Shown here in pieces: positions 1 through 64,000 of a stretch of DNA of 64,000 bases. Source of the stretch: Mobula hypostoma (lineage: Eukaryota); the NCBI RefSeq assembly GCF_963921235.1, contig NC_086097.1, positions 4,278,001 to 4,342,000 of the forward strand, given 5' to 3'. The notes below the pieces were generated by a model. That model was given only the letters and a program-made list of their open reading frames with translations. It was not told the DNA's origin and did not search any database. Every line of letters begins with the position of its first letter. Within the stretch, counting starts at the first letter, position 1. Both the position numbers and the translations under genes were made by a program.

Positions 1-280
1 ATTCGTTGATAATAAATGAATCTTGAATCTTCTATGCAACACACACAAAATTTAATTTCCTGTAAATGCCTACAAGTAAATAAATCGCAAGGTAGTATTT
101 GGTGATATATATGTACTTTGATAATAAATTTACTTTGAACTTTGAATAGACAACCTATGCTGCCATGCTCTCATCAGTCATTTTAGTTAGCTTTTTATTG
201 ATCCCATGACAAAATTATTTTTCCCCTGTGCTTCATATTCTTATTTGCAAAGGTTTTCTGCATCCTGTCCTTGCATTAAC

Positions 281-860
281 AAGGCTCTCTGTTGTTCGGA
301 GTTAACCATGGGTCTTGTGTCGTAGCTGTCTTTGTGATAGGTAAGTCAGGGCAGTGGGAGATATGAAGAGCAAATTGTTGCCTTGCTGCAGGCTCCCCCC
401 TCTCCTCACAGCTGATGGATCCAAAAGAAGAGCTGAAACCAGTACAGTTTGGCACCAGCTGTGTTGCAGGAGTTGCCAGTGTCAGTGTTGACCTCAATGT
501 TGGACTGCCTTTGGGACACCAGCTCCAGTTTTTTCCGACGTGGTTTACTCCCGAAGCCTTTCCATGAGTGGGCATAGCGGTAAGGTAGCAGAGGTTTGAG
601 ATTAGAGTTTTTCTTCGCCTAGATGAGCTACCAACCATGTCTGATGAGCCCCATCTGCTCAAAGCTGCTGGTTTTAAGGTGCCAGTAACCTGCTTTTGCC
701 CCTCCTCCTGTCTGTAGAAACAGTTCAGCCGGGCCGAGTAGCTAAGCCACACAGGACTCGGTTGTCAGAGGCTATTTGAGGCGCATGCCATTGGGAGCAT
801 TTAATAGCCAGTGGGAGCTTATCCCCAGCAACTGCCCTGGCTATGACAATCTTAAGGGAC
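281..860 (-). mobile_element. About 580-bp non-coding RTE-like non-autonomous retroelement, copy 1
   Basis: Colinear with 15519-16082 and 31388-31966. Resembles AviRTE-type RTE 5' UTR sequence as recalled; family unverified. Confidence 0.7.
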
Positions 861-911
861 CTTTGCATTATCATTACTTAATAAAAAGCAGTCCAATATT
901 TTGCTCAACAG

Positions 912-963
912 GAAGACATGGAAAAGCGAATAGAAAACAAGGCAGTGAATGAAAAGAAATTAG
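912..963 (+). CDS. PPP4R4: PPP4R4 internal coding exon (EDMEKRIENKAVNEKKL)
   Basis: Acceptor ttttgctcaacAG (910-911), donor G|GTGAGT (964). Open frame whose phase 1 end joins the 9380 exon. Charged peptide fits the region preceding the PPP4R4 C-terminal tail. Confidence 0.7.
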
Positions 964-1424
964 GTGAGTTTGCTTTTGTTCTCATTTGATAACTGTTAAG
1001 CACATAATATTTTCCTGCAATTTAGTTATTTTTGAAAGCAAATTTTATCACTATTTGAATACAAATAAATGACAATTTTCCAAAAGATGTTGTTGATAGT
1101 TGTATACGAACTTCACCTCTTCGTGACACCCACCCTATAAAATTAATTGGGGTGACTGCGGAAGTAAACTAAAGCAGGCATCAATCTTTTTTGAGAGTAA
1201 ATGGAATTCAAAAATTTGCAAATACAGGAAATCTGAAATAAAAGCAGAAAATACTAGAAACGTTCAACATATCAGACAGCATCCCAGCCCCTCCCACTCT
1301 GCTCTATCTCTCCTTGTCCATACTGCTTTCCACGAACACCTCCCCCCATGATATTGCAAAAAAAAAACAACTCTGCTATATCCAAACTGGTAGCATGTGT
1401 TAAACACAAGAGATTCTGCAGATA

Positions 1425-1981
1425 CGAGGAATTCTGCAGATGCTGGAAATTCAAGCAACACACATCAAAGTTGCTGGTGAATGCAGCAGACCAGGCAGCA
1501 TCTCTAGGAAGAGGTACAGTCGACGTTTCAGGCCGAGACCCTTCGTTGGGATTAACTGAAGGAAGAGCTAGTAAGAGATTTGAAAGTGGGAGAGGGAGGG
1601 GGAGATCCAAAATGATAGGAGAAGACAGGAGGGGGAGGGATGGAGCCAAGAGCTGGACAGGTGATTGGCAAAAGGGATATGAGAGGATCATGGAAGAGGA
1701 GGTCTGGGGAGAAAGGTGGGGGAGGGGGGGAACCCAGAGGATGGGCAAGGAGTATAGTCAGAGGGACAGAGGGAGAAAAAGGAGAGAGAGAGAGAGAGAA
1801 AGAATGTGTGTATATAAATAAATAACGGATGGGGTACGAGGGGGAGGTGGGGCATTAGAGGAAGTTTGAGAAGTCAATGTTCATGCCATCAGGTTGGAGG
1901 CTACCCAGACGGAATACAAGGTGTTGTTCCTCCAACCTGAGTGTGGCTTCATCTTTACAGTAAAGGAGGCCATGGATAGAC
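1425..1981 (-). mobile_element. Penelope-like element 3' fragment (GIY-YIG endonuclease C-terminus plus terminal repeat)
   Basis: ORF 1855-2073 contains LEEQHLVFRLGSLQPDGMNIDF, typical of PLE GIY-YIG ends. A degenerate hammerhead motif lies at 1518-1553. Confidence 0.85.
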
Positions 1982-2205
1982 CTGCAGATGTTGGAAATTC
2001 TGAGTAATGCACACAAGATGCTGCAGGAACTCAGCAGGTCAGCAGTACCTATGGAAATGAATAAACAGTCCAAGTTTCAGATTAAGTCCTGATGAAGGAT
2101 GTCAGCCTGAAACATTGACTGCTTATTCATTTCCATAGATGCTGCCTAATGTGTTACTCCTCCAGCATTTGTGTGTGTTGCTGTGGATTTCCAGCATCTG
2201 CAGAC
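1982..2205. mobile_element. Penelope-derived inverted-repeat short element with a central hammerhead motif
   Basis: Arms ctgcagatgttggaaat... and ...atttccagcatctgcag of about 100 bp each. CTGATGA at 2089-2095, GAAAC at 2109-2113. Confidence 0.8.
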
Positions 2206-2603
2206 TTTCGCATCATGTTTAGTACTCTTTCTGAGTAAGTGTGACCCAAGAATATAATGCTTTAATGTAATAGAAATGACTGAAGCAGTCGGGATCAAAC
2301 TTCTTACTTGAATCAATCATGTGTAAAATGGAATCTATTCCATGGTGTATTTTCCTTAGTGGAATTCCTTTTCTATTCTGCAGCTATTAATTAATATTAA
2401 GGAGATTTCAGAGTAATGAATGCACATTTAATAATGCCTTGCTTTCCGAGATGATATTATTGTTCAATGTTAAGTGATACAGACAGCAGAAGAACAAATT
2501 TACCATACTGGTTTTCCACTTTACAACTACCCACATTAATAATGAGGCCTCTGTCAGTAAGGATCGACCATGGATGTTGCTCCCCAGCTGCCTAAATACG
2601 GAA

Positions 2604-5600
2604 GCCAGGACAGTATGATGAAGAGACCAGGGGGATGGGACCAGGACAGTATGATGAAGAGACCAGGGGGATGGGACCAGGACAGTATGATGAAGAGATC
2701 GGGGGGATGGGACCAGGACAATATGATGAAGACACTAGGGGGATGGTACCAGGACAGTTTGATGAAGAGACCAGGGGATGGGACCAGGACAGTATGATAA
2801 AGAGACCAGGGGGATGGGACCAGACAGTATGATGAAGACATCAGGGGGATGGGACCAGGACAGTATGATGAAGAGACCAGGGGGATGAGACCAGGACAGT
2901 ATGATGAAGAGACCAGGGGGATGGGACCTGGACAGTATGATGAAAAGACCAGGAGGATGGGACCAGGACAGTATGATGAAGAGACCGGGGGGATGGGACC
3001 AGGACAGTATGATGAAGAGGCCAGAGGGATGGGACCAGGGCAGTATGATGAAGAGACCGGGGTGATGGGACCACAACAGTATGATGAAGAGGCCAGAGGG
3101 ATGGGACCAGGACAGTATGATGAAGAGTTCAGGGGGGATGGGATCAGGACATTACGATGAAGAGACCAGGGGGGTGGGACCAGGACAGTATGATGAAGAG
3201 ACCAGGGGGATGAGACCAGGACAGTATGATGAAAAGACCAGGAGGATGGGACCAGGACAGTATGATGAAGAGACCAGGGGGATGGGACCAGGACAGTATG
3301 ATGAAGAGACCAGGGGGATGGGACCAGGACAGTATGATGAAGAGACCAGGGGGATGAGACCAGGACAGTATGATGAAGAGTTCAGGGGGGATGGGACCAG
3401 GACAGTGTGATGAAAAGACCAGGAGAATGGGACCAGGACAGTATGATGAAGAGACCGGCGGGATGGGACCAGGACAGTATGATGAAGAGGCCAGAGGGAT
3501 GGGACCAGGACAGTATGATGAAGAGACCAGGGGGATGGGACCAGGACAGTATGATGAAGAGGCCAGAGGGATGGGACCAGGACAGGATGATGAAGAGTTC
3601 AGGGGGGATGGGATCAGGACATTACGATGAAGAGACCAGGGGGGTGGGACCAGGACAGTATGATGAAGAGACCAGGGGGATGGGACCAGGACAGTATGAT
3701 GAAGAGACCAGGGGGTTGGGACCAGGACAGTATGATGAAGAGACCAGGGGTATGAGACCAGGACAGTATGATAAAGAGACCAGGGGGATGGGACCAGGAC
3801 AGTATGATGAAAAGACCAGGAGGATGGGACGAGGACAGTATGATGAAGAGACCAGGGGGGTGGGACCAGGACAGGATGATGAAGAGTTCAGGGGGGATGG
3901 GATCAGCACATTACGATGAAGAGACCAGGGGGGTGGGACCAGGACAGGATGATGAAGAGACAAGGAGGATGGGACCAGGACAGTATGATAAAGAGACCGG
4001 GGGGATGGGACCAGGACAGTATGATGAAGAGTTCAGGGGGGATGGGACCAGGACAGTATGATGAAGAGGCCAGAGGGATGGGACCAGGACAGTATGATGA
4101 AGAGTTCAGGGGGGATGGGATCAGGACATTACGATGAAGAGACCAGGGGGGTGGGACCAGGACAGTATGATGAAGAGACCAGGGGGATGAGACCAGGACA
4201 GTATGATGAAAAGACCAGGAGGATGGGACCAGGACAGTATGATGAAGAGACCAGGGGGATGGGACCAGGACAGTATGATGAAGAGACCAGGGGGATGGGA
4301 CCAGGACAGTATGATGAAGAGACCAGGGGGATGAGACCAGGACAGTATGATGAAGAGACCGAGGGGATGGGACCAGGACAGTGTGATGAAAAGACCAGGA
4401 GGATGGGACCAGGACAGTATGATGAAGAGACTGGGGGGATGGGACCAGGACAGTATGATGAAGAGGCCAGAGGGATGGGACCAGGACAGTATGATGAAGA
4501 GACTGGGGGGATGGGACCAGGACAGTATGATGAAGAAACCAGGGGGATGAGACCAGGACAGTATGATGAAGAGACCAGGAGGATGGGACCAGGACAGTAT
4601 GATGAAAAGACCAGGAGGATGGGACCAGGACAGTATGATGAAGAGACCAGGGGGATGGGACCAGGACAGTATGATGAAGAGACCAGGGGGATGGGACCAG
4701 GACAGTATGATGAAGAGACCAGGGGGATGAGACCAGGACAGTATGATGAAGAGACCGAGGGGATGGGACCAGGACAGTGTGATGAAAAGACCAGGAGGAT
4801 GGGACCAGGACAGTATGATGAAGAGACTGGGGGGATGGGACCAGGACAGTATGATGAAGAGGCCAGAGGGATGGGACCAGGACAGTATGATGAAGAGACT
4901 GGGGGGATGGGACCAGGACAGTATGATGAAGAAACCAGGGGGATGAGACCAGGACAGTATGATGAAGAGACCAGGAGGATGGGACCAGGACAGTATGATG
5001 AAAAGACCAGGAGGATGGGACAAGGACAGTATGATGAAGAGACCAGGGGGATGGGACCAGGACAGGATGATGAAGAGTTCAGGGGGGATGGGATCAGGAC
5101 ATTACGATGAAGAGACCTGGGGGATGGGACCAGACAGTATGATGAAGAGACCAGGGGGATGGGACAAGGACAGTATGATGAAGAGACCGGGGGGATGGGA
5201 CCAGGACAGTATGATGAAGAGACCAGGGGGATGGGACCAGGACAGTATGATGAAGAGACCGGGAGGATGGGACCAGGACAGTATGATGAAGAGACCAGGG
5301 GGATGGGACCAGGACAGTATGATGAAGAGACCGGGGGGATGGGACCAGGACAGTATGATGAAGAGACCAGGGGGATGGGACCAGGTCAGTATGATGAAGA
5401 GACTGGGGAGATGGGACCAGGACAGTATGATGAAGAGACCAGGGGGATGGGACCAGGACAGTATGATGAAGAGACTGGGGGGATGGGACCAGGACAGTAT
5501 GATGAAGAGACCAGGGGGATGTGACCAGGACAGTATGATGAAGAGACAGGGGGATGGGACCAGGACAGTTTGATGAAGAAACCGGGGGGATGGGACCAGG

Positions 5601-7590
5601 GCAGTATGATGAAGAGCCCAGGAGGATGGGACCAGGACAGTATGATGAAGAGACCAGGAGGATGGGACCAGGACAGTATAATGAACAGACCAGGAGAATG
5701 GGACCAGGACAGTATGATGAAGAGGCCAGGGGGATGGGACCAGGACAGTATGATGAAAAGACCAGGAGGATGGGACAAGGACAGTATGATGAAGAGACCA
5801 GGGGGATGGGACCAGGACAGGATGATGAAGAGTTCAGGGGGGATGGGATCAGGACATTACGATGAAGAGACCAGGGGGATGGGACCAGGACAGTATGATG
5901 AAGAGACCAGGGGGATGGGACCAGACAGTATGATGAAGAGACCAGGGGGATGGGACCAGGACAGTATGATGAAGAGACCGGGGGATGGGACCAGGACAGT
6001 ATGATGAAGAGACCAGGGGGATGGGACCAGGACAGTATGATGAAGAGACTGGGAGGATGGGACCAGGACAGTATGATGAAGAGACCAGGGGGATGGGACC
6101 AGGACAGTATGATGAAGAGACCGGGGGGGATGGGACCAGGACAGTATGATGAAGAGACCAGGGGGATGGGACCAGGACAGTATGATGAAGAGACTGGGGA
6201 GATGGGACCAGGACAGTATGATGAAGAGACCAGGGGGATGGGACCAGGACAGTATGATGAAGAGACAGGGGGATGGGACCAGGACAGTATGATGAAGAGA
6301 CCAGGGGGATGGGACCAGGACAGTATGATGAAGAGACTGGGGAGATGGGACCAGGACAGTATGATGAAGAGACCAGGAGGATGGGACCAGGACAGTTTGA
6401 TGAAGAGACCGGGGGGATGGGACCAGGTCAGTATGATGAAGAGACCAGGGGGATGGGACCAGGACAGTATGATGAAGAGACCAGGAGGATGGGACCAGGA
6501 CAGTATGATGAAGAGACCAGGAGGATGGGACCAGGACAGTATAATGAACAGACCAGGAGGATGGGACCAGGACAGTATGATGAAGAGACCAGGGGAGTGG
6601 GACCAGGACAGTATGATGAAGAGACCAGGGGGATGGGACCAGGACAGTATGATGAAGAGACCAGGAGGATGGGACCAGGACAGTATGATGAAGAGACCGG
6701 GGGGATGGGACCAGGACAGTATAATGAAGAGACCGGGGGGATGGGACCAGGACAGTATGATGAAGAGTTCAGGGGGGATGGGACCAGGACAGTATGATGA
6801 AGAGACCAGGGTGATGGGACCAGGACAGTATGATGAAGATGTCAGGAGGATGAGACCAGGACAGTATGATGACGAGACCAGGGGGATGGGACCAGGACAG
6901 GATGATGAAGAGACTGGGGGGATGGGACCAGGACAGTATGATGAAGAGACCAGGGTGATGGGACCAGGACAGTATGATGAAGAGGTCAGGAGGATGAGAC
7001 CAGGACAGTATGATGACGAGACCAGGGGGATGGGACCAGGACAGGATGATGAAGAGACCGGGGGGATGGGACCAGGACAGTACGATGAAGAGACCGGGGG
7101 GGATGGGACCAGGACAGTATGATGAAGAGTTCAGGGAGGATGGGACCAGGACAGTATGATGAAGAGACCAGGGGGATGGGACCAGGACAGTATGATGAAG
7201 AGACCAGGGGGATGGGACCAGGATAGTATGATGAAGAGGTCAGGAGGATGGGACCAGGACAGTACGATGAAGAGATTAGGAGGATGGGACCAGGACAGTA
7301 TGATGAAGAGACCAGGGGGGATGGGACCAGGACAGTATGATGAAGACACCAGGGGGATGGGACCAGACAGCATGATGAAGAGACCAGGGGGGATGGGACC
7401 AGGACAGTATGATGAAGACCCGGGGGGGGATGGGACCGCACAAGATGATGAAGAGACCAGGATAGTATGATGAAGAGACCGGGGGGATGGGACCAGGACA
7501 GGATGATGAAGAGATCAGTGTGGATGGTGTTGAAGAGACCAGGGGATGGGACCAGGAGAGTAAGATGAAGAGACCAGGGGATGGGACCAT
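2604..7590. repeat. 36-bp G/purine-rich minisatellite, about 138 units, consensus GGGACCAGGACAGTATGATGAAGAGACCAGGGGGAT
   Basis: Read directly; units start at 4261 and 4297. Lies in a PPP4R4 intron. Confidence 0.98.
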
Positions 7591-7596
7591 GGTAGT

Positions 7597-9275
7597 CTGG
7601 ATTTTAAGAAGGCATCTGACAAGCTGCTACACATAAGGCTGCATAACAAGCTATGAGCCTATGGTATTACAGGAAAGATTCTAGCATGGATAAAACAGAG
7701 GCTAATTGGTAGGAGGCAAAGAATAAAGGGAGCCTTTTCTGGTTGGTTGCTGGTAACTAGTGGTGTTCCACAGGGGTCTGTGTTAGGACCGATTTGTTTT
7801 ACGTTATATGTCAATGATTTCCATGATGGAATTGATGACATTGTTGCAAAGTCTGCAGCCGTTATGAATATAGGTGGAGGGGAAGGTAGTTTTGAGGAAA
7901 TAGAGAGGCTACTGAAGGACTTGGACAGATCAGGAGAATGGGCAAAGAAATGGCAGATGGAATGCAGTGCTGGGATGTACATGGTCATGCAGTTCGATAG
8001 AAGAAAGGTTTCTAGCATGGATAAAGCAGTGGCTGATTGGCAGGAGGCAAGGAGTGGGAATAAAGGGAGCCTTTTCTGTCTGTCTGCCCGTGACTAATGG
8101 TGTTCCACAGGGATCTGTGTTGAGACCGATTCTTTTTACATTATATGTCAATGATTTGGATGATAGAATTGATCGGTTGATTGCAAGGTTTGCAGTCAAC
8201 ATGAAAATAGGTGGAGGAGCAAGTAGTTTTGAGGAAGTAGAGAGGCTACAGAAGGACTTAGATAGATTAGGAGCATGGGCAAAGAAATGGCAGATGGAAT
8301 ACAGTTCCAGGAAGTCTATGGTCATGCACTTTCGTAGAAGAAATGAAAGGGTTGACTATTTTCTATTTGGAGAGAAAATGCAAAAAAAACGATGTGCAAA
8401 GGGACTTGGGAGTCATTGTGCAGGGTTATCTAAATGTTAATTTACAGATTGAGTCAGTGGCAGGAAGGCAAATGCAATGTTAACATTCATTTCAAGAGGA
8501 GTAGAATATAAAAACAATGATGTAATGTTGAGCCTTTATAAATCACTGATGAGGCCTTACTTGGAGTATTGTTAGCAGTTTTGGGCCCTTATCTTAGAAA
8601 GGATGTGTTGAAACTGGAGAGGGTTCAAAGAAGGTTCAGAGAAATGATTCTAGGATTGAATGGCTTGTTTTATGAAGAGCATTTGATGACTCTGGGCAAC
8701 TGTATTTTCTGGAATTCAGAAGAATGAGGGGTGACCTTATTGAAACCTATCAATAGTGAAAGGCCCTGATAGAGTAGATGTGGAGAGGAGTCTATGTTAT
8801 ATTGACTGTCCTGTTGTACATACTATTTATTACAAATTATTATAAATTGCACATTGCACATTTAGATGGAGAAGTAACATAAAGATTTTTACTTCTCATG
8901 TATATGAAGGATGTAAGTAATAAAGTCATTTCAATTCAATTCAGGATGTTTCCTATGGTGGGAGAGTCTAAGACCAGAGGACACAGTCCCTGAATAGAGG
9001 GGCATCTTTTTAGAACAGAGAAGAGGAGGAATTTCTTTAACCAGAGGGTGGTGAATCTGTGGAATTCATTGCCACAGACAGCTATGGAAGCCAAGTCTTT
9101 ATGTATATTTAAAGTAGAGGTTGATAGATTCTTGATCGGTCAGGACATGAAGTGATACGGGATGAAGGCAGGAGATTGGGGCTGAGAGGAAAATTGGATC
9201 AGCCATATTGAAATGGCAGAGCAGACTCAATCGACAAAATGGCCTAATTCTGCTCCTATATCTTATGGTCTTATT
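7597..9275 (+). mobile_element. CR1 LINE, 5'-truncated and decayed, with an internal tandem duplication of about 330 bp and a LINE-tail insertion (8790-8943)
   Basis: VTSGVPQGSVLGP occurs twice (7747 and about 8090); 3' tail tcttatggtcttat. Confidence 0.9.
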
Positions 9276-9379
9276 TCAATTAGCTGTATTCTCAAATATT
9301 CTGTGAGCTGTTTCTATTGCTGCCTTATATTTCATCTTCCATTATTAAAATCAAATACTTATTTTTTTTTTTAACTTAG

Positions 9380-9485
9380 TTTCATCTCTTAGCAAGGATG
9401 GGAAGAAGAAGAATAAGTTAGCCCGTAGTCGTTCGCTTGGTGCTCGAGTGGCACCTCCGAAGCTAATCTCTGATAAGGCCACAAT
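9380..9485 (+). CDS. PPP4R4: PPP4R4 coding exon (VSSLSKDGKKKNKLARSRSLGARVAPPKLISDKATM)
   Basis: Poly-T tract + ttAG acceptor, AT|GTAAGT donor. SKDGKKKNKLARSRSL resembles human SKEIKKSKLIRSQSF (recalled). Confidence 0.85.
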
Positions 9486-10247
9486 GTAAGTAAGATGGTA
9501 GGAGTAAAATATCTTAAAATTGAGGAAGCTAGAAACCCCAAATCATTCATTCTTTTTGTAATTTTCCATCTTCACATGTCTTATTCAAAGTGATGCTAAG
9601 TTCATTTGACAAAAATCTGATCTCTTAACCTTACCAAAATCATCCTTCATCTCCAGAGTAAAAATTCTATTCTATAGGGGGAGAAAAACACGGTTTAATC
9701 TTTACTGATGTGAAAATAAATACTTTGAATTCACATTTGCTTCGGAGCCATCAAAATCAATGATAGTTTTATTATAATTTCTGCTAATTGTTTTAGAACT
9801 TTAATCAGGTTATTAACACAGTCCTTGGCTTAGCATTCACTCATTGTTGCCATCCGAGATGCCTTACTCTGTTGGTGATATCACCAAATTAAAAAAAACT
9901 AATACAATTGCATGCTGCAACTAATACAGGATATAATTGCCGTGTACTCTTTATGCAGATATGCAGCATTGTAATCATTTTCACGTGCACCAGAATTTGC
10001 ATGTGCATGAATCAAGGTCAAAACACAGGCATGCATTCCAAAGTATTCTTTTGTGAGCTGATGAATTTAAATGTTAGGCTCACAATTAACTTGTCCAGAG
10101 CTTTAATTATACTGTAATAGACCAGAATTTACAGGAATGTCCATTTCATTTTTTTTAGTAAGTTCTGACCCATTTGTATATCTGTTGAATTATTTTTGGC
10201 TACTGAAATAAATCTCAATTGCAACATTTGTAACGTTTGTTTTTCAG

Positions 10248-10312
10248 GAAGTTCACTGCAATATCTAACTCTCAAATTGCTCCAACTGCAAAAAATGCCC
10301 TGCTGTCATTTG
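10248..10312 (+). CDS. PPP4R4: PPP4R4 coding exon (KFTAISNSQIAPTAKNALLSF)
   Basis: tttgtttttcAG acceptor, G|GTAAGA donor. Phases 2 and 1 match both neighbouring exons. Confidence 0.8.
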
Positions 10313-10768
10313 GTAAGAAATCTGCATATGTACAACATGTTTGAGCAGCATTGTAGCACTCAATGTTACTTACGTACTTAAGCCCATCACCCCTACTAGG
10401 GCATAGCCTGCCAGAGTCCTGTGTCCTGGGCCAGTCTTCCACATTGTCCCAAGTGTAGCCTATCTTCTTGGTGTCCTTCCTCTCCCAGGGATGAGGTCTT
10501 TGGCGTTTTTGTACTCTGGGTTTTTAATGGAATGGGGTTGCTAGCCCTATTCCTTTCACAGCCGGGTTCGGTGGAGTTGTAACATTCTATATACTATTAA
10601 AAAATTGAATATTTTCACATTTTTGTGCCAAAATGACAATAAAAATTTCTGCAAAGATCAAACCTGCAAACAAATTTTATAGATTGCTAAGTTGCATTAA
10701 TATTGTGTCAAAGAAATAGCCATCAAAGAAACTTATTTAACAATATGTGGTTTTGTGTTTTAATTTAG

Positions 10769-10901
10769 ATTCAACATCTCAGAGTCATTCAACTTCCGCT
10801 GGGCTTTCCCATCTGCCATCTTGTTCGCGTTTTTATTCACCTAATTCCAATGAGCAAAAACCAAATGGAAGCAAAGATACCCTTCCAAAAAAGTTTAACT
10901 T
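10769..10901 (+). CDS. PPP4R4: PPP4R4 penultimate coding exon (DSTSQSHST...QKPNGSKDTLPKKFNL)
   Basis: tttaatttAG acceptor, TT|GTAAGT donor. GSKDTLPKKFNL resembles human GSKDTQPRKATL (recalled). Confidence 0.85.
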
Positions 10902-10987
10902 GTAAGTCTGTGTGTCCAAGTTTGTTACTGTGTTCATAGAGAAACCAATTTCAATATCAAGATGATGATGCCTGTTTACTCCCTCGA

Positions 10988-11415
10988 GTAACACACACAA
11001 AATGCCAGAGGAACTCAGCAGGTTACAGGAGAGGACGAAATAGTTGACGTTTTGGGTCGAGTCCCTTCATCAGGACTGGAAAGGAAGGGGGAAGAAGCCA
11101 AAGTAAGAAGGTGGGGGTGGGGAAGGAGTCCAAGGTCGAAGCTGATAGGTGGAGCCAGGTGTGTAGGGTATGCTTTACCTATGCTGTATACTACATGCAT
11201 TTTGAACTATATCTTATTAACTTACTTATGGTAACATTTTGGTTTACGTGATGGGTGTGATGTGGGTGAAAGATGGTCTGGATGAACATTGTTTTATTTG
11301 GTTGTGTATATGTACAGTCAGATAGCAATAAACGTGAAATTAGAGAGGGATAGAGTACGATGTCGGGAGGTGACAGGTGGAACAGGTAAAGGGCTGAAGA
11401 AGATGGAATACTCTT
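10988..11415 (-). mobile_element. Penelope terminal fragment with a mutated hammerhead (11042-11077), interrupted by a LINE tail at about 11165-11340
   Basis: Minus strand AGTC-CTGATGA-AGGGACTCGACCC-AAAAC-GTC-AACT. Confidence 0.7.
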
Positions 11416-12011
11416 TTTCCCCATTTTCCCAAAAGCATCATATCTTCACTAAGTGGTTCCAGAGCTGCAGTTATTTTGTTTTCTCTCATTCTCAAAGTAG
11501 TTATTCTTTGCGCAAGCAAGTGATTGATTGTGTCATTGACTCAGTCATTCTACACTATATCTACATATTTTATTGTTAAGCAAAGTTTATTATCTGGAAA
11601 GGGAATTAAGGCTTTTGTGTTCCCTTACCCTTCACATAGACAGAGTCAAAAATGGGCAGACACAGCTGCAATAGTAGAGCAGAGACCAGTTGCTGGCCAG
11701 GAATCAAATTTGGGTTTGATTAAGCCAGGCATTTTTCCATTCCATTTCCTCAGTGCACACCTGCGGCAGAGTATGATTTCCACTCACTTGCATGTCCCAA
11801 TTTTATTTCTAATTCAGGGTCATTTCACATAGTGAATGTGGTCTTCCAAACTCTGTCAATGAGTTACACTATCATGGGGTCAGAACCAAAGATGATTATC
11901 GGACCGTCATCACATTTTGTATCTCTTTTTACCTTTTCACCCTGGTATCCTGCTGTTCTCTGAATGCTGATTACCAGTACTTTGAAAGCAACCCACTGTT
12001 AAGTATTTTCA

Positions 12012-12500
12012 AAATCAGATTTAATATTACTGGCATATGTTGTGAACTTCGTTGTTTTGCGGCAGTAGTACAGTGCAATACATAATAATAAAAAACTGTG
12101 AATTACAATAAGAAACATATATAAATTAAATAAGTAGCCCCAAAAAGAGAGCAACTAATATTGAGGTATTGTACATGGGTTCATTGTTCATTCAAAAATC
12201 TGATGGTGGAGGGGAAGAAGCTGATCCTGAAATGTTGAGTGTGTGTCTTGACACTCCTGCATCTCCTCCTTGAGGATAGCAATGAGAAGGGGGCGTGTAC
12301 TGGTTGTGAGTGTCCCTAATGATGGATGCTGCCTTTTCGAGGCATCAGGTTTTGAAAATATCCTCAATGCTGGGGAGGCTAGTGTCATTGATGGAGCTGG
12401 CTAAATTTACAACTTTTTGCAACTTAATCCGATCCTGTGTATTGTCCCTCCATACCAGATGGAGATGCATCCAATTAGAATGCTCTCTATGGTTTTGAGC
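12012..12500 (-). mobile_element. L2/Rex1-type LINE 3' fragment
   Basis: Minus-strand peptide LQKVVNLASSINDTSLPSIEDIF; related fragments at 16315-16605, 24480-24880, 39410-39895, 44340-44795, 44900-45190. Confidence 0.7.
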
Positions 12501-13198
12501 AATTGTATGGACCAATCCACAGGAAATAATAGGGAGATGAGCTTTATCCATAGTGCATCTCTAGCTGTTTTCCATTCCAACTCTGCTGAATATTCTATTG
12601 TGAAATGGAAATCCAAGGTTGGTATCAATATGGATTAATAACATTTTAGCCAATCTATTTATCACCTTGGATACACTGTGATTCCCAGTTTTATGCAGAT
12701 ATGAAGAAACCCTCATGTGGATAAGAGGGTTTTAATTTCAAGAAAGTATTGAATAAGATACATTGTGTCTTATTAAACATACATTTTTTCTTCAAGGAAA
12801 AGCAGAAAATCAAACCCTTAATGGAAGAAATGTTACATTCCATGATCAAACATTTAATGACGTGCATCAGTGACTTCCTTAAAGGCAAGTTTCAGTGACT
12901 GTTTGCTGATTTTGCAAGCTGTGAGGAAATACTGTAGTTTTCTGACTGATTTTGAAGAAGATTCATTCCAAATTGAAGGCTGTATTTGCGTCTCTACAGA
13001 AGTAACTTATTCTTACTTTATTGTCCATGACTTGCTCTTTGAATATTTTTGTTTATCCTTGTTTACTACACAGTGTTGAAAATTCATTAAAAAGTATTAC
13101 CTAACTTTCACAACCACCATTATAGATAGGAATAAAGAAATAAAAACAATATATGATTTATGTCTCAATGCTTTGTTTTCAATTTTTCTGTTTGCAAG

Positions 13199-13217
13199 GC
13201 ATGTAAAGGGTAAGTGA
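13199..13217 (+). CDS. PPP4R4: Probable PPP4R4 terminal coding exon (L-HVKGK-stop)
   Basis: Strong pyrimidine tract ctttgttttcaatttttctgtttgcAAG. Phase 2 gives a short basic tail ending in TGA at 13215-13217, comparable to the short human last exon. Confidence 0.6.
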
Positions 13218-15120
13218 ACATGATGTATCCTCGGGTACTCCCAAACCTGTTAGAAATGTGCATCACAACCAGCCATGGTAATTTCAAATACCAGAAAACA
13301 TTTACTTTTGAATGATAAGTGGAAATTTCAACTTCTCCCTTTGAAAAAATTAAAAGGAACCTATATGCAAGTTGAATGATTTCAAATGTGATCCCAAACT
13401 AGCTAATTAGTTCAACTAATAGAGTTGTAATAAACAGATGAGCTATGTAGTAAACTTTCAAGAGCTTAAATTCTCGGCAAATCTTAGTTCACTGTGGAAG
13501 TTGCTCCACACAGCTTAATCTGCCTCACCTTCAGTGATGAATTTGCTAAACTGAGCTTCGCTTCAGGTGAGTAAATTGTGAGTTCAGAGCCTTTTCCAAA
13601 GAGGCATGTCTGCCTAATGTATTGATTTTACTTGCTTCTTAAATAGAATGTAGTTAGTCTTGGGGCAAATGAAGAGATTTTTGGAGCAGTCTTTTGGACT
13701 CCTGACTAAATAAACCCAGTTTACACACAAAGGAAGTAATGAAAATCTGCTGTGTATAGTATAGGGAAATCACCTTTCAAATAAATAGGTATCAAAAATT
13801 GAAAGAGTATTCCTGAAAATATGGAAGGTAGTTTGCTTAAGTTAGTAATGAGATAATTCTGGCACACAATTTATGTGCCCCATTGACTTGTGACTTGTAC
13901 ATTTCGGATCAGAATCTCTGGAGTGGAGGTTATTATTCTGTCTCAGAAGGGTATGCTATTTTTAGCATATCTTGGCAAAGTCTAATGTAATGAATTCACC
14001 ACACTGGTATTACTGACTCAGTTCAGAAAAATCTGGATTGTATTTCAGCCGACGTACCATTATGGATGCCAACTGAAGATGAGGTAGACCTTTCCCCATG
14101 GAGCTGAATTTACTTTTGCTAGCACTGGCTGGCAATTGTTGCAGCATTTTGCTCTGTTCCTGTTAGTGTGATGAAAATATTAGCGTGTTGCCCTTACTGA
14201 CAGTGGTTTATCATGCCAGCATTAAGTGACTTATGACTTTTCAGGTAATTCAAGAAACCTGTAAAAGTCATTTTGTGTTGATTTTACAATAGTGCAATTA
14301 GTGCTAGCTGTTAAAAACTGAATGTAACAACTTACCTGTAAATGTTAAGTGTTTTTCTTTGTGTTATTCTGAAGGGTAAAAGATGTTTTAATGAAGCTTA
14401 GCACACAGTGCAAAAGTTGTCTACACCACATGACTACGCAAAATATCAGTATTAGCAGTTGTTGGCCTGCGTTACTAATATAGTTTGAGGCACTGTATGT
14501 GCATTTCATAAGGTCTGTCTTTTCATGTTGCAACCTGATGACAGTTTGAAATAATATTTGGTAACCAGAGATTTGTAATAAATTTTTAGTATTGAATTTA
14601 ATTTCTCATTGTAAAATGTATAGGATACAGTATATTTTATTTTTCCCACTAATTTTGAGATCCCAATTTTATTCTGATCTAATATTTGATTCAAAACCCT
14701 ATTGTACCTTTTTCCATTCTTAAGACTAAGTCAGACTTCTGCAAGGTTATCCTATCATTTTGCCATATATTGTAAATAACAGTGTATAATCACAAGAGTT
14801 ACATTGTAAGCATGTAAAAGAAATGCAGATAGCTTTTCATAAAAGTGAAAACTATTTAAATTTTTATTTTCTTTTGCATGTCATGATATTTAAAGCATAT
14901 TTTGCATATATTTCTTTCACATGCCTACTGCTGCAGGAATATATATAAACAGTGTTATGAAGTCCATGTGCAAACTGGTGTAAATATGGCCTTAATCAGA
15001 TTGAGCTATGCAGTCCAAAAAATCTGGCTTTATGAAAATCTTTAAATAGGTGTTGTCACCTTCAATTCTGTTACAATTGTATGTTACATATTTTAAAATA
15101 AATTCTGAACTCCAAATAGA
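13218..15120 (+). other. PPP4R4: Probable PPP4R4 3' UTR
   Basis: About 1.9 kb AT-rich stretch with no recognisable TE in an otherwise TE-saturated region. Ends at AATAAA followed by a GT/T-rich element. Confidence 0.55.
15097..15102 (+). terminator. Polyadenylation signal AATAAA (PPP4R4)
   Basis: AATAAA followed about 30 nt later by ctcttgttgttcattatttt. Confidence 0.55.
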
Positions 15121-15518
15121 AACTCAACATGCTCTTGTTGTTCATTATTTATGAAACCTGCAAGTAATCACTGCACTTTAATGCATTTTTTTTGTTTCCT
15201 CGTGTAACGATAAAGAAATTCTCCACTGTGGTTGACTGTTGAATGATAGCTTCTGATGCTAATTAACGGAAGGAGGGCTGACTAGAATGAAGAGATTGTC
15301 AGAATGAGATCTAGAGTTGTCTGACAACTTAAATTAAGCAAATTCGAATAATACGCTATATGGCTATTTGAAACCCCAGTGGTTTTGTATCTGATCCTCA
15401 TGATCCCTGAATGTGCTGGGGCCCTGTTTCCATGTTTCCTTGAGATTTACTGAGCTTACTGAAATGTACTATCCTACTATATGACATTAAAAATTGAATC
15501 AGAATTGTGATGGAGTCA

Positions 15519-16082
15519 AGGCCCCTCTGTTGGTTGGAGTTGACCATGGATGTTGTGTCTCAGCTATTTACATGATATGCAAGCCAGGGCAGTACAATAT
15601 GGAGAGCAAGTTGTTGCCCATGCAGCAAGCTCTCCCTCTCCACACAGCTGATGAACCCAAAGGAATGACAGAGATTGATGCATTTAGATACCAGCAACAT
15701 CACAGGAGTTGCCAGTCAGCATTGAACTAATGCCTTAGGGACTCCAGTGCTGGATTTCCCCTCGTGGTTTACTCCCAAAGCCTTCCCCATGAGTGGTTAT
15801 AGCTGCAAGGCAGCAGAGGTTTGGGATCAGGAGCTGCCAAACGTGATTGATAAACCCCATCTGCTCAAAGCGACTGATTTTAAGGCACCGGTAACCTGTC
15901 TTTGCCCCTTCTCCTGTCAGTAGAAACAGTTCTGCTGGGCTGAATAGGTAAGCCTCATGTGAAGGCCAGGAACTGGACTTAGTTGTCAGAGGCTATTTGA
16001 GATGCACGCAATTGGGAGCAAGTGGGAGCTTGACCCCACTAACCCTGCCCCCCTCTTCCCGTGGCTATGGAACCTTAAGGAA
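15519..16082 (-). mobile_element. RTE-like non-autonomous element, copy 2
   Basis: Shares blocks such as ggtttactccc, gttgtcagaggctatttga, ccttaagg with copies 1 and 3. Confidence 0.7.
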
Positions 16083-16669
16083 ACCATGTTGGAGTATGAA
16101 TAGAAAATCAACCAATAATCCCTAAAATTTGATAGCCCAACACCACCGAAGTCCCGATTAATTGATTTTTACTGTTATTGGTTCTCAGTTCTCAGCTGAA
16201 TACTAGATAGAACAATGTGAAACTCTGATGAACAATTTCACGTCGAGATGGAGGACAGGGATCTCATTATCTGAATTGTGATGCAACTGCACATCTATGC
16301 AAGAGTGGCTACTTATCAGAATCAGAATCAGGTTTAATGTTACTGGCATATATTGTGAAATTTGTTGTTTTGTGCAGCAGTACAGTGCAATACATAATGA
16401 ATAAAACATGAATTACAGTAGGTATATATAAAATAGTTAAAATTAAATAAGAAGTGCAAAATAGAAATAAAGAAAATAGTGAGGTAGTCTTCATGGGTTC
16501 AATGCCCATCCTGAAATTGTCTGGCAGAGGGGAAGAAGCTGTTCCTGAATCATTCAGTGTGTATCTTCAGGCTCCTGTAGCACCTTCCTGATGGTAGCAA
16601 TGAGAACATTGAGATTCTCCCTTTGTTTTTGTTGTAGACATGCTTCTTCTTTAACTGAGAAGCCACAAT

Positions 16670-18240
16670 TATTTCTCTCCAGCTGAAGGTAGGGCAGGGA
16701 TGTTGTCTACCTGGGCTTTAGCAAGGACTTGTACAAGGCCCTGCGTGGCAAGCTGGTCTGAAAGGTCGGTCTCATGAGAGAGCAAGTTAGGTGGCTTCAA
16801 AATCGGATCCGAGGTAGGAAGCAGAGGGTGGTGTCTGAAGGTTCTTCTCTGAATGGAGGCCAGTGACTGGTGGTGTGCCACTGGGGTCAGTGTTGGGACC
16901 CTTGTTAGTTATATAAATTATTTAGATGCAAATACACAGGTTTGATTGGTAGGTGTATGGTTGATACAAAAGTAGGTGTTGTCGACAGTGAAGAAGGTTA
17001 TCATAGATTAAAGGAGGATCTTTATCAGTTAGGGAACCAGACTGAGGAGTAGCAACCATAAGACTTATATGGGGCAATATGGTAGCATCGTGGTTAGCAC
17101 AACACTTTCCTGTACCAGCGAGCGTGGTTCAATTCCTGCCGCTCTCTGTAAGGGGTTTGTATATTCTGCCTGTGATTAGATGGGTGTCCTCCAGGTGCTC
17201 TGGTTTCCTCCCACAGACCAAGGAAGTACCGGCTAGTAGGTTAATTGGTGATTGTTCATCGTCCCATGATTAGGCCACCATTAAATTGGGGGTTGCTGAG
17301 CAGTGCAGCTTGAAGGGCCAGAAGAGCCTGTCTCACGCTGTATCTTAATAAATAAATAAATGAATAAAACAATAAATGGTAGGGCACTAGTACAGAGAGA
17401 CGTTAAAGTTCATTGAAAGAGACATTACAGGTAGACAGCATGATGACAAAGGTATTTAGGAACAATGGTCTTCATCAGATCGGGCATTGAGTATCGGAGT
17501 AGGGACATCGTATTGCTATTGTATCAGTCATTAGTGAGGCCACATGTATAATTTTGGTCATCCTATTGTAGGAAAGACAGTTTTAAACTGCAAAAGTTCT
17601 ACGAGTCTGTGGTGGCCAGTGCTATCATGTTTGCTGTTGTGTGTTGGGGCAGCAGGCTGAGGGTAACAGACCCCAACAGAATCAACAAACTCATTCGTAA
17701 GGCCAGTGATGTTGTGGGGATGGAACTGGACTCTCTCACGGTGGTGTCTGAAAAGAGGATGCTGTCCAAGTTGCATGCCATCTTGGACAATGTCTCCCAT
17801 CCACTACATAATGTACTGGGTGGGCACAGGAGTACGTTCAGCCAGAGACTCATTCCACCGAGATGTAGCACAGAGCGTCATAGGAAGTCATTCCTGCCTG
17901 TGGCCATCAAACTTTACAACTCCTCCCTTGGAGGGTCAGACACCCTGAGCCAATAGGCTGGTCCTGGACTTATTTCATAATTTACTGGCATAATTTAGAT
18001 ACTACTATTTAACTATTTTATGGTTTTATTACTATTTATTATTTATGGTGCAACTGTAACAAAAACCAATTTCCCCTGGGATCAATAAAGTATGACTATG
18101 ACTATGACAAATAGTGCAGAAATGATCCACAGGGACGTTCTCTGGACTTGAAGACCTGAGTTACTGTAGAAGGAGAGGTTGGCCAGGCTAGGTGTTTATT
18201 CCTTGGAATGTAAGCGAATCAGCAGTGACCTTATTCTTCT
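16670..18240 (+). mobile_element. Old CR1 fragment interrupted by a SINE (17070-17370) and a Rex1/Babar-like insertion (17597-18107)
   Basis: gactggtggtgtgccactggggtcagtgttgggacc (RT motif); CR1 sequence resumes at 18108. Confidence 0.75.
17597..18107 (+). mobile_element. Young 5'-truncated Rex1/Babar-like LINE
   Basis: ORF VASAIMFAVVCWG...RKSFLPVAIKLYN, AATAAA and (TATGAC)3 tail. Confidence 0.85.
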
Positions 18241-18244
18241 TCTT

Positions 18245-18806
18245 AAGCCAATCACCCCCACTTGGGGAATTGTGAGCAGCTTTGGGCCCTTATCTAAGAA
18301 AGGATGTACTGGCATTGGAGAGGGTCCAGAGGAGGTTTGTGAGAATGATCCCAGGAATGACAGAGTTAATGTTTGAGAAGCACTTGATGGCTCTGGACCT
18401 AAACTCACTGGAGTTTAGAAGAATGAGGCCTAAATGAAATTCATCAGATATTTGAATGTCTAGATTGACTGGATGTGGAGATGATGTTTCCTATAATGGG
18501 GAGACTAGGACTAGAGATAACAGCTTCAAAATAGGAGAATTTCCCTTTGGATCAGAGATGAAGAAGAATTTCTTTCACCAGAAGATGAGGAATTGGTGGA
18601 ATTCATTGCCACAGACTGCTGTGGAGGCCAAATCATTAGGTATATTTAAAGCGGAGATTGATAGGTTCTTGATTAGTAAGGGTATCAAGATTATGGGGAG
18701 AAGGCAGGAGAATGAGGTTGAGGGGGATGATAAATCTGCCATGGAATCATGGAGTGGACTCGATGGGCTGAATGGCCTAATTTTGCTTCTAGGTCTTATG
18801 GTTAAT
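18245..18806 (+). mobile_element. CR1 3' fragment
   Basis: KNFFHQKMRNWWNSLPQTAVEA; tail ggtcttatgg. Confidence 0.8.
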
Positions 18807-18983
18807 TAGTCAGAAACTGACATTTGAGCTTACTGCCACAGTGCCTACACTAGAAATATTACAAGTCTCCAATCTCTGGATGAAGAATAGATTGTAATTG
18901 CAAATGAAAATCAATAACAAATAACATACATCAAAGTTGCTGGTGAACGCAGCAGGCCAGGCAGCATCTATAGGAAGAGGCGC

Positions 18984-19019
18984 AGTCGACGTTTCAGGCC
19001 GAGACCCTTCGTCAGGACT
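18984..19019 (-). ncRNA. Minimal type-I hammerhead ribozyme motif in a Penelope terminal fragment (18920-19060)
   Basis: Minus strand reads AGTC-CTGACGA-AGGGTCTCGGCCT-GAAAC-GTC-GACT: stem I AGTC/GACT, intact core, stem II AGG/CCT, GUC cleavage triplet. Confidence 0.8.
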
Positions 19020-19099
19020 AACTGAAGGAAGAGTGAGTAAGGGATTTGAAAGCTGGAGGTGATCTGTTTGATGCCAATAGTAACTTTATTAGTTGTCCA

Positions 19100-19290
19100 A
19101 TCACAAACAAGAGAAAATTTGCAGATGCTGGAAATCTGAGCAACACACACAAAATGCTGGAGGAACTCAGCAGCCCAGGCAGCATCTAGGAAAAGAGTAT
19201 AGTTGACATTTTGGGCCAAAACCTCAACTGTACCCTTTTCCTAGATGCTGCCTGGCCTGCTGAGTTCCTCCAGCAATTTGTGTGTGCTGC
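19100..19290. mobile_element. Penelope-derived inverted-repeat short element (centre deleted)
   Basis: acacacaaaatgctggaggaactcagcag... and ...ctgctgagttcctccagcaatttgtgtgtg arms. Confidence 0.75.
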
Positions 19291-19658
19291 GCTTCAGTTG
19301 TTGTGTTTACAGTCTTACTCCAACACTAAAATCAAATACCTTGGAATAAATTTATACCTTACATAAGGAAATTTTCTTCAAAATTATTTATTGATTCTCA
19401 TTCTTTAGACAAATCTACCATATCTTGTAGAGCAACTTGATACAGACAGTAGCTATATATTGATCCATAAGCACTTTAATAGTGAAGAAATTCTTGCCTA
19501 TCTGTACAACTTGCAGAGGGTAAGCATTCCAGGCAGTCATTTGGAAGTGTATAACCTCCTACCACTAGGTGAATTGTTGTACTGGCCAGAAAAACAGGAG
19601 CGGCAGGAATCCAATTAGCTCCTCAAGCAGCCTGCTCCACAGAATCGATAAGATCCTG

Positions 19659-19830
19659 GCTGATCCAAATTTAACCTCAGCTTCCCTTATCTCTAAAAAA
19701 TCTTCAAGCTGATCCAAACGTAGACTCAGCTTCCTGTATCTCTAAAATCATAGATGATCCAGACGTAACCTCAACATTCCTTACCTCTAAAATCATAGCC
19801 AAACATAGCCTTTGCTTCCTTTATCTTTCT
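19659..19830. repeat. About 45-49-bp tandem repeat, about 4 units, adjoining a CR1 3' UTR remnant
   Basis: Units gctgatccaaa...ctcagcttcc..atctctaaaa start at 19659, 19708, 19753 and about 19798. Confidence 0.75.
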
Positions 19831-21477
19831 TTATCCTGAGTCCCACACCCATAATATGTAAACTTTTCAGCTTTAGGGAAATGGGTCGTAACTAAAAAAA
19901 CAGCCAGCATCAATGTGATGAATTCAACTTCAGAGTATAAAAATGACATTTGAGAAAAGATGATTTTATTTCAAGTATTAAAAAAATTGTACAACTGTTT
20001 TTGATCTTGTAAAAATGTTTGAGACTTTATGTTAATTGGGCTCGAATAAACCAATCCCATTACAACCTAAACTGAAGCCGTTCCTATTCAGAACCATTGT
20101 ATATAATTCTGATTGGCAACTATTCGTTTATATTCGTGAACTCTTTACTAGAATTTCATAGAAGTTAGAACACAGAAACAAGCTATTTCAGTTCAATCTA
20201 AGAATCCATGCTTTTTTCTCACTAATACCATCATGAAGGAGGTACAAGAGCCTCAGGACTCACCAGGCTCAGAAACAGTTATCACCCCTTATCCATCAGG
20301 CTCTTGAACCAGAGAAGATAACTTCACTGAACTTCACTTGCCCCATCATTTAACTTTTCTACCACAAACTGAACCCACCAGAAACTATGGAGTCACTTTT
20401 AAAGACTCTTCATTTCATGTTCTCAATATTTATTGCTTTCTTATTATTTGTTTTAAATATATTTTTTCAGCTCAAGCTGGTAAAACCTGAGGTATGGGTA
20501 TAGGCAAGTACACTCATTTCTCAATTGCTAGGAACTTCCAGACTATTCTAGTGGCTTTTTGAAGATTAGCATAAATATTGCTGTGTAGCCCTAATTGTTT
20601 ATTGCTATTGAGAAGTGCCTTTGGGATGATATCACTTGTGGAAATTACTATTGAGACAATGTATACCCTGTTCATGTTCCATAGTCCTTCAATTTCCTCA
20701 TTTAATTCAGCATATTTCTAGTGTTTTCACTTACTGATTTCTATATGTTATGTATGTTTGGAATAGCTATATCTACTCAATAAGTTCTTTTTGCTTATTT
20801 ATCTTGTATTATTATATATCCAGATGGGTATTATGGATTGTCCTATCTGTAATTATTATAATATTGTTATTATTATTATTTTCTTCTGTTCTTGCAAATT
20901 TATTGTCTTTTGCATATTGGTTGTTTGTCCTGTTGGGCATTGTTTTTCACTGATTTTATTGTGTTTCTTGTATTTACTGTGAATCTCCACAAGAAAATGA
21001 ATCTCAGGGTTGTTCTGTATATGGTGACATATATGTACTTTGATAATAAATTTACTTGGAACCTTGAATCTAGGCTCTCTTCTCTATAGTAATCCTTTCA
21101 CATTCTCCAATATAAACTTAATAAAACTGAATCTGTACTTAAAAGGTAGATAAAGTTAGTAGTAAGTATTAAAGAGATTGCTAAATCTGGATTATTTGGC
21201 ATTGGATGTTCCATATAACATGCTGTTTGCACAATAAATTTCTGTACTTTTATTAGAATGAAAAGGAGACAAACTTCCTTCATGCTTCTGGAAATGTATA
21301 TCAATAACTTAGAAAATCATGGTGATGTTGTGAGGCAGGATTAATCTGCCATTTTGACAAGGAAAGTTGTAAAAACAATTAGCTTGTCAATGGCAGGGTA
21401 TCTGATCATGTACTCATGATACACAAACAGAGGAACTCAATGAGTCAGTCTGCATCTGTGGACGCAATAGGATAGGC

Positions 21478-21958
21478 ATAGAATATAGAACAGTAGAGCA
21501 CAAGAACAAGGCCTTCGGTCCACAATGTTGTGCTGAACCAGATAAATTAGTAATCAAATGGCCAATTGAACCAATCCTCTCTGCCTACACAATGTCCATA
21601 TCCTTCCATTTTCTTCACATACATGTGTCTATCTAAATGTCTCTTAAAAGTCCCTACTGTGTCTGCCTCTACCACCACTCCAGGCAGCACATTCTAGACA
21701 CCTACACTCTCTGTGTAAAGAAAACTTGCCTGTCACATCTCCTTTGAAATGACCCCCTCTCACCTTAAAGGCATGCCCTCTGGTATTAGACATTTGGACT
21801 CCGGGAAAAAAAAAGATGCTGTCTGTCTACTCTGTCTGTGCCTCTCGCAGTCTTATTAACCACTATCAGTTCTCCCCTCAGCCTGTGCTGCTCCAGAGAA
21901 AACATCCCAAGCTTGTCCAATATGGGCATGCCCTCTAATCCAGGCAACATCCTGGTAG
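21478..21958 (-). mobile_element. CR1 3' fragment
   Basis: TRMLPGLEG...LGMFSLEQHRLRG on the minus strand. Confidence 0.8.
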
Positions 21959-22703
21959 ATGAGTTAGTTAACATTTTGCACAGAAATCTTACATCTTGCT
22001 CTAAAGCAGAGTCTTGGCTCAATGTGTTCACTATCACTTTGCTTTACAGATGCTGCTTGATCTTCTGTGTTCCTCCAGCAGATTGGTTTTGCCCCATATT
22101 ATAATATCTGCAATCTCTTGTGTATGTGTTCATGGTAGTTGAGTAAAACTCTGATTTCACACACTTTACAATGATGCCCAGTGCTAAGTACGGACATAGC
22201 TATCAGTGACATCATGGCAAAGGTACGGTACCTCCCATGAACCCATACACAATGAACGTGAAAGATGTGATAGTATTAGAGTCATAGAAAAGTACAGCAC
22301 AGAAACTGGCCCTTTGGTCCATCTAGTCCATGCCAAACCATTTAAGCTGCCTACACCCATCGACCTGCACCCGGGCCATAGCCATCCGTAGCTCCACCAT
22401 CCATGTATGTGTCCAAACTTCTACGTTTTCCAAATGTTCAAAGAAGGGGTGTCCTAAATATCATTTGTGCAGCAAACTTTCTGCAGCGGAGTTGTGGATC
22501 TGGAGAAGAGTAAGTAGGAAGATAATAGATTTGGATGTTTCCCTGGATCACAATTAGTCACAATTTGAGAAGGAAGCAGAAATCGCAGAACTGGGAGTGT
22601 TATCAATACTGCTGGATTAGTGTGAACCATAAAGTTCATGGGAACAGGAAAGTAGCAAATGATTTTGCATTGAAACCAGCCATGCCAAAGATCAGCTTGT
22701 AGA

Positions 22704-22706
<3 letters not shown>

Positions 22707-22772
<66 letters not shown>
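22707..22772. repeat. Compound microsatellite (GT)23(GA)10
   Basis: Read directly. Confidence 0.97.
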
Positions 22773-22773
<1 letters not shown>

Positions 22774-23619
22774 GGAGTTTTGCTTCCTTCATTTTTAACA
22801 ACTGATCTGACATTTTGTTTGTTAAATTTGTGCCAGGAATAGATGCAGTGCAAACTCACCTCACTTGTTTTCCTATTTACTTGTCCATTGAAATCCTTGG
22901 GAATTCTTCATGGTGTGTATCCCATACAACTGATGCCTTTTGGAGGCCTTTGCAACCTCACAGACTTTCTTTGCAATCTTCAGGTCTTTGTATATTGATC
23001 CACCAACCAATGAAACTGTTTGCAAAAATGTGACTTTATATTACATAGAAGAAATACAGTATATAGACTTGTACAGCATTGTAGATGGATATTTTAATAA
23101 TGCTTTTCAACCTGATTTGCAATGATAGTTTATTTTATTTATTTAGAGATACAGTATGGACCAGGCCCTTCTGGCCCAACAAGCTGCATCACCCAGGAAC
23201 TCTTGATTTAATACTTGCCTAATCACAGGACAATTGACAATGTCCAATTCACTTACTAGCTGGTACATCTTTGGATTTTGGGAGGAAATTGGATCACCCA
23301 GAGGAAACCCACACATTCCATGTGAAGGAATGTACAGACAGTGTTAGAATTGAACAGTGAACTCCGATGCCCTGAGGTGTTGCATTAACTACGACGCTAC
23401 CGTGTTCTTTGAGTAAACACAAAAAATAAATTACAGGATCACTTGTAATTGCAGGGTTTTTTAAAGTATACTTCTGCTCAGTTAAGATGCATATGATTAC
23501 GTGTCAATGTCAAATAAATAATTGATGGATGTAAAACTTGTGACAATGGTAATTATGGTATTAGTTGAGCATCAGAACAAATTAAAATGTAAATGATTAT
23601 TTTTTAAACAAAAGATCCC

Positions 23620-23811
23620 TTACAGTTTAGTGGGATCTTTCACCCTTCCTATAAAGAGTAGAGTTTTTGTTATATCTTCGTGAATCATAAAGATAAAAGG
23701 GTGGTCTATTTTTATGACAAGTGGCAGTGAATAAGGAACTGCAAGAACCCCAGTGACGGCTGCGGCTTCTGTTCCTTTCTCGTCCACATTAATCACTGCT
23801 TTGTGAATGAC
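23620..23811 (-). CDS. SERPINA10: SERPINA10 last coding exon with reactive centre loop (EKGTEAAAVTGVLAVPY-SLP), P1=Tyr
   Basis: ttccAG acceptor, inhibitory hinge, P1-P1' Tyr-Ser characteristic of ZPI, serpin signature DHPFIFMI, TAA stop. CDS totals 697+271+148+192=1308 nt = 435 aa + stop. Confidence 0.95.
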   Translation of the reverse strand, partial: VIHKAVINVDEKGTEAAAVTGVLAVPYSLPLVIKIDHPFIFMIHEDITKTLLFIGRVKDPTKL

Positions 23812-23902
23812 CTGGAAAGATGAGCAAAAAAAATCCACAGTTAATCAGATTCCGTTTCCTCCTCATGCTGCCTTAAGAGATTGTTCCTTGAATAAGCAAT
23901 AC

Positions 23903-24050
23903 CTCAGAAATCTTCAGCAGATGTGATGAGGAGATTCCAGATAGGTCAGCAGAATTTGAGAAAGGCGTGATCATTCCCAACTGCCTTAACTTCCTTTCCA
24001 TCTTGTATAACTTTTCCAATTTAAACTTTGGAAAATAGAGGTCAATGTGC
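23903..24050 (-). CDS. SERPINA10: SERPINA10 third coding exon (HIDLYFPKFKLEK...ADLSGISSSHLLKISE), 148 nt; absent from the ORF track
   Basis: Translated by hand. tttcctAG acceptor, GAG|GTATTG donor, FPKF and ADLSGI motifs, typical 148-nt clade A exon. Confidence 0.95.
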
Positions 24051-24224
24051 CTAGGAAATGTTGGACAGAAATCATGATGGCAATTTGAGGAAAATCAAGA
24101 TTATTATTTAATACAGTTCAAGTGTAATGCTAAGTAATATACAATGCTAAACTATTTTATAAGAAGACATTGGGGAAGAATAGATGAACAGTTTAGATCC
24201 ATGGAGTTATACAGCATTGTGGCT

Positions 24225-24350
24225 CTCTGATGAAGGATTTTGGCCCGTAACATCGACTGTAATTTTTTCCATAGATGTTGCCTAACCTGCTGAGTTCCTC
24301 CAGCACTTTGTGTGTGTTACTCGGATTTCCAGCATCTGCAGATTTTCTCC
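24225..24350 (+). mobile_element. Penelope-derived half element with degenerate hammerhead
   Basis: CTGATGA (24227-24233)-aggattttggccc-GTAAC-ATC-GACT followed by the same arm as 2120-2205. Confidence 0.7.
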
Positions 24351-25500
24351 TGTTATGTCTATGTTAGTTTGTTTTGTCCATTTATACAACGAGACCTTTA
24401 AACATTTAGCCCATCTAGTCTGTTCCACATTCAATCAGGGCTGATTTATTCTCCTGCCTTCTCCTTATAACCTTTGACATCCACCCTGCTCATGGACTGT
24501 TTGTCCCACTCCCATCAGGGAGGAGGCTATGTAGCATCCACACCAGGACCATCAGACTCAAAAACAGTTACTTTCCCCAACCAGTAAGGCTGATTAAAAC
24601 CTCTACCCATCAACCCATCCCTCCATAACCTCAACCACCACTACTTTATCATTTCCTGTCAGTCATCTTATGTACAAACACTTCTGTACCAAGCATCACT
24701 TTGTAGACACACAGTCTATGTATATAAGCTATCTTATGTATTTCTACTTATTGTGCTTTTTCTTACCGTTTTCTTGCTCTCATTGTTTTTTGAGCTGCAT
24801 TGGATCCGGAGTAACAATTATTTAGTACTCCTTTACACTGATGTACTGAAAATGACATTAAACAATCTTGTTTTGTCTTGTCCATCTATATCATTCAGCT
24901 GATTGAGTCTGCTCTGCAATCAGTTATGCTGATATGTTCTCACCCCTTCTCCCTGTAACTATTGATGCCCTTACTGATCTGTTTTAAGTATACCAAATGA
25001 TTTAGCCTCCACAGCTGTCCATGGTAATAAATTCCACATATTCACCACTCTCTGACTAAAGAAATTCCTCTGTAATTCTGTCCTAAACGGACGTCCTTCT
25101 ATCATGAGGCTGTGCTTTCTGGTCCCAGACTTCCCCAGCTTTGGAAACATCCACTCCATGTCCACTCTATCCAACCTTTCCATATTCCAGTCCTGTTCAC
25201 CTGCAAGATATCTGTATCTTCTGTGCTATGCTCTCTTCCTTAATACACAGTGATTATTCTGACTCCATCAGCTCCTCTGGCAGCATGTTCTGTGTATCAG
25301 CTACTGTCTTTGTGAAAAAAAATTCCCTGCAAATGTTAGAGGGGAAACTTTACTACCTACAGGAAAGGTGTAAATAAGATTATAAGAGTGCAGAGAAAAT
25401 TTACTAGGATGTTGCTGGGAATTGAGGACCTGAGTTATAAGGAAAGATAGAATAGGTTAGGACTTTATTGCTTAGAATGTAGAAGATTAAAAAGAGATTT

Positions 25501-26777
25501 AGAAACATAGAAACATAGAAAACCTACAGCATTATACAGGCTCTTCGGCCCACAAAGCTGTGCTGAATATGTCATTAACTCAGAAATTACCTAGGGTTAC
25601 CCATGGCCCTCTATTTTTCAGAGCTCCATGTACCTATCCAGGAGTCTCTTAAAAGACCCTATCGTATCCTCCTCCACCACTGTTGCTGGCAGCCCATTCC
25701 ACGCACTCACCACTCTTTGCGTAAAAAACTTCCCCTGACATTTCCTCTGTACCTACTTCCAAGCACCTTAAAACTGTGTCCTCTCGTGCCAGCCATTTCA
25801 GTCCTGGGAAAAAACCTCTGACTACACATGATCAATACCTCTCAACATCTTATACACCTCTATCAGATCACCTCTCATCCTCCATCACTCCAAGGAAAAA
25901 AGGCCGAGTTCACTCAACCTATTCTCATAAGGCATGCTCCCCAATCCAGGCAATATCCTTGTAAATCTCCTCTGCACCCTTTCTATGGTTTCCACATCCT
26001 TCCTGTAGTGAGGCGACCAGAACTGAGCACAGTACTCCAAGTGGGGTCTGACCAGGGTCCTATATAGCTGCAACATTACCTCTTGGCTCCTAAACTCAAT
26101 CCCATGATTGAAGAAGGCCAATGCACTGTATGCCTTCTTAACCACAGAGTCAAACTGCACAGCAGCTTTGAGTGTCCTATGGACTCGGACCCCAAGATCC
26201 CTCTGATCTTCCACACTGCCAAGAGTCTTACAATTAATACTGTATTCTGCCATCATATTTGATCTACCAAAATGAGTCACCTCACACTTATCTGGGTTGA
26301 ACTCCATCTGCCACTTCTCAGCCTAGTTTTGCATCCTATCAATGTCCCACTGTAACCTCTGACAGCCCTCCACACTATCCACAACACCCCCAACCTTTGT
26401 GTCATCAGCATATTTACTAACCCATCCCTCCACTTCCTCATGCAGGTCATTTATAAAAATCACGAAGAGTACGGGTCCCAGAACAGATCCCTGAGGCACA
26501 CCACTGGTGACCGACCTCCATACAAAATACGACCCGTCTACAACCACTCTTTGCCTTCTATGGGCAAGCCAGTTCTGGATCCACAAAGCAAGGTCCCCTT
26601 GGATCCCATGCCTCCCTACTTTCTCAATAAACCTAGCATGGAGTACCTTGTCAAATACCTTGCTAAAATCCATATACACTACATCTACTGCTCTACCATC
26701 ATCAATGTGTTTAGTCACATCCTTAAAAATTTCAGTCAGGCTCATAAGGCATGACCTTCCTTTGACAATGCCATGCT
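25501..26777 (-). mobile_element. Young CR1 (TTTCTATG-tail subfamily) nested in an older + strand CR1 (25373-25500 and 26778-27130)
   Basis: RT motifs YMDFSKVFDKV, VPQGSVLGP, YADDTK. Host reads aaagagattt|...|tgatagagatata across the insert. Confidence 0.9.
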
Positions 26778-27349
26778 GATAGAGATATATAAAATTATGA
26801 AGGGTATAGATAGGATAAATGCCAACAGGCTTTTTTCTACTGAGGGCGAACGAGACTACAACTAGAGGTGATGGGTTAAGGGTGAAAGGTGAAATGAGGG
26901 GGAGCTTCTTCATTCAGAGAATGGTGAGAGTGTATAATAAGCTGTCAGCACAAGTGGTGGATGTGAGCTTGATTTCAACATTTAAGAGAAATTTGGATAG
27001 GTGGATGAATGGGAGGGATATGGAAGGCTATGATCTGGATGCAGGTCGATTGGACTATCAAATTAATAGTTCAGCACAGACTAAATGGGCCAAAGGGCCT
27101 GTTTCTGTGCTGTAGTGTTCTATGACTCTAAATCCCCTTTCAATCTCTTTTTTGTCATCTCATGTCCTTATACTCTTCATAGCTCTGCCATTGGAAAAAG
27201 ATTCTTTGGCTTTATCTATGCCTCTTATAAAGTTGTACATCTCTCTCACTTTACCCTCCAGCCTTCTACTGTGTTGCCACTTTTGAGACCATAAAACAAA
27301 GGTACAGAATTAAACAATTCAACCCATCACACTCCAATCACACGCCAGT

Positions 27350-27840
27350 CCTCGAAGAGGGATTAGAAGTGGAAAGAGTGAGCAATTTCAAGTTCCTGGG
27401 CGTCAATATCTCTGATGTTCTATTGTGGGCCCAGCATATCACTACAGTTACAAAGACACGGCGGCAGCTGTATTTTGTTTGGAGTTTGGAGCGATTTGGT
27501 ATGTCACCAAAGACTCTCGCAAATTTCCTCAGGGAGAACATTCGAACCAGTTGTATCACTGTCTGGTATGAAGGAGCCACTGCACAAGATCAGAAAAAGC
27601 TGCAGAAAGTTGTAAACTCAACGAGTTCTGTCATGGGAACTAGCCTTCCAAGCACTGAGGACATCTTCAAGGATTGATGTCTCAGAAAGGTGGCATCTAT
27701 CATGAAGGGACCTACGTCACCCAGGGCATGCCCTCTTCTCATTGCCACCATCATGTAGGAGGTACAGGAGCCTGAAGGCACACACTCAACAATTCAGGAA
27801 CAGCTTCTTCCACACAGCCATGGGATTTCTGAATGGACAA
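27350..27840 (+). mobile_element. L2/Rex1-type LINE fragment
   Basis: ERVSNFKFLGVNISD...CITVWY; a similar fragment lies at 35520-36290. Confidence 0.8.
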
Positions 27841-28187
27841 TATATAATACCTCAACTTTTTGCTTGCTGTTCTCCACAGACTGTTTTGTTCAGCTGTGGT
27901 AAGTTAAGCAGTAGTGTTGGCCTGCTATCACATTTCCTTTCATATTATATACTGTATGCTTATTCAGCTGATTCTGACAGGCTAGTCTGCAACTAGCAAA
28001 GCTAACTTAAATTAAAATTAAGCTACAATGAAAGGAATCATTGAGGCATGGTTGGAGCACTTCAAACCAGAGTGTCTGGTATTAGGATAAATTCTTGGAA
28101 TTGAGTAAAGAAATACTTAACTCTGACAGTGAATTCATCTCACTAGCTCCACATGTTGTGAATGCTCAGTCATTGAGCATAATTAGA

Positions 28188-28480
28188 GCACTACAGTAGT
28201 GTAGCAGTTAGTGCAACGCTATTGCATCTCGGGGCAACAGAGTTCCGAGTGGCTGGCTATAAGAAGGTTTGTGTGTCCTCCCTGTGACATCATGGGTTTC
28301 CTCCGGGTGCTCTGGTTTCCTCCCACAGTCCAGAGACATACCAGTTAGTAGGCTGATTGGTCATTGTAAATTGTCCTGTGATTAGGCTAGGGTTAAGAAG
28401 GTGGGTTGCTGGGTGGTGAGGCTTGTTGAGATGGAAGGGTCTGTTCATGACAATATCTCTAAATAAAATAAAATAAGTAA
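28188..28480 (+). mobile_element. tRNA-derived SINE (abundant family; other copies about 17070-17370 +, 23125-23405 -, 32725-32965 -, 33030-33205 -, 39020-39355 -, 39900-40200 +, 47730-47830 +, 49990-50065 -)
   Basis: A-box-like head gtagtgtagcagttag, body gggtttcctccgggtgctctggtttcctcccaca, (TAAA)n-type tail. Confidence 0.85.
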
Positions 28481-28664
28481 ATGTTTGAGGTTGAAATTGA
28501 TAAAATTTTGGATGCTGAGGAAATGGGGAATCTGAAGATTATGGGAAATTAAAATGAAATACACATTCAGCCAAGATCTAAAGGAATGGCTGAACTGGCC
28601 TGATCCTCTAGTGCACCCTCTTTAACGACTGGTAGTTGATAAGCGATCTGTAGCATTGTAATAG

Positions 28665-29312
28665 TCATGAAAATGAAGGAGTGGGAATAAAGGGCTCCCT
28701 TTACTGGTTGGCTGTGAGTGATGACTGGTGTTCTGCAGGGGTTAATGTTGGGTCTGCTACTTTTCATGTTATACGTCAATGATTTTGATGATGGAATTGA
28801 TGGCTTTGTGGCCAAGTTTGTGGATGATACGAAGAAGATGTTGAGGAAGCAGGGAATCTGCAGAAGGACTTGGAACAGATTGGGAGAATGGTCAAAGGGG
28901 TGGCAGATGGAATACAGTGTAAGATAGTGCATAGTTATGCACCTTGGTAGAAGGAATAAAGGTGTAGGTTATTTTCTAAACAGGGAGCCAATTCAGAAAT
29001 CAGAGGTGCAAAGGGACTTGGAGTTCCTCGTGTAGGATTTCCTGATGGTTAGCTTGCAGAATGAGTCAGATGTAAGGAAGGCAAATGCAATGTTTCAGAG
29101 GACTTGAATATAAAAACAAGGATATAAAGCACTGGTCAGATGACTTTTGGAGTATTGTGAGTCCTATATCTAAGAAAGGAATTTCAAAGTTGGGTGGTCC
29201 AGAGGAGGTTCATGAGATTGATTCTGTGGATGAGAAGGTTAATGCATGAGGAGTGCTTGATGTCTCTGAGCCTGTACTCACTGGAGTTTAGACACATGAG
29301 GGAGGATCTCAT
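28665..29312 (+). mobile_element. Decayed CR1 fragment
   Basis: YVNDFDDGIDGFVAKFVDDTK. Confidence 0.8.
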
Positions 29313-29509
29313 TACTGTAATTCACTATTTTTATTATTATGTATTGCAATGTACTGCTGCCACATAACAACAAATTTCACAATATATTCCGGAGATTTTA
29401 AATCTGATTCTGATTTATTGCTTGCTGGCTTGTTTGTTTGTATATTCATCTATTCATTCATTCATTCATTCATTCATCCATTTATTTATTTAATCTTATT
29501 AATTTATTT

Positions 29510-30490
29510 ACATGGTTTCTGTCCTGTCTCTGTTCACGCTGTACACCTCAGACTTTCAATACAACTCTGAGTCTTGCCACTTGCAGAAGTTCTCTGATCA
29601 CTATGCGGTGGTTTGGTGTATCAGAGGAGTCGGAGACAGCGGACTGGTGGACAAGTTTGTGGAGTGGTGTGGGAGGAACCACCTGCTCCTGAATGTGGCC
29701 AAAACCAGGGAGATGGTGATTGATTTTAGGAAGAAGAGGACTGTGACGAGTCCTGGATACATTCTGGGAGAAGAAGTTGCCGTGGTGGAGAAGTACAAAT
29801 ACTTGGGTGTTCACCTCGACAACAGACTTGACTGGAAAACCAACAACAGGGCTGTTTACAAGAAGGGGATGAGCAGACTCTATTTTATAAGGAAGCTGAG
29901 ATGCTTCAATGTGTGCAGCAGGATGTTGGAGATCTTTTACCAGTCTGTTGTAGCAAGTGCAGTCTTCTTTACAGCTTTATGTGGGGGAGCAGCATCGGTG
30001 CTGGTCATACAGAATGACCAATAAACTCATCAAAAGTTGGATCCGTCCTTGGCTAGAACCTGGACCCTTTTGAGATAGTGGTGGAGAGGAGGTCACTAAA
30101 CAAACTGTTATCCGTTATGGACAATCAGGCACATCCTCTTCATGACCTACTGAACAAATAGCGGAGCACCCTTATGAACAGAGTCACTCAGCTCCATTGT
30201 CACAAGGATTGTTACAGAAAAATGTTCCTACCAAGTACAATAAACAGTTCATCTCTGTGCAACAGGAGAACACACATCATCATACAATAGTCTCTGTTTC
30301 GTTATTTTGTACATTATTATTGCACATTATTGCACTTTGGTACATTATTACTGTGTATATTATTAATCTGTACTTTGTTATTTGTTAAGTCTGCACACTG
30401 CTAAGTGTGTTTTTAAATGTTGCTGCTGTAATGAAAGAATTTCCCACCAGGATCAATGAAGTATTCATTATGATTATATTATTATTATTT
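29510..30490 (+). mobile_element. Rex1/Babar-like LINE, 5'-truncated
   Basis: LFTLYTSDF...LQKFSD...LNVAKTREMVIDFRK...YKYLGVHLD; (TAT)n tail. Confidence 0.85.
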
Positions 30491-31387
30491 GCACATTGGT
30501 TTAGGGTGTTCTTTTATTAATTCTATTGTATTTTTTGTATTTACTGTGATTTCCCACAAGAAAATGAATTTCAGGGATATAAATGGTCACACTTATGTAC
30601 TTTGATAATAAATTTACTTTGAATTTTAATCAGAGTTTCAACAATGCACAATTACTATTTTAACTATAAAATCAATATGAGTATTAGTGGGAGAAACTTA
30701 TTTTTCCAATATTGAGCTGGAACTCCCTACAAATATTGCAAGATAGTGTTTCTCCTCACAGAACCTATGACCCTCTTCTCAATCTCTTCAAATTTACATC
30801 AACTGCTTCTCAATTCCACCATTACTGGGAGCAATCTCTCCTGGCTCACTTCGTAAAATATCAGTTGAATCACCTCTCAGTGTTCCCAATAAATGAAGTA
30901 CAACCACAGCTTCCCCTGTCTACCGTGTAACTAAAGTCCCTCACCCCAAAGACAATCCTACCAGGTTTCTTCAAAACTTTAACTTCCCTTGGATGAGAAT
31001 TGCTTCCAGTGTTTTAGCTGTGGTCAAGCCTGTGTTTTATAGAGCTGCCATACATCAGAGTTCAAGAGGTTAATGATACTGATTCAGCACATCTTGCCTA
31101 TGTCAGGCATAAATGGGCTTTAGGTTAATCTCACCTCCTGACTCCTGGTCCCAGCCGTTACCCTACAGGTCAGATCTCTTCACTCTCATCCAGATTTATT
31201 TTCAACGGACCGGTTCAAGGGATGAGCTATGTGCCACAAAGTGGATGAGCTCCTGAGGAGTCATAGTTTGCAGGACCATGGCAAGGATGAGGTGTTGGGA
31301 GGTGGGTTATAAACAGACAATGTTGGAAGAGCTCAGCAATTCAGGCAGTATTTCAAGTTTGTTTAATTGTCATTCGACCATACTCAC

Positions 31388-31966
31388 GGAGGTCCGCTGT
31401 TGTTTGGGATTGACGGTGAATATCGTACCCTGGCTGTCTGCGTGATTCACAGGCCAGGGCAGTATGATTTGGAGAACACACTGTTGCCCATGAAGCAGGC
31501 TCCCCCCACCACACAGGTGGTGAATCCAAAGGCACAGCAGAGGCTGATACAGTTTGCACCAGCGGCATCACAAGAGTTGCCATTTAGTGTTGAACTCAAC
31601 GTAGGACTGTACTCCAGTTCTGGATTTTTCCTCGGCTTTTACTCCCAAAGCCTTCCTAATGAATGGGTACAGCTTCAAAGCAGCCGAGGTTTGAGATCAG
31701 AGTTTTCCTTCTCCTAGATGAGCTGCCAACCTCGGCTGATGAGCCCTATCTGCCTGAAGTGACTAATTTTAACGTGCCAGTAACCTGGTTTTGCCCCTTC
31801 TCCTGTCAGTAGAAAGAGTTCCACCTGGGCTAGTAGCTAGGCTACACATGAAGGCCAGGAACTGGACTTGGTTGTTAGAGGCTATTTGAAGTGCACGCCA
31901 TTGGAAGCATTTAATAGGTAATGGGAGCTTATCCCCACTACACCCCTGGCTATGACAACCTTAAAG
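31388..31966 (-). mobile_element. RTE-like non-autonomous element, copy 3 (most complete 5' end)
   Basis: Colinear with copies 1 and 2. Confidence 0.7.
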
Positions 31967-32290
31967 ACCCACCATACTTATGAATACAGCTAAACAAAAC
32001 ATCACAAGGTGCAAGCCACAGTACTAACACCACACAGCACAAAGCACGCTTAGCACATATAATTATGAACACAGTCACAAGAAATTAAAATAAAAGCACT
32101 AAAAATAATAGTAAATATAATAAAAGAATAACAACAGTAAGAAATGGAAAGAGAAAGTCAATGAGCTGTGCACAGACATCTATGATCCTAAGGTTTTATT
32201 GAATCTCTATGCAGGCTTGGATGCAAGAAATTACTGATCTGGTAATTAGTAAGGTAGATGATTGTTTAATTATCAAGTTGGAAATCGTAC

Positions 32291-32561
32291 TTGCTTCTCA
32301 AGGCCTCCATCCACTGGTCAATCAGTTGAGTTGATAGTTCATCTTCCAGAAGCTGATAGCCTGCACCTGTTGGCATCACCACCAGCATGCTTGCACTTCC
32401 CTTGTATGGAAGCTTCAGGACTGTGCACGAATGGTTCTTGTCATACGTTAACAAAAATGGACCTTCTTTGTACATCATGGGAACTTTAACTCGAGTGTAC
32501 GCGTTCACATAGAATGTTCCATTTACTGTCAAGTTTGGATCAAATGGAGCCTTCCACTTCC
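32291..32561 (-). CDS. SERPINA10: SERPINA10 second coding exon (GKWKAPFD...MEALRSK), 271 nt
   Basis: ttcttcAG acceptor, AA|GTACGA donor. Motifs KVPMM and VLKLPYKG. 271 nt is the usual clade A serpin exon length. Confidence 0.95.
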
Positions 32562-33588
32562 CTGAAGAAACCAAAAAAGGCATTAGTCATTACTCCGTAA
32601 GTACACATTCAGTCATTATGTCATATTATAGAGAAACAAAATCCGCTGTGTCATTTTGTCAGCACATACACACATGAGAATAAATGGCAAGACATTTTCA
32701 TTTTCTTGGCTTTCTTTCTTTTTTTCTTTTTTATTTATCTAAAGATGCAGCAGAGTGACTGGTCCTTGCAGCCCAACATACCCATGAGACCAATTAAATG
32801 ATTAACCGGTATGTCTTTGGAAGTAGGAGGAAACTGGAGCACCTGGAGAAGCCCATGCAATCATGGAGAGAACGTCAAACTCCTTACAGACAGTAGTGAG
32901 AATTGAACCCAGATCACTGGTGCTGTAACAGCGTTACATTAACCACTTTGCTAACTTGCCACCCATTTATGTAGATAATATAGAGCAAGTTTTCTCTCTT
33001 TACGTTTACTTCTTTTCACAATGACATATTAACAGGTACATCTTTGGACTGTGGGAGGAACCCGAAGAACCCAGAGAAAACCCACGCAGTTCATGGGGAG
33101 GGACATGCAAACTCCTTACAGACAGAGTTGGAATGGAACTCTGAACTCCGATGCTGCAAGCTGTAATAGCTTAGTAGTAACAGCTACGCCACCATGTCGC
33201 CCAATTAGATGACATCGTGAATCTAGCCGACTCAATGTCCATAGCCCTGAATACAACATTCCTCTTAATAAAGACATATATCATCTGACATCTAAAGCCA
33301 CACCTTGCTAACAAGGCCAAAAGTTCTATATGTTTCAACTGACGAAATAACTGCAAGGCATTTGATATTTCTCATTAACATCGTCTCATTCAGCAAGACT
33401 GCAGTGAGTCATTTGACCTCCACTATGCCAGTGATCCTCCTAGTGCAACTAGATCAGAATCGGTAGGCTCCACCACAGTGCTGGAGCCAGTGTGGCATGG
33501 CATCTATGCTGGTGGCATTGGTGCTTCCCTCCAGTGATTGCTTGGCAGAAGACAAGCTGTGTTGTGCTCGACTCCAGACCACTGCAAC

Positions 33589-34712
33589 TTTGACAAGGTT
33601 CCACACGGTAGGCTTATTCAGAAAGTCAGAAGGCATGGGATCCAGGGAAGTTTGGCCAGGTGGATTCAGAATTGGCTTGCCTGCAGAAGGCAGAGGGTTG
33701 TGGTGGAGGGAGTACATTCAGATTAGAGGATTGTGACTAGTGGTGTCCCACAAGGATCCGTTCTGGGACCTCTACTTTTCGTGATTTTTATTAACGACCT
33801 GGATGTGGGGGTAGAAGGGTGGGTTGGCAAGTTTGCAGACGACACAAAAGTTGGTGGTGTTGTAGATAGTGTAGAGGATTGTCAAAGATTGCAGAGAGAC
33901 ATTGATAGGATGCAGAAGTGGGCCGAGAAGTGGCAGATGGAGTTCATCCTGGAGAAGTGTGAGGTGGTACACTTTGGAAGGACAAACTCCAAGGCAGAGT
34001 ACAAAGTAAATGGCAGGATACTTGGTAGTGTGGAGGAGCAGAGGGATCTCGGGGTACATGTCCACAGATCCCTGAAAGTTGCCTCACACGTGGATAGGGT
34101 GGTTAAGAAAGCTTATGGGGTGTTAGCTTTCATAAGTCGAGGGATAGAGTTTAAGAGTCATGATGTAATGATGCAGCTCTATAAAACTCTGGTTAGGCCA
34201 CACTTGGAGTACTGTGTCCGGTTCTGGTCACCTCACTATAGGAAGGATGTGGAAGCACTGGAAAGGGTACAGAGGAGATTTACCAGGATACTGCCTGGTT
34301 TAGAGAGTATGCATTATGATCAGAGATTAAGGGAGCTAGGGCTTTACTCTTTGGAGAGGAGGAGGATGAGAGGAGACATGATAGAGGTGCACAAGATAAT
34401 AAGAGGAATAGATAGAGTGGATAGCCAGCGCCTCTTCCCCAGGGCACCACTGCTCACTACAAGAGGACATGGCTTTAAGGTAAGGGGTGGGAAGTTCAAG
34501 GGGGATATTAGAAGAAGGTTTTTTACTCAGAGAGTGGTTGGTGCGTGGAATGCACTGCCTGAGTCAGTGGTGGGGGCAGATGCACTAGTGAAGTTTAAGA
34601 GACTACTAGACAGGTATATGGAGGAATTTAAGGTGGGGGGGTTATATGGGAGGCCGGGCTTAAGGGTCAGCACAACGTTGTGGGCTGAAGGGCCTGTACT
34701 GTGCTGTATCTA
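33589..34712 (+). mobile_element. Young CR1, 5'-truncated, with a long intact RT/C-terminal frame (33733 onward)
   Basis: TSGVPQGSVLGP, KFADDTK, LVRPHLEYC; nearly identical to 60225-60736 over their shared length. Confidence 0.92.
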
Positions 34713-34882
34713 CGTTCCACTCCTGGACTCAGGGACTTGGACTATATATATTTTTTGTGTGACTGTATTTTACCGCTATCTCATATATGCTATATGTGCC
34801 CATGGTGTGTCTGACTGTTGCTGCTGTGTTTAGCACCTTGCCCTGGAGGAATGCTGTTTCCTTTGCCTTTATTCATGAGTGT

Positions 34883-35183
34883 TGGCACGTGGCCAAGTGG
34901 TTAAGCCGTTCGTCTAGTGAACTGAAGGTTGCTAGTTCGATCCTTGGCTGAGGCAGTGTGTGCGTCCTTGAGCAAGGCACTTAACCACACATTGCTCTGT
35001 GACAACACCGGTGCCAAGCTGTATGGGTCCTAATGCCCTTCCCCTGGACAACATCGGGGGCTTGGAGAGGGGAGACTTGCAGCATGGGCAACTGCTGGTC
35101 TTCCATACAACCTTGCCCAGGCCTGCGCCCTGGAAACCTTCCAAGGTGCAAATCCATGGTCTCTGAGACTAACGGATGCCTAT
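34883..35183 (+). mobile_element. Chimeric SINE: tRNA head + CORE-like segment + RTE-like 3' part
   Basis: A box TGGCCAAGTGG, B box GTTCGATCC, gtccttgagcaaggcacttaacc, then a tail homologous to the 281-860 family. Confidence 0.8.
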
Positions 35184-36510
35184 TTCCATGAGTATTCATG
35201 TACGGTTGAATAACAATTAAACTTGAACTTCAGCTGATGATCTGCTTCTCCAGTAAGCCAGGTTCAATTCTGATCCCCAGTGCTGTAAGTCTTCACCTTG
35301 TGCCCGTCAGCTGTAGGATGAGCACACTGGTGCTTGACAGCTCATGCAGATTGATTGGCTAAAGGGCCTGTCTCCTGAGCTGTTTGTGTTGCGCAGTTCC
35401 ATGATGCTGGTGAATCTATGCTCCTTTCTGATGAATAAATTGACCGCTGGTTTCATATATGAAGATAGAGGAGATAGAGCAGATAGTAGAATGGTGCGAG
35501 CCCAACGTGAGTCTAAAGGAATGAGATGACTGTGGACTTTGGGAAGGAGCAGGTTGACCATTCCTCACTGCACATAAACAGCTCCTCTGTGGAGAGAGTT
35601 AGGAGCCCCAAGTTTCTAGAAGTGCTCATAACAGACAATCTCACCTGGTCCCTCAACACCACCTCTTTAGACAAGAAAGCACAGCAGCATCTCCACTTCC
35701 AGTGGAGATTGAGGTGAGTGAGGCTTCCACTCACCCACACATTCTAACCAGTTTTTACAGGAGCACCATCGAGTGTCCTGACCAGTTACATTACTGTCTG
35801 GTATAGGAATTACAAGGCATCTCATTGCAAAACAGTGAAAAAGTTTGTGAGGACAGCTGAGAGGATTATAGGGTTCTCTCTTCCAACCAACAGAGATATT
35901 TATCAAGAGCACTGTGTACGCAGAATCAATGATCCCTCCCATCCATCCAACAATCTCATCGACCCCCACCATTAGGCCAGAGGTACCGTAGCATTAGGAC
36001 AGGAAGTGTTATGATGGGAAGCAGGTTCTTCACTGAGGCCGTGAGCCTACAAAATTCCCTGTCACCATCCAGGTCTCACTATGTGTGAAGCAGCAGTAAT
36101 GTTACACTGTTTCTCTTTTAACTTGTGTTGTCAATGCATCTTATCATTTATTACTTTATTTGCGGTAATATTACTTAAATGTTCTGTGTCAGTTATACGT
36201 TCTGTTATGTACCTTGGTCCAGAGAAACATTATTTTGTTTGGCAGTATACATGTGTAGAATTGAATGATAATAAACTTGAGCTTGACTTGATATGTTTGT
36301 CCAATGTAAGCAATTTACAAGTCGGGGGGGGGGTTGAATTTTTGAATCTTTATAGTTCTTTCATTCTTTCTTTCTCTGTGCATTTAATGACAGGTTTAGA
36401 ATCACTTCCTTGTTACCAACAAATATATTGCAATTTTGATTTTTTTTTTAACTATTGTGCTGACTTCACTCTGAAACTTCAATTAGGATTTTCAATTCAA
36501 AAATCAAGTA

Positions 36511-37320
36511 CAGTGGATTCAGATTAATTGGTCACATTGGGATCTGTATATTTTGGCCAAAATAAGTTGCTGCCCCAATTAATTTCACAAAAATATTTTT
36601 TAAAGTATAAAAAAGGGAAACTACTGTTTAATTCAGAAACAAGTTATATTTTTAAATGAAATACAGAACAAATTGGAACACTGTAAATACTACTACAGTA
36701 TAAAACTATGTACTAGTTCCTAATAGTTACCAAAGGTATGCTGCTGTGTTCTTGTGATTGACTGTAAATGAACAAAATCAGTGTAGATACAAATAATGGA
36801 CTGTCTTCATACAATGACTTCAATAATTGCATCTTCCAAATCTTCATTTTCATTGTAACATTTAAGATGATTTGATACCTTTAAATTTTTCATAGTGCCT
36901 ATCTTGTTGAAGTAGTGAAATTGTTTCATTTTCACTCTCAGCTGTTTTTGGCAACTCCAAACCTGACTGCTTGAAACTACAGTGAGCAAAGTAGTTGTGA
37001 ATAGTTCTACTGCACATTTCTCAACCAACTATCAGTGATAAAGATCACTGCTTTTTGAACACAAACACATGCAAATGACACTATTTAAAAACTGTTTGCT
37101 CTAAGCACGGTGTAGTGTCTAACAGCCACACTAGTACACATGACTGACTCTAGTTAGAAACTGTTTGGTAACAGTTTCCTGTCCCAATTAAGCAGCATAG
37201 CATTGCAAACAAATGAAGGGAATCCCAGCTATCTCCTCGATTATATTTTGTTCATTAAGAGTTGTCCCAAATAAGCAGCTGCCCTGATTAACTGATTGCC
37301 CAATTAACAGGAATCCACTG
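36511..37320. mobile_element. Tc1/mariner (pogo/Tigger-like) non-autonomous DNA transposon
   Basis: TA|CAGTGGATTC...GAATCCACTG|TA: terminal inverted repeats extending through ttaattgg/ccaattaa, with TA target duplication. Confidence 0.88.
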
Positions 37321-37401
37321 TAATGTGATTGATTTATGATTACTAATACTTTGAAATAATTTCATATCCATAATCAAAAATATTGGGGAAAAAAATCTTA
37401 C

Positions 37402-38098
37402 CTTTGAATAAGATGTAATTAATAAACATAAGTCTGGCTTCAGCATCCACAGACTCTAATAACATGTTGATTTTTCCATCTGTTCTGTTGCGAATATATT
37501 GGTTAATAATATCTTTGGTATTGACTGTGTCTTGAAAGTTTACTGGTGTAACATCAGCATTATAAAAATGAGAAAGGTCTTTGATGAAAGTTTCTTTCAG
37601 TTCAAGGTTGTTCTGTATAAACAGGGAGTTTCCCTGAGAGATGAGCAAATCCTTTTGGTTGGTGATGTTGCTGTGAAGCCACTGGAACAATCTGTGCAGT
37701 TGGTACTGGTTGCCAGTACTGGCAAAGTCCCCGATGTTGAGGCCTTGGAGTATGTTGTTACGTGTTACTCCTTTGGCACCAAGAGAAAGCATGGCAAATG
37801 TTGTAGAGATGGTATTAGGTGAGAAAAATACATTATCTTCATACAGATTGGCTATTTTCCTGTAGACATTGAAACCAAATTCACTGTTCTTTTCCGCTAA
37901 CAGGTAGATCCTCTGTAGATCAGGGATTGATTCTGCTCTTTGCCATTGTGTGGGTCGAACTTCAGCATTAGAATGTGAAGGCAAATTGAAATTCTGATGC
38001 AGCTTTTTCCTATGTTCCGGGAGAAAATTGAATCCATGCTTCTGTGATACGCTGGTGGCCACGAACCCACCACATAGCAGAAAGATTAAAAATCTCAT
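37402..38098 (-). CDS. SERPINA10: SERPINA10 (ZPI) first coding exon: signal peptide through FINYILFK-G
   Basis: ATG at 38098, hydrophobic signal MRFLIFLLCGGFVATSVS, serpin motifs NSEFGFNVYRKI, NVFFSP, INQYIRNRTDGKI. Donor G|GTAAGA at 37401. Acceptor ttgcAG places the exon start at 38134. Confidence 0.95.
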
Positions 38099-40499
38099 TT
38101 TCTTTTTCTCTTATCTTGATGACCTCAGAATTACCTGCAACATGGTATGCTAGATTGTAGATGAATATTAGCTTTATTGACATACAATCAATCCAGGTAT
38201 ATAAGCTATGTTATGTATTTATACCTATTGTGTTTTTTATTATTATTGTTCTTTATCTTATTGTGTGTTTTTTTGTGCTGCATCAGATCCAGAGTAACAA
38301 TTATTTTGTTCTCCTTTACAGTAGTGTACTGGAAATTACATTAAACTATCTTGAACCTTATTTCAATTTTTAACCTAGTGAAGTATTCACAGATGTGGAA
38401 CCTGCTGGTCATTTATTGTTCTTCTCTAACTGTCTCCTGAACTGAATAGCTTACCAGACCCAACTGGGGTGGGGGTGGGGGTGTTGGAGGGGTGCTGCTG
38501 ACACTCGACCGTGTTCATGAATCTGGAGACAGTCATGGGCCAAGCTAGTAATGTCGAAAGGGCAGTCTTCCTTCACCGATGGAATGGATTGGTTTGTATG
38601 ACCTAGTGCTTCTGCACTGCTGCTGAGTATTAAGGATGAAATCAATCATATTCTTTGGGTCTTCAAAGCTTTTCAGACCTACACTTTCCAGCACCTCCCA
38701 GTCTCCACCCAGCTAACAGGAGTCAGCTTCCTCTCGTTTCCAACTCATCACCGGCAGCCTATTTAAACCCAGCTCTCATCCACAGTCCTTTGTTCATCCA
38801 TCAAACCAGCCAGCTCACTGGTTGATCCTAGCCTTCTAACACAACTATGCACCTATACTTAACTAAATAAAACAAAAGTCATTATATTGAAGCATGAGTT
38901 GCCGACCAAAAATAAATAGTGCAAGGACTTCCTCGTGAAATGTGCATGCTTGTACCACACATTTTAAAATGCTATCCATGATATAGATGATTAAAATGTA
39001 GAAGCCAGCAACATACCTCCTAAAAGATTAACTTTATTTGTCACATGTACAGTACACAGAAACATAGAGTGAAATGCATTTTGTATGCATCAAATTAAAT
39101 CAGTGAGGATTGTGCTGGGCAGACCACAAGTGTTGCTATGTTGGTAACAAAATAACACCCTGACAACTGACTAACCCTAACCATATGTGTGTAAAATATG
39201 GGAGGAAATCGGAGTACCAGGAGGAATCCCACATGGTTATGGGAAGAACATGCACATTACATGTTCACCTTACAGACAGCAGCAGGAATTGATGCCTGAT
39301 CAGTGACCACTGGCACTGTAACGTGATGAGCTAACTGCTACACTGCCATGCTGCTCAAATTAAAGTTAGTGAAGGATAAATATTAGGTAATTCACCATTC
39401 CATAGCTGGAATACACATAAAACTGCCCAACACATCACCAGTGCCAGCCCCAGCTGCCACCAAGAACAGAAAATGCAGAAAGGTGCTGGAAAAGGGCCAG
39501 TAACATCATGACGGATGCCTTCCATTCTGCTTATGGGCTATTTGTCCCACTGTCATCAGGGATGCAGCTACATGAGGACCACCAGACTCAAAAATAGTTA
39601 CTTCCCCAAGCAGTAAGGCTGATCAACACCTCCACCCACTAACCGACTGTCCACAACCCCCAACCACCACTACTTTATCATTTCTTGTCAGTCACCTTAC
39701 GTACAGACACTCCTGTGCCTAGTGTCACTTTATGGACATACAATCAATCTATGTATTTAAGCTGTATTATGTTTTTATATATATTTTTTAAAATTATTAT
39801 TGCATTCTTTATCTTATTTTTTTTTGTATTGCATTGGTTCCTAAGTAACATCAATGTTTTCCTTTACGTTTGAGTACTGGAAATGACATTAAACCCTCTT
39901 TGGGACACCACAGTGGTGTAGTGGTTAGCACGATGCTCTTGCATTTTGGGGCATCAGAGTGTGGAGTTGAATTCCGGAGTTGCCTGTACAGAGTTTATAT
40001 GTCATCCCCATGGAATGTGTGGGTTTTCCCTGAGTCCTCTGCTTTCCTCCCACACTCCGAAGACGTATTGGGTAGGATATTGTAAATTGTCCCGTGATGA
40101 GGTTCGGGTTAAATTAGGGTTGTCAGGGGTTGCTGGGGCAGCAAGAATTGAGGAGCTGGAAGGGCTTACTCCATGCATGTCTCTAAATAAGACAAAAATC
40201 ATGAATCTTGAATCTTATTACATCGGACCCACAAATCATCAAAGCATCGAACTCTGATCTGATGGCAATCTGAGTCAGACAACACACGAATCAAAGCACA
40301 ACCCAGTCACCCCCATATGCAGTAAGTCAAGTTCCAGTTCCGAGCGGTGGGGTGATGACCAGATGATACACCATCGGTGGGTGAGCACCCCACAGCGCTA
40401 CCAATGAGTAGCTCTAATGATCATATTAGTTAATACCAGTGATGACCTACAGTCACTAAGCAGGTGTCTCATTGTTTCTGATCATTTAATTAATTGTCC

Positions 40500-40855
40500 T
40501 GAGAACCCTTTTAATGTATCAGAATATTAGACCATATGAGATAAGTGCATTTGGCCCATTGAGTCAATTCTGCTATTCCATCATGGCTAATTTATTATCC
40601 CTCTCAATTCCATTCTCCTGCCTTCTCCCCATAAACTTTGACGTCCTTACTAATCAAGAACCTATCAACCTCCGCTTTAAATATACCCAATGACTTGGAC
40701 ACCACAACCACCTGTGACAATGAATTCCACAGATTCACCACTCTCTGGCAAAGAAATTCCTCGTTCTCTCTGTTCTAAATGGATGTTTCTCTATTCAGAG
40801 TCCGTGCCCTCTGGTCCTAGACTGTCCCACCATAGGAACCATGCTCCCCACATTC
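40500..40855 (-). mobile_element. CR1 3' fragment followed by a SINE fragment (40880-41025, same family as 60813-60950)
   Basis: CR1 3' UTR motifs; gctagctcaacgtcaacccagcacgga is complementary to 60906-60932. Confidence 0.7.
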
Positions 40856-41220
40856 AAGAAAAGAGCATAAAAATAATGACGGTTTATTTGAATGTTGTTG
40901 GTGTTTCTCTCCGCGCTGTCTGGCGCATTGGGCAGCAACCCTGCCGTTTCTTTACCATTTGTCTATTTTTCACGAGGCAAAGCTGCTAGCTCAACGTCAA
41001 CCCAGCACGGATGGAAAGCGTGTAGCGTTCTTTAGACTGTGTTATTTGATTGTACTCTATCACATTGCCTGTCTTGAGTCCAACACAGTACTGGTCATAC
41101 ACAGCACAAGCCAATAGTCTGAAATTAACTTAAACTTGCTAATTATTAAATAATGATCAAAACAATGAAGATAAAATACAATAGTTAAAAATGTTGGTGT
41201 AAGGAAACCATACCACTCAC

Positions 41221-41410
41221 ATTTCTCTTCTTACTTGCACTGGTGATAGTAGGTATTTTGCGGCTGCATGTCTTACAACATCATTCTGATAGAGACTGCG
41301 TTGTGGAGACAAGCCAAATGAGTCAACAAACCACGTGCCACTTACTGCTCACTAACTATTAACGATGAGCTAACTATTAACTATTAACTATTACCCAATC
41401 CAATGTGTAA
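41221..41410 (-). promoter_or_regulatory. SERPINA10: Candidate SERPINA10 non-coding exon 1 and proximal promoter
   Basis: TE-free island with candidate donors GTGAGT (41220) and GTAAGA (41234), TGAGTCA 41319-41325, TGTTGAC 41322-41328, CACGTG 41332-41337, repeated GTTAATAGTTA 41353-41388, CCAAT 41395-41404. Confidence 0.45.
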
Positions 41411-41640
41411 ACAGAACCTGGCTCTTCAATTTTAACCATAAACAGTGCTTCTGAATTACTTGTGTTTCGATTTTTCCCTGCTGTCCTAAATTAAGATATT
41501 GTAGTTGATGGTGGGGCAAATAGAAATCAGGTCTGGCATAATTCTTGCCCCATTGCAACTCAAATTTATGCAGTCTTAGATTGAAAATTAACAAATGACC
41601 TTGAATTAGCACCTGGTTTGGTAGCAGAGCGGTAACATTG

Positions 41641-42323
41641 CAGGAACACTCAAAGCTGCTGTGCAGGTTGACGCTGTGGTTAAGAAAGCACACTATGCAT
41701 TGGCCTTCATCAATTGTGGGATTGAATTTAAGAGCTGAGAGGTAATGTTGCAGCTGTATAGGACCCTGGTCAGACCCCACTTGGAGTACTGTGCTCAGTT
41801 CTGGTCGCCTCACTACAGGAAGGATGTGGAAACCATAGAAAGGGTGCAGAGGAGATTTTCAAGGATGTTGCCTGGATTGGGGAGCATGCCTTATGAGAAT
41901 AGGTTGAGTGAACTCGGCCTTTTCTCCTTGGAGCGACGGAGGATGAGAGGTGACCTGATAGAGGTGTACAAGATAATGAGAGGCATTGATCGTGTGGATA
42001 GTCAGAGGTTTTTTTCCCAGGGCTGAAATGGCTAGCATGAGAGGGCAGAGTTTTAAGGTGCTTGGAAGTAGGTACAGAGGAGGTGTCAGGGGTAAATGTT
42101 TTAGGCAGAGAGTGGTGAGTGCATGGAATGGGTTGCTGGCGACGGTGGTGGAGGTGGATACGATAGGGTCTTTTAAGACGCTTCTGGATAGGTACATGGA
42201 GCTTAGTAAAATAGAGGGTATGGGTAAGCCTAGGTAATTTCTCAGGTAGGGACATGTTCGGCACAGCTTTGTGGGCCGAAGGGCCTGTATTGTGCTGTAG
42301 GTTTTCTATGTTTCTATGTTTCT
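41641..42323 (+). mobile_element. Young CR1 (TTTCTATG-tail subfamily)
   Basis: MLQLYRTLVRPHLEYCAQFWSPHYRKD; tail tttctatgtttctatg. Confidence 0.9.
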
Positions 42324-42339
42324 GAACAGACTTTTATAC

Positions 42340-43900
42340 AGATGAGGGTTAACTTTAAGGTTGAGTCAGTGGTGAGGAAAGCATATGCAATGTTAGCTTT
42401 CATTGCAAGACGTCTAGATTACAAGGATGTGATGCTGAGGCTTTATAAGTCATTGGTCAGATCGCACTTAGAATATTGTGAGCAGTTTTCGGCCCCTTAT
42501 CTAAGAAAGGATGTGCTGGCATTGGACAGAGTCCAGAAGAGATTCATGAGAATGATTCCAAGAATGAAAGTGATAGGGCATGTGGAGTGTTTGATGGCTC
42601 TGGGTCTGTACTTGTGCGAGTTTAGAAGAATGAGGGGGATCTTATTGAAATCTATCAAATGTTAAAAGGCCTAGATAGAGTGGATGTGGAGAGGATATAG
42701 TGGGGGAGTCTAGGACCAGAGGACATAGCCTCAGAAAAGAGGGATGTCCACTGACACAGTGATGAGAGGAATTTCTTTAGCCAGAGAGAGGTGGATCTGT
42801 GGAATTCATTGCCACAGTTGGCTGTAGAGACCAAGTCACTGGGGATATTTAAAGTGGAAGTTGACAGGTTCTCAGTTAGCCAGGACATTAGACTATAAGA
42901 CTGTAAGACATAGGAGCAGAATTAGGCCATTTGGTCCATCGAGTCTGCTCTGGCATTCAATCATGGCTGATCATTTTCCCCCTCCTCAGCTCCACTCCCC
43001 AGCCTTCTCCCTGTAACCTTTGATCTGTGTCCAGTCAAGAACCTATCAAGCTCTGCCTTAAATACACCCAATGACCCAGCCTCCACAACTGCCTGTGGTA
43101 ATAAATTCCACAAATTCACCACCCTCTGGCTAAAGAAATTTCTCCACATCTCTGTTTTAAATGGACACCCCTCTAACCTGAGGCTGTGCCCTCTTGTCCT
43201 AGAACCCTTCCCCCTTCATGGGAAACATCCTTTTCACATCTACTCTGTCTAGGCCTTTCAACATTTGAAAGGTTTCAATGAGATTCCCCTCTCATCCTTC
43301 TAAATTCCAGTGAGTACAGACCCAGAGCCATCAAACGTTCCTTGTATGATAACCCTTACATTCCCAGAATCATCCTTGTGAACCTCCTCTGAACCCTCTC
43401 CAATTTCAGCACATTTTTCTTTGATGAGGAGCCCAAAACTGTTCACAATACTCAAGGTGAGGCCTCACCAGTGCCTTATAAAGCCTCAGCATCACATCCC
43501 TGCTCTTGTATTCCAGACCTCTTGAAATGAATGCTAACATTGCATTTGCCTTCCTCACCACCAACTCAACCTGCAAGTTAACCCTTAGGGTGTTCTGCAC
43601 AAGGACTCCCAAGTCCCTCTGTGTCTCAGATTCCTGGAATCTCTCCCCATTTGGAAAATTGTCTGCACATTTATTTCTGCTACCAAAGTGCATGACCATG
43701 CATTTTCCAACATTATATTTTATTTGTCACTCTTTTGCCCACTCTCCTAATCTAAGTCCTTCTGCAGCCTATCTCTTTCCTCACCAAACATTGAAGGCTA
43801 TGGGGACAAGGCAGGAGAATGGGGTTGAAAGAGATAATTAATCGACCGTGATGTAATGGTGGAGTACAATTGGCGGGGTAATTCTGCTTCTGTGTCACAC
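42340..43900 (+). mobile_element. CR1 (+) interrupted by an antisense CR1 (42888-43783)
   Basis: Host ends ...agccaggacat and resumes cattgaaggctatgggg; the insert begins with the reverse-complemented 3' tail. Confidence 0.85.
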
Positions 43901-45269
43901 AGAGATTGAATGTACCATTATGCCAATCGGGACTTCACAATCAAGCCACTGCATAAATATTAACTGTAAATCTAGGAGTGTTAACTTTTATAATTTCGTA
44001 TCAAATCATGAAACCACTGGATTGTCGGGAAAACTCATCTGGTTCAGTTGCTTGGAATGATTCGAATCTGATCTTCGACTCAGGAATGCACTTAATTTCT
44101 TCACTGGGCCAAGCAAGCTACTTTGCACAGTTAGCAGTGGCCAGTAACTTTCTGCCTGACCACTACAGCCCATGACCAAGTAATAATGAAAAAAAGGTGT
44201 TTTTGTAAGAGAATTCTATTTTTCATCGCACACTGTTTTTATAATTCATTGCTGAAAGACCTGGCTTTACAGTTAACATTGTATCCTTTATGTCCACTTT
44301 CCAAAACCTATTTTTGTCTATCATCCTTTCAGCTCTCTACAGAAAAGTACCAAAAAATGCCAGTAACGTCGTGAAAGATCCCACCCACCCTGCTCACGGA
44401 CTGCTTGCCCCACTCCCATCAGGGAGGAGACTACGTAGCATCCACACCAGGACCACCAGACTCAAAAACAGTTACTTTCCCCAAGCAGTAAGGCTGATCA
44501 ACACCTCCACCCACTAACTCACCCATCACACCCCACAACAACCACTACTTTATTACTTCCTGTCAGAGTCACCTTATGTACAGACACTCCTGTGCCTAGT
44601 GTCACTGTATGGACATACAATCAATTCAGGTATATAAGTCATTTCATGTATTTATATTTATCGTGTTTTTATTATTGTATTCTTTATCTTTCTTGTGCTT
44701 TTTGTGCTCCAACAGATTCAGAGTAACAATTATTTCACTCTTCTTTACACTTGCGTATTGAAAATGACATTAAACAATCTTGAATTTTGAATCTTAAAAG
44801 ATTTTGAAAGCTCAACCAGATACTCTACAGTGTTCTAAACTTGAAGGAATGTGACTATAGTTTGTGTAAATGATTCTTGTAATTTAGTACCTGGCGTTCA
44901 AGAGCAACTGCTCTGCTCATGACCATAAGAAACTGCAGAGAGTTGTGGACACAGCTTGACTTTTTCTTCATGGACTCTGGCTGTACTTCCCACTGCCTCA
45001 GTAACTGAGCCAGCATCATCCATCCTGGGTATTCTCTTTTCTCCCACTGGGCAGAAAGTGCAGAAGCCTGAAAACACATACTACCAGGCTCAAGGACAAC
45101 TTCTAACCATTCAGATTCTTGAATGGGCCTCTTGTACAAAATGATGAACCCATGGCCTCACAATGTACCTTGTTAAGATCCTGCATGTTATTTAACCATG
45201 CTCATTTGGTCTAGGTTTTACGCAACTGGTCTCATACTACAAAGGCACATAAACCTTCTAATAGCCAAG

Positions 45270-45975
45270 TTTTCCATGTGAAGCCCTTTGACCCAACTGG
45301 TCCATTCTGACCAAGGTTTCCATCTAAGCTAATCCCATTTGTCCCTGTTTGGGTTATATCCCTCTAAAGCAGGGTTCCTGGCTAATGGTAGGGGCCCACG
45401 GCATAAAAAGGTGGGGGGCCCCTGCTCTAAATCTTTCCTATCCATACACCTGTCCAAATTAAATATTATTAATCTACCTACCTCAAGCGCTTCATTTGGC
45501 AACTCATTCCTTATATACTGTGCCCTGTGTGTGAAAATGCTGTCCTTCAGGTTCCTTCAAAGCCTCTCCCCTCTCACCCTAAACCCATGTCCTCTGGTGC
45601 TTGATTCCCCATCTCTGGGAAAAGTGTATACACTCAATCTGTCTATGACCCTCATGATTTTATAAGCCTCCATAAGATCACCACTCATTCTCCTACACTC
45701 CATTGAGTAAAGCCCCAAATTGCCCAATCTCTCTCCATCATTCAGTCCATTGACTTTTGGCAACATCATTGTAAATCACATCTGCACTCTTTCTGATGGC
45801 ATGGTGTCCAAACCTGAACAAAATGTTCCAAATGCAGTCTCACTGATGTCATGTTTTACAGCAGTATGACATCCTAGCTTTTATACTCAATACGCTGACT
45901 GAAGAAGCCTAACATTCCAGAAGCTTTACTCACCACCCTGGTTACCTTTGATGCCATTTTCAGGGAACCATGTAC
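45270..45975 (-). mobile_element. Old CR1 3' fragment
   Basis: LGLYSMECRRMSGDLMEAYKIM. Confidence 0.75.
45370..45424. mobile_element. 55-bp hAT-type MITE remnant
   Basis: CAGGG...CCCTG termini flanked by the 8-bp duplication CTCTAAAG / CTCTAAAT. Confidence 0.65.
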
Positions 45976-46019
45976 GAAGTATTTTTTGATTATCATTGAA
46001 TAAGATTGTTTTAAACTCT

Positions 46020-47385
46020 AATAAGACATTGTTAAGGACTATTTAGGAGTATTGTGTGCAGTTTTGCTCACTTACCTATGGAAAAGATGTAAATAAGGTT
46101 GAAAGAGTACACAGAAATTTACAAGGATGTTGCCAGGTCTGAAGGACCTGAGTTATAAGGAAAGATTGAATAGGTTAGGACTGGATTCCTTAAGACGTAG
46201 AAGATTGAGAGGAGATTTGATAGAGCTATATAAAATTATGAGTGGTATGGATAGTATAAATGCAAATAGGCGTTTTTTCCTGAGGCTGGTAGGACTATGA
46301 CCAGAGGTCAAGGGTAAAAGGTGAAAGGTGAAACGTTTAAGGGAAACCTCTTCACTCAGAGGTTGGTGAGAGTGTGGCATGAGCTGCCAGCACAAGTAGT
46401 GCATGATCAATAGTTCAAAAGTTCAAAAGTTCCATTTAATATCAGAGAATGTACGTATACATTATACAACCTGAAATTCTTACTTTCCACAGATGTCCTC
46501 GAAACAGAAGGAAACTCCCCAAACAATGAATGACAGAACAAACCCAAAGCTGCCTGCCTCCCTCCCACACACAAGCAGCATCAATCTTCCCCCTCCCCTC
46601 CTACAAATTATTCAGCAGGAAGCATCAGCATTCCCACCATCCATCATGCAAGCAACAGCAAAGCCCCAAAGAGAGACCAGGGTCTTTGGTCCCTCAAAAG
46701 CTAACTGTTCACTCCAACATTTCGACATCCCGCAGGCTCTATATCTTGCTAACAAGGGAGAGACAGGTATCAATCCTTCCACAGCGACACGGGAGTTAAC
46801 AATGGTTTCAATGTTACAGTCAGTCTGAAGTGCTGCTTTTTAATTTGAGTTCTCCGACTCGAGAATAGTCAAATGGATTACTGAGTGCAACAGCCTCGAA
46901 CAGCCTCTCACTGTCTTCGATTTTCTGCCTCCCTCTATGCTTAAGTATCTGATGCTACAGTCCTAGAGGTTGTCTGACTTCAGGCCAAACCTTGTTGTAC
47001 GAAAACGTGGCCGATCGGCGAGCTCCAAGAACGGGAACACACCGTCATGCAGAGCTGCAGCTTTTGAGGGCCGCTGAAGATCAAAGATTCTGATAGGACC
47101 CCAGCCGTCCTGAAAAGGGAAATAGAGACATTAGAATAGGAGGAATTTAACAGTTTTGCTGATGAGCTAGGAGAAGTTGCTCTCTGGCGCCATCTTTAGC
47201 TCCGGCCAACCATGCAAGCTCAATTTCAATGCTTACGAGAAGTTTGGATGGGTACATAGATGGTAGGGGTACGGAGGGCTATGGTCCGGGTGCAGGTTGA
47301 TGCGACTAGGCAATTTAAATGGTTTGGCATGGAATAGATGGGCCAAAGGGCCTGTTTCTGTGCTGTGCTTTTCCATGACTCAATA
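46020..47385 (+). mobile_element. CR1 3' fragment split by an antisense non-coding retroelement of about 800 bp (46406-47210)
   Basis: Host ...gtagtgcatg | catgcaagctcaatttc. The insert has a (TTTTGAAC)n tail and AAGATGGCG near its 5' end (47188-47196). Confidence 0.75.
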
Positions 47386-48459
47386 ATATTGCGAGTCATA
47401 ATTCTGTACTGACTTAGTTAATGTAAAACAACGTTTTGGCTGACTGCATAACACATACAAAATGCCTGAGGAAATCAGCATCTATGGAAAGGAATCAACA
47501 GTCAATGTTTTGGACTAGGACCCTTCTTCAGGACATTTTGTGTGTGTTGTTCTGGACTACCGGCATCTGCGGAATCGCTTGTATTGCTGTAAATCTTTTT
47601 GCTTTAGCTAATTGTGTCCCTTGGATAACTTGCTGAGCAAAAGAAGACGAAGGCGTGGATAGTGTGTCAGGGGAAGGAAAAGAAATAAATGCAGAGAAAG
47701 AAAACTTCCTTTACGTTCTCTATAGAAATGGATAGCATGATCGCATCGTGGTTAATGTAATGCCGTTACAGCACCAGCAATCTGCTTCAGCTGTCTGTCA
47801 GAAGCTTGTACGTCCTCCCTGTGTCCTTAAGAAAGATATCGGCCCAAAATGTTGTCTGTTTATTCATTTCCATAGATGCTGCCTGGCCTGCTGAGTTTCT
47901 CCACCATATTGTGTGTGCTGTTCTGGATTTCCAGCATCTCTTGTGTTTTTGTCTGAATGAGTTAAGTTTCTGTCTCCATATTGGTTGAAATACGTATTTC
48001 AATATGTTGATGTTTATTTAAACTGTTGGACTGAATCAAATCGTTAAAGTCATTATTTGGTTTTCGTAAAACAGTGTTATCCAAACAGGTTCAAGTATTG
48101 CACAAATAAACAGGGCAGATAATGTCCCAAGTGACAGTTTTCATTGGTTCATTGTGATACCACCTATGTTCTCTTCTGCAAGGTCATTTGTAAAACATTT
48201 GGGAGGACCTGCAAAGATAGTCTTCTCTCAGAAATGTATTTCTGGAACACTTTGGCTGTAACTTTGATTATATAGTAAATCCTAATATGGAAAATGTACA
48301 AATACAAAAATTTCTGACTGGTAATTGATTGAAATGTCTAAGACCAGAGGGCATGCATGTAAGGTGATAGGGGGTAATTCCAAGGGAGATGTGAGAGGCA
48401 AGTTTTTTTTATGTTAGAGTGATGGGTGCCTGGAAAGTGTGGGTTTGTGATAAAGATAG

Positions 48460-49872
48460 GGGTTTGGGGGGTTGCAGATGTCATTCCCTTATTCAAGAAA
48501 GGGCGTAGAGATAGCCCAGGAAATTATAGACCAGTGAGTCTTACTTCAGTGGTTGGTAAGTTGATGGAAAAGATCCTGAGAAGCAGGATTTATGAACATT
48601 TGGAGAGGCATAATATGAATAGGATTAGTCAGCATGGCTTTGTCAAAAGCAGGTCGTGCTTTACAAGCCTGATAGAAATTTTTGAGAATGTGACTCAACA
48701 CGTTGAAGAAAGTAGAGCAGTAGATGTAGTGTATATGGATTTCAGCAAGGCATTTGATAAGGTACCCCATGCAAGGCTTATTGAGAAATTAAGGAGGCAT
48801 GGGATCTAAGGGGACCTTGATTTGTGGATCCAGAACTATCTTGCCCACAGAAGGCAAAGAGTGGTTGTAGATGGGTCATACTCTTCATGGAGGTTGGTGG
48901 CCAGTGGTGTGCCTCAGAGATCTGTTCTGGGACCCCTTCTCTTCGTGATTTTTATAAATAATCTGGATGAGGAAGTGGAGGGATGGATTAGTAAATTTGC
49001 TGATGACACAAAGGTTGGGGGTGTTGTGGATAGTGTGGAGGGCTATCAGAGGTTACAGTAGAACATCGATAGGAAGCAAAACTGGGCTGAGAAGTAGCAG
49101 ATGCAGTTCAACCCAGATAAGTGTGAGGTAGTTCATTTTGGTAGGTCAAATATGATGGCAGAATATAGTTTTAATAGTAGTGTGGAGGATCAGAGGGATC
49201 TTGGGGTCCATGTCCATAGGACACTCAAAGCTGCTACGCAGGTTGACTCTATAGTTAAGAAGGCATACAGTGCATTGGCCTTCATCAACCGTGGGACTGA
49301 GTTTAAGAGCCGAGAGGTAATGTTGCAGCTATTGGAGTATTGTGCTCAGTTCTGGTCACCTCACTACAGGAAGGATGTGGAAACTATCGAAGGTGCAGAT
49401 GAGATTTACAAGGATGTTGCCTGGATTGGGGAACATGCCTTACGAGAATAGGTTGAGTGAACTTGGCCTTTTCTCCTTGAAGAGACAGAGGATGAGAGGT
49501 GACTTGATAGAGGTGTACAGTATAAGATGAAGAGAGGCATTGATTGTGTGGATAGTCAGATGTTTTCTCCCAGGGCTGAAATGGCTAGCACAAGAGGGCA
49601 CAGTTTTAAGGTGCTTAGGAGTAGGAACAGAGGAGATGTTAGGGTTAAGTTTTTTACTCAGAGAGTGGTGAGTGCGCGGAATGGGCTGCCAGTAACAGTG
49701 GTAGAGGAGAGTATGATAGGGTCGTTTAAGAGACTCCTGGACAGGTAAATGGAGCTTAGAAAAATAGAGGGCTATGGGTAACCCTGTGTAATTTCTAAAG
49801 TAAGGACATGTTTGGCATAGCTTTGTGGGCTGAAGGGCCTGTATTGTGCTGTAGGTTTTCTATGTTTCTATA
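48460..49872 (+). mobile_element. CR1 (TTTCTATG-tail subfamily), 5'-truncated, with stops and frameshifts
   Basis: PLFKKG...NYRPVSLTSVVGK, YMDFSKAFDKV, KFADDTK. Confidence 0.92.
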
Positions 49873-50441
49873 TTTCTATGTTACATTAGAGGCTTTCAAG
49901 AGACGATTAGGTAAGACAATAAAAACATAGGAGCAGAATTAGGTTACTCATCCCATCAAGTCTTCTTCATATGAATTTACTTTGAATTTTGAACCCAGAG
50001 GAAACCCACATGTACACAGGAAGAAGTACAAACGTTCTTACCGAGGATGTTAGATTTGAGATCTGAGCTGTAACAGCATTGTGTTGTTACACTCCGAACT
50101 GTAACAGCATTGTGCTACCTGTTACACTCCAAATTGCACAGCATTGTGCTATCTGTTACACACCGAGCTATACAGCATTGTACTAACTGTTACACTCTGA
50201 ATTGTAACAGCATTGTATTGTTACACTCCGAACTGTAACAGTATTGTGCTACCTGTTCTGCTCCGAGCTGTAATAATGTTCTGCTAACCCTTACACTCTG
50301 AGCTGTAACAATGTTGTTCCAACTGTTCCACTCCAAACAGTAACAGTGTTGTTGTTACTCTCTGAACTGTAACAGCTTTGTGCTATCTGTTACCCTCTGA
50401 ACTGTAACAGGGTTATGCTAACTATTACACTCCAAACGGTA

Positions 50442-52031
50442 ATAAGACAATAAGACCATAAGATATAGGAGCAGAGGTAGGCCATTTGGCCCATTGATTC
50501 TGCTCCACCATTCACTCATGGGCTGATCCAATTCTTCCAGTCATCCCCACTCCCCTGCCTTCTCCCCATACCCTTTGATGCCCTGGCTAATCAAGAACCT
50601 ACCTATCTCTGCCTTAAATACACCCAGTGACTTGGCCTCCACAGCTGCTTGTGGCAGCAAATTCCACAGATTTACCACCCAAAATAATTTCTCCACATCT
50701 CTGTTCTAAATGTACATCCTTCAATCTTGAAGTTGCGCCCTCTTGACCTAGACTTCTCTACCATGGGAAATAACTTCGCCATATCTAATCTGTTCAGCCC
50801 TTTTAACATTCGGGATGTTTCTATGAGATCCCCCCCCCCCCCGCCCATTCTCCTGAACTCCAGGGAATACAGCCCAAGAGCTGCCAGATGTTCCTCATAT
50901 GGTAACCCTTTCATTCCTGGAATTATTCTTGTGAATCTTCTCTGAACCCTCTCCAATGTCAGTATATTCTTTCTAAAATAAGGAACCCAAAACTGCACAC
51001 AATACTCCAAGTGTGTCTCACGGGTGCCTTATAGAGCCTCAACATCACATCCCTACTCTTATATTCTATACCTCTAGAAATGAATGCCAACATTGCATTT
51101 GCCTTCTTCACAACCGACTCAACTTTAGGGTATCTTGCACAAGGACTCCCAAGTCCCTTTGCATCTCTGTATTTTGAATTTTCTCCCCATCTGAATAATA
51201 GTCTGTCCGTTTATTTCTTCCACCAATGTGCATGACCATACACTTTCCAACATTGTATTTCATTTGCCACTTCTTTGCCCATTCCCCTAAACTATCTAAG
51301 TCTCTCTGCAGGCTCTCTGTTTCCTCAACACTACCCCCTCCTCCACCTAGCTTTGTATCATTGGTGAATTTAGCCACAAATCCGTAGTCCAAGTCATTGA
51401 CACACATCGTAAAAAGCAGCGGTCCCAACACCGACTCCTGTGGAACTCCACTGGTAACCGGCAGCCAGCCAGAATAGGATCCCTTTATTCCCACTCTCTG
51501 TTTTCTGCCAATCGGCCAATGTTCCACCCATGCCAGTAGCTCCCCTGTAATTGCATCGGATCTTATCTTGCTAAGCAGCCTCATGTGCAGCACCTTGTCA
51601 AAGGTCTTCTGAAAATCCAAGTACACCATGTCTACCCTGCTTGTAATTTCCTCAAAAAATTGCAGTAGATTAGTCAGGCAGGATTTTCCTTTCAAGAAAC
51701 CCTTCTGGCTTTGGCCTATCTTGTCAGGTGCCTCCAGGTACTCCGTAATCTCATCCCTAACAATCAATTCCAACAACTTCCCAACCAGTGATGTCAGGCT
51801 AACAGGTCTATAGTTTCCTTTCTGCTGCCTCCCACCCTTCTTAAATAGCGGAGTAACATTTGCAATTTTCCAGTCATCCGGTACAATGCCAGAATCTATC
51901 GATTCTTGAAAGATAATTGTTAGTGCCATCACAATCTCTCCGGCTACTTCCTTCAGAGCCCGAGGGTGCATTCCATCAGGTCCAGGAGATTTATCCACCC
52001 TCAGGCCATTAAGGTTCTCAGTCGTAATTTT
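50442..52031 (-). mobile_element. CR1 (TCTTATGG-tail subfamily) inserted in the 35-bp satellite
   Basis: KSPGPDGMHPR...DWKIANVTPLFKKG...NYRPVSLTS (308-aa ORF). Confidence 0.92.
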
Positions 52032-52153
52032 CACTGCACATACTTCACTTCCCTGACACTCGTGAACAGCATTCTGCTAACAGTTACGCTCCAAACTGTA
52101 ATAGCGTTGTGCTGTTACTGTCTGAGCTGTAATAGCATTATTCTAACAGTTAC

Positions 52154-52802
52154 TGTGGTTAAGAAGGCATACGGTGCATTGGCCTTCATCAATCATGGGA
52201 TTGAGTTTAAGAGCCGAGAGGTAATGTTGCAGCTATATGGGACCCTGGTCAGACCCCACTTGGAGTACTGTGCTCAGTTCTGGTCGCCTCACTACAGGAA
52301 GGATGTGGAAACCATAGAAAGGGTGCAGAGGAGATTTACAAGGATGTTGCCTGGATTGGGGAGCATGCCTTATGAAAACAGATTGAGTGAACTCAGCCTT
52401 TTCTCCTTGGAGCGATGGAGGATGAGAGGTGACATGATCGAGGTATATAAGATGATGAGAGGCATTGATCGTGTGGATAGTCAGAGGCTTTCTCCCAGGG
52501 CTGAAATGGTTGCCACAAGAGGACACAGGTTTAAGGTGCTGGGGAGTAGGTACAGAGGAGATGTCAGGGGTAAATTTTTTATGCAGATAGTGGTGAGTGC
52601 GTGGAATGGGCTGCCGGCAACGGTGGTGGAGGCGGATACGATAGGGTCTTTTAAGAGACTTTTGGATAGATACATGGAGCTTAGAAAAATAGAGGGCTAT
52701 GTGTAAGCCTAGTAAATTCTAAGGTAGGGACATGTTCAGCACAACTTTGTGGGCTGAAGGGACTGTATTGTACTGTAGGTTTTCTATGTTTCTATGTTTC
52801 TA
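52154..52802 (+). mobile_element. Young CR1 (TTTCTATG tail) inserted in the satellite
   Basis: Open frame VVKKAYGALAFIN...RLLDRYME. Confidence 0.92.
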
Positions 52803-55486
52803 TGTTACTCTCCAAACTGTAACAGCGTTGTGCTAACTGTTCCACTCTGAGCTGCAATAGTGTTCGGCCAGCTGTTAGATTCCGAACTGTAACAGCATTG
52901 TACTAACTGTTGCACTCCGATCTGTAACAGCATTGTACTAACTGTTGCACTCCGATCTGTAACAGCATTGTACTAAATGTTACTCTGTGAAATGTAACAG
53001 CATTGTGCTAACTTCTCCACTCTGAGCTGTAAGTTTTCTGCTAATTCTTACTCTCCGAACTTCAATAGTGTTCTGCTAACTGTTACACAATAAGCTGTAA
53101 CAGCATTGTGCTACCTGTTGCACTTCAATCTAGAACAGTGTTGTGATAACTGTTACTCTCTGAACTGTAACAGTATTGTGCTAACTGTACCACTCTGAGC
53201 TGTAATAGTGTTCGGCTAACTGTTACTCTCTGAACTGTAATTGCATTGTGCTAACTGTTACTCTACAAGCTGTAATAATGTTGTGCTAACTGTTACACTC
53301 TGAGCTGTAACAAGGTTGTGCTTTCTGTTACACTCTGAGCTGTAGTAGTATTCAGCTAACTGTTATACTCTGAACTGTAACAGCATTGTGCTAACTGTTA
53401 CTCTCCGATCTGTAAAGGCATTGTACTAAATGTTACTCTGCGAAATGTAACAATGTTGTGCTAAGTTTTCCTCTCTGAGCTGTAATAGTTTTCTAACTGT
53501 TACTCTCCGAACTTTAATAGTGTTGTGCTAACTGTTACACACTAAGCTGTAACAGTGTTGTGCTAACAGTTACACTCTGGTCTGTAACAGCTTTGTGCTA
53601 ACTGTAACTCTCTGAACTGTAAGAGTGTTGTGCTAACTGTTACTCTCCAAGCTGTAATAATGCTGTGCTAACCTTTACACTCTGAGCTGTAATAATGTTG
53701 TGCTATCTGTTACACTCTGAGCTGTAACAGTGTTGTTCTGTTACTCTTCAAGTGTAATAACGTTGTGCTCAATGTTACATTGTGAGTTGTAACAGCGTTG
53801 TGCTAACAGTTACTCTTCAAACTGTAATAATGTTGTCCTAACAGTCCATTCCAACCTGTAAAAGCATTGTGCTTATTGATACTCTCCGATCTGTAACAGC
53901 ATTGTGCTAACTGTTACACTTCAAGTAGTAATAAGACCATAAGACCATAAGATATAGGAGCAGAAGTAGGCTATTCGGCCCATCTAGTCTGCGAAATTTA
54001 AGTGTTGTGCGAACTGTTACTGTCCTGAGCTACAACAGTGTTGTGCTGTTACTCTCCGAGCTGTAATAATGTTGTGCTCACTGTTATACTGTGAGCTGTA
54101 ACAGTGTTGTACTGTTACAATACAAACTGTAACATTGTTGTTACACTCCTATCCTCAATGTGTTAACTGTTAGACCCCAAACTGTAACAGTGTTTTGCTA
54201 AGTGTTACTGTCTGAACTGGAACAGCATTATGCTAATTGTTTCATTCTGAACTGCAGAGGCATTGTGCTGTTACTCTCTGAGCTGTAACAACATTGTGCT
54301 AACTGTTCTCTCAGAACTGTAACAGCATTGTGCTAACAGTTAATCTATGAGCTGTAACAGTGTTGTGCTAGCTGTTCCACTCTGAGCTGTAATAGGGTTC
54401 TGTTAACTGTCACTCCCCGAGCTCTACTAGTGTTTTGCTAACTGTTCCATTCCGAGCTGTAAATGGGTTCAGTTAACTGTTACTCTCTGAACTGTGCTAT
54501 AGTTTTGCTAACTGTTACTCTCTGAGCTGTAATAACATTGTGTTAACTGTTACACTCCGAACTGTAACAACGTTGTGCTGTTACTCTCCAAGTGTAATAA
54601 CATTGTGCTAACTGTTGTTCTCCAATCTGTAACAGCATTGTGCTAACTCTTACTCTCCGAGCTGTATCAACATTGTACTAACTGTTACTCTCTGAGCTGT
54701 AATAATGTTGTGCTAACTGTTACACTCCGAGCTGTAACAGCATTGCGCTAACTGTTCCGCTCTGAACTGTAACAGTAAAGTGCTCACTGTTAGACTCTGA
54801 ACTGTAACAGTTTTGTGCTGTTACCCGCCAAGCTGTAACAGCGTTGTGCTAACAGTTCCACTCTGAGCTGTAATAGTGCTCAACCAACTGTTACTCTCCA
54901 AACTGTAACAGTAATATGTTAACTGTTACTATTAGAACTGTAAAAGCATTGTCCTAACTGCTACTCTCTGAACTGTACAGTGTTGTGCTATCTGTTCCAC
55001 ACTAAGCTGTAACAGCATTTTCTAACTGTTACACTCCAAGCTGTAACAGTATTGTGCTAACTGTTACCCTCTGAGCTGCAACATCATTGTGCTATATGTT
55101 ACTCTCCAAGTTGAAACGGCATTGTGGTTACTGTTTCACTCCGAAATGTAACAGCAATGTGTTATCTGTTACACTCTGAACTGTAACTGTTGTGCTAACT
55201 TTTATTCTCCATACTGAAACAGTATTGTGCTAACTGTTCCATTCCAGACTGTAACAGCATTGTGCTAACTGTTCCATTCCAGACTGTAACAGCATTGTGC
55301 TAACTGTTCCATTCCAGACTGTAACAGCATTGTGCTAACTGTTCCATTCCAAACTGTAACAGCATTGTGCTAACTGTTACTTTCTGAACTGTAACAGTGT
55401 TGTTCCAACTGTTACATTTGAGCTGTAATAGCATTCTGCTAACGGTTACTCACTGAATTGTGACAGCACTGTGCTGACTGTCCCAC

Positions 55487-55972
55487 TGTCAGGGCGCTGG
55501 AGCAGAGATCCGACTGCAGACCCAGTACTGTGAGATTAATTGAGTAACAAATCCCGAGGTGCAATCAAAGTTCACGTCAAAGCTCAGGCAGAAATCAAAA
55601 CATCCAGAGAAACCCAAAAACCAGAATTGGGAAAGAGGCAGAGTCGATATTCAGATGGACAGAGTTCAGATACAAATGCCGGAAAAGCTCAGGAAAACTC
55701 ACTGGCACAATCTGGCAGCAAACAGGTGAAAACACAGGACTGAAATACACTGAGCGATAAACAGAGAGGCAGATGATAGGTGGAGCACAATGAGACACAG
55801 GTGGCAGAAATACAGGTAATAATGGGAAACAGGTGAGAGACAGAGTACTCAGTAATACAGGGGCCGAAGTAGAGCAGGAGCGGGGACAGGAGCACATGGC
55901 AATACAAAACTATAGACTGACAGCTAGGGGGAAAACACACACTAAGACAGAGTTCAGCTGGAGGTACTGACA
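55487..55972 (-). repeat. 3' LTR (486 bp) of the Gypsy element
   Basis: TGTCAG...CTGACA inverted termini. A purine-rich tract (GGCGGGGCGGGAGGG on the minus strand) lies immediately upstream at about 55976-55991. Confidence 0.88.
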
Positions 55973-58578
55973 GTACCCTCCCCGCCCCGCCTCTACGGAC
56001 ACCTCCTGGCATCATGGCAGGTAGAGCTGAGTGATGGTAATGAAAGTCCCTGATGAGAGAGGGGTCCAGAATGTTACCGGCGGGGACCCAGCACCTCTCC
56101 TCAGGACCGTAGCCCTCCCCGTCCACAAGGTACTGGAGGCCACAGCCCCAGTGACAAACGTCCAGCAGTTGGCGCACCGTGAAGGCCTCTGACCCATTGA
56201 TGAGCTGTGGAGGAGGGAGGTTTTGGGGACAGGACACAGGGGGTGGCTCATGAAAGGCTTGACGCGTGACACATGGAAGGTGGGATGAATGCGGCGGAGA
56301 GTGGGGGGAGCTTGAGATGGACAACAGCAGGGCTGATGACTTTAGCAATGGGAAAGAGGCCGATGAAGCGAGGGGTGAGCTTGCAGGAATTCACCTTGAG
56401 GGGCAGGTCTCAGGTGAAAGCCACACATGCTGTCCCTGGTGGTAACGTGGGGCCTTGGAGTGATGGCAGCCAGCTTGACACTTGATCCTAGCAGAGACAC
56501 AGAGAAGGGCAGAGTGAGTGCGCCTCCACGTCTGCTGACAATGCCTCGGCAGATGGAACGCCAACCTCCTCCTCCTGGGCAGGAAACAGTGGAGGTTGGT
56601 AGCCAAGGCGGCACTTGAAAGGGGACAGACCGGTGGATGAGGACAGATGAGAGTTGATGGCGTATTCGGCCCAGGGTAGCTGCTGACTCCACGTGGAGGG
56701 GTTCTGGGAGACCAGACACTGCAATACTGTCTCTAGCTGTTGGTTGGCCCGCTTGGTCTGGCTGTTGGTCTGTGGGTGGAATCCTGGAGACTGACTCACA
56801 GAGGCACCCAGAAGATTACAGAATGCCCTCCAGAAGTTGGATGTGAATTGACAGTCCCTGTCTGACACAACGTCTACAGGTAAACCATGTAATTTAAAAA
56901 CATGTAGTACTAGTAATTTGGCTGTTTCTTTGGCCAAGGGGAGTTTAGGTAAAGGAATGAAGTGTACAGACTTGGAGAAACGATCAACTACTGTGAGAAT
57001 GGTGGTGTTACCTTCTGATGGGGGAAGACCGGTGACAAAATCCAGGGCAATGTGGGATCAGGGTCTCTTGGGGATAGACAGACCAGCAGGTGACCGGTTA
57101 GAGTTCTTGCCTTGAGCACAGACCGAACAGGCTGAGACAAAGTTGAGGATGTCATCTCCCATGGAGGGCCACCAGAACCGCCAACTGATGAAGGCCTGAG
57201 TAGACTTGGTTCCAGGGTGACAGGATAACCGGGAAGAATGACCCCACTGCAATACCTGTGGGCGGACAGAGCTGGGAACATAAACACGGTTAGTGGGGCA
57301 TTGACTAGGGGCTGCCCCGCTCTGTCGAGCAGCTTGCACAATGAATTCAATGTCCCATTGCGCTGCACCCAGGAGACAGTGAGCAGGGAAGATGATATTG
57401 CATACCTCAGGGGTCTCAGAGGCAGGAAATCTTCGGGAGAGGGCATCAGGTTTTCCATTCTTGGAAATGGGGTGAAGGACAGAGTAAAATTGCATTTGAA
57501 AAAAACAGGGACCAACGAGCTTGACGGGAGTTGAGATGCTTGGCTGTATGGATATCTTCCGGATTCTTGTGATCAGTCCGGACTAAGAATGGCACCTTTG
57601 CTCCCTCCAGCCAATGCATCCACTCCTCCAGAGCGAGCTTCACAGCCAGCAGCTCCCGGTTTCCGACATCGTAATTCCACTCCGTGAGAGGAGGCGGTGA
57701 AAGAAGAAGGCGCAGGGGTGTACCTTCTCATCCTTGGCCGAGTGCTGAGAGAGAACAGCTCCTACACCAATGTCAGACGCATTCACCTTCACTATGAACT
57801 GCCTGTCAGTGTCAGGTTGAATCAGGATGGGGGCAGAGGTGAACCGTTCCTTCAGGTCAGAGAATGCTTTTTCAGCAGCAGGGGACCAGGAGAATCTGAC
57901 AGCAGATGAGGTAAGAGCAGCCAGTGTACTGTAATTTCTGATGAAGCGGCAACAGAAATTAGCAAAGCCCAAGAAGCGTGGCAACTCCCGACGAGTCGAA
58001 GGGTGGGGCCATTCGACCACTGTCTTGACCTTCTGTTGGTCCATCTGAATGGAACCGCCTGAAATTACATACCCCAGGAAGGAGATGTTATGGTGATGAA
58101 ACTCACATTTCTCAGCCTTCACAAAGAGCTGGTTCTCCAGAAAGTACGAATGTGACCTGTCTGTTCAGCAAGGGACTTAAATAAAATCAAAATGTCGTTG
58201 AGATACACAAAAACAAATTGCTTCAGCATGTCCCTGAGAACGTCATTTACCAGGGCTTGGAAGATGGCGAGTGCATTGGTGAGAGCAAATGGCATGACCA
58301 GATACTCGTAATGGCCTGAGGTGTGTTGAAGGCCGTCTTCCACTCGTCCCTTTCGCGGATGCGGACAGATGGTAGGCGTTATGGAGATCAAGCTTGGTGA
58401 AAACTGAGGCTCCTTGTAGTAGTTCAAATGCCGAGGTCATGAGTGGAAGAGGGTAATGGTTCTTAACAGTGACTTCATTCAATCCTCGGTACTCAATGCG
58501 TGGACAAAGGAAAAACTGGCACCAGCAGGGGAGGAAGACGGCCGGATGATGCCTGCAGTCAGACACTCTTGGATGTAC
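55487..58578 (-). mobile_element. Gypsy/chromovirus (Sushi-like) LTR retrotransposon, 5'-truncated, frameshifted pol (RT-RNaseH-integrase-chromodomain)
   Basis: [39 protein letters not shown] integrase zinc finger, [16 protein letters not shown], chromodomain [17 protein letters not shown]. Confidence 0.93.
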
Positions 58579-59784
58579 AGTGTTACTCTGTGAACTCTAA
58601 CTGTTACTTTCCGAACTCTAACAGCATTGTGCTAACTGTTCCAGTCCGAAGTGAAACAGTGTTGTGCTAACATTCCATTCCGAACTGTAACAGCATTGTG
58701 CTAACTGTTACTCTCTGAACTGCAAAAATGTTATAACTGTTACTCTCTGAACTGTAACAGCAATGTTTTAACTGTTACACTCCAAACTGTTGCGGTGTTC
58801 TGCTAACTGTTACTCTCCAAGCTGTAACAGCATTGTGCTAATTGTTAGTCTCAGAGCTGCAACAGTGTTGAGCTATCTGTAACTCTCCGAACTGTAACAG
58901 AATTCTGTTAATTGTTGCTCTCTGAAATGTAACAGTGATGTGCTAACTGCTACTCTCCAAACTGTACCAGCATTCAGCTAACTGTTCCACTCTGAGCTGT
59001 GATAGTGTTTGGCTAACTTTTACTCTTCAAACTGCAACAGCTGTTGTGCTGTTACTCTCTGAACTGTAACAGCGTTTTGCTAACTATTACTATCTGAGTT
59101 GTAACAGCATTGTGGTAACTATTCCTCTCGGAACTGTATCAGCAATGTGTTAACTGTTACACTCCAAACTGTAAAGGCGTTGTGCTAACTATTACTCTCT
59201 GAACTGTAACAGCATTGCGTGAACTGTTACTCTCTGAACTGTAAAAACATTGTGATAACTGTTATTTACCAAAATTATGTTGTGCTAACTGTTCCGTACT
59301 AAGCTGTAACAGGTTTTTTCTGTTACAGTCCGAGCTATAACAGCATTCTACTAACTGTTACTCTCTGAACTGTAACAGTGTTGTGCTAACTTTTACTCTC
59401 CAAACTGTTACTGCATTGTGCTATCTGTTACTCTCCGAACTGTAACAGTGTTGTGCCAACCTGTAACAGTGTTGTACCAACTAGTCCATTCCGAACTGTA
59501 AAGGCATTGTGCTGTTACTCTTCGAACTGTAACAGCGTTGTACGAACTGTTCCCTCCAATCTTTAAAAGTGTTGTGATACCTGTTACTCACCGAGCTGTA
59601 ACTGCATTGTGCTGACTGTTACTCTCCGAGCTGTAATAGTGTTGTGCTAACTGTTCCTTTCTGAACTGTAACGGCATTGTGCCAACTGTTCCAGTCTGAA
59701 CTGTAACGGTGTTGTGCTAAATGTTCTATTCGGAACTGTAACAGTGTTGTTCTAACTGTTAGTCTCCCAGCTGTAACAGCATTG

Positions 59785-61000
59785 GAGTGTATGGGGTGTC
59801 AGGGAGGGGTAGCACCTCTGGTGGGGGAACATATCGCGTCCTTTTCAAAGCGGTTAGTCCACCTTTGGTCCCCACCTGGCAGTCAGCTCTCACCTGTGGC
59901 TCGTCGTAGCTGTTTGCATGTGACAGCGGCCATACCCCAGGCAACGGCTTCAACAAGCCGTCTAAACCAGGTAGCCAATGGGTCTCAAACCCTCGGTGAG
60001 ATAAGGAGTTGTCTATCCCAGCATGTGAAGACAGACTCCGGCGGATCGAGTCGACGAGACCAATGGAAGGTCCAACGGTCAAGAAGGCAGACTCTGCAAG
60101 TGTTGTAGAACGTGTAGAGCATGATAAGACACAGCAGATGTCCTGGTCATCCACTGCGCCTAGTCCCATCTCCAGCCATCTCGACTCTGTCTTGCCACTG
60201 GATCCAGATGGGAATTGGGAAGAGTTCAATTGTGTCCAGTTCTGGTCGCCTCACTGTAGGAAGGATGTGGAAGCATTGGAAAGGGTACAGAGGAGATTTA
60301 CCAGGATGCTGCCTGGTTTAGAGAGTATGGATTATGATCAGAGATTAAGGGAGCTAGGGCTTTACTCTTTGGAGAGAAGGAGGATGAGAGGAGACATGAT
60401 AGAGGCATGCAAGATATTAAGAGGAATAGACAGGGTGGATAGCCAGCACCTCTTCCCCAGGGCACCACTGCTCAATACAAGAGGACATGGCTTTAAGGTA
60501 AGGGGTGGGAAGTTCAAGAGGGATATTAGAGGAAGGTTTTTTACTCAGAGAGTGGTTGGTGCGTGGAATGCACTGCCTGCGTCAGTGGTGGAGGCAGATA
60601 CACTAGTGAAGTTTAAGAGACTACTAGACAGGTATATGGAGGATTGTAAGGTGGGGGGTTATATGGGAGGCAGGGTTTGAGGGTCGGCACAACAATGTGG
60701 GCCGGAGGGCCTGTACCTTTCTATGTTCTATGTTCTAAGAGAGTGTGAGGCTGACGCTGCGCAACTCTCCCTCACTTAAGTCCAAATCAAGTGCTAGTCT
60801 CGACACCATCATATAGCTGGCTGGTGGCATAGTGGCATCAGTGCTGGACTTCGGGGCAAGAGGTTCTGAGATCGAATCCGGCCAGCTCTCATGCATGCTC
60901 TACTTCCGTGCTGGGTTGAGCATCGAGCTAGCAACTTGACCTCATAAAAAGTACTAATTGCGTCAAAGTCTTCATCAATAACAATGGACAAACCTTATCT
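59785..61000 (+). mobile_element. Composite insert in the satellite: RTE-like non-coding element (59785-60812) containing a CR1 (60225-60736), followed by a tRNA-SINE (60813-60950)
   Basis: CR1 flanked by AAGAG (60220-60224 and 60737-60741). SINE A box TGGCATAGTGG, B box GATCGAATCC. Satellite TAACAGCATTG on both sides of the whole insert. Confidence 0.75.
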
Positions 61001-64000
61001 TAACAGCATTGTGCTAACTGTTCCATTCTGACCTGTAAAGATGTTGTGCTAACTGTTACTCTCTGAACTGTAACAGCAATGTGTTGACTGATGCACTCCA
61101 CTCTGATCTGAAGTTGTGTTCTACTAATTGTTCCGCACTAAGCTGTAACAGCTTTTTTCTAACTGTTACACTCCAAACTGTAACAGCATTGGGCTAACTG
61201 TTCCACTCCGAGCTGTGATAGTGTTCAGCTAACTTTTACTCTCCGAACTGTAACAATGTTGTGCTGTTACTCTCCAAACTGTGACAGTGTTGTGCCAACT
61301 GTTCTAGTCCGAACTGTAACAGCGTTGTGCTAACTGTTACTCTCTGAATTATAACAGCTTTGTGGTAACGGTTCTGCTCTGAACTGTTGTAGCAATGTGT
61401 TAACTGTTATAGTCCGAACTATAACAGAGTTGTGCTAAATGTTCCATTCCGAACTGTAACAGCATTGTTCTAACTGTTACTCTTCTAGCTGTAACAGCAT
61501 TGTGCTAACTGTTCCATTCTGTACTTTAAAGATGCTGTGCTAACGTTATTCTCTGAGTTGTAACAGCATTGTGGTAACTGTTCCACTCCGAACTGCAGCA
61601 GAAATGTGTTAACTGTTACAGTCCGAACTGTAACAGCATTGTGCTAACTTTTACTCCCCAAACTGTAGCAGCATTGTGCCAATGGTTCCAGTCCGAACTG
61701 TAACAACATTGTGCTAAATGTTCCATTCCGAACTGTAACAGCAATATGTTAACTGTTACAGTCTGAATTGTAACAGCATTGTGCTAACTGTTCCATTCTG
61801 AACTTTAAAGGTGTTGTGCATACTGATAGTCTCTGAACTGTAACAGCAATGTCTTAACTGCTACACTCCACTCTGAGCTGAAATTGTGTTGTTCTAACTG
61901 TTCCGCACTAAGCTGTAAAAGCTTTTTTCTAACTGTTGTACTCCGATCTGTAACAGTATTGTACTAACTGTTCCTCTCTGAACCGTAACAGCGTTGCGTG
62001 AACTGTTACTCTCCAAACTGTAAAAGTGTTGTGATAACTGTTACTCACCAAAATTTTGTTGTGCTAACTGTTCTGCATTAAACTGTAACAGCTTTTTTTC
62101 TGTTATACTCCAAGTGTAACAGCATTCTACTGTTACCCCCAGAACTGTAACAGCATTGTGCTAACTTTTACCCTCTACATTGTTACTTCGTTGTGCTATC
62201 TGTTATTCTTCAAACTTTAACAATGTTGTGCTAACAGTTACTCTTCAAACTGTATCAGTGTTGTGCTAACCGTTACTCTCCGACCGGGAACAGCATTGTA
62301 CCAACTGTTCCATTCCGAACTGTAAAGGCATTGTGCTAACGGTTACTCTCTGAACTGTAACAGCGTTGCACGAACTGTTACTCTCCGATCTGTAAAAGCG
62401 TTGTGATAACTGTTACTCACAGAGCTGTAACTACATTGTGCTGACTGTTACTCTCCGAGCTGTAACAGTGTGTGCTACCTGTTCCACTCTGAGCTCCAGC
62501 AGCATTGTGCCAACTGTTCCAGTTCGAACTGTAACAGCGTTGTGCTAAATGTTCCATTCTGAACTGTAAAGGTGTTGTGCTGTTACTCCCTGAACTGTAA
62601 GAGCAATGTATAACTGCTACACCCCACTCTGAGCTAAAATTGTGTTGTGCTGTTTCACTCTAAACTATAACAGCTTTTTTCTAACTGTTACACTCCAAGT
62701 TGTAACAGCATTGTACTAAATGTTACACTCTGAACTGTAACAGCATTACAGTTTTACTTTTACTCTCCGAACTGTTACTGCGTTGTGCTAACTGTTACTC
62801 TCTGAACTGTAATAACGTTGTCCTAACTGTACTCTCCAACCCAGAACAGCGTTATGCCAACTGTTCCATTCTGAACTGTAAAGGCATTGCGCTAACTTAC
62901 TCTCTGAACTGTAACAGTGTTGCACGAACTGTTACTCTCCGATCTGTAAAAGTATTGTTATAACTGTTACTCACCGAGCTGTTTCTGCATTGTGCTGACT
63001 GTTATTCTCTGAGATATAACAGTGTTGGGCTAATGGTTTCTCTCTAAACTCTAACAGCATTGTGCTAACTCTTACTCTCTAAACTGTAACAGCATTGTGC
63101 TAACTGTTACTCTCTGCACTGTAACAGTGTTGTACTAACTGTTACTCCCTAAACTGTAACAGCTTTTTTCTAACTGTTACACTCCCAACTGTAATAGTGT
63201 TGTGCTAACTGTTAATCTCTGAACTGTAACAGCTTTGTGCTAACTCTTACTTTCCGACTGCAACAGCATTTTGCTAACTTTTACACTTGGAACTGTAATG
63301 GTGTTGTGTTAACTGTTACTCTTCGAGTTGTAACAGCGTCGTGTTAACTGTTACTCTCTGAATTGTTGTACTAACTGTTCTACACCAAGCTGTAACAGCG
63401 TTGTTCTAACTGTTACATTCCAAACTTTAACAGTGATGTGTTAACTATCACTCTCTGAAATTTAACACCTATGTGTTAACTATTACTCTCTGAGCTGCAA
63501 CAGCAGTCTGCTACCTGTTGCTCTCTGAGCTGATACAGCGTTGTGCGAATTGTTACTCTCCAAACCGTAACAGTGTTGTGCTAGTTGTTACTCTCCAAGC
63601 TGTAACAGTGCTGTGCTAACTGTTACTCTCTGAACTGTAACAACATTGTGCTAACTGTTACTCTCTGAGTTGTAATAGTGTTCGGCTTACTGTTGCTCTC
63701 TGAAACGCAACAGCGTTGTGCTAACTGCGACTCTCCGAACTGTAACAGTGTTGTTTTAACTGTTCCACTCTGAGCTGTAATAGTGTTTGGCTAACTGATA
63801 CTCTCTGAACTGTAATAGTGTTGTGCTATCTGTTACTCTCTGAGATGTCATGGTGTTGCGTTAACTGTTGCACTTGAAACTGTAACAACATTGTGCTAAC
63901 TTTTCCACTCCGACCTTTAGTAGCGTTGTGTTAACTGTAACTCTCTGAATTGTAACAGCAATGTGCTAACTGTAACTCTCCAAACTGTAATAGCATTGTG

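Follow-up and report, generated by a model that had tools for sequence, protein, structure and literature searches.

Results

The feature described here is a palindrome at positions 1982 to 2205 of the window, by which we mean the whole 64-kb stretch of Mobula hypostoma DNA that was analyzed. The window is noncoding-rich vertebrate DNA in which LINE fragments and tandem arrays accompany a minus-strand serpin gene. Positions within the Penelope end repeat, such as -10 or +98, are counted from the predicted hammerhead cut, with the younger nested copy at 1424-1981 as the reference.

An inverted-repeat search of the window returned arms at 1982-2080 and 2107-2203 separated by a 26-nt spacer, with Watson-Crick pairs at 78 of the 94 aligned arm positions, and the predicted fold of the hairpin reached -122 kcal/mol (z score of -15.7), a value that none of 200 shuffled sequences matched. 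The search, the pairing, and the shuffle test thus confirmed that the palindrome of two inverted Penelope end arms, first noticed from sequence alone, is real. The inverted arm (1982-2080, minus strand) is an end repeat that runs from +88 back to -10 and is devoid of the 5' half of the hammerhead, and the sense arm (2081-2213, plus strand) is an end repeat that runs from about -36 to +98. At the junction lies a 5-nt word (2076-2080) that the younger end repeat contains twice in opposite orientations, at -39 and at -10, and that is a candidate microhomology. The outer end (tail) of the left arm has been displaced to 1406-1423 (minus strand) by the nested insertion, and since the hammerhead motif at 1518-1553 is part of that nested copy, the true span of the palindromic element is about 1406-1423 plus 1982-2213. 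A degenerate target-site duplication of about 12 bp appears to flank this old two-armed insertion, with a putative left copy at 1394-1405 and a putative right copy at 2214-2225, next to the restored ends at 1406 and 2213, respectively. The two copies match at 10 positions, which was equaled by 0.2% of 5000 random 12-mers, a figure that is optimistic because the length and the ends were picked by the analyst.

The arms of the element are 79% identical to each other and 81 and 79% identical, respectively, to the solo copy at 24227, and G-U pairs in the hairpin are not enriched over A-C mismatches (6 versus 3; P = 0.25). With arms no closer to one another than to a solo copy and no excess of G-U pairs, the hairpin shows no sign of selection. 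An Rfam scan of the window found no family at gathering score; eight matches lay below the threshold, including hairpin microRNA models and no hammerhead models. A tandem array of about 135 copies of a 36-bp unit (2605-7461; 90% matches) begins 400 bp from the palindrome.

The insertion that splits the left arm is a younger, 5'-truncated copy of the Penelope/Poseidon type, 558 bp long (1424-1981, minus strand) and bounded by an exact 8-bp duplication (1416-1423 and 1982-1989). Within it, 1861-1980 (minus strand) corresponds to the final 40 codons of a GIY-YIG endonuclease domain and matches, at 93% identity, the end of P0001, a ray protein that has a YIDD reverse transcriptase motif and a weak GIY-YIG match (E value of 4.6e-4, under the Pfam cutoff). 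The GIY-YIG match was weak and under the cutoff in three of four homologues, a Pfam search of the 44-residue remnant itself gave no match, and a PDB search with P0001 returned nothing useful. A reverse transcriptase followed by GIY-YIG is the domain order of Penelope/Poseidon elements (PMC11167929). The Penelope GIY-YIG end is also contained in three ray gene models, P0002, P0007, and P0008, named VKORC1L1, neuromedin-U receptor 1, and ABHD14A, where it is either exonized or misannotated. The hammerhead motif of the nested copy (1518-1553, minus strand) has a mutated CUGANGA box; this site had been listed as a further copy of the palindrome family, and while it does hold family sequence, it is the ribozyme motif of a distinct Penelope copy of 558 bp.

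The hammerhead letters at 2085-2120 (plus strand) read exactly as first described, and they form a minimal type I motif with intact core boxes, all four of four stem I pairs, and a stem II that agrees with the motif. Its stem III word, ACAU, is not palindromic, and its triplet is AUU, a change that is consistent with CpG decay. Minimal PLE hammerheads need a palindromic stem III word for dimerization (PMC4209133); the palindromic positions 15.2 to 16.2 are absent at 2085-2120 and, among the 12 arms checked, are kept only at 18984-19019. A full core was present in 2 of these 12 arms, and the bare core pattern was not enriched in the window (11 matches versus 6.4 expected, with 11 reached in 7 of 100 shuffles). 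In the predicted fold, the inverted arm at 1982-2080 pairs with the GAAA box, the cut site, and the 3' strand of stem I, and forcing the hammerhead fold cost 20.3 kcal/mol in the hairpin versus 4.0 kcal/mol in the right arm alone. The fold-back is thus predicted to block the ribozyme, whose central position is best seen as incidental.

Eight sites had been proposed as whole or half copies of a single family. All eight hold family sequence, but only four are two-armed, with single arms at 1518, 11042, 24227, and 47825, and a ninth copy at 18918-19058 was absent from that list, giving nine sites with five single arms and four two-armed insertions. Besides the nested copy, the single arms comprise an arm with element body at 10984-11172 (minus strand; at least -121 to about +70); a young arm at 18918-19058 (minus strand; -71 to about +68), which has the only fully canonical hammerhead of the 12 arms tested; an arm at 24227-24350 (plus strand; about -29 to +96), located in the serpin gene's last intron; and an arm at 47822-47946 (plus strand; from about -32) with a decayed core and an internal deletion near the tail. 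The serpin exons (PF00079, minus strand) lie at 38110-37343, 32586-32266, and about 23800-23620.

The second two-armed insertion (19107-19290) has a left arm to +98 and a right arm to +67, a one-sided tail. Its turn lies inside stem II, at a self-complementary 4-mer at -13, with a gap of 1 nt between the arms, no CUGANGA box, and a fold z score of -18.7. This hairpin is located about 4.3 kb past the stop codon of the serpin gene, and read-through transcripts that cover it would fold into long double strands. An older two-armed insertion (21422-22129), read by eye, has an inverted arm to about -27 and a sense arm from about -34, and its left arm is split by a LINE-like piece of about 480 bp. 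The fourth (47446-47582) is asymmetric, with an inverted arm from +67 to -32, a sense arm from about +48 to +98, and a z score of -2.5. Among the four two-armed insertions, 21422-22129 is flanked by a duplication of 8 bp with one mismatch and the 1982-2205 element by the putative, degenerate duplication of about 12 bp; no clean duplication surrounds 19107-19290 or 47446-47582. The proposed family of palindromes of about 220 bp with a central hammerhead was not borne out, as a complete core sits in the center only at 1982-2205 among the four two-armed sites.

A profile built from the 13 arms gave 17 matches in the window at E values up to 1, including all 13 training arms; the remainder were a continuation at 21940-21995, two faint fragments, and one match at noise level, and the reversed window, used as a control, gave one match (E value of 0.85). 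Faint older end-repeat fragments lie on the minus strand at 1212-1283 (E value of 0.039) and 31313-31352 (E value of 1.6e-4). A tandem array of the end repeat was not found in the window. Pattern scans for outside copies returned none in viral contigs, 9 loci in metagenomes, and 4 in prokaryote genomes, and all 13 loci were dropped as chance because the match extended little past the 21-nt seed (11 to 14 bits). Chance adjacency of independent arms was also considered and rejected, with 0.018 cases expected versus 4 seen, under a null that is weakened by the apparent preference of the family for its own tail.

Other repeats in the window include a large LINE-like inverted pair (42345-43585), whose arms are 74 to 86% complementary and lie about 165 nt apart at the center; several decayed arrays of a 35-bp unit (50068-64000); and decayed minus-strand frames at 55600-58600 that by eye resemble those of a Gypsy-type LTR retrotransposon (reverse transcriptase, RNase H, integrase, and chromodomain).

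The fold-back junctions of the two-armed insertions, given as the end of the inverted arm and the start of the sense arm, are at -10 and about -36 in the 1982-2205 element, at -13 and -13 in 19107-19290, at -32 and about +48 in 47446-47582, and at about -27 and -34 in 21422-22129, where the sequence is decayed and the positions were read by eye. Thus, no junction is shared among the four two-armed insertions of the window, which is the outcome that the sequence-only reading had itself named as speaking against it. On the 5' side, 9 of the 13 arms stop between -40 and -10, which suggests that the template's 5' end, or a pause, may lie in this interval. The younger end repeat carries eight inverted or palindromic words of at least 4 nt between -45 and +10. 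Two junctions fall on such words, that of 19107-19290 on the 4-mer at -13 and that of the 1982-2205 element on the 5-nt inverted pair at -39/-10. The latter placement presupposes a source with younger-type upstream sequence, and its match carries two extra bases.

Two positions, separated by about 30 nt, account for the outer ends. The 3' ends of all 13 arms lie at about +62 to +71 or at +96 to +106, the oldest two read by eye, and in three of the four two-armed insertions, just one of the arms extends to the longer end. PLE insertions carry an optional tail of 30 to 40 bp that is often one-sided (PMC3846280, PMC8557442), and in vitro, the tail lies between two reverse transcription start sites, with the protein cutting and extending both target strands (PMC11167929). 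The arm ends at about +67 and +98 match this Penelope tail signature of two reverse transcription starts.

In a quartet test of the two best hairpins, 12 of the 79 shared columns grouped the arms by insertion and none supported either of the other two groupings; the number of independent events is smaller than 12, since CpG sites and a single gap of 3 nt are among these columns. Had both hairpins descended from a master hairpin, left arms would resemble left arms; instead, the arms group by insertion. From this comparison, the two best-preserved hairpins appear to share no master, and the arms within each insertion would come from one subfamily that differs between insertions, although arm-to-arm conversion, or several masters, could also give such a grouping. 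A tree of 11 of the 13 arms (two short ones were excluded) left seven of eight inner branches open.

Contigs from four DNA runs of four organisms were aligned to positions 1300 to 2400 at 80% likeness, and 77,345 to 214,669 contigs per run fell on this 1.1-kb stretch, a figure that is not a copy number. None spans the whole stretch, and the flanking contigs end at the repeat. In one run (X2), 240 contigs run past 1981 into more element sequence, and in all four runs, 625 to 934 contigs diverge from the stretch immediately ahead of 2085. Their consensus, which has low agreement (0.43 to 0.46), resembles the ordinary element body seen at 11078. Among the best 15 of 1055 joints, each is represented by at most 14 contigs, and those from 1423 to 2010 or 2018 are the best supported in all four runs, as expected if, in other copies, the arm naturally terminates with the stub at 1406-1423. 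The joint from 2204 to 1424, which connects the old tail end to the young tail end, was seen in three of four runs (3, 5, 0, and 2 contigs), and together with the nested insertion into the older tail, it hints at a targeting of the family's own tail by young copies. A head-to-head joint from 1544 to 2085 (4, 3, 3, and 2 contigs) would fit a third inverted word, at -41/-23, but position 1544 is possibly an alignment clip beside private mismatches, and this joint was not counted as a junction.

Collinear crossings of the junction are not counted in the joint tables. At least two contigs, from two other species (runs X13 and X18), run collinearly through the 1982-2205 junction; they look paralogous, as their identity of about 82% is below the roughly 92% of flank contigs from the same runs. 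Reuse of one inverted word or a small family would give the same junction geometry.

Discussion

Our data support, with a probability that we put at roughly 75%, a reading in which the hairpins arose independently, one per insertion event, each as the shortest version of a known kind of PLE insertion that carries an inverted, 5'-truncated copy. The source of the arms is the end repeat of an element encoding a reverse transcriptase and a GIY-YIG endonuclease, the arms stand head to head with variable 5' truncation, and a tail is optional. The sequence-only reading was right in regarding the elements as Penelope derived and made by Penelope machinery, rather than as MITEs, given arms that are end repeats continuous with a GIY-YIG-coding body. 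Its proposal of one nonautonomous hairpin-RNA family copied as a unit is not supported, in view of the four differing junctions, the 12:0:0 quartet, the placement of both ends at reverse transcription starts, and the predicted block of the ribozyme fold. Under double priming and self-priming alike, the hairpin is a product of insertion and not a replicating unit. This reading is based on four two-armed cases in one window and on double priming known in vitro, and the two contigs in which the 1982-2205 geometry recurs count against it.

We propose the following model for the origin of these hairpins. A PLE protein would nick both target strands in a staggered manner, and each target 3' end would prime reverse transcription on end-repeat RNA, starting at +67 or +98. 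Both cDNAs would end prematurely, close to the hammerhead and the 5' edge of the end repeat, and short inverted words supplied by the hammerhead region would be the sites at which they are joined head to head. The hammerhead near the axis would then be a by-product, switched off by the fold-back. The copy at 1982-2205 would have decayed neutrally and would later have been struck by a younger PLE.

The strongest competitor retains independent PLE by-products and differs in the priming step: a cDNA or an antisense template would fold back at a short palindrome and prime itself, and the endonuclease would resolve the hairpin, leaving a one-sided tail. This has been proposed for head-to-head PLE junctions with palindromes (PMC3846280), and it agrees with 19107-19290, where the turn is a self-complementary 4-mer and the arms are 1 nt apart, as well as with the derived states common to both arms of an insertion. 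At 47446-47582, however, the tail is on the would-be snap-back arm while the template arm begins at +67. Since the arm that reaches furthest 5' starts at +67 and the other reaches +98, this one diverged case favors two primings, and judging from it, a simple cDNA snap-back could not give such an arrangement. The cutting and extension of both target strands in vitro (PMC11167929) likewise argue against self-priming, which we regard as an unlikely second to independent insertion by double priming.

We consider improbable the view, suggested from the sequence, of a nonautonomous family in which PLE proteins make full copies of hairpin RNAs that are transcribed from one or more palindromic master elements. 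In a rotifer, end repeats alone suffice for mobilization in trans (PMC3846280), the 5' stops of 9 of 13 arms cluster, and the same junction geometry appears in two contigs of other species, yet this recurrence is also expected from the reuse of one inverted word. The differing junctions, the grouping of arms by insertion, the outer ends at reverse transcription starts, the predicted block of the ribozyme, and the lack of G-U enrichment all speak against such masters. A narrower version, equally doubtful in our view, would make the 1982-2205 junction type a true master beside many one-off hairpins, a hammerhead-silencing hairpin RNA recopied whole and common to several ray species, with the X13 and X18 contigs as members. 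Mobilization of a DNA transposon derivative by a transposase is hardly credible despite a MITE-like size, long inverted arms, and flanking duplications, as the arms consist of PLE end repeat that runs on into a body coding for GIY-YIG, five single-arm copies occur in the window, the 30-nt tail leaves the ends asymmetric where a MITE would have symmetric terminal inverted repeats, and the duplications vary in sequence and length (8, 8, and about 12 bp) instead of being fixed.

A new class of element thus most likely does not hold up, and the hairpins follow a known insertion pattern. In the papers searched, we found no description of such stubs in rays or of a palindromic nonautonomous PLE family. 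The origin of inverted PLE ends is described as unresolved in the part of PMC8557442 that we cite. Rays carry a very large end-repeat family, and a census of stubs could decide between double priming and self-priming. For repeat annotators, such stubs mimic MITEs and microRNA hairpins.

The closest known counterparts of the hairpins, as far as the cited portions of these sources extend, are the endonuclease-positive PLE insertions with an inverted copy (PMC3846280, PMC8557442), which likewise show head-to-head end repeats, a tail of about 30 nt on one arm, duplications of 8 to 12 bp around the whole unit (here at two of the four hairpins, one of them putative), a palindromic word or overlap at the junction, and nesting of PLE within PLE. 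Unlike those insertions, the hairpins described here have arms of only 50 to 135 nt, have no open reading frame between them, and are frequent (4 in 64 kb). The Poseidon PLE of Anolis studied in vitro is similar in having two reverse transcription starts that bracket the tail, both strands cut and extended, and a hammerhead upstream of these starts; joining at inverted words goes beyond the cited part of that account and is our own suggestion (PMC11167929).

The minimal type I hammerheads of metazoan PLEs share the short stem I and the conserved core, and the palindromic positions 15.2 to 16.2 that they carry are present at 18984-19019 (PMC4209133). The same source already noted opposite-strand hammerhead pairs at distances of 100 to 700 bp, as well as many motifs that stand alone and stem from truncated PLEs. 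The motif at 2085-2120 differs from the hammerheads it describes in having no palindromic word and in being paired with its own antisense arm. Finally, the non-LTR retrozymes, in the portion of the preprint on which we draw (bioRxiv 10.64898/2026.07.22.740005), are also PLE derived, noncoding, and equipped with a type I hammerhead, and they occur in a cartilaginous fish. By definition, their units are repeated directly and in tandem, and consecutive units contain a complete hammerhead, whereas the stubs described here are inverted, dispersed, and mostly coreless. The distinction between a fold-back layout and direct-repeat retrozymes, drawn at first sight of the sequence, therefore stands, given the full core in 2 of 12 arms and the lack of a tandem array in the window.

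Follow-up and report, generated by a model that had tools for sequence, protein, structure and literature searches.

Minimal hammerhead ribozymes (min-HHRs), devoid of helix III and loop 3 and presumed to act as dimers, were defined in 2014 by Cervera and de la Pena (PMC4209133). They were found in the terminal repeats (pseudo-LTRs) of all the Penelope-like elements (PLEs) examined, a group whose defining trait is a reverse transcriptase (RT) followed by a GIY-YIG domain, and all of these elements retain the full set of catalytic nucleotides. Dispersed copies run into thousands, as in fish, coelacanth (about 4,000) and Xenopus (about 9,000), and pairs of min-HHRs lie near one another on opposite strands. 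Outside the core, the class is marked by an extra nucleotide between A9 and position 10.1, a G10.1-C11.1 pair, palindromic positions 15.2-16.2 and a helix I of 4-5 bp. When assayed in vitro in the same study, monomers gave no cleavage and dimers a low one, some activity being obtained with dimeric and trimeric constructs, and constructs mimicking helix III cleaved mostly at non-physiological Mg2+.

For the PLE of Anolis, the available part of PMC11167929 reports that the hammerhead cut only with the element protein, that RNA-seq ends were not seen at its cut site, and that hammerhead mutants were without effect on in vitro insertion. A review (PMC6765202), in its accessible portion, summarises the dimer model and credits dimer cleavage to Lunse, Weinberg and Breaker. 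Animal retrozymes are derived from the terminal regions of PLEs in the available text of a preprint (bioRxiv 10.64898/2026.07.22.740005), which records them in its single cartilaginous fish. Here we describe a motif of this kind in a 64-kb stretch of the Mobula hypostoma genome (64,000 nt, hereafter the window).

The motif at 18984-19019 and its parts

On the minus strand, positions 19019 to 18984 read AGTC CTGACGA AGGGTCTCGGCCT GAAAC GTC GACT, exactly as stated in the first-pass annotation, which had claimed a 36-nt hammerhead with all core nucleotides, a loopless stem III and a palindromic ACGU. Its parts are as follows.

18984..19019, minus strand: minimal (helix-III-less) type-I hammerhead motif, read from the sequence, with traits that agree with the min-HHR of PMC4209133
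19016-19019, minus strand: helix I, 5' strand
19009-19015, minus strand: CUGACGA box
19008, minus strand: A, unpaired or closing
18996-19007, minus strand: helix II and its loop
18992-18995, minus strand: GAAA box
18991, 18990, 18989 and 18988, minus strand: C15.2, G16.2, U16.1 and C17, respectively
18984-18987, minus strand: helix I, 3' strand

The core nucleotides C3U4G5A6N7G8A9, G12A13A14, A15.1, U16.1 and H17 are all present in this copy (CUGACGA ... GAAA ... (C)GU-C), helix I consists of 4 bp (AGUC/GACU), and the predicted cut site falls between 18988 (C17) and 18987. Helix II is 3-4 bp long and can be drawn in two registers, one with the pairs A-U, G-C and G-C, the other with a bulged A followed by G.U, G-C, G-C and a U.G pair closing the CUCG loop. 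Taking the A at 19008 as the extra nucleotide makes the 10.1-11.1 pair a G.U, the other register giving A-U and no extra nucleotide; in a sister subfamily (...GGCCCGAAAC) the same pair is G-C. Helix III has no loop at all, GAAA-C abutting G-U-C directly, and A15.1-C-G-U16.1 is self-complementary. The assignment to the Penelope kind of helix-III-less type-I hammerheads, in need of dimerisation, is likewise supported, pairing of the ACGU of two copies being the sole route to an active fold.

An Infernal search against Rfam, proposed in the same annotation as a check, retrieved no family at its gathering score across the whole window and, in the interval 18700-19400, no hammerhead family even at E ≤ 10. 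The families in question, which we take to be Hammerhead_1, _3, _II, HH9 and HH10, are modelled with helix III included; a match was therefore not expected, and the null result was not counted against the motif. A loose descriptor limited to the core matched the window 12 times, where 9.8 matches would be expected, a number of at least 12 being reached by 33 of 100 shuffles. For the full 36-mer the chance expectation is 0, and it recurs at 1518-1553 with 3 mismatches.

The parent element family and its copies

Using the family tail as query, nhmmer found 10 copies inside the window, of which the following are relevant here.

18923..19059, minus strand: insertion with the motif, a 137-nt 5'-truncated PLE tail fragment (nhmmer match 19038-18918; contig divergence points)
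19100..19294, no single strand: older palindromic (foldback) tail relative (inverted repeats I1 and I2; nhmmer 19223-19100 on the minus and 19211-19294 on the plus strand)
1425..1571, minus strand: second tail copy of the young family (sequence comparison, nhmmer)
1980..2210, no single strand: old-family palindromic copy (descriptor match, nhmmer, alignment)

The copy bearing the motif is 5'-truncated and without an ORF, and it ends at the short 3' end (...GATGTRTGTT), without the extra tail of about 36 nt carried by longer copies (as compared with the insertions L038-L040). Its limits are precise, contigs of other copies parting from the window sequence exactly at 18923 and 19059. A target-site duplication could not be recognised for it, the best candidate being 10 nt with 1 mismatch, displaced from the boundaries.

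In minus-strand RNA the foldback at 19100..19294 would stand directly upstream of the motif; only the CpG-decayed 3' half of its own motif is left, with G12 lost, and a 26-nt portion of one arm shows 96% complementarity with the 3' flank of the hammerhead copy. Its inverted repeat I1 (19140-19290) has 75-nt arms, 91% complementary and with 1 nt between them. Several miRNA-precursor models match this foldback strongly, though all below threshold (e.g., MIR6140 with 63.9 bits, where the gathering score is 140), and these are generic long-hairpin matches; when transcribed, foldbacks of this type would give long dsRNA hairpins. The copy at 1425..1571, which extends into the element interior and includes the end of the nuclease ORF, has a broken core (CUGA changed to CCAA, and helix I AGUC to AAUC), and the plus-strand hammerhead of 1980..2210 is CpG-decayed (GAAACATTGACT). 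No second intact sense copy was found near the motif, the nearest minus-strand relatives being the decayed half-copy 19223-19100 and the core-mutated copy 17 kb away.

At the family level, an RT, a GIY-YIG domain and the tail motif were read in the longer copies L031, L032, L051 and L052. The RT ORF has a YIDD motif and matches RVT_1 below the Pfam cut-off (E 6.9e-5, 23.1 bits); the GIY-YIG ORF that follows, legible as GVIYCVRC...LYIGET...R..EH, also stays below the cut-off (Pfam E 2e-4 to 1e-3). Some 300 nt separate the nuclease stop from the motif, and the long 3' end follows about 100 nt further on. The RT part has as its ESM Atlas neighbours (score 0.98) clusters that bear an RT and come from rotifers, cnidarians, chordates and arthropods. 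On the succession of RT and GIY-YIG, with Pfam scores below cut-off and the name 'Penelope' returned by no source, we provisionally assign the family to the PLEs. A fragment of the RT has 117,541 first-look candidates genome-wide; scoring covered 148 of them, identity being 95-100% throughout, and in 10 the open frame reached at least 800 aa, with a maximum of 961. The family thus looks recently, and perhaps currently, active.

In most of the long copies seen, the RT and GIY-YIG frames differ, with an overlap of about 500 nt (L051, 4255-4757; L052 and L031 alike). The frame shifts near a C-run (…KHIFPSPP…), and in L032 (3125-4321, plus strand) both domains are fused in one frame; a frameshift site, an intron that was retained or a defect common to the copies might account for the offset.

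The short insertions L038-L040 have target-site duplications of 13-15 bp and are frequently 5'-truncated, a pattern consistent with target-primed reverse transcription. The long 3' end of the element is ...CTGCAGAATTCCTGTTGTT, and the inverted partner arm often stops earlier, at ...GATGTGTGTT, the two alternative tail ends being about 36 nt apart. In L052 the upstream partner is inverted and 5'-truncated. Among the first 100 genome matches of the core, close neighbours are always arranged minus-then-plus, facing outward, and no unit-length tandem direct pair was found, inverted pairs only; direct tandem copies were not found at the motif locus either. A reading of the palindromic copies as DNA transposons (MITEs) was ruled out by the variable 13-15 bp duplications, the 5' truncation and the RT-encoding full-length relatives. 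The retroelement pair of L039 (G000:C1:3655200-3656000) sits in a tandem satellite of about 47 bp (…GTGTGTATATGCAGTTGTTCAGTGTGTCCCC.AGTGGTCACA…).

The 28-nt core, with any base allowed at N7, occurs 46,653 times without mismatch in the 3.48-Gb assembly (23,291 and 23,362 on the two strands), and its reversed control has 0 matches. Allowing Y/R degeneracy at five dinucleotides (the four CpGs of the window copy and the 11.1-G12 position) raises the count to 98,092, and with both flanks used as anchors and the motif left free 13,708 copies were retrieved; the reversed controls of the genome pattern counts were again 0. By hand count, 73 of 100 listed flank-anchored copies (of the 13,708) have an identical 36-mer. 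The remaining 27 carry 21 transitions (per 400 CpGs) and 14 other changes (per 2,800 sites, i.e., 0.5%), with G8, C3 and A9 among the positions changed.

The annotation had inferred that the intact copy may still be catalytically competent, but function does not follow from intactness: in a family diverged by about 0.5% at non-CpG sites, an intact core is expected from age alone. Judged from this divergence, the intact core of the window copy is the mark of a recent insertion and not of selection at the locus. An older family, anchored on the downstream flank only, gave 3,056 matches, from which 30 copies were taken for a decay test, 22 being alignable and 8 being dropped (score <30). At non-CpG positions the catalytic core was changed at 32 of 218 sites (14.7%) and the non-core at 49 of 369 (13.3%; Fisher p 0.62), and CpG positions were changed in 70 of 174 cases. 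Extra conservation of the core relative to its flanks, the sign of function to be looked for, was therefore absent among the dispersed genomic copies, master copies being outside this test; since core and non-core decay alike in old copies, the decay of the dispersed copies is neutral.

Between the old and the young family no part of the tail is as well kept as the 36-mer (33 of 36 positions identical, versus 21 of 30 for the next 30 nt), and this comparison of two families weakly suggests that the motif matters to master copies. Four old-family copies (G000:C1 4477072, 4514847, 5432853 and 5466409, i.e., 4.47-5.47 Mb) carry one and the same broken core (…AGTCAYRAAGAAGCTCTCAGCCC.AAGTG…), which points to local duplication or to a sub-lineage whose hammerhead was no longer functional when it spread.

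Serpin read-through RNA, predicted folding and rival readings

The surroundings of the insertion relevant to its transcription are the following.

23623..23809, minus strand: last exon of a clade-A serpin gene, coding portion (ORFs; RNA contig joint; PDB sequence matches)
23620-23622, minus strand: serpin stop (ORF list)
23810-23900, minus strand: 91-nt serpin intron, spliced in RNA contigs
19282..23790, minus strand (strand inferred): stretch downstream of the serpin stop tiled by exact RNA contigs, at about 4-5% of exon depth

The motif had been placed 4.6 kb downstream of the stop of SERPINA10, on the same strand. Distance and strand hold, the name SERPINA10 is unconfirmed: searches of PDB sequences with the first and last coding exons gave corticosteroid-binding globulin (CBG) and alpha-1-antitrypsin on top, with protein Z-dependent protease inhibitor (ZPI) similar for the last exon. 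The minus-strand exons encode a clade-A serpin. By eye, ORF fragments at 26323-26913 and 25885-26322 (minus strand) and at 33727-34833 and 28718-28927 (plus strand) resemble non-LTR (LINE-type) reverse transcriptases; their positions are within introns of the serpin gene or close by, and they have no relationship with the Penelope family.

Four sequencing runs (X1, X2, X3 and X5) were compared as contigs, a form in which strand, read ends and cleavage are not readable. The joint 23809/23901, corresponding to the last serpin intron (GT..AG, minus strand), is present in X1, X2 and X3, which therefore hold RNA. The depth of the downstream stretch relative to that of the exon was 25.4/573.8 in X1, 457.3/8970 in X2 and 34.5/846.5 in X3. 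X5, from the same study, had no cover of the serpin exon and a depth of about 0 in the downstream stretch, serving only as a contrast within the study, from which silence is not deduced. The depth first falls 408-522 nt after the serpin stop, where poly(A) signals cluster, and serpin transcripts continue for at least 4.3 kb past these main signals; the three RNA runs that show this represent two organisms. The contigs are interrupted by a (CA)n microsatellite (22697-22783).

The RNA at 19282-23790 would be either read-through or a long 3' UTR isoform. The proposal that read-through serpin RNA contains the motif is thus supported by contigs that reach the repeat at about 4-5% of exon depth, with strand and continuity across the repeat inferred. 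Beyond the motif, one exact X1 contig (18309-18625) has a depth of 18.7, versus 25.4 before the motif. Over the repeat bin the summed depth exceeds 100,000 in the RNA runs, sense tail copies being abundant, and with this abundance partners for a dimer in trans exist in principle.

The minimum free energy structure of the isolated 36-mer is a rod hairpin of -10.0 kcal/mol in which the core GACG pairs with the cleavage-site CGUC; the hammerhead-compatible fold, with helices I and II only, reaches -6.0 kcal/mol. For two copies the optimum is an extended duplex (-28.3), versus -9.5 for the double hammerhead, with a gap of 18.8 kcal/mol. When the 136-nt stretch 18924-19059 was folded, pair probabilities of helices I and II did not exceed 0.001, and in a 521-nt transcript context the motif region pairs elsewhere. 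Nearest-neighbour energies omit the tertiary contacts of the hammerhead core and so understate the active fold; as modelled, they favour inactive structures, in agreement with the poor published activity of the min-HHR class. Cleavage at the window copy is, in our view, unlikely.

The explanation that we consider best, with a probability of roughly 85%, is that of a min-HHR in the tail (pseudo-LTR) of a very young, massively amplified Penelope-like family, the window copy being a solitary dead-on-arrival fragment, idle at its locus. A 137-nt fragment, 5'-truncated and without an ORF, would have been inserted 4.6 kb downstream of the clade-A serpin gene. In the life cycle of the element, the motif would, according to the literature, process the element RNA, two copies pairing through the palindromic ACGU to make helix III, a pairing that may also need the element protein. 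At the locus, serpin read-through would yield small amounts of RNA with the motif, most likely held in inactive structures and without meaningful cleavage. The lone window fragment probably does nothing.

The window copy might instead be a working ribozyme that cuts the serpin read-through RNA after C18988, in trans with the transcripts of other copies, which we consider quite unlikely. Its full set of core nucleotides with the palindromic ACGU, the presence in three runs of read-through RNA that extends to the repeat (about 4-5% of exon depth), the abundance of tail-bearing RNAs in the X runs and the cleavage seen in vitro with dimeric and trimeric min-HHR constructs are in accordance with such an activity. 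That cleavage was low, however, and with helix-III mimics it required mostly non-physiological Mg2+ (PMC4209133), and in the available part of PMC11167929 the Anolis hammerhead is protein-dependent and leaves no RNA-seq ends at the cut site. The active dimer, moreover, is predicted 18.8 kcal/mol above the dimer optimum; copies are equally numerous on both strands (23,291 vs 23,362), and antisense partners, with duplexes of far more than 100 bp, would therefore outcompete a 12-bp hammerhead contact; and the X1 contig 18309-18625 hints at RNA running past the motif. On a broader scale, with about 10^5 near-identical sense and antisense tails, many of them transcribed, it is conceivable that hammerhead-bearing Penelope tails in read-through or 3'-UTR RNA are cut in vivo via trans dimers, perhaps aided by the protein of active elements. 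We hold this to be very unlikely; if true, a retroelement ribozyme would be a genome-wide modifier of the 3' ends of host transcripts.

A different role, unlikely in our opinion, would be that of a rod-like hairpin or a protein-binding tail signal (e.g., for the RT), for which the 36-mer would mainly have been kept, the hammerhead boxes being a non-catalytic legacy. The optimal structure of the 36-mer is indeed a continuous hairpin of -10.0 kcal/mol with GACG and CGUC paired, and the two marks of the most successful subfamily both favour the hairpin over the active fold, U7 to C turning the U.G of the hairpin into C-G and C11.1 to U weakening the closing pair of helix II, although two substitutions are anecdotal. 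The Anolis hammerhead mutants without effect on in vitro insertion (PMC11167929, available part) point the same way, as do the 4 of 100 listed old-family copies that share a broken core as if their lineage had spread without it; these four lie within 1 Mb, however, and may be duplications. Protein binding is putative for this family, and the PLEs in the literature keep all catalytic nucleotides, more than a hairpin by itself would call for.

A fortuitous resemblance to the hammerhead consensus, arising in repeat DNA of another kind, would agree with a loose descriptor no more frequent than in shuffles (12 vs 9.8 expected) and with the lack of an Rfam hammerhead match. The motif is found, however, at the known PLE location, beside RT and GIY-YIG ORFs, and it shows palindromic 15.2-16.2, an extra nucleotide following A9 in one register of helix II and, in the sister subfamily, G10.1-C11.1, none of which is dictated by the core boxes; chance is effectively ruled out by the family context.

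Comparison with described hammerhead systems

The animal non-LTR retrozymes, as presented in the available text of bioRxiv 10.64898/2026.07.22.740005, are likewise hammerhead-bearing, non-autonomous and derived from PLE terminal regions. They differ in their head-to-tail tandem arrays, canonical hammerheads with a short helix III and small circular RNAs, whereas the copies described here are solo fragments or inverted pairs, without head-to-tail repeats.

With Poseidon of Anolis carolinensis (PAc), as far as the available part of PMC11167929 describes it, the family shares the condition of a vertebrate PLE with RT, GIY-YIG and a hammerhead without helix III. Tails of variable length arise in PAc by internal initiation of reverse transcription, comparable with the two alternative 3' ends found here (...GATGTGTGTT or about 36 nt further). 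In PAc, on the contrary, the ORF begins within helix II of the hammerhead, whereas in the present family the stop of the nuclease ORF precedes the motif by about 300 nt.

Our literature search for shark Penelope hammerheads found 'shark' only as a term for a motif shape; the fish alignments in the supplements of PMC4209133 may show a similar motif. No question is raised here beyond those already raised for PLE hammerheads. With open frames of up to 961 aa, a non-CpG divergence of about 0.5% and about 10^5 tails, the family offers a handy natural system for the role of the Penelope hammerhead, and in vivo cleavage is directly testable, the read-through RNA of a liver-type host gene bearing a sense copy.

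The closest likeness is with the PLE min-HHRs of PMC4209133, shared traits being the type-I topology, full core boxes, the lack of helix III and loop 3, palindromic 15.2-16.2, a helix I of 4-5 bp and, in one of the two registers of helix II, the extra nucleotide that follows A9. The location in the terminal region of an element with RT and GIY-YIG is also shared at the family level, the window copy itself being a 137-nt fragment without an ORF, as are the thousands of dispersed solo copies and the close pairs on opposite strands. Helix II, on the other hand, is 3-4 bp here versus 7-8 bp in the Schistosoma families, and positions 10.1-11.1, which close it, form G.U in this subfamily (A-U in the other register) in place of the usual G-C. 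Copies outnumber the 4,000-9,000 of coelacanth and Xenopus about tenfold, and their sequences are almost all alike, recalling the re-invading D. virilis case, in contrast to the highly variable min-HHRs. The motif of the window is a further member of the RNA class described in 2014, and the main value of the finding is the identification of this class in a genome in which its copies are young and exceptionally numerous.

Follow-up and report, generated by a model that had tools for sequence, protein, structure and literature searches.

A tandem array of about 208 copies of a 35-bp unit occupies the far part of the window, by which we mean the whole stretch of 64,000 nucleotides analysed here, and this satellite is almost certainly derived from the head of a SINE. 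The array is probably a local minisatellite of SINE origin which expanded on the spot and has since become a decaying fossil, and the stub of a SINE body attached to its first unit is quite likely the actual parent copy. Because the parent has mostly disappeared, the beginnings of minisatellites are difficult to trace. At this locus the parent family, the junction, the seam and the later insertions are found together, and the SINE-satellite pattern is carried to a probable cartilaginous fish, the repeat families suggesting a ray or shark as host. The pattern as such has been described already, the 35-bp unit and the probable single locus being what is unusual here; the locus alters no concept and nothing indicates a function.

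Layout of the array and its insertions

Tandem Repeats Finder reports a 35-bp tandem period from 50068 to the end of the window. By wraparound alignment to the satellite consensus, from which all block and unit boundaries were taken, the first base of the array is 50062 and the array consists of 218 unit pieces, 207 of them full, in six blocks. This agrees with a previous reading of the DNA, the sequence-only reading, which had counted about 200 copies and had correctly placed the stub, the array start and two SINE heads at 28199 and 39916. The same reading had let the satellite run throughout 49990..64000; six blocks are indeed present, but of the 13,939 bases between 50062 and 64000 they make up no more than 7,272, with five retroelement pieces lying between them. 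The features are as follows.

28189..28460, plus strand: SINE copy of the same family as the stub, full-length comparator
32949..33199, minus strand: SINE copy, comparator for the junction gap, with a clean 15-base gap against the junction
39906..40184, plus strand: SINE copy of the same family as the stub, full-length comparator
49991..50061, minus strand: SINE body stub, 71 bp, with a degraded B-box region and the beginning of the central domain, without the 3' half
50062..50442, minus strand: satellite block 1, 11 full 35-bp units, attached to the SINE stub
50443..52057, minus strand: LINE 3' fragment with an RVT_1 domain, after which the array continues in phase
52058..52154, minus strand: satellite block 2, 2 full units and pieces
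52155..52803, plus strand: second LINE 3' fragment, about 90% like 25508-26139 and 41682-42316, with a possible 6-bp target duplication
52803..53931, minus strand: satellite block 3, 32 full units
53932..54004, minus strand: LINE insertion within the array, consisting of a very short tail
54005..55481, minus strand: satellite block 4, 42 full units, including a locally duplicated stretch of young age at about 55217-55356
55487..58596, minus strand: broken LTR-retrotransposon piece (one LTR, at about 55487-55972, and fragments of integrase, RNase H and RT) without the 5' part
58597..59784, minus strand: satellite block 5, 34 full units
59785..61000, no strand assigned: 1.2-kb composite insertion with a nested LINE piece at 60229-60716
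61001..64000, minus strand: satellite block 6, 86 full units, continuing beyond the window

The far end of the array lies beyond 64000 and hence outside the window, and no satellite units were found to the left of the stub. The array phase is kept across the LINE pieces, the first of which we take, by its tail, to be of the CR1 type, and on either side of the 1.2-kb insertion stands one copy of an 11-bp stretch of satellite sequence, an exact target duplication (59774-59784 and 61001-61011). By eye, the LINE entry points at 50443, 52155 and 53932 are seen at the arms of an inverted repeat in the unit, where the LINE tails have a few bases in common with the target. Inside the 1.2-kb insertion, at 60815-60960, there is a different tRNA-like short element, which has a look-alike on the opposite strand at about 40900-41020 (by eye). 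The Rfam family MIR533 is matched at 19156-19274 with 60 bits, below its gathering score of 80; the matching sequence is an interspersed palindromic repeat, further copies of which lie near 1426, 2086, 24227 and 47823.

Identity of the units to the satellite consensus is 81% on average and 80-82% in each of the six blocks. Pairwise identity between units has a mean of 0.71 and is flat across lags 1-30, which is the pattern of an array without concerted homogenisation. A regular higher-order repeat was considered and rejected, there being no regular period, only blocks of 4-8 units that recur at 80-88%. The four consecutive units at 55217-55356 are nearly identical, so local duplication in the array continued into recent time.

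The parent SINE family, the unit and the junction

The SINE family is represented by seven copies, which were aligned, and by an eighth fragment, at 47734, picked up by profile search. It is about 280 bp long, has an A-rich tail, occurs in long-head and short-head forms and is interspersed, with 8 copies or fragments in the 64 kb besides the stub; the copies are 70-85% identical to their majority sequence. Judged against general consensus motifs, the best A-box match reaches 10-11 of 12 positions in all 8 copies, lying at the expected head position in 5 of them, and a B-box match of 8-9 of 9 positions is present in 6 of the 8. No tRNA was called by ARAGORN or by Rfam in the window and in 32840-33220, a weak null for copies that are 15-30% decayed. 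For this reason, the description of the head as tRNA-like, made in the sequence-only reading, is drawn solely from the A- and B-box motifs. The parent is likely, as we presume, V-SINE HE1 of sharks and rays, which would be a similar element of about 280 bp with A and B boxes and an A-rich tail, V-SINEs being marked by a conserved central V domain. The SINE 3' profile has weak matches to LINE ends in the window, at 34659-34712 (E 0.018), at 25525-25565 (E 0.047) and, more weakly, at two more ends; the partner LINE of V-SINE HE1 is given as HER1 in the accessible part of PMC3747384. Two SINE copies of the family, one long-head and one short-head, stand head-to-tail on the minus strand at 32741-33199, the first being truncated just before the second.

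Aligned to the majority sequence of the seven copies, the satellite consensus, taken as a doubled unit, scores 38, a value that none of 5000 shuffles attains. With single copies the match is significant at 28190 (0/5000 shuffles) and 39905 (1/5000), weak at 33200 (50/5000) and 39340 (116/5000), and not significant at 32965 (270/5000), 17070 (955/5000) and 23420 (4982/5000). Among 5,660 tiles outside the array the best two are the heads at 28199 and 39916 (scores 35 and 34), followed by unrelated sequence at 14301 with a score of 32. When the CpGs of the unit are restored, 18-24 of 32 columns are matched without gaps in six SINE heads. A SINE profile built from the seven other copies, with the junction not included, gives 140 matches in the window. 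Of these, 129 fall in the array, the others being the 8 SINE copies, the junction, a LINE end and a weak match within the LTR piece. Those in the array, to the right of 50130 and with the weak LTR-piece match excluded, are on the minus strand in 129 of 129 cases and start at model positions 9-23. Column-permuted arrays yield no profile match in 28 of 30 cases and one weak match in the other 2, against 114 for the unpermuted units. The origin from a SINE head, as proposed in the sequence-only reading, is thus upheld by both shuffling and permutation.

From 50128 down to 49991 the junction is covered by a single profile match (model positions 11-132, E 2.7e-12), and the stub itself scores 41 against the SINE majority, equalled by 0 of 5000 shuffles. 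The claim that the SINE body runs into the satellite exactly where its head belongs therefore holds as far as one match spans both, but 15 SINE bases are missing there and the register is inexact. Against the SINE copy at 33199 the junction shows a single clean 15-base gap, from the head to the B-box region, while its alignment with the other three long-head copies is less clean. The stub ends at model position 132 of 283, short of the SINE terminus. Thus a body stub does adjoin the array, as had been claimed of the parent SINE, yet the 3' half of this SINE was not found in 40301-50000; since it is missing, the left side has been rearranged and units there could have been lost too. At 49881-49990 the stub is broken off on its 3' side by remnants of other retroelement tails stacked on one another.

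In the unit, the head segment is followed by the same bases as the 15-base gap in the stub, and because of this one early deletion accounts for both the seam and the gap. Judging from this seam, the unit appears to reach from the A box as far as the beginning of the B-box region and to have been closed on a 3-base microhomology. A 36-base duplication with a 1-base loss, followed later by the 15-base deletion, also fits, with more steps. The course of events was then probably that a SINE of tRNA type entered the minus strand some 12 kb upstream of a serpin exon, and that about 15 bases between head and B-box region, seen as the present gap, were lost at a presumably early time. The segment between the A box and the beginning of the B-box region would have been duplicated head-to-tail via the 3-base microhomology common to both ends, as the seam suggests, and slippage and unequal exchange would have extended the array away from the body in the irregular blocks observed. 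The array was finally methylated, lost CpGs and received the five retroelement insertions.

It is unlikely, though worth weighing, that the stub is a second, 5'-truncated SINE of the same family which was annealed to the unit later, the true parent being lost or lying at the far end. The join lies where the unit and the SINE B-box region agree over about 10 bases, and microhomology joins are expected for truncated 5' ends; five other retroelement pieces entered the array, the left flank is rearranged, and the 15-base gap would be explained without a deletion. Against a later joining, the stub is terminal to about 208 units of the same orientation with none beyond it, the post-gap bases are already present in the seam of the unit, and squamate SINE-derived arrays usually finish in just such an extended terminal unit, according to the accessible part of PMC10702118.

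Occurrence in other organisms and copy number

Block 6 was taken as a query of 3,000 bases (322 words) against 12 listed sequencing runs, and its words are present in 9 of them. The share is 0.95 in four runs of one sample of organism A, which is possibly the source of the window, so these runs are not independent; it is 0.39-0.40 in four runs of one sample of organism B and 0.05 in one small run of organism C, and no block 6 words were found in three tiny runs of organism A. The region 46400-50170, which includes three units only, was further compared with contigs of four runs, 84-100% of each run being covered. The junction is found in organism B (in both B runs) on one 554-base contig, which matches 49922-50169 without gaps and with 4 differences in 248 bases and which, like organism A's own contig, extends about 300 bases further, to approximately the start of the first LINE. 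At position 50061 all contigs of organism B carry the more SINE-like base. In the small run of organism C (65 million letters) the three units were not covered. The junction being shared with organism B, a step-by-step comparison across species is feasible.

Over four orthologous pieces, with four LINE pieces excluded as paralogous, 36 of 1,691 bases differ in run X7 (2.1%). The divergence of the array estimated from the word share is about 2.8%, which indicates that the array has scarcely turned over since the split of A and B.

Summed depth over the three units is 171, 407, 121 and 0 in the four runs, the single-copy depth in the three large runs being near 11, 42 and 6 and that over LINEs about a million. 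The units thus stand at about 10-20 times single copy in three of four runs, where 6-16 fold is predicted from the window's own array; contig depth is not identical with copy number, and sister arrays less than 80% alike would escape detection. Such a low depth fits one or very few loci. The high genomic abundance of classical satellite DNA was not found by this indirect depth measure, which agrees with the expectation of the sequence-only reading that the satellite does not occur widely. A search for an exact 27-base pattern of the unit had 0 matches in metagenome and viral contigs, which is uninformative for an animal repeat.

These depths bear on a reading, which we regard as very unlikely, of the array as one outlying member of a multi-locus family of SINE-derived satellites with its origin elsewhere, like the squamate sSat families. 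The unit depth is at or slightly above the prediction, a many-unit contig may count once, and diverged related arrays would go unnoticed at the 80% limit of likeness. Against this, interspersed repeats reach a depth near a million while the units reach 121-407, the excess can be explained because the array continues past 64000, and concerted homogenisation is lacking at a mean pairwise identity of 71%. That the likeness to the SINE head is a matter of chance, or of convergence of a simple palindromic repeat beside a scrap of SINE, is hardly credible: three of the seven single copies do lack a significant match and the unrelated tile at 14301 comes close to the best heads, but the shuffles and permuted arrays speak against it, and strand, model position and adjacency agree.

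Age, function and known parallels

At two CpG positions of the unit, the 207 units are divided among CG, TG, CA and TA as 52/45/80/10 and 23/80/60/9, a pattern of CpG decay with p values of 8e-8 and 1e-17 that implies germ-line methylation. At the 28 other columns the units differ from the consensus by 11%, about 10 times the A-B per-lineage distance, so the array would be much older than the split of A and B if rates are equal. No gradient of overall head-likeness along the array was found (rho -0.03, p 0.69). At unit column 11 the SINE-like base is commoner near the stub (84 versus 113 units, median positions 55304 versus 59598, p 0.003, the units not being independent), with an excess in the first two blocks alone of p 0.057.

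The unit contains an inverted repeat of 7-8 bp which is perfected by a G-to-A change in 95% of the units and in 0 of 6 SINE heads. A selected hairpin was rejected, since arm pairs number 1045 of 1346 against 1047 in shuffles and compensatory changes number 5 against 7.2. Single units fold no better than shuffles (3 units, z -1.7 to +0.4); the folding of a two-unit junction gave a z of -2.9. A Pol III promoter in the array was likewise rejected: the A box is matched exactly 3 times over about 208 units, and the sole B-box match lies inside a LINE. Without an intact promoter the array is in all likelihood neutral, its spread being due to DNA-level events rather than to retrotransposition; a neutral expansion with no sign of function is the best reading. 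It is rather improbable that the layout of the Pol III promoter sets the unit ends and that the perfected inverted repeat let the duplication reach hundreds; were this true, and were A-to-B-box arrays to recur independently across rays, the locus would document, in a form that can be dated, a path from SINE to satellite that is open to repetition.

The array is situated upstream of a serpin coding exon, at a distance of about 12 kb, with two chordate-type serpin exons on the minus strand at 37397-38098 and 32269-32586. The neighbouring gene had been named SERPINA10; a serpin it is, but that name is unconfirmed, the best solved relatives being corticosteroid-binding globulin and alpha-1-antitrypsin.

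The closest parallel is given by sSat1-3 of squamates (Vassetzky et al. 2023, PMC10702118), which in the accessible sections of that paper are SINE-derived satellites whose units measure 70-290 nt, whose terminal unit is extended and which show a subtelomeric tendency; earlier examples of SINE-derived satellites are judged inconclusive there, and occurrence outside squamates is left open. As in sSat1-3, so far as those sections describe them, part of a tRNA-related SINE is in tandem, a longer terminal unit continues into the SINE, units number up to hundreds (sSat units being about 81-88% alike), and close species share orthologous loci. By the definition of sSats, the unit (35 bp) is shorter than the SINE (about 280 bp) and there are at least 4 middle units (207 full). 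Unlike sSat1-3 as presented there, the unit measures 35 bp instead of 70-290 and covers only the A-box side of the head, and the array, probably at one locus, has five insertions and no homogenisation; its terminal unit stops short of the SINE terminus, contrary to the usual sSat pattern, to which exceptions are reported.

In humans, 7,276 tandem repeats of transposable-element origin are given in the accessible part of Ahmed and Liang 2012 (PMC3389668), where Jurka and Gentles 2006 is cited on such minisatellites. By that account Alu- and other element-derived minisatellites are similar in that part of a SINE is duplicated locally, sometimes via short direct repeats, and then expanded; the Alu-derived cases differ in averaging about 2.3-2.4 units, against about 208 here, and Alu is 7SL-derived. 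Amphibian Hy/Pol III, Xenopus satellite 1/OAX, Rana/polIII and PolIII/TAN are also tRNA-related tandem repeats, but in the available parts of PMC10702118 and PMC9659126 their units are at least 200 bp and a parent SINE is unconfirmed, whereas family and junction are visible here. None of the SINE-derived cases among the table rows available from the review PMC9659126 is from sharks or rays. No report of an elasmobranch SINE-derived satellite or of the 35-bp repeat was found in the full-text literature, subscription journals and Repbase being outside this scope, and the 35-bp repeat is not reported in the accessible passages of PMC5499810, PMC6887750 and ray-genome preprints, whose supplements and repeat libraries may list it.

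The window holds a second tandem array, at 2605-7461, with about 135 copies of a purine-rich 36-bp unit at 90% matches. Its source was not found within the window; it is younger, has strong GC and AT skew and adjoins LINE fragments.
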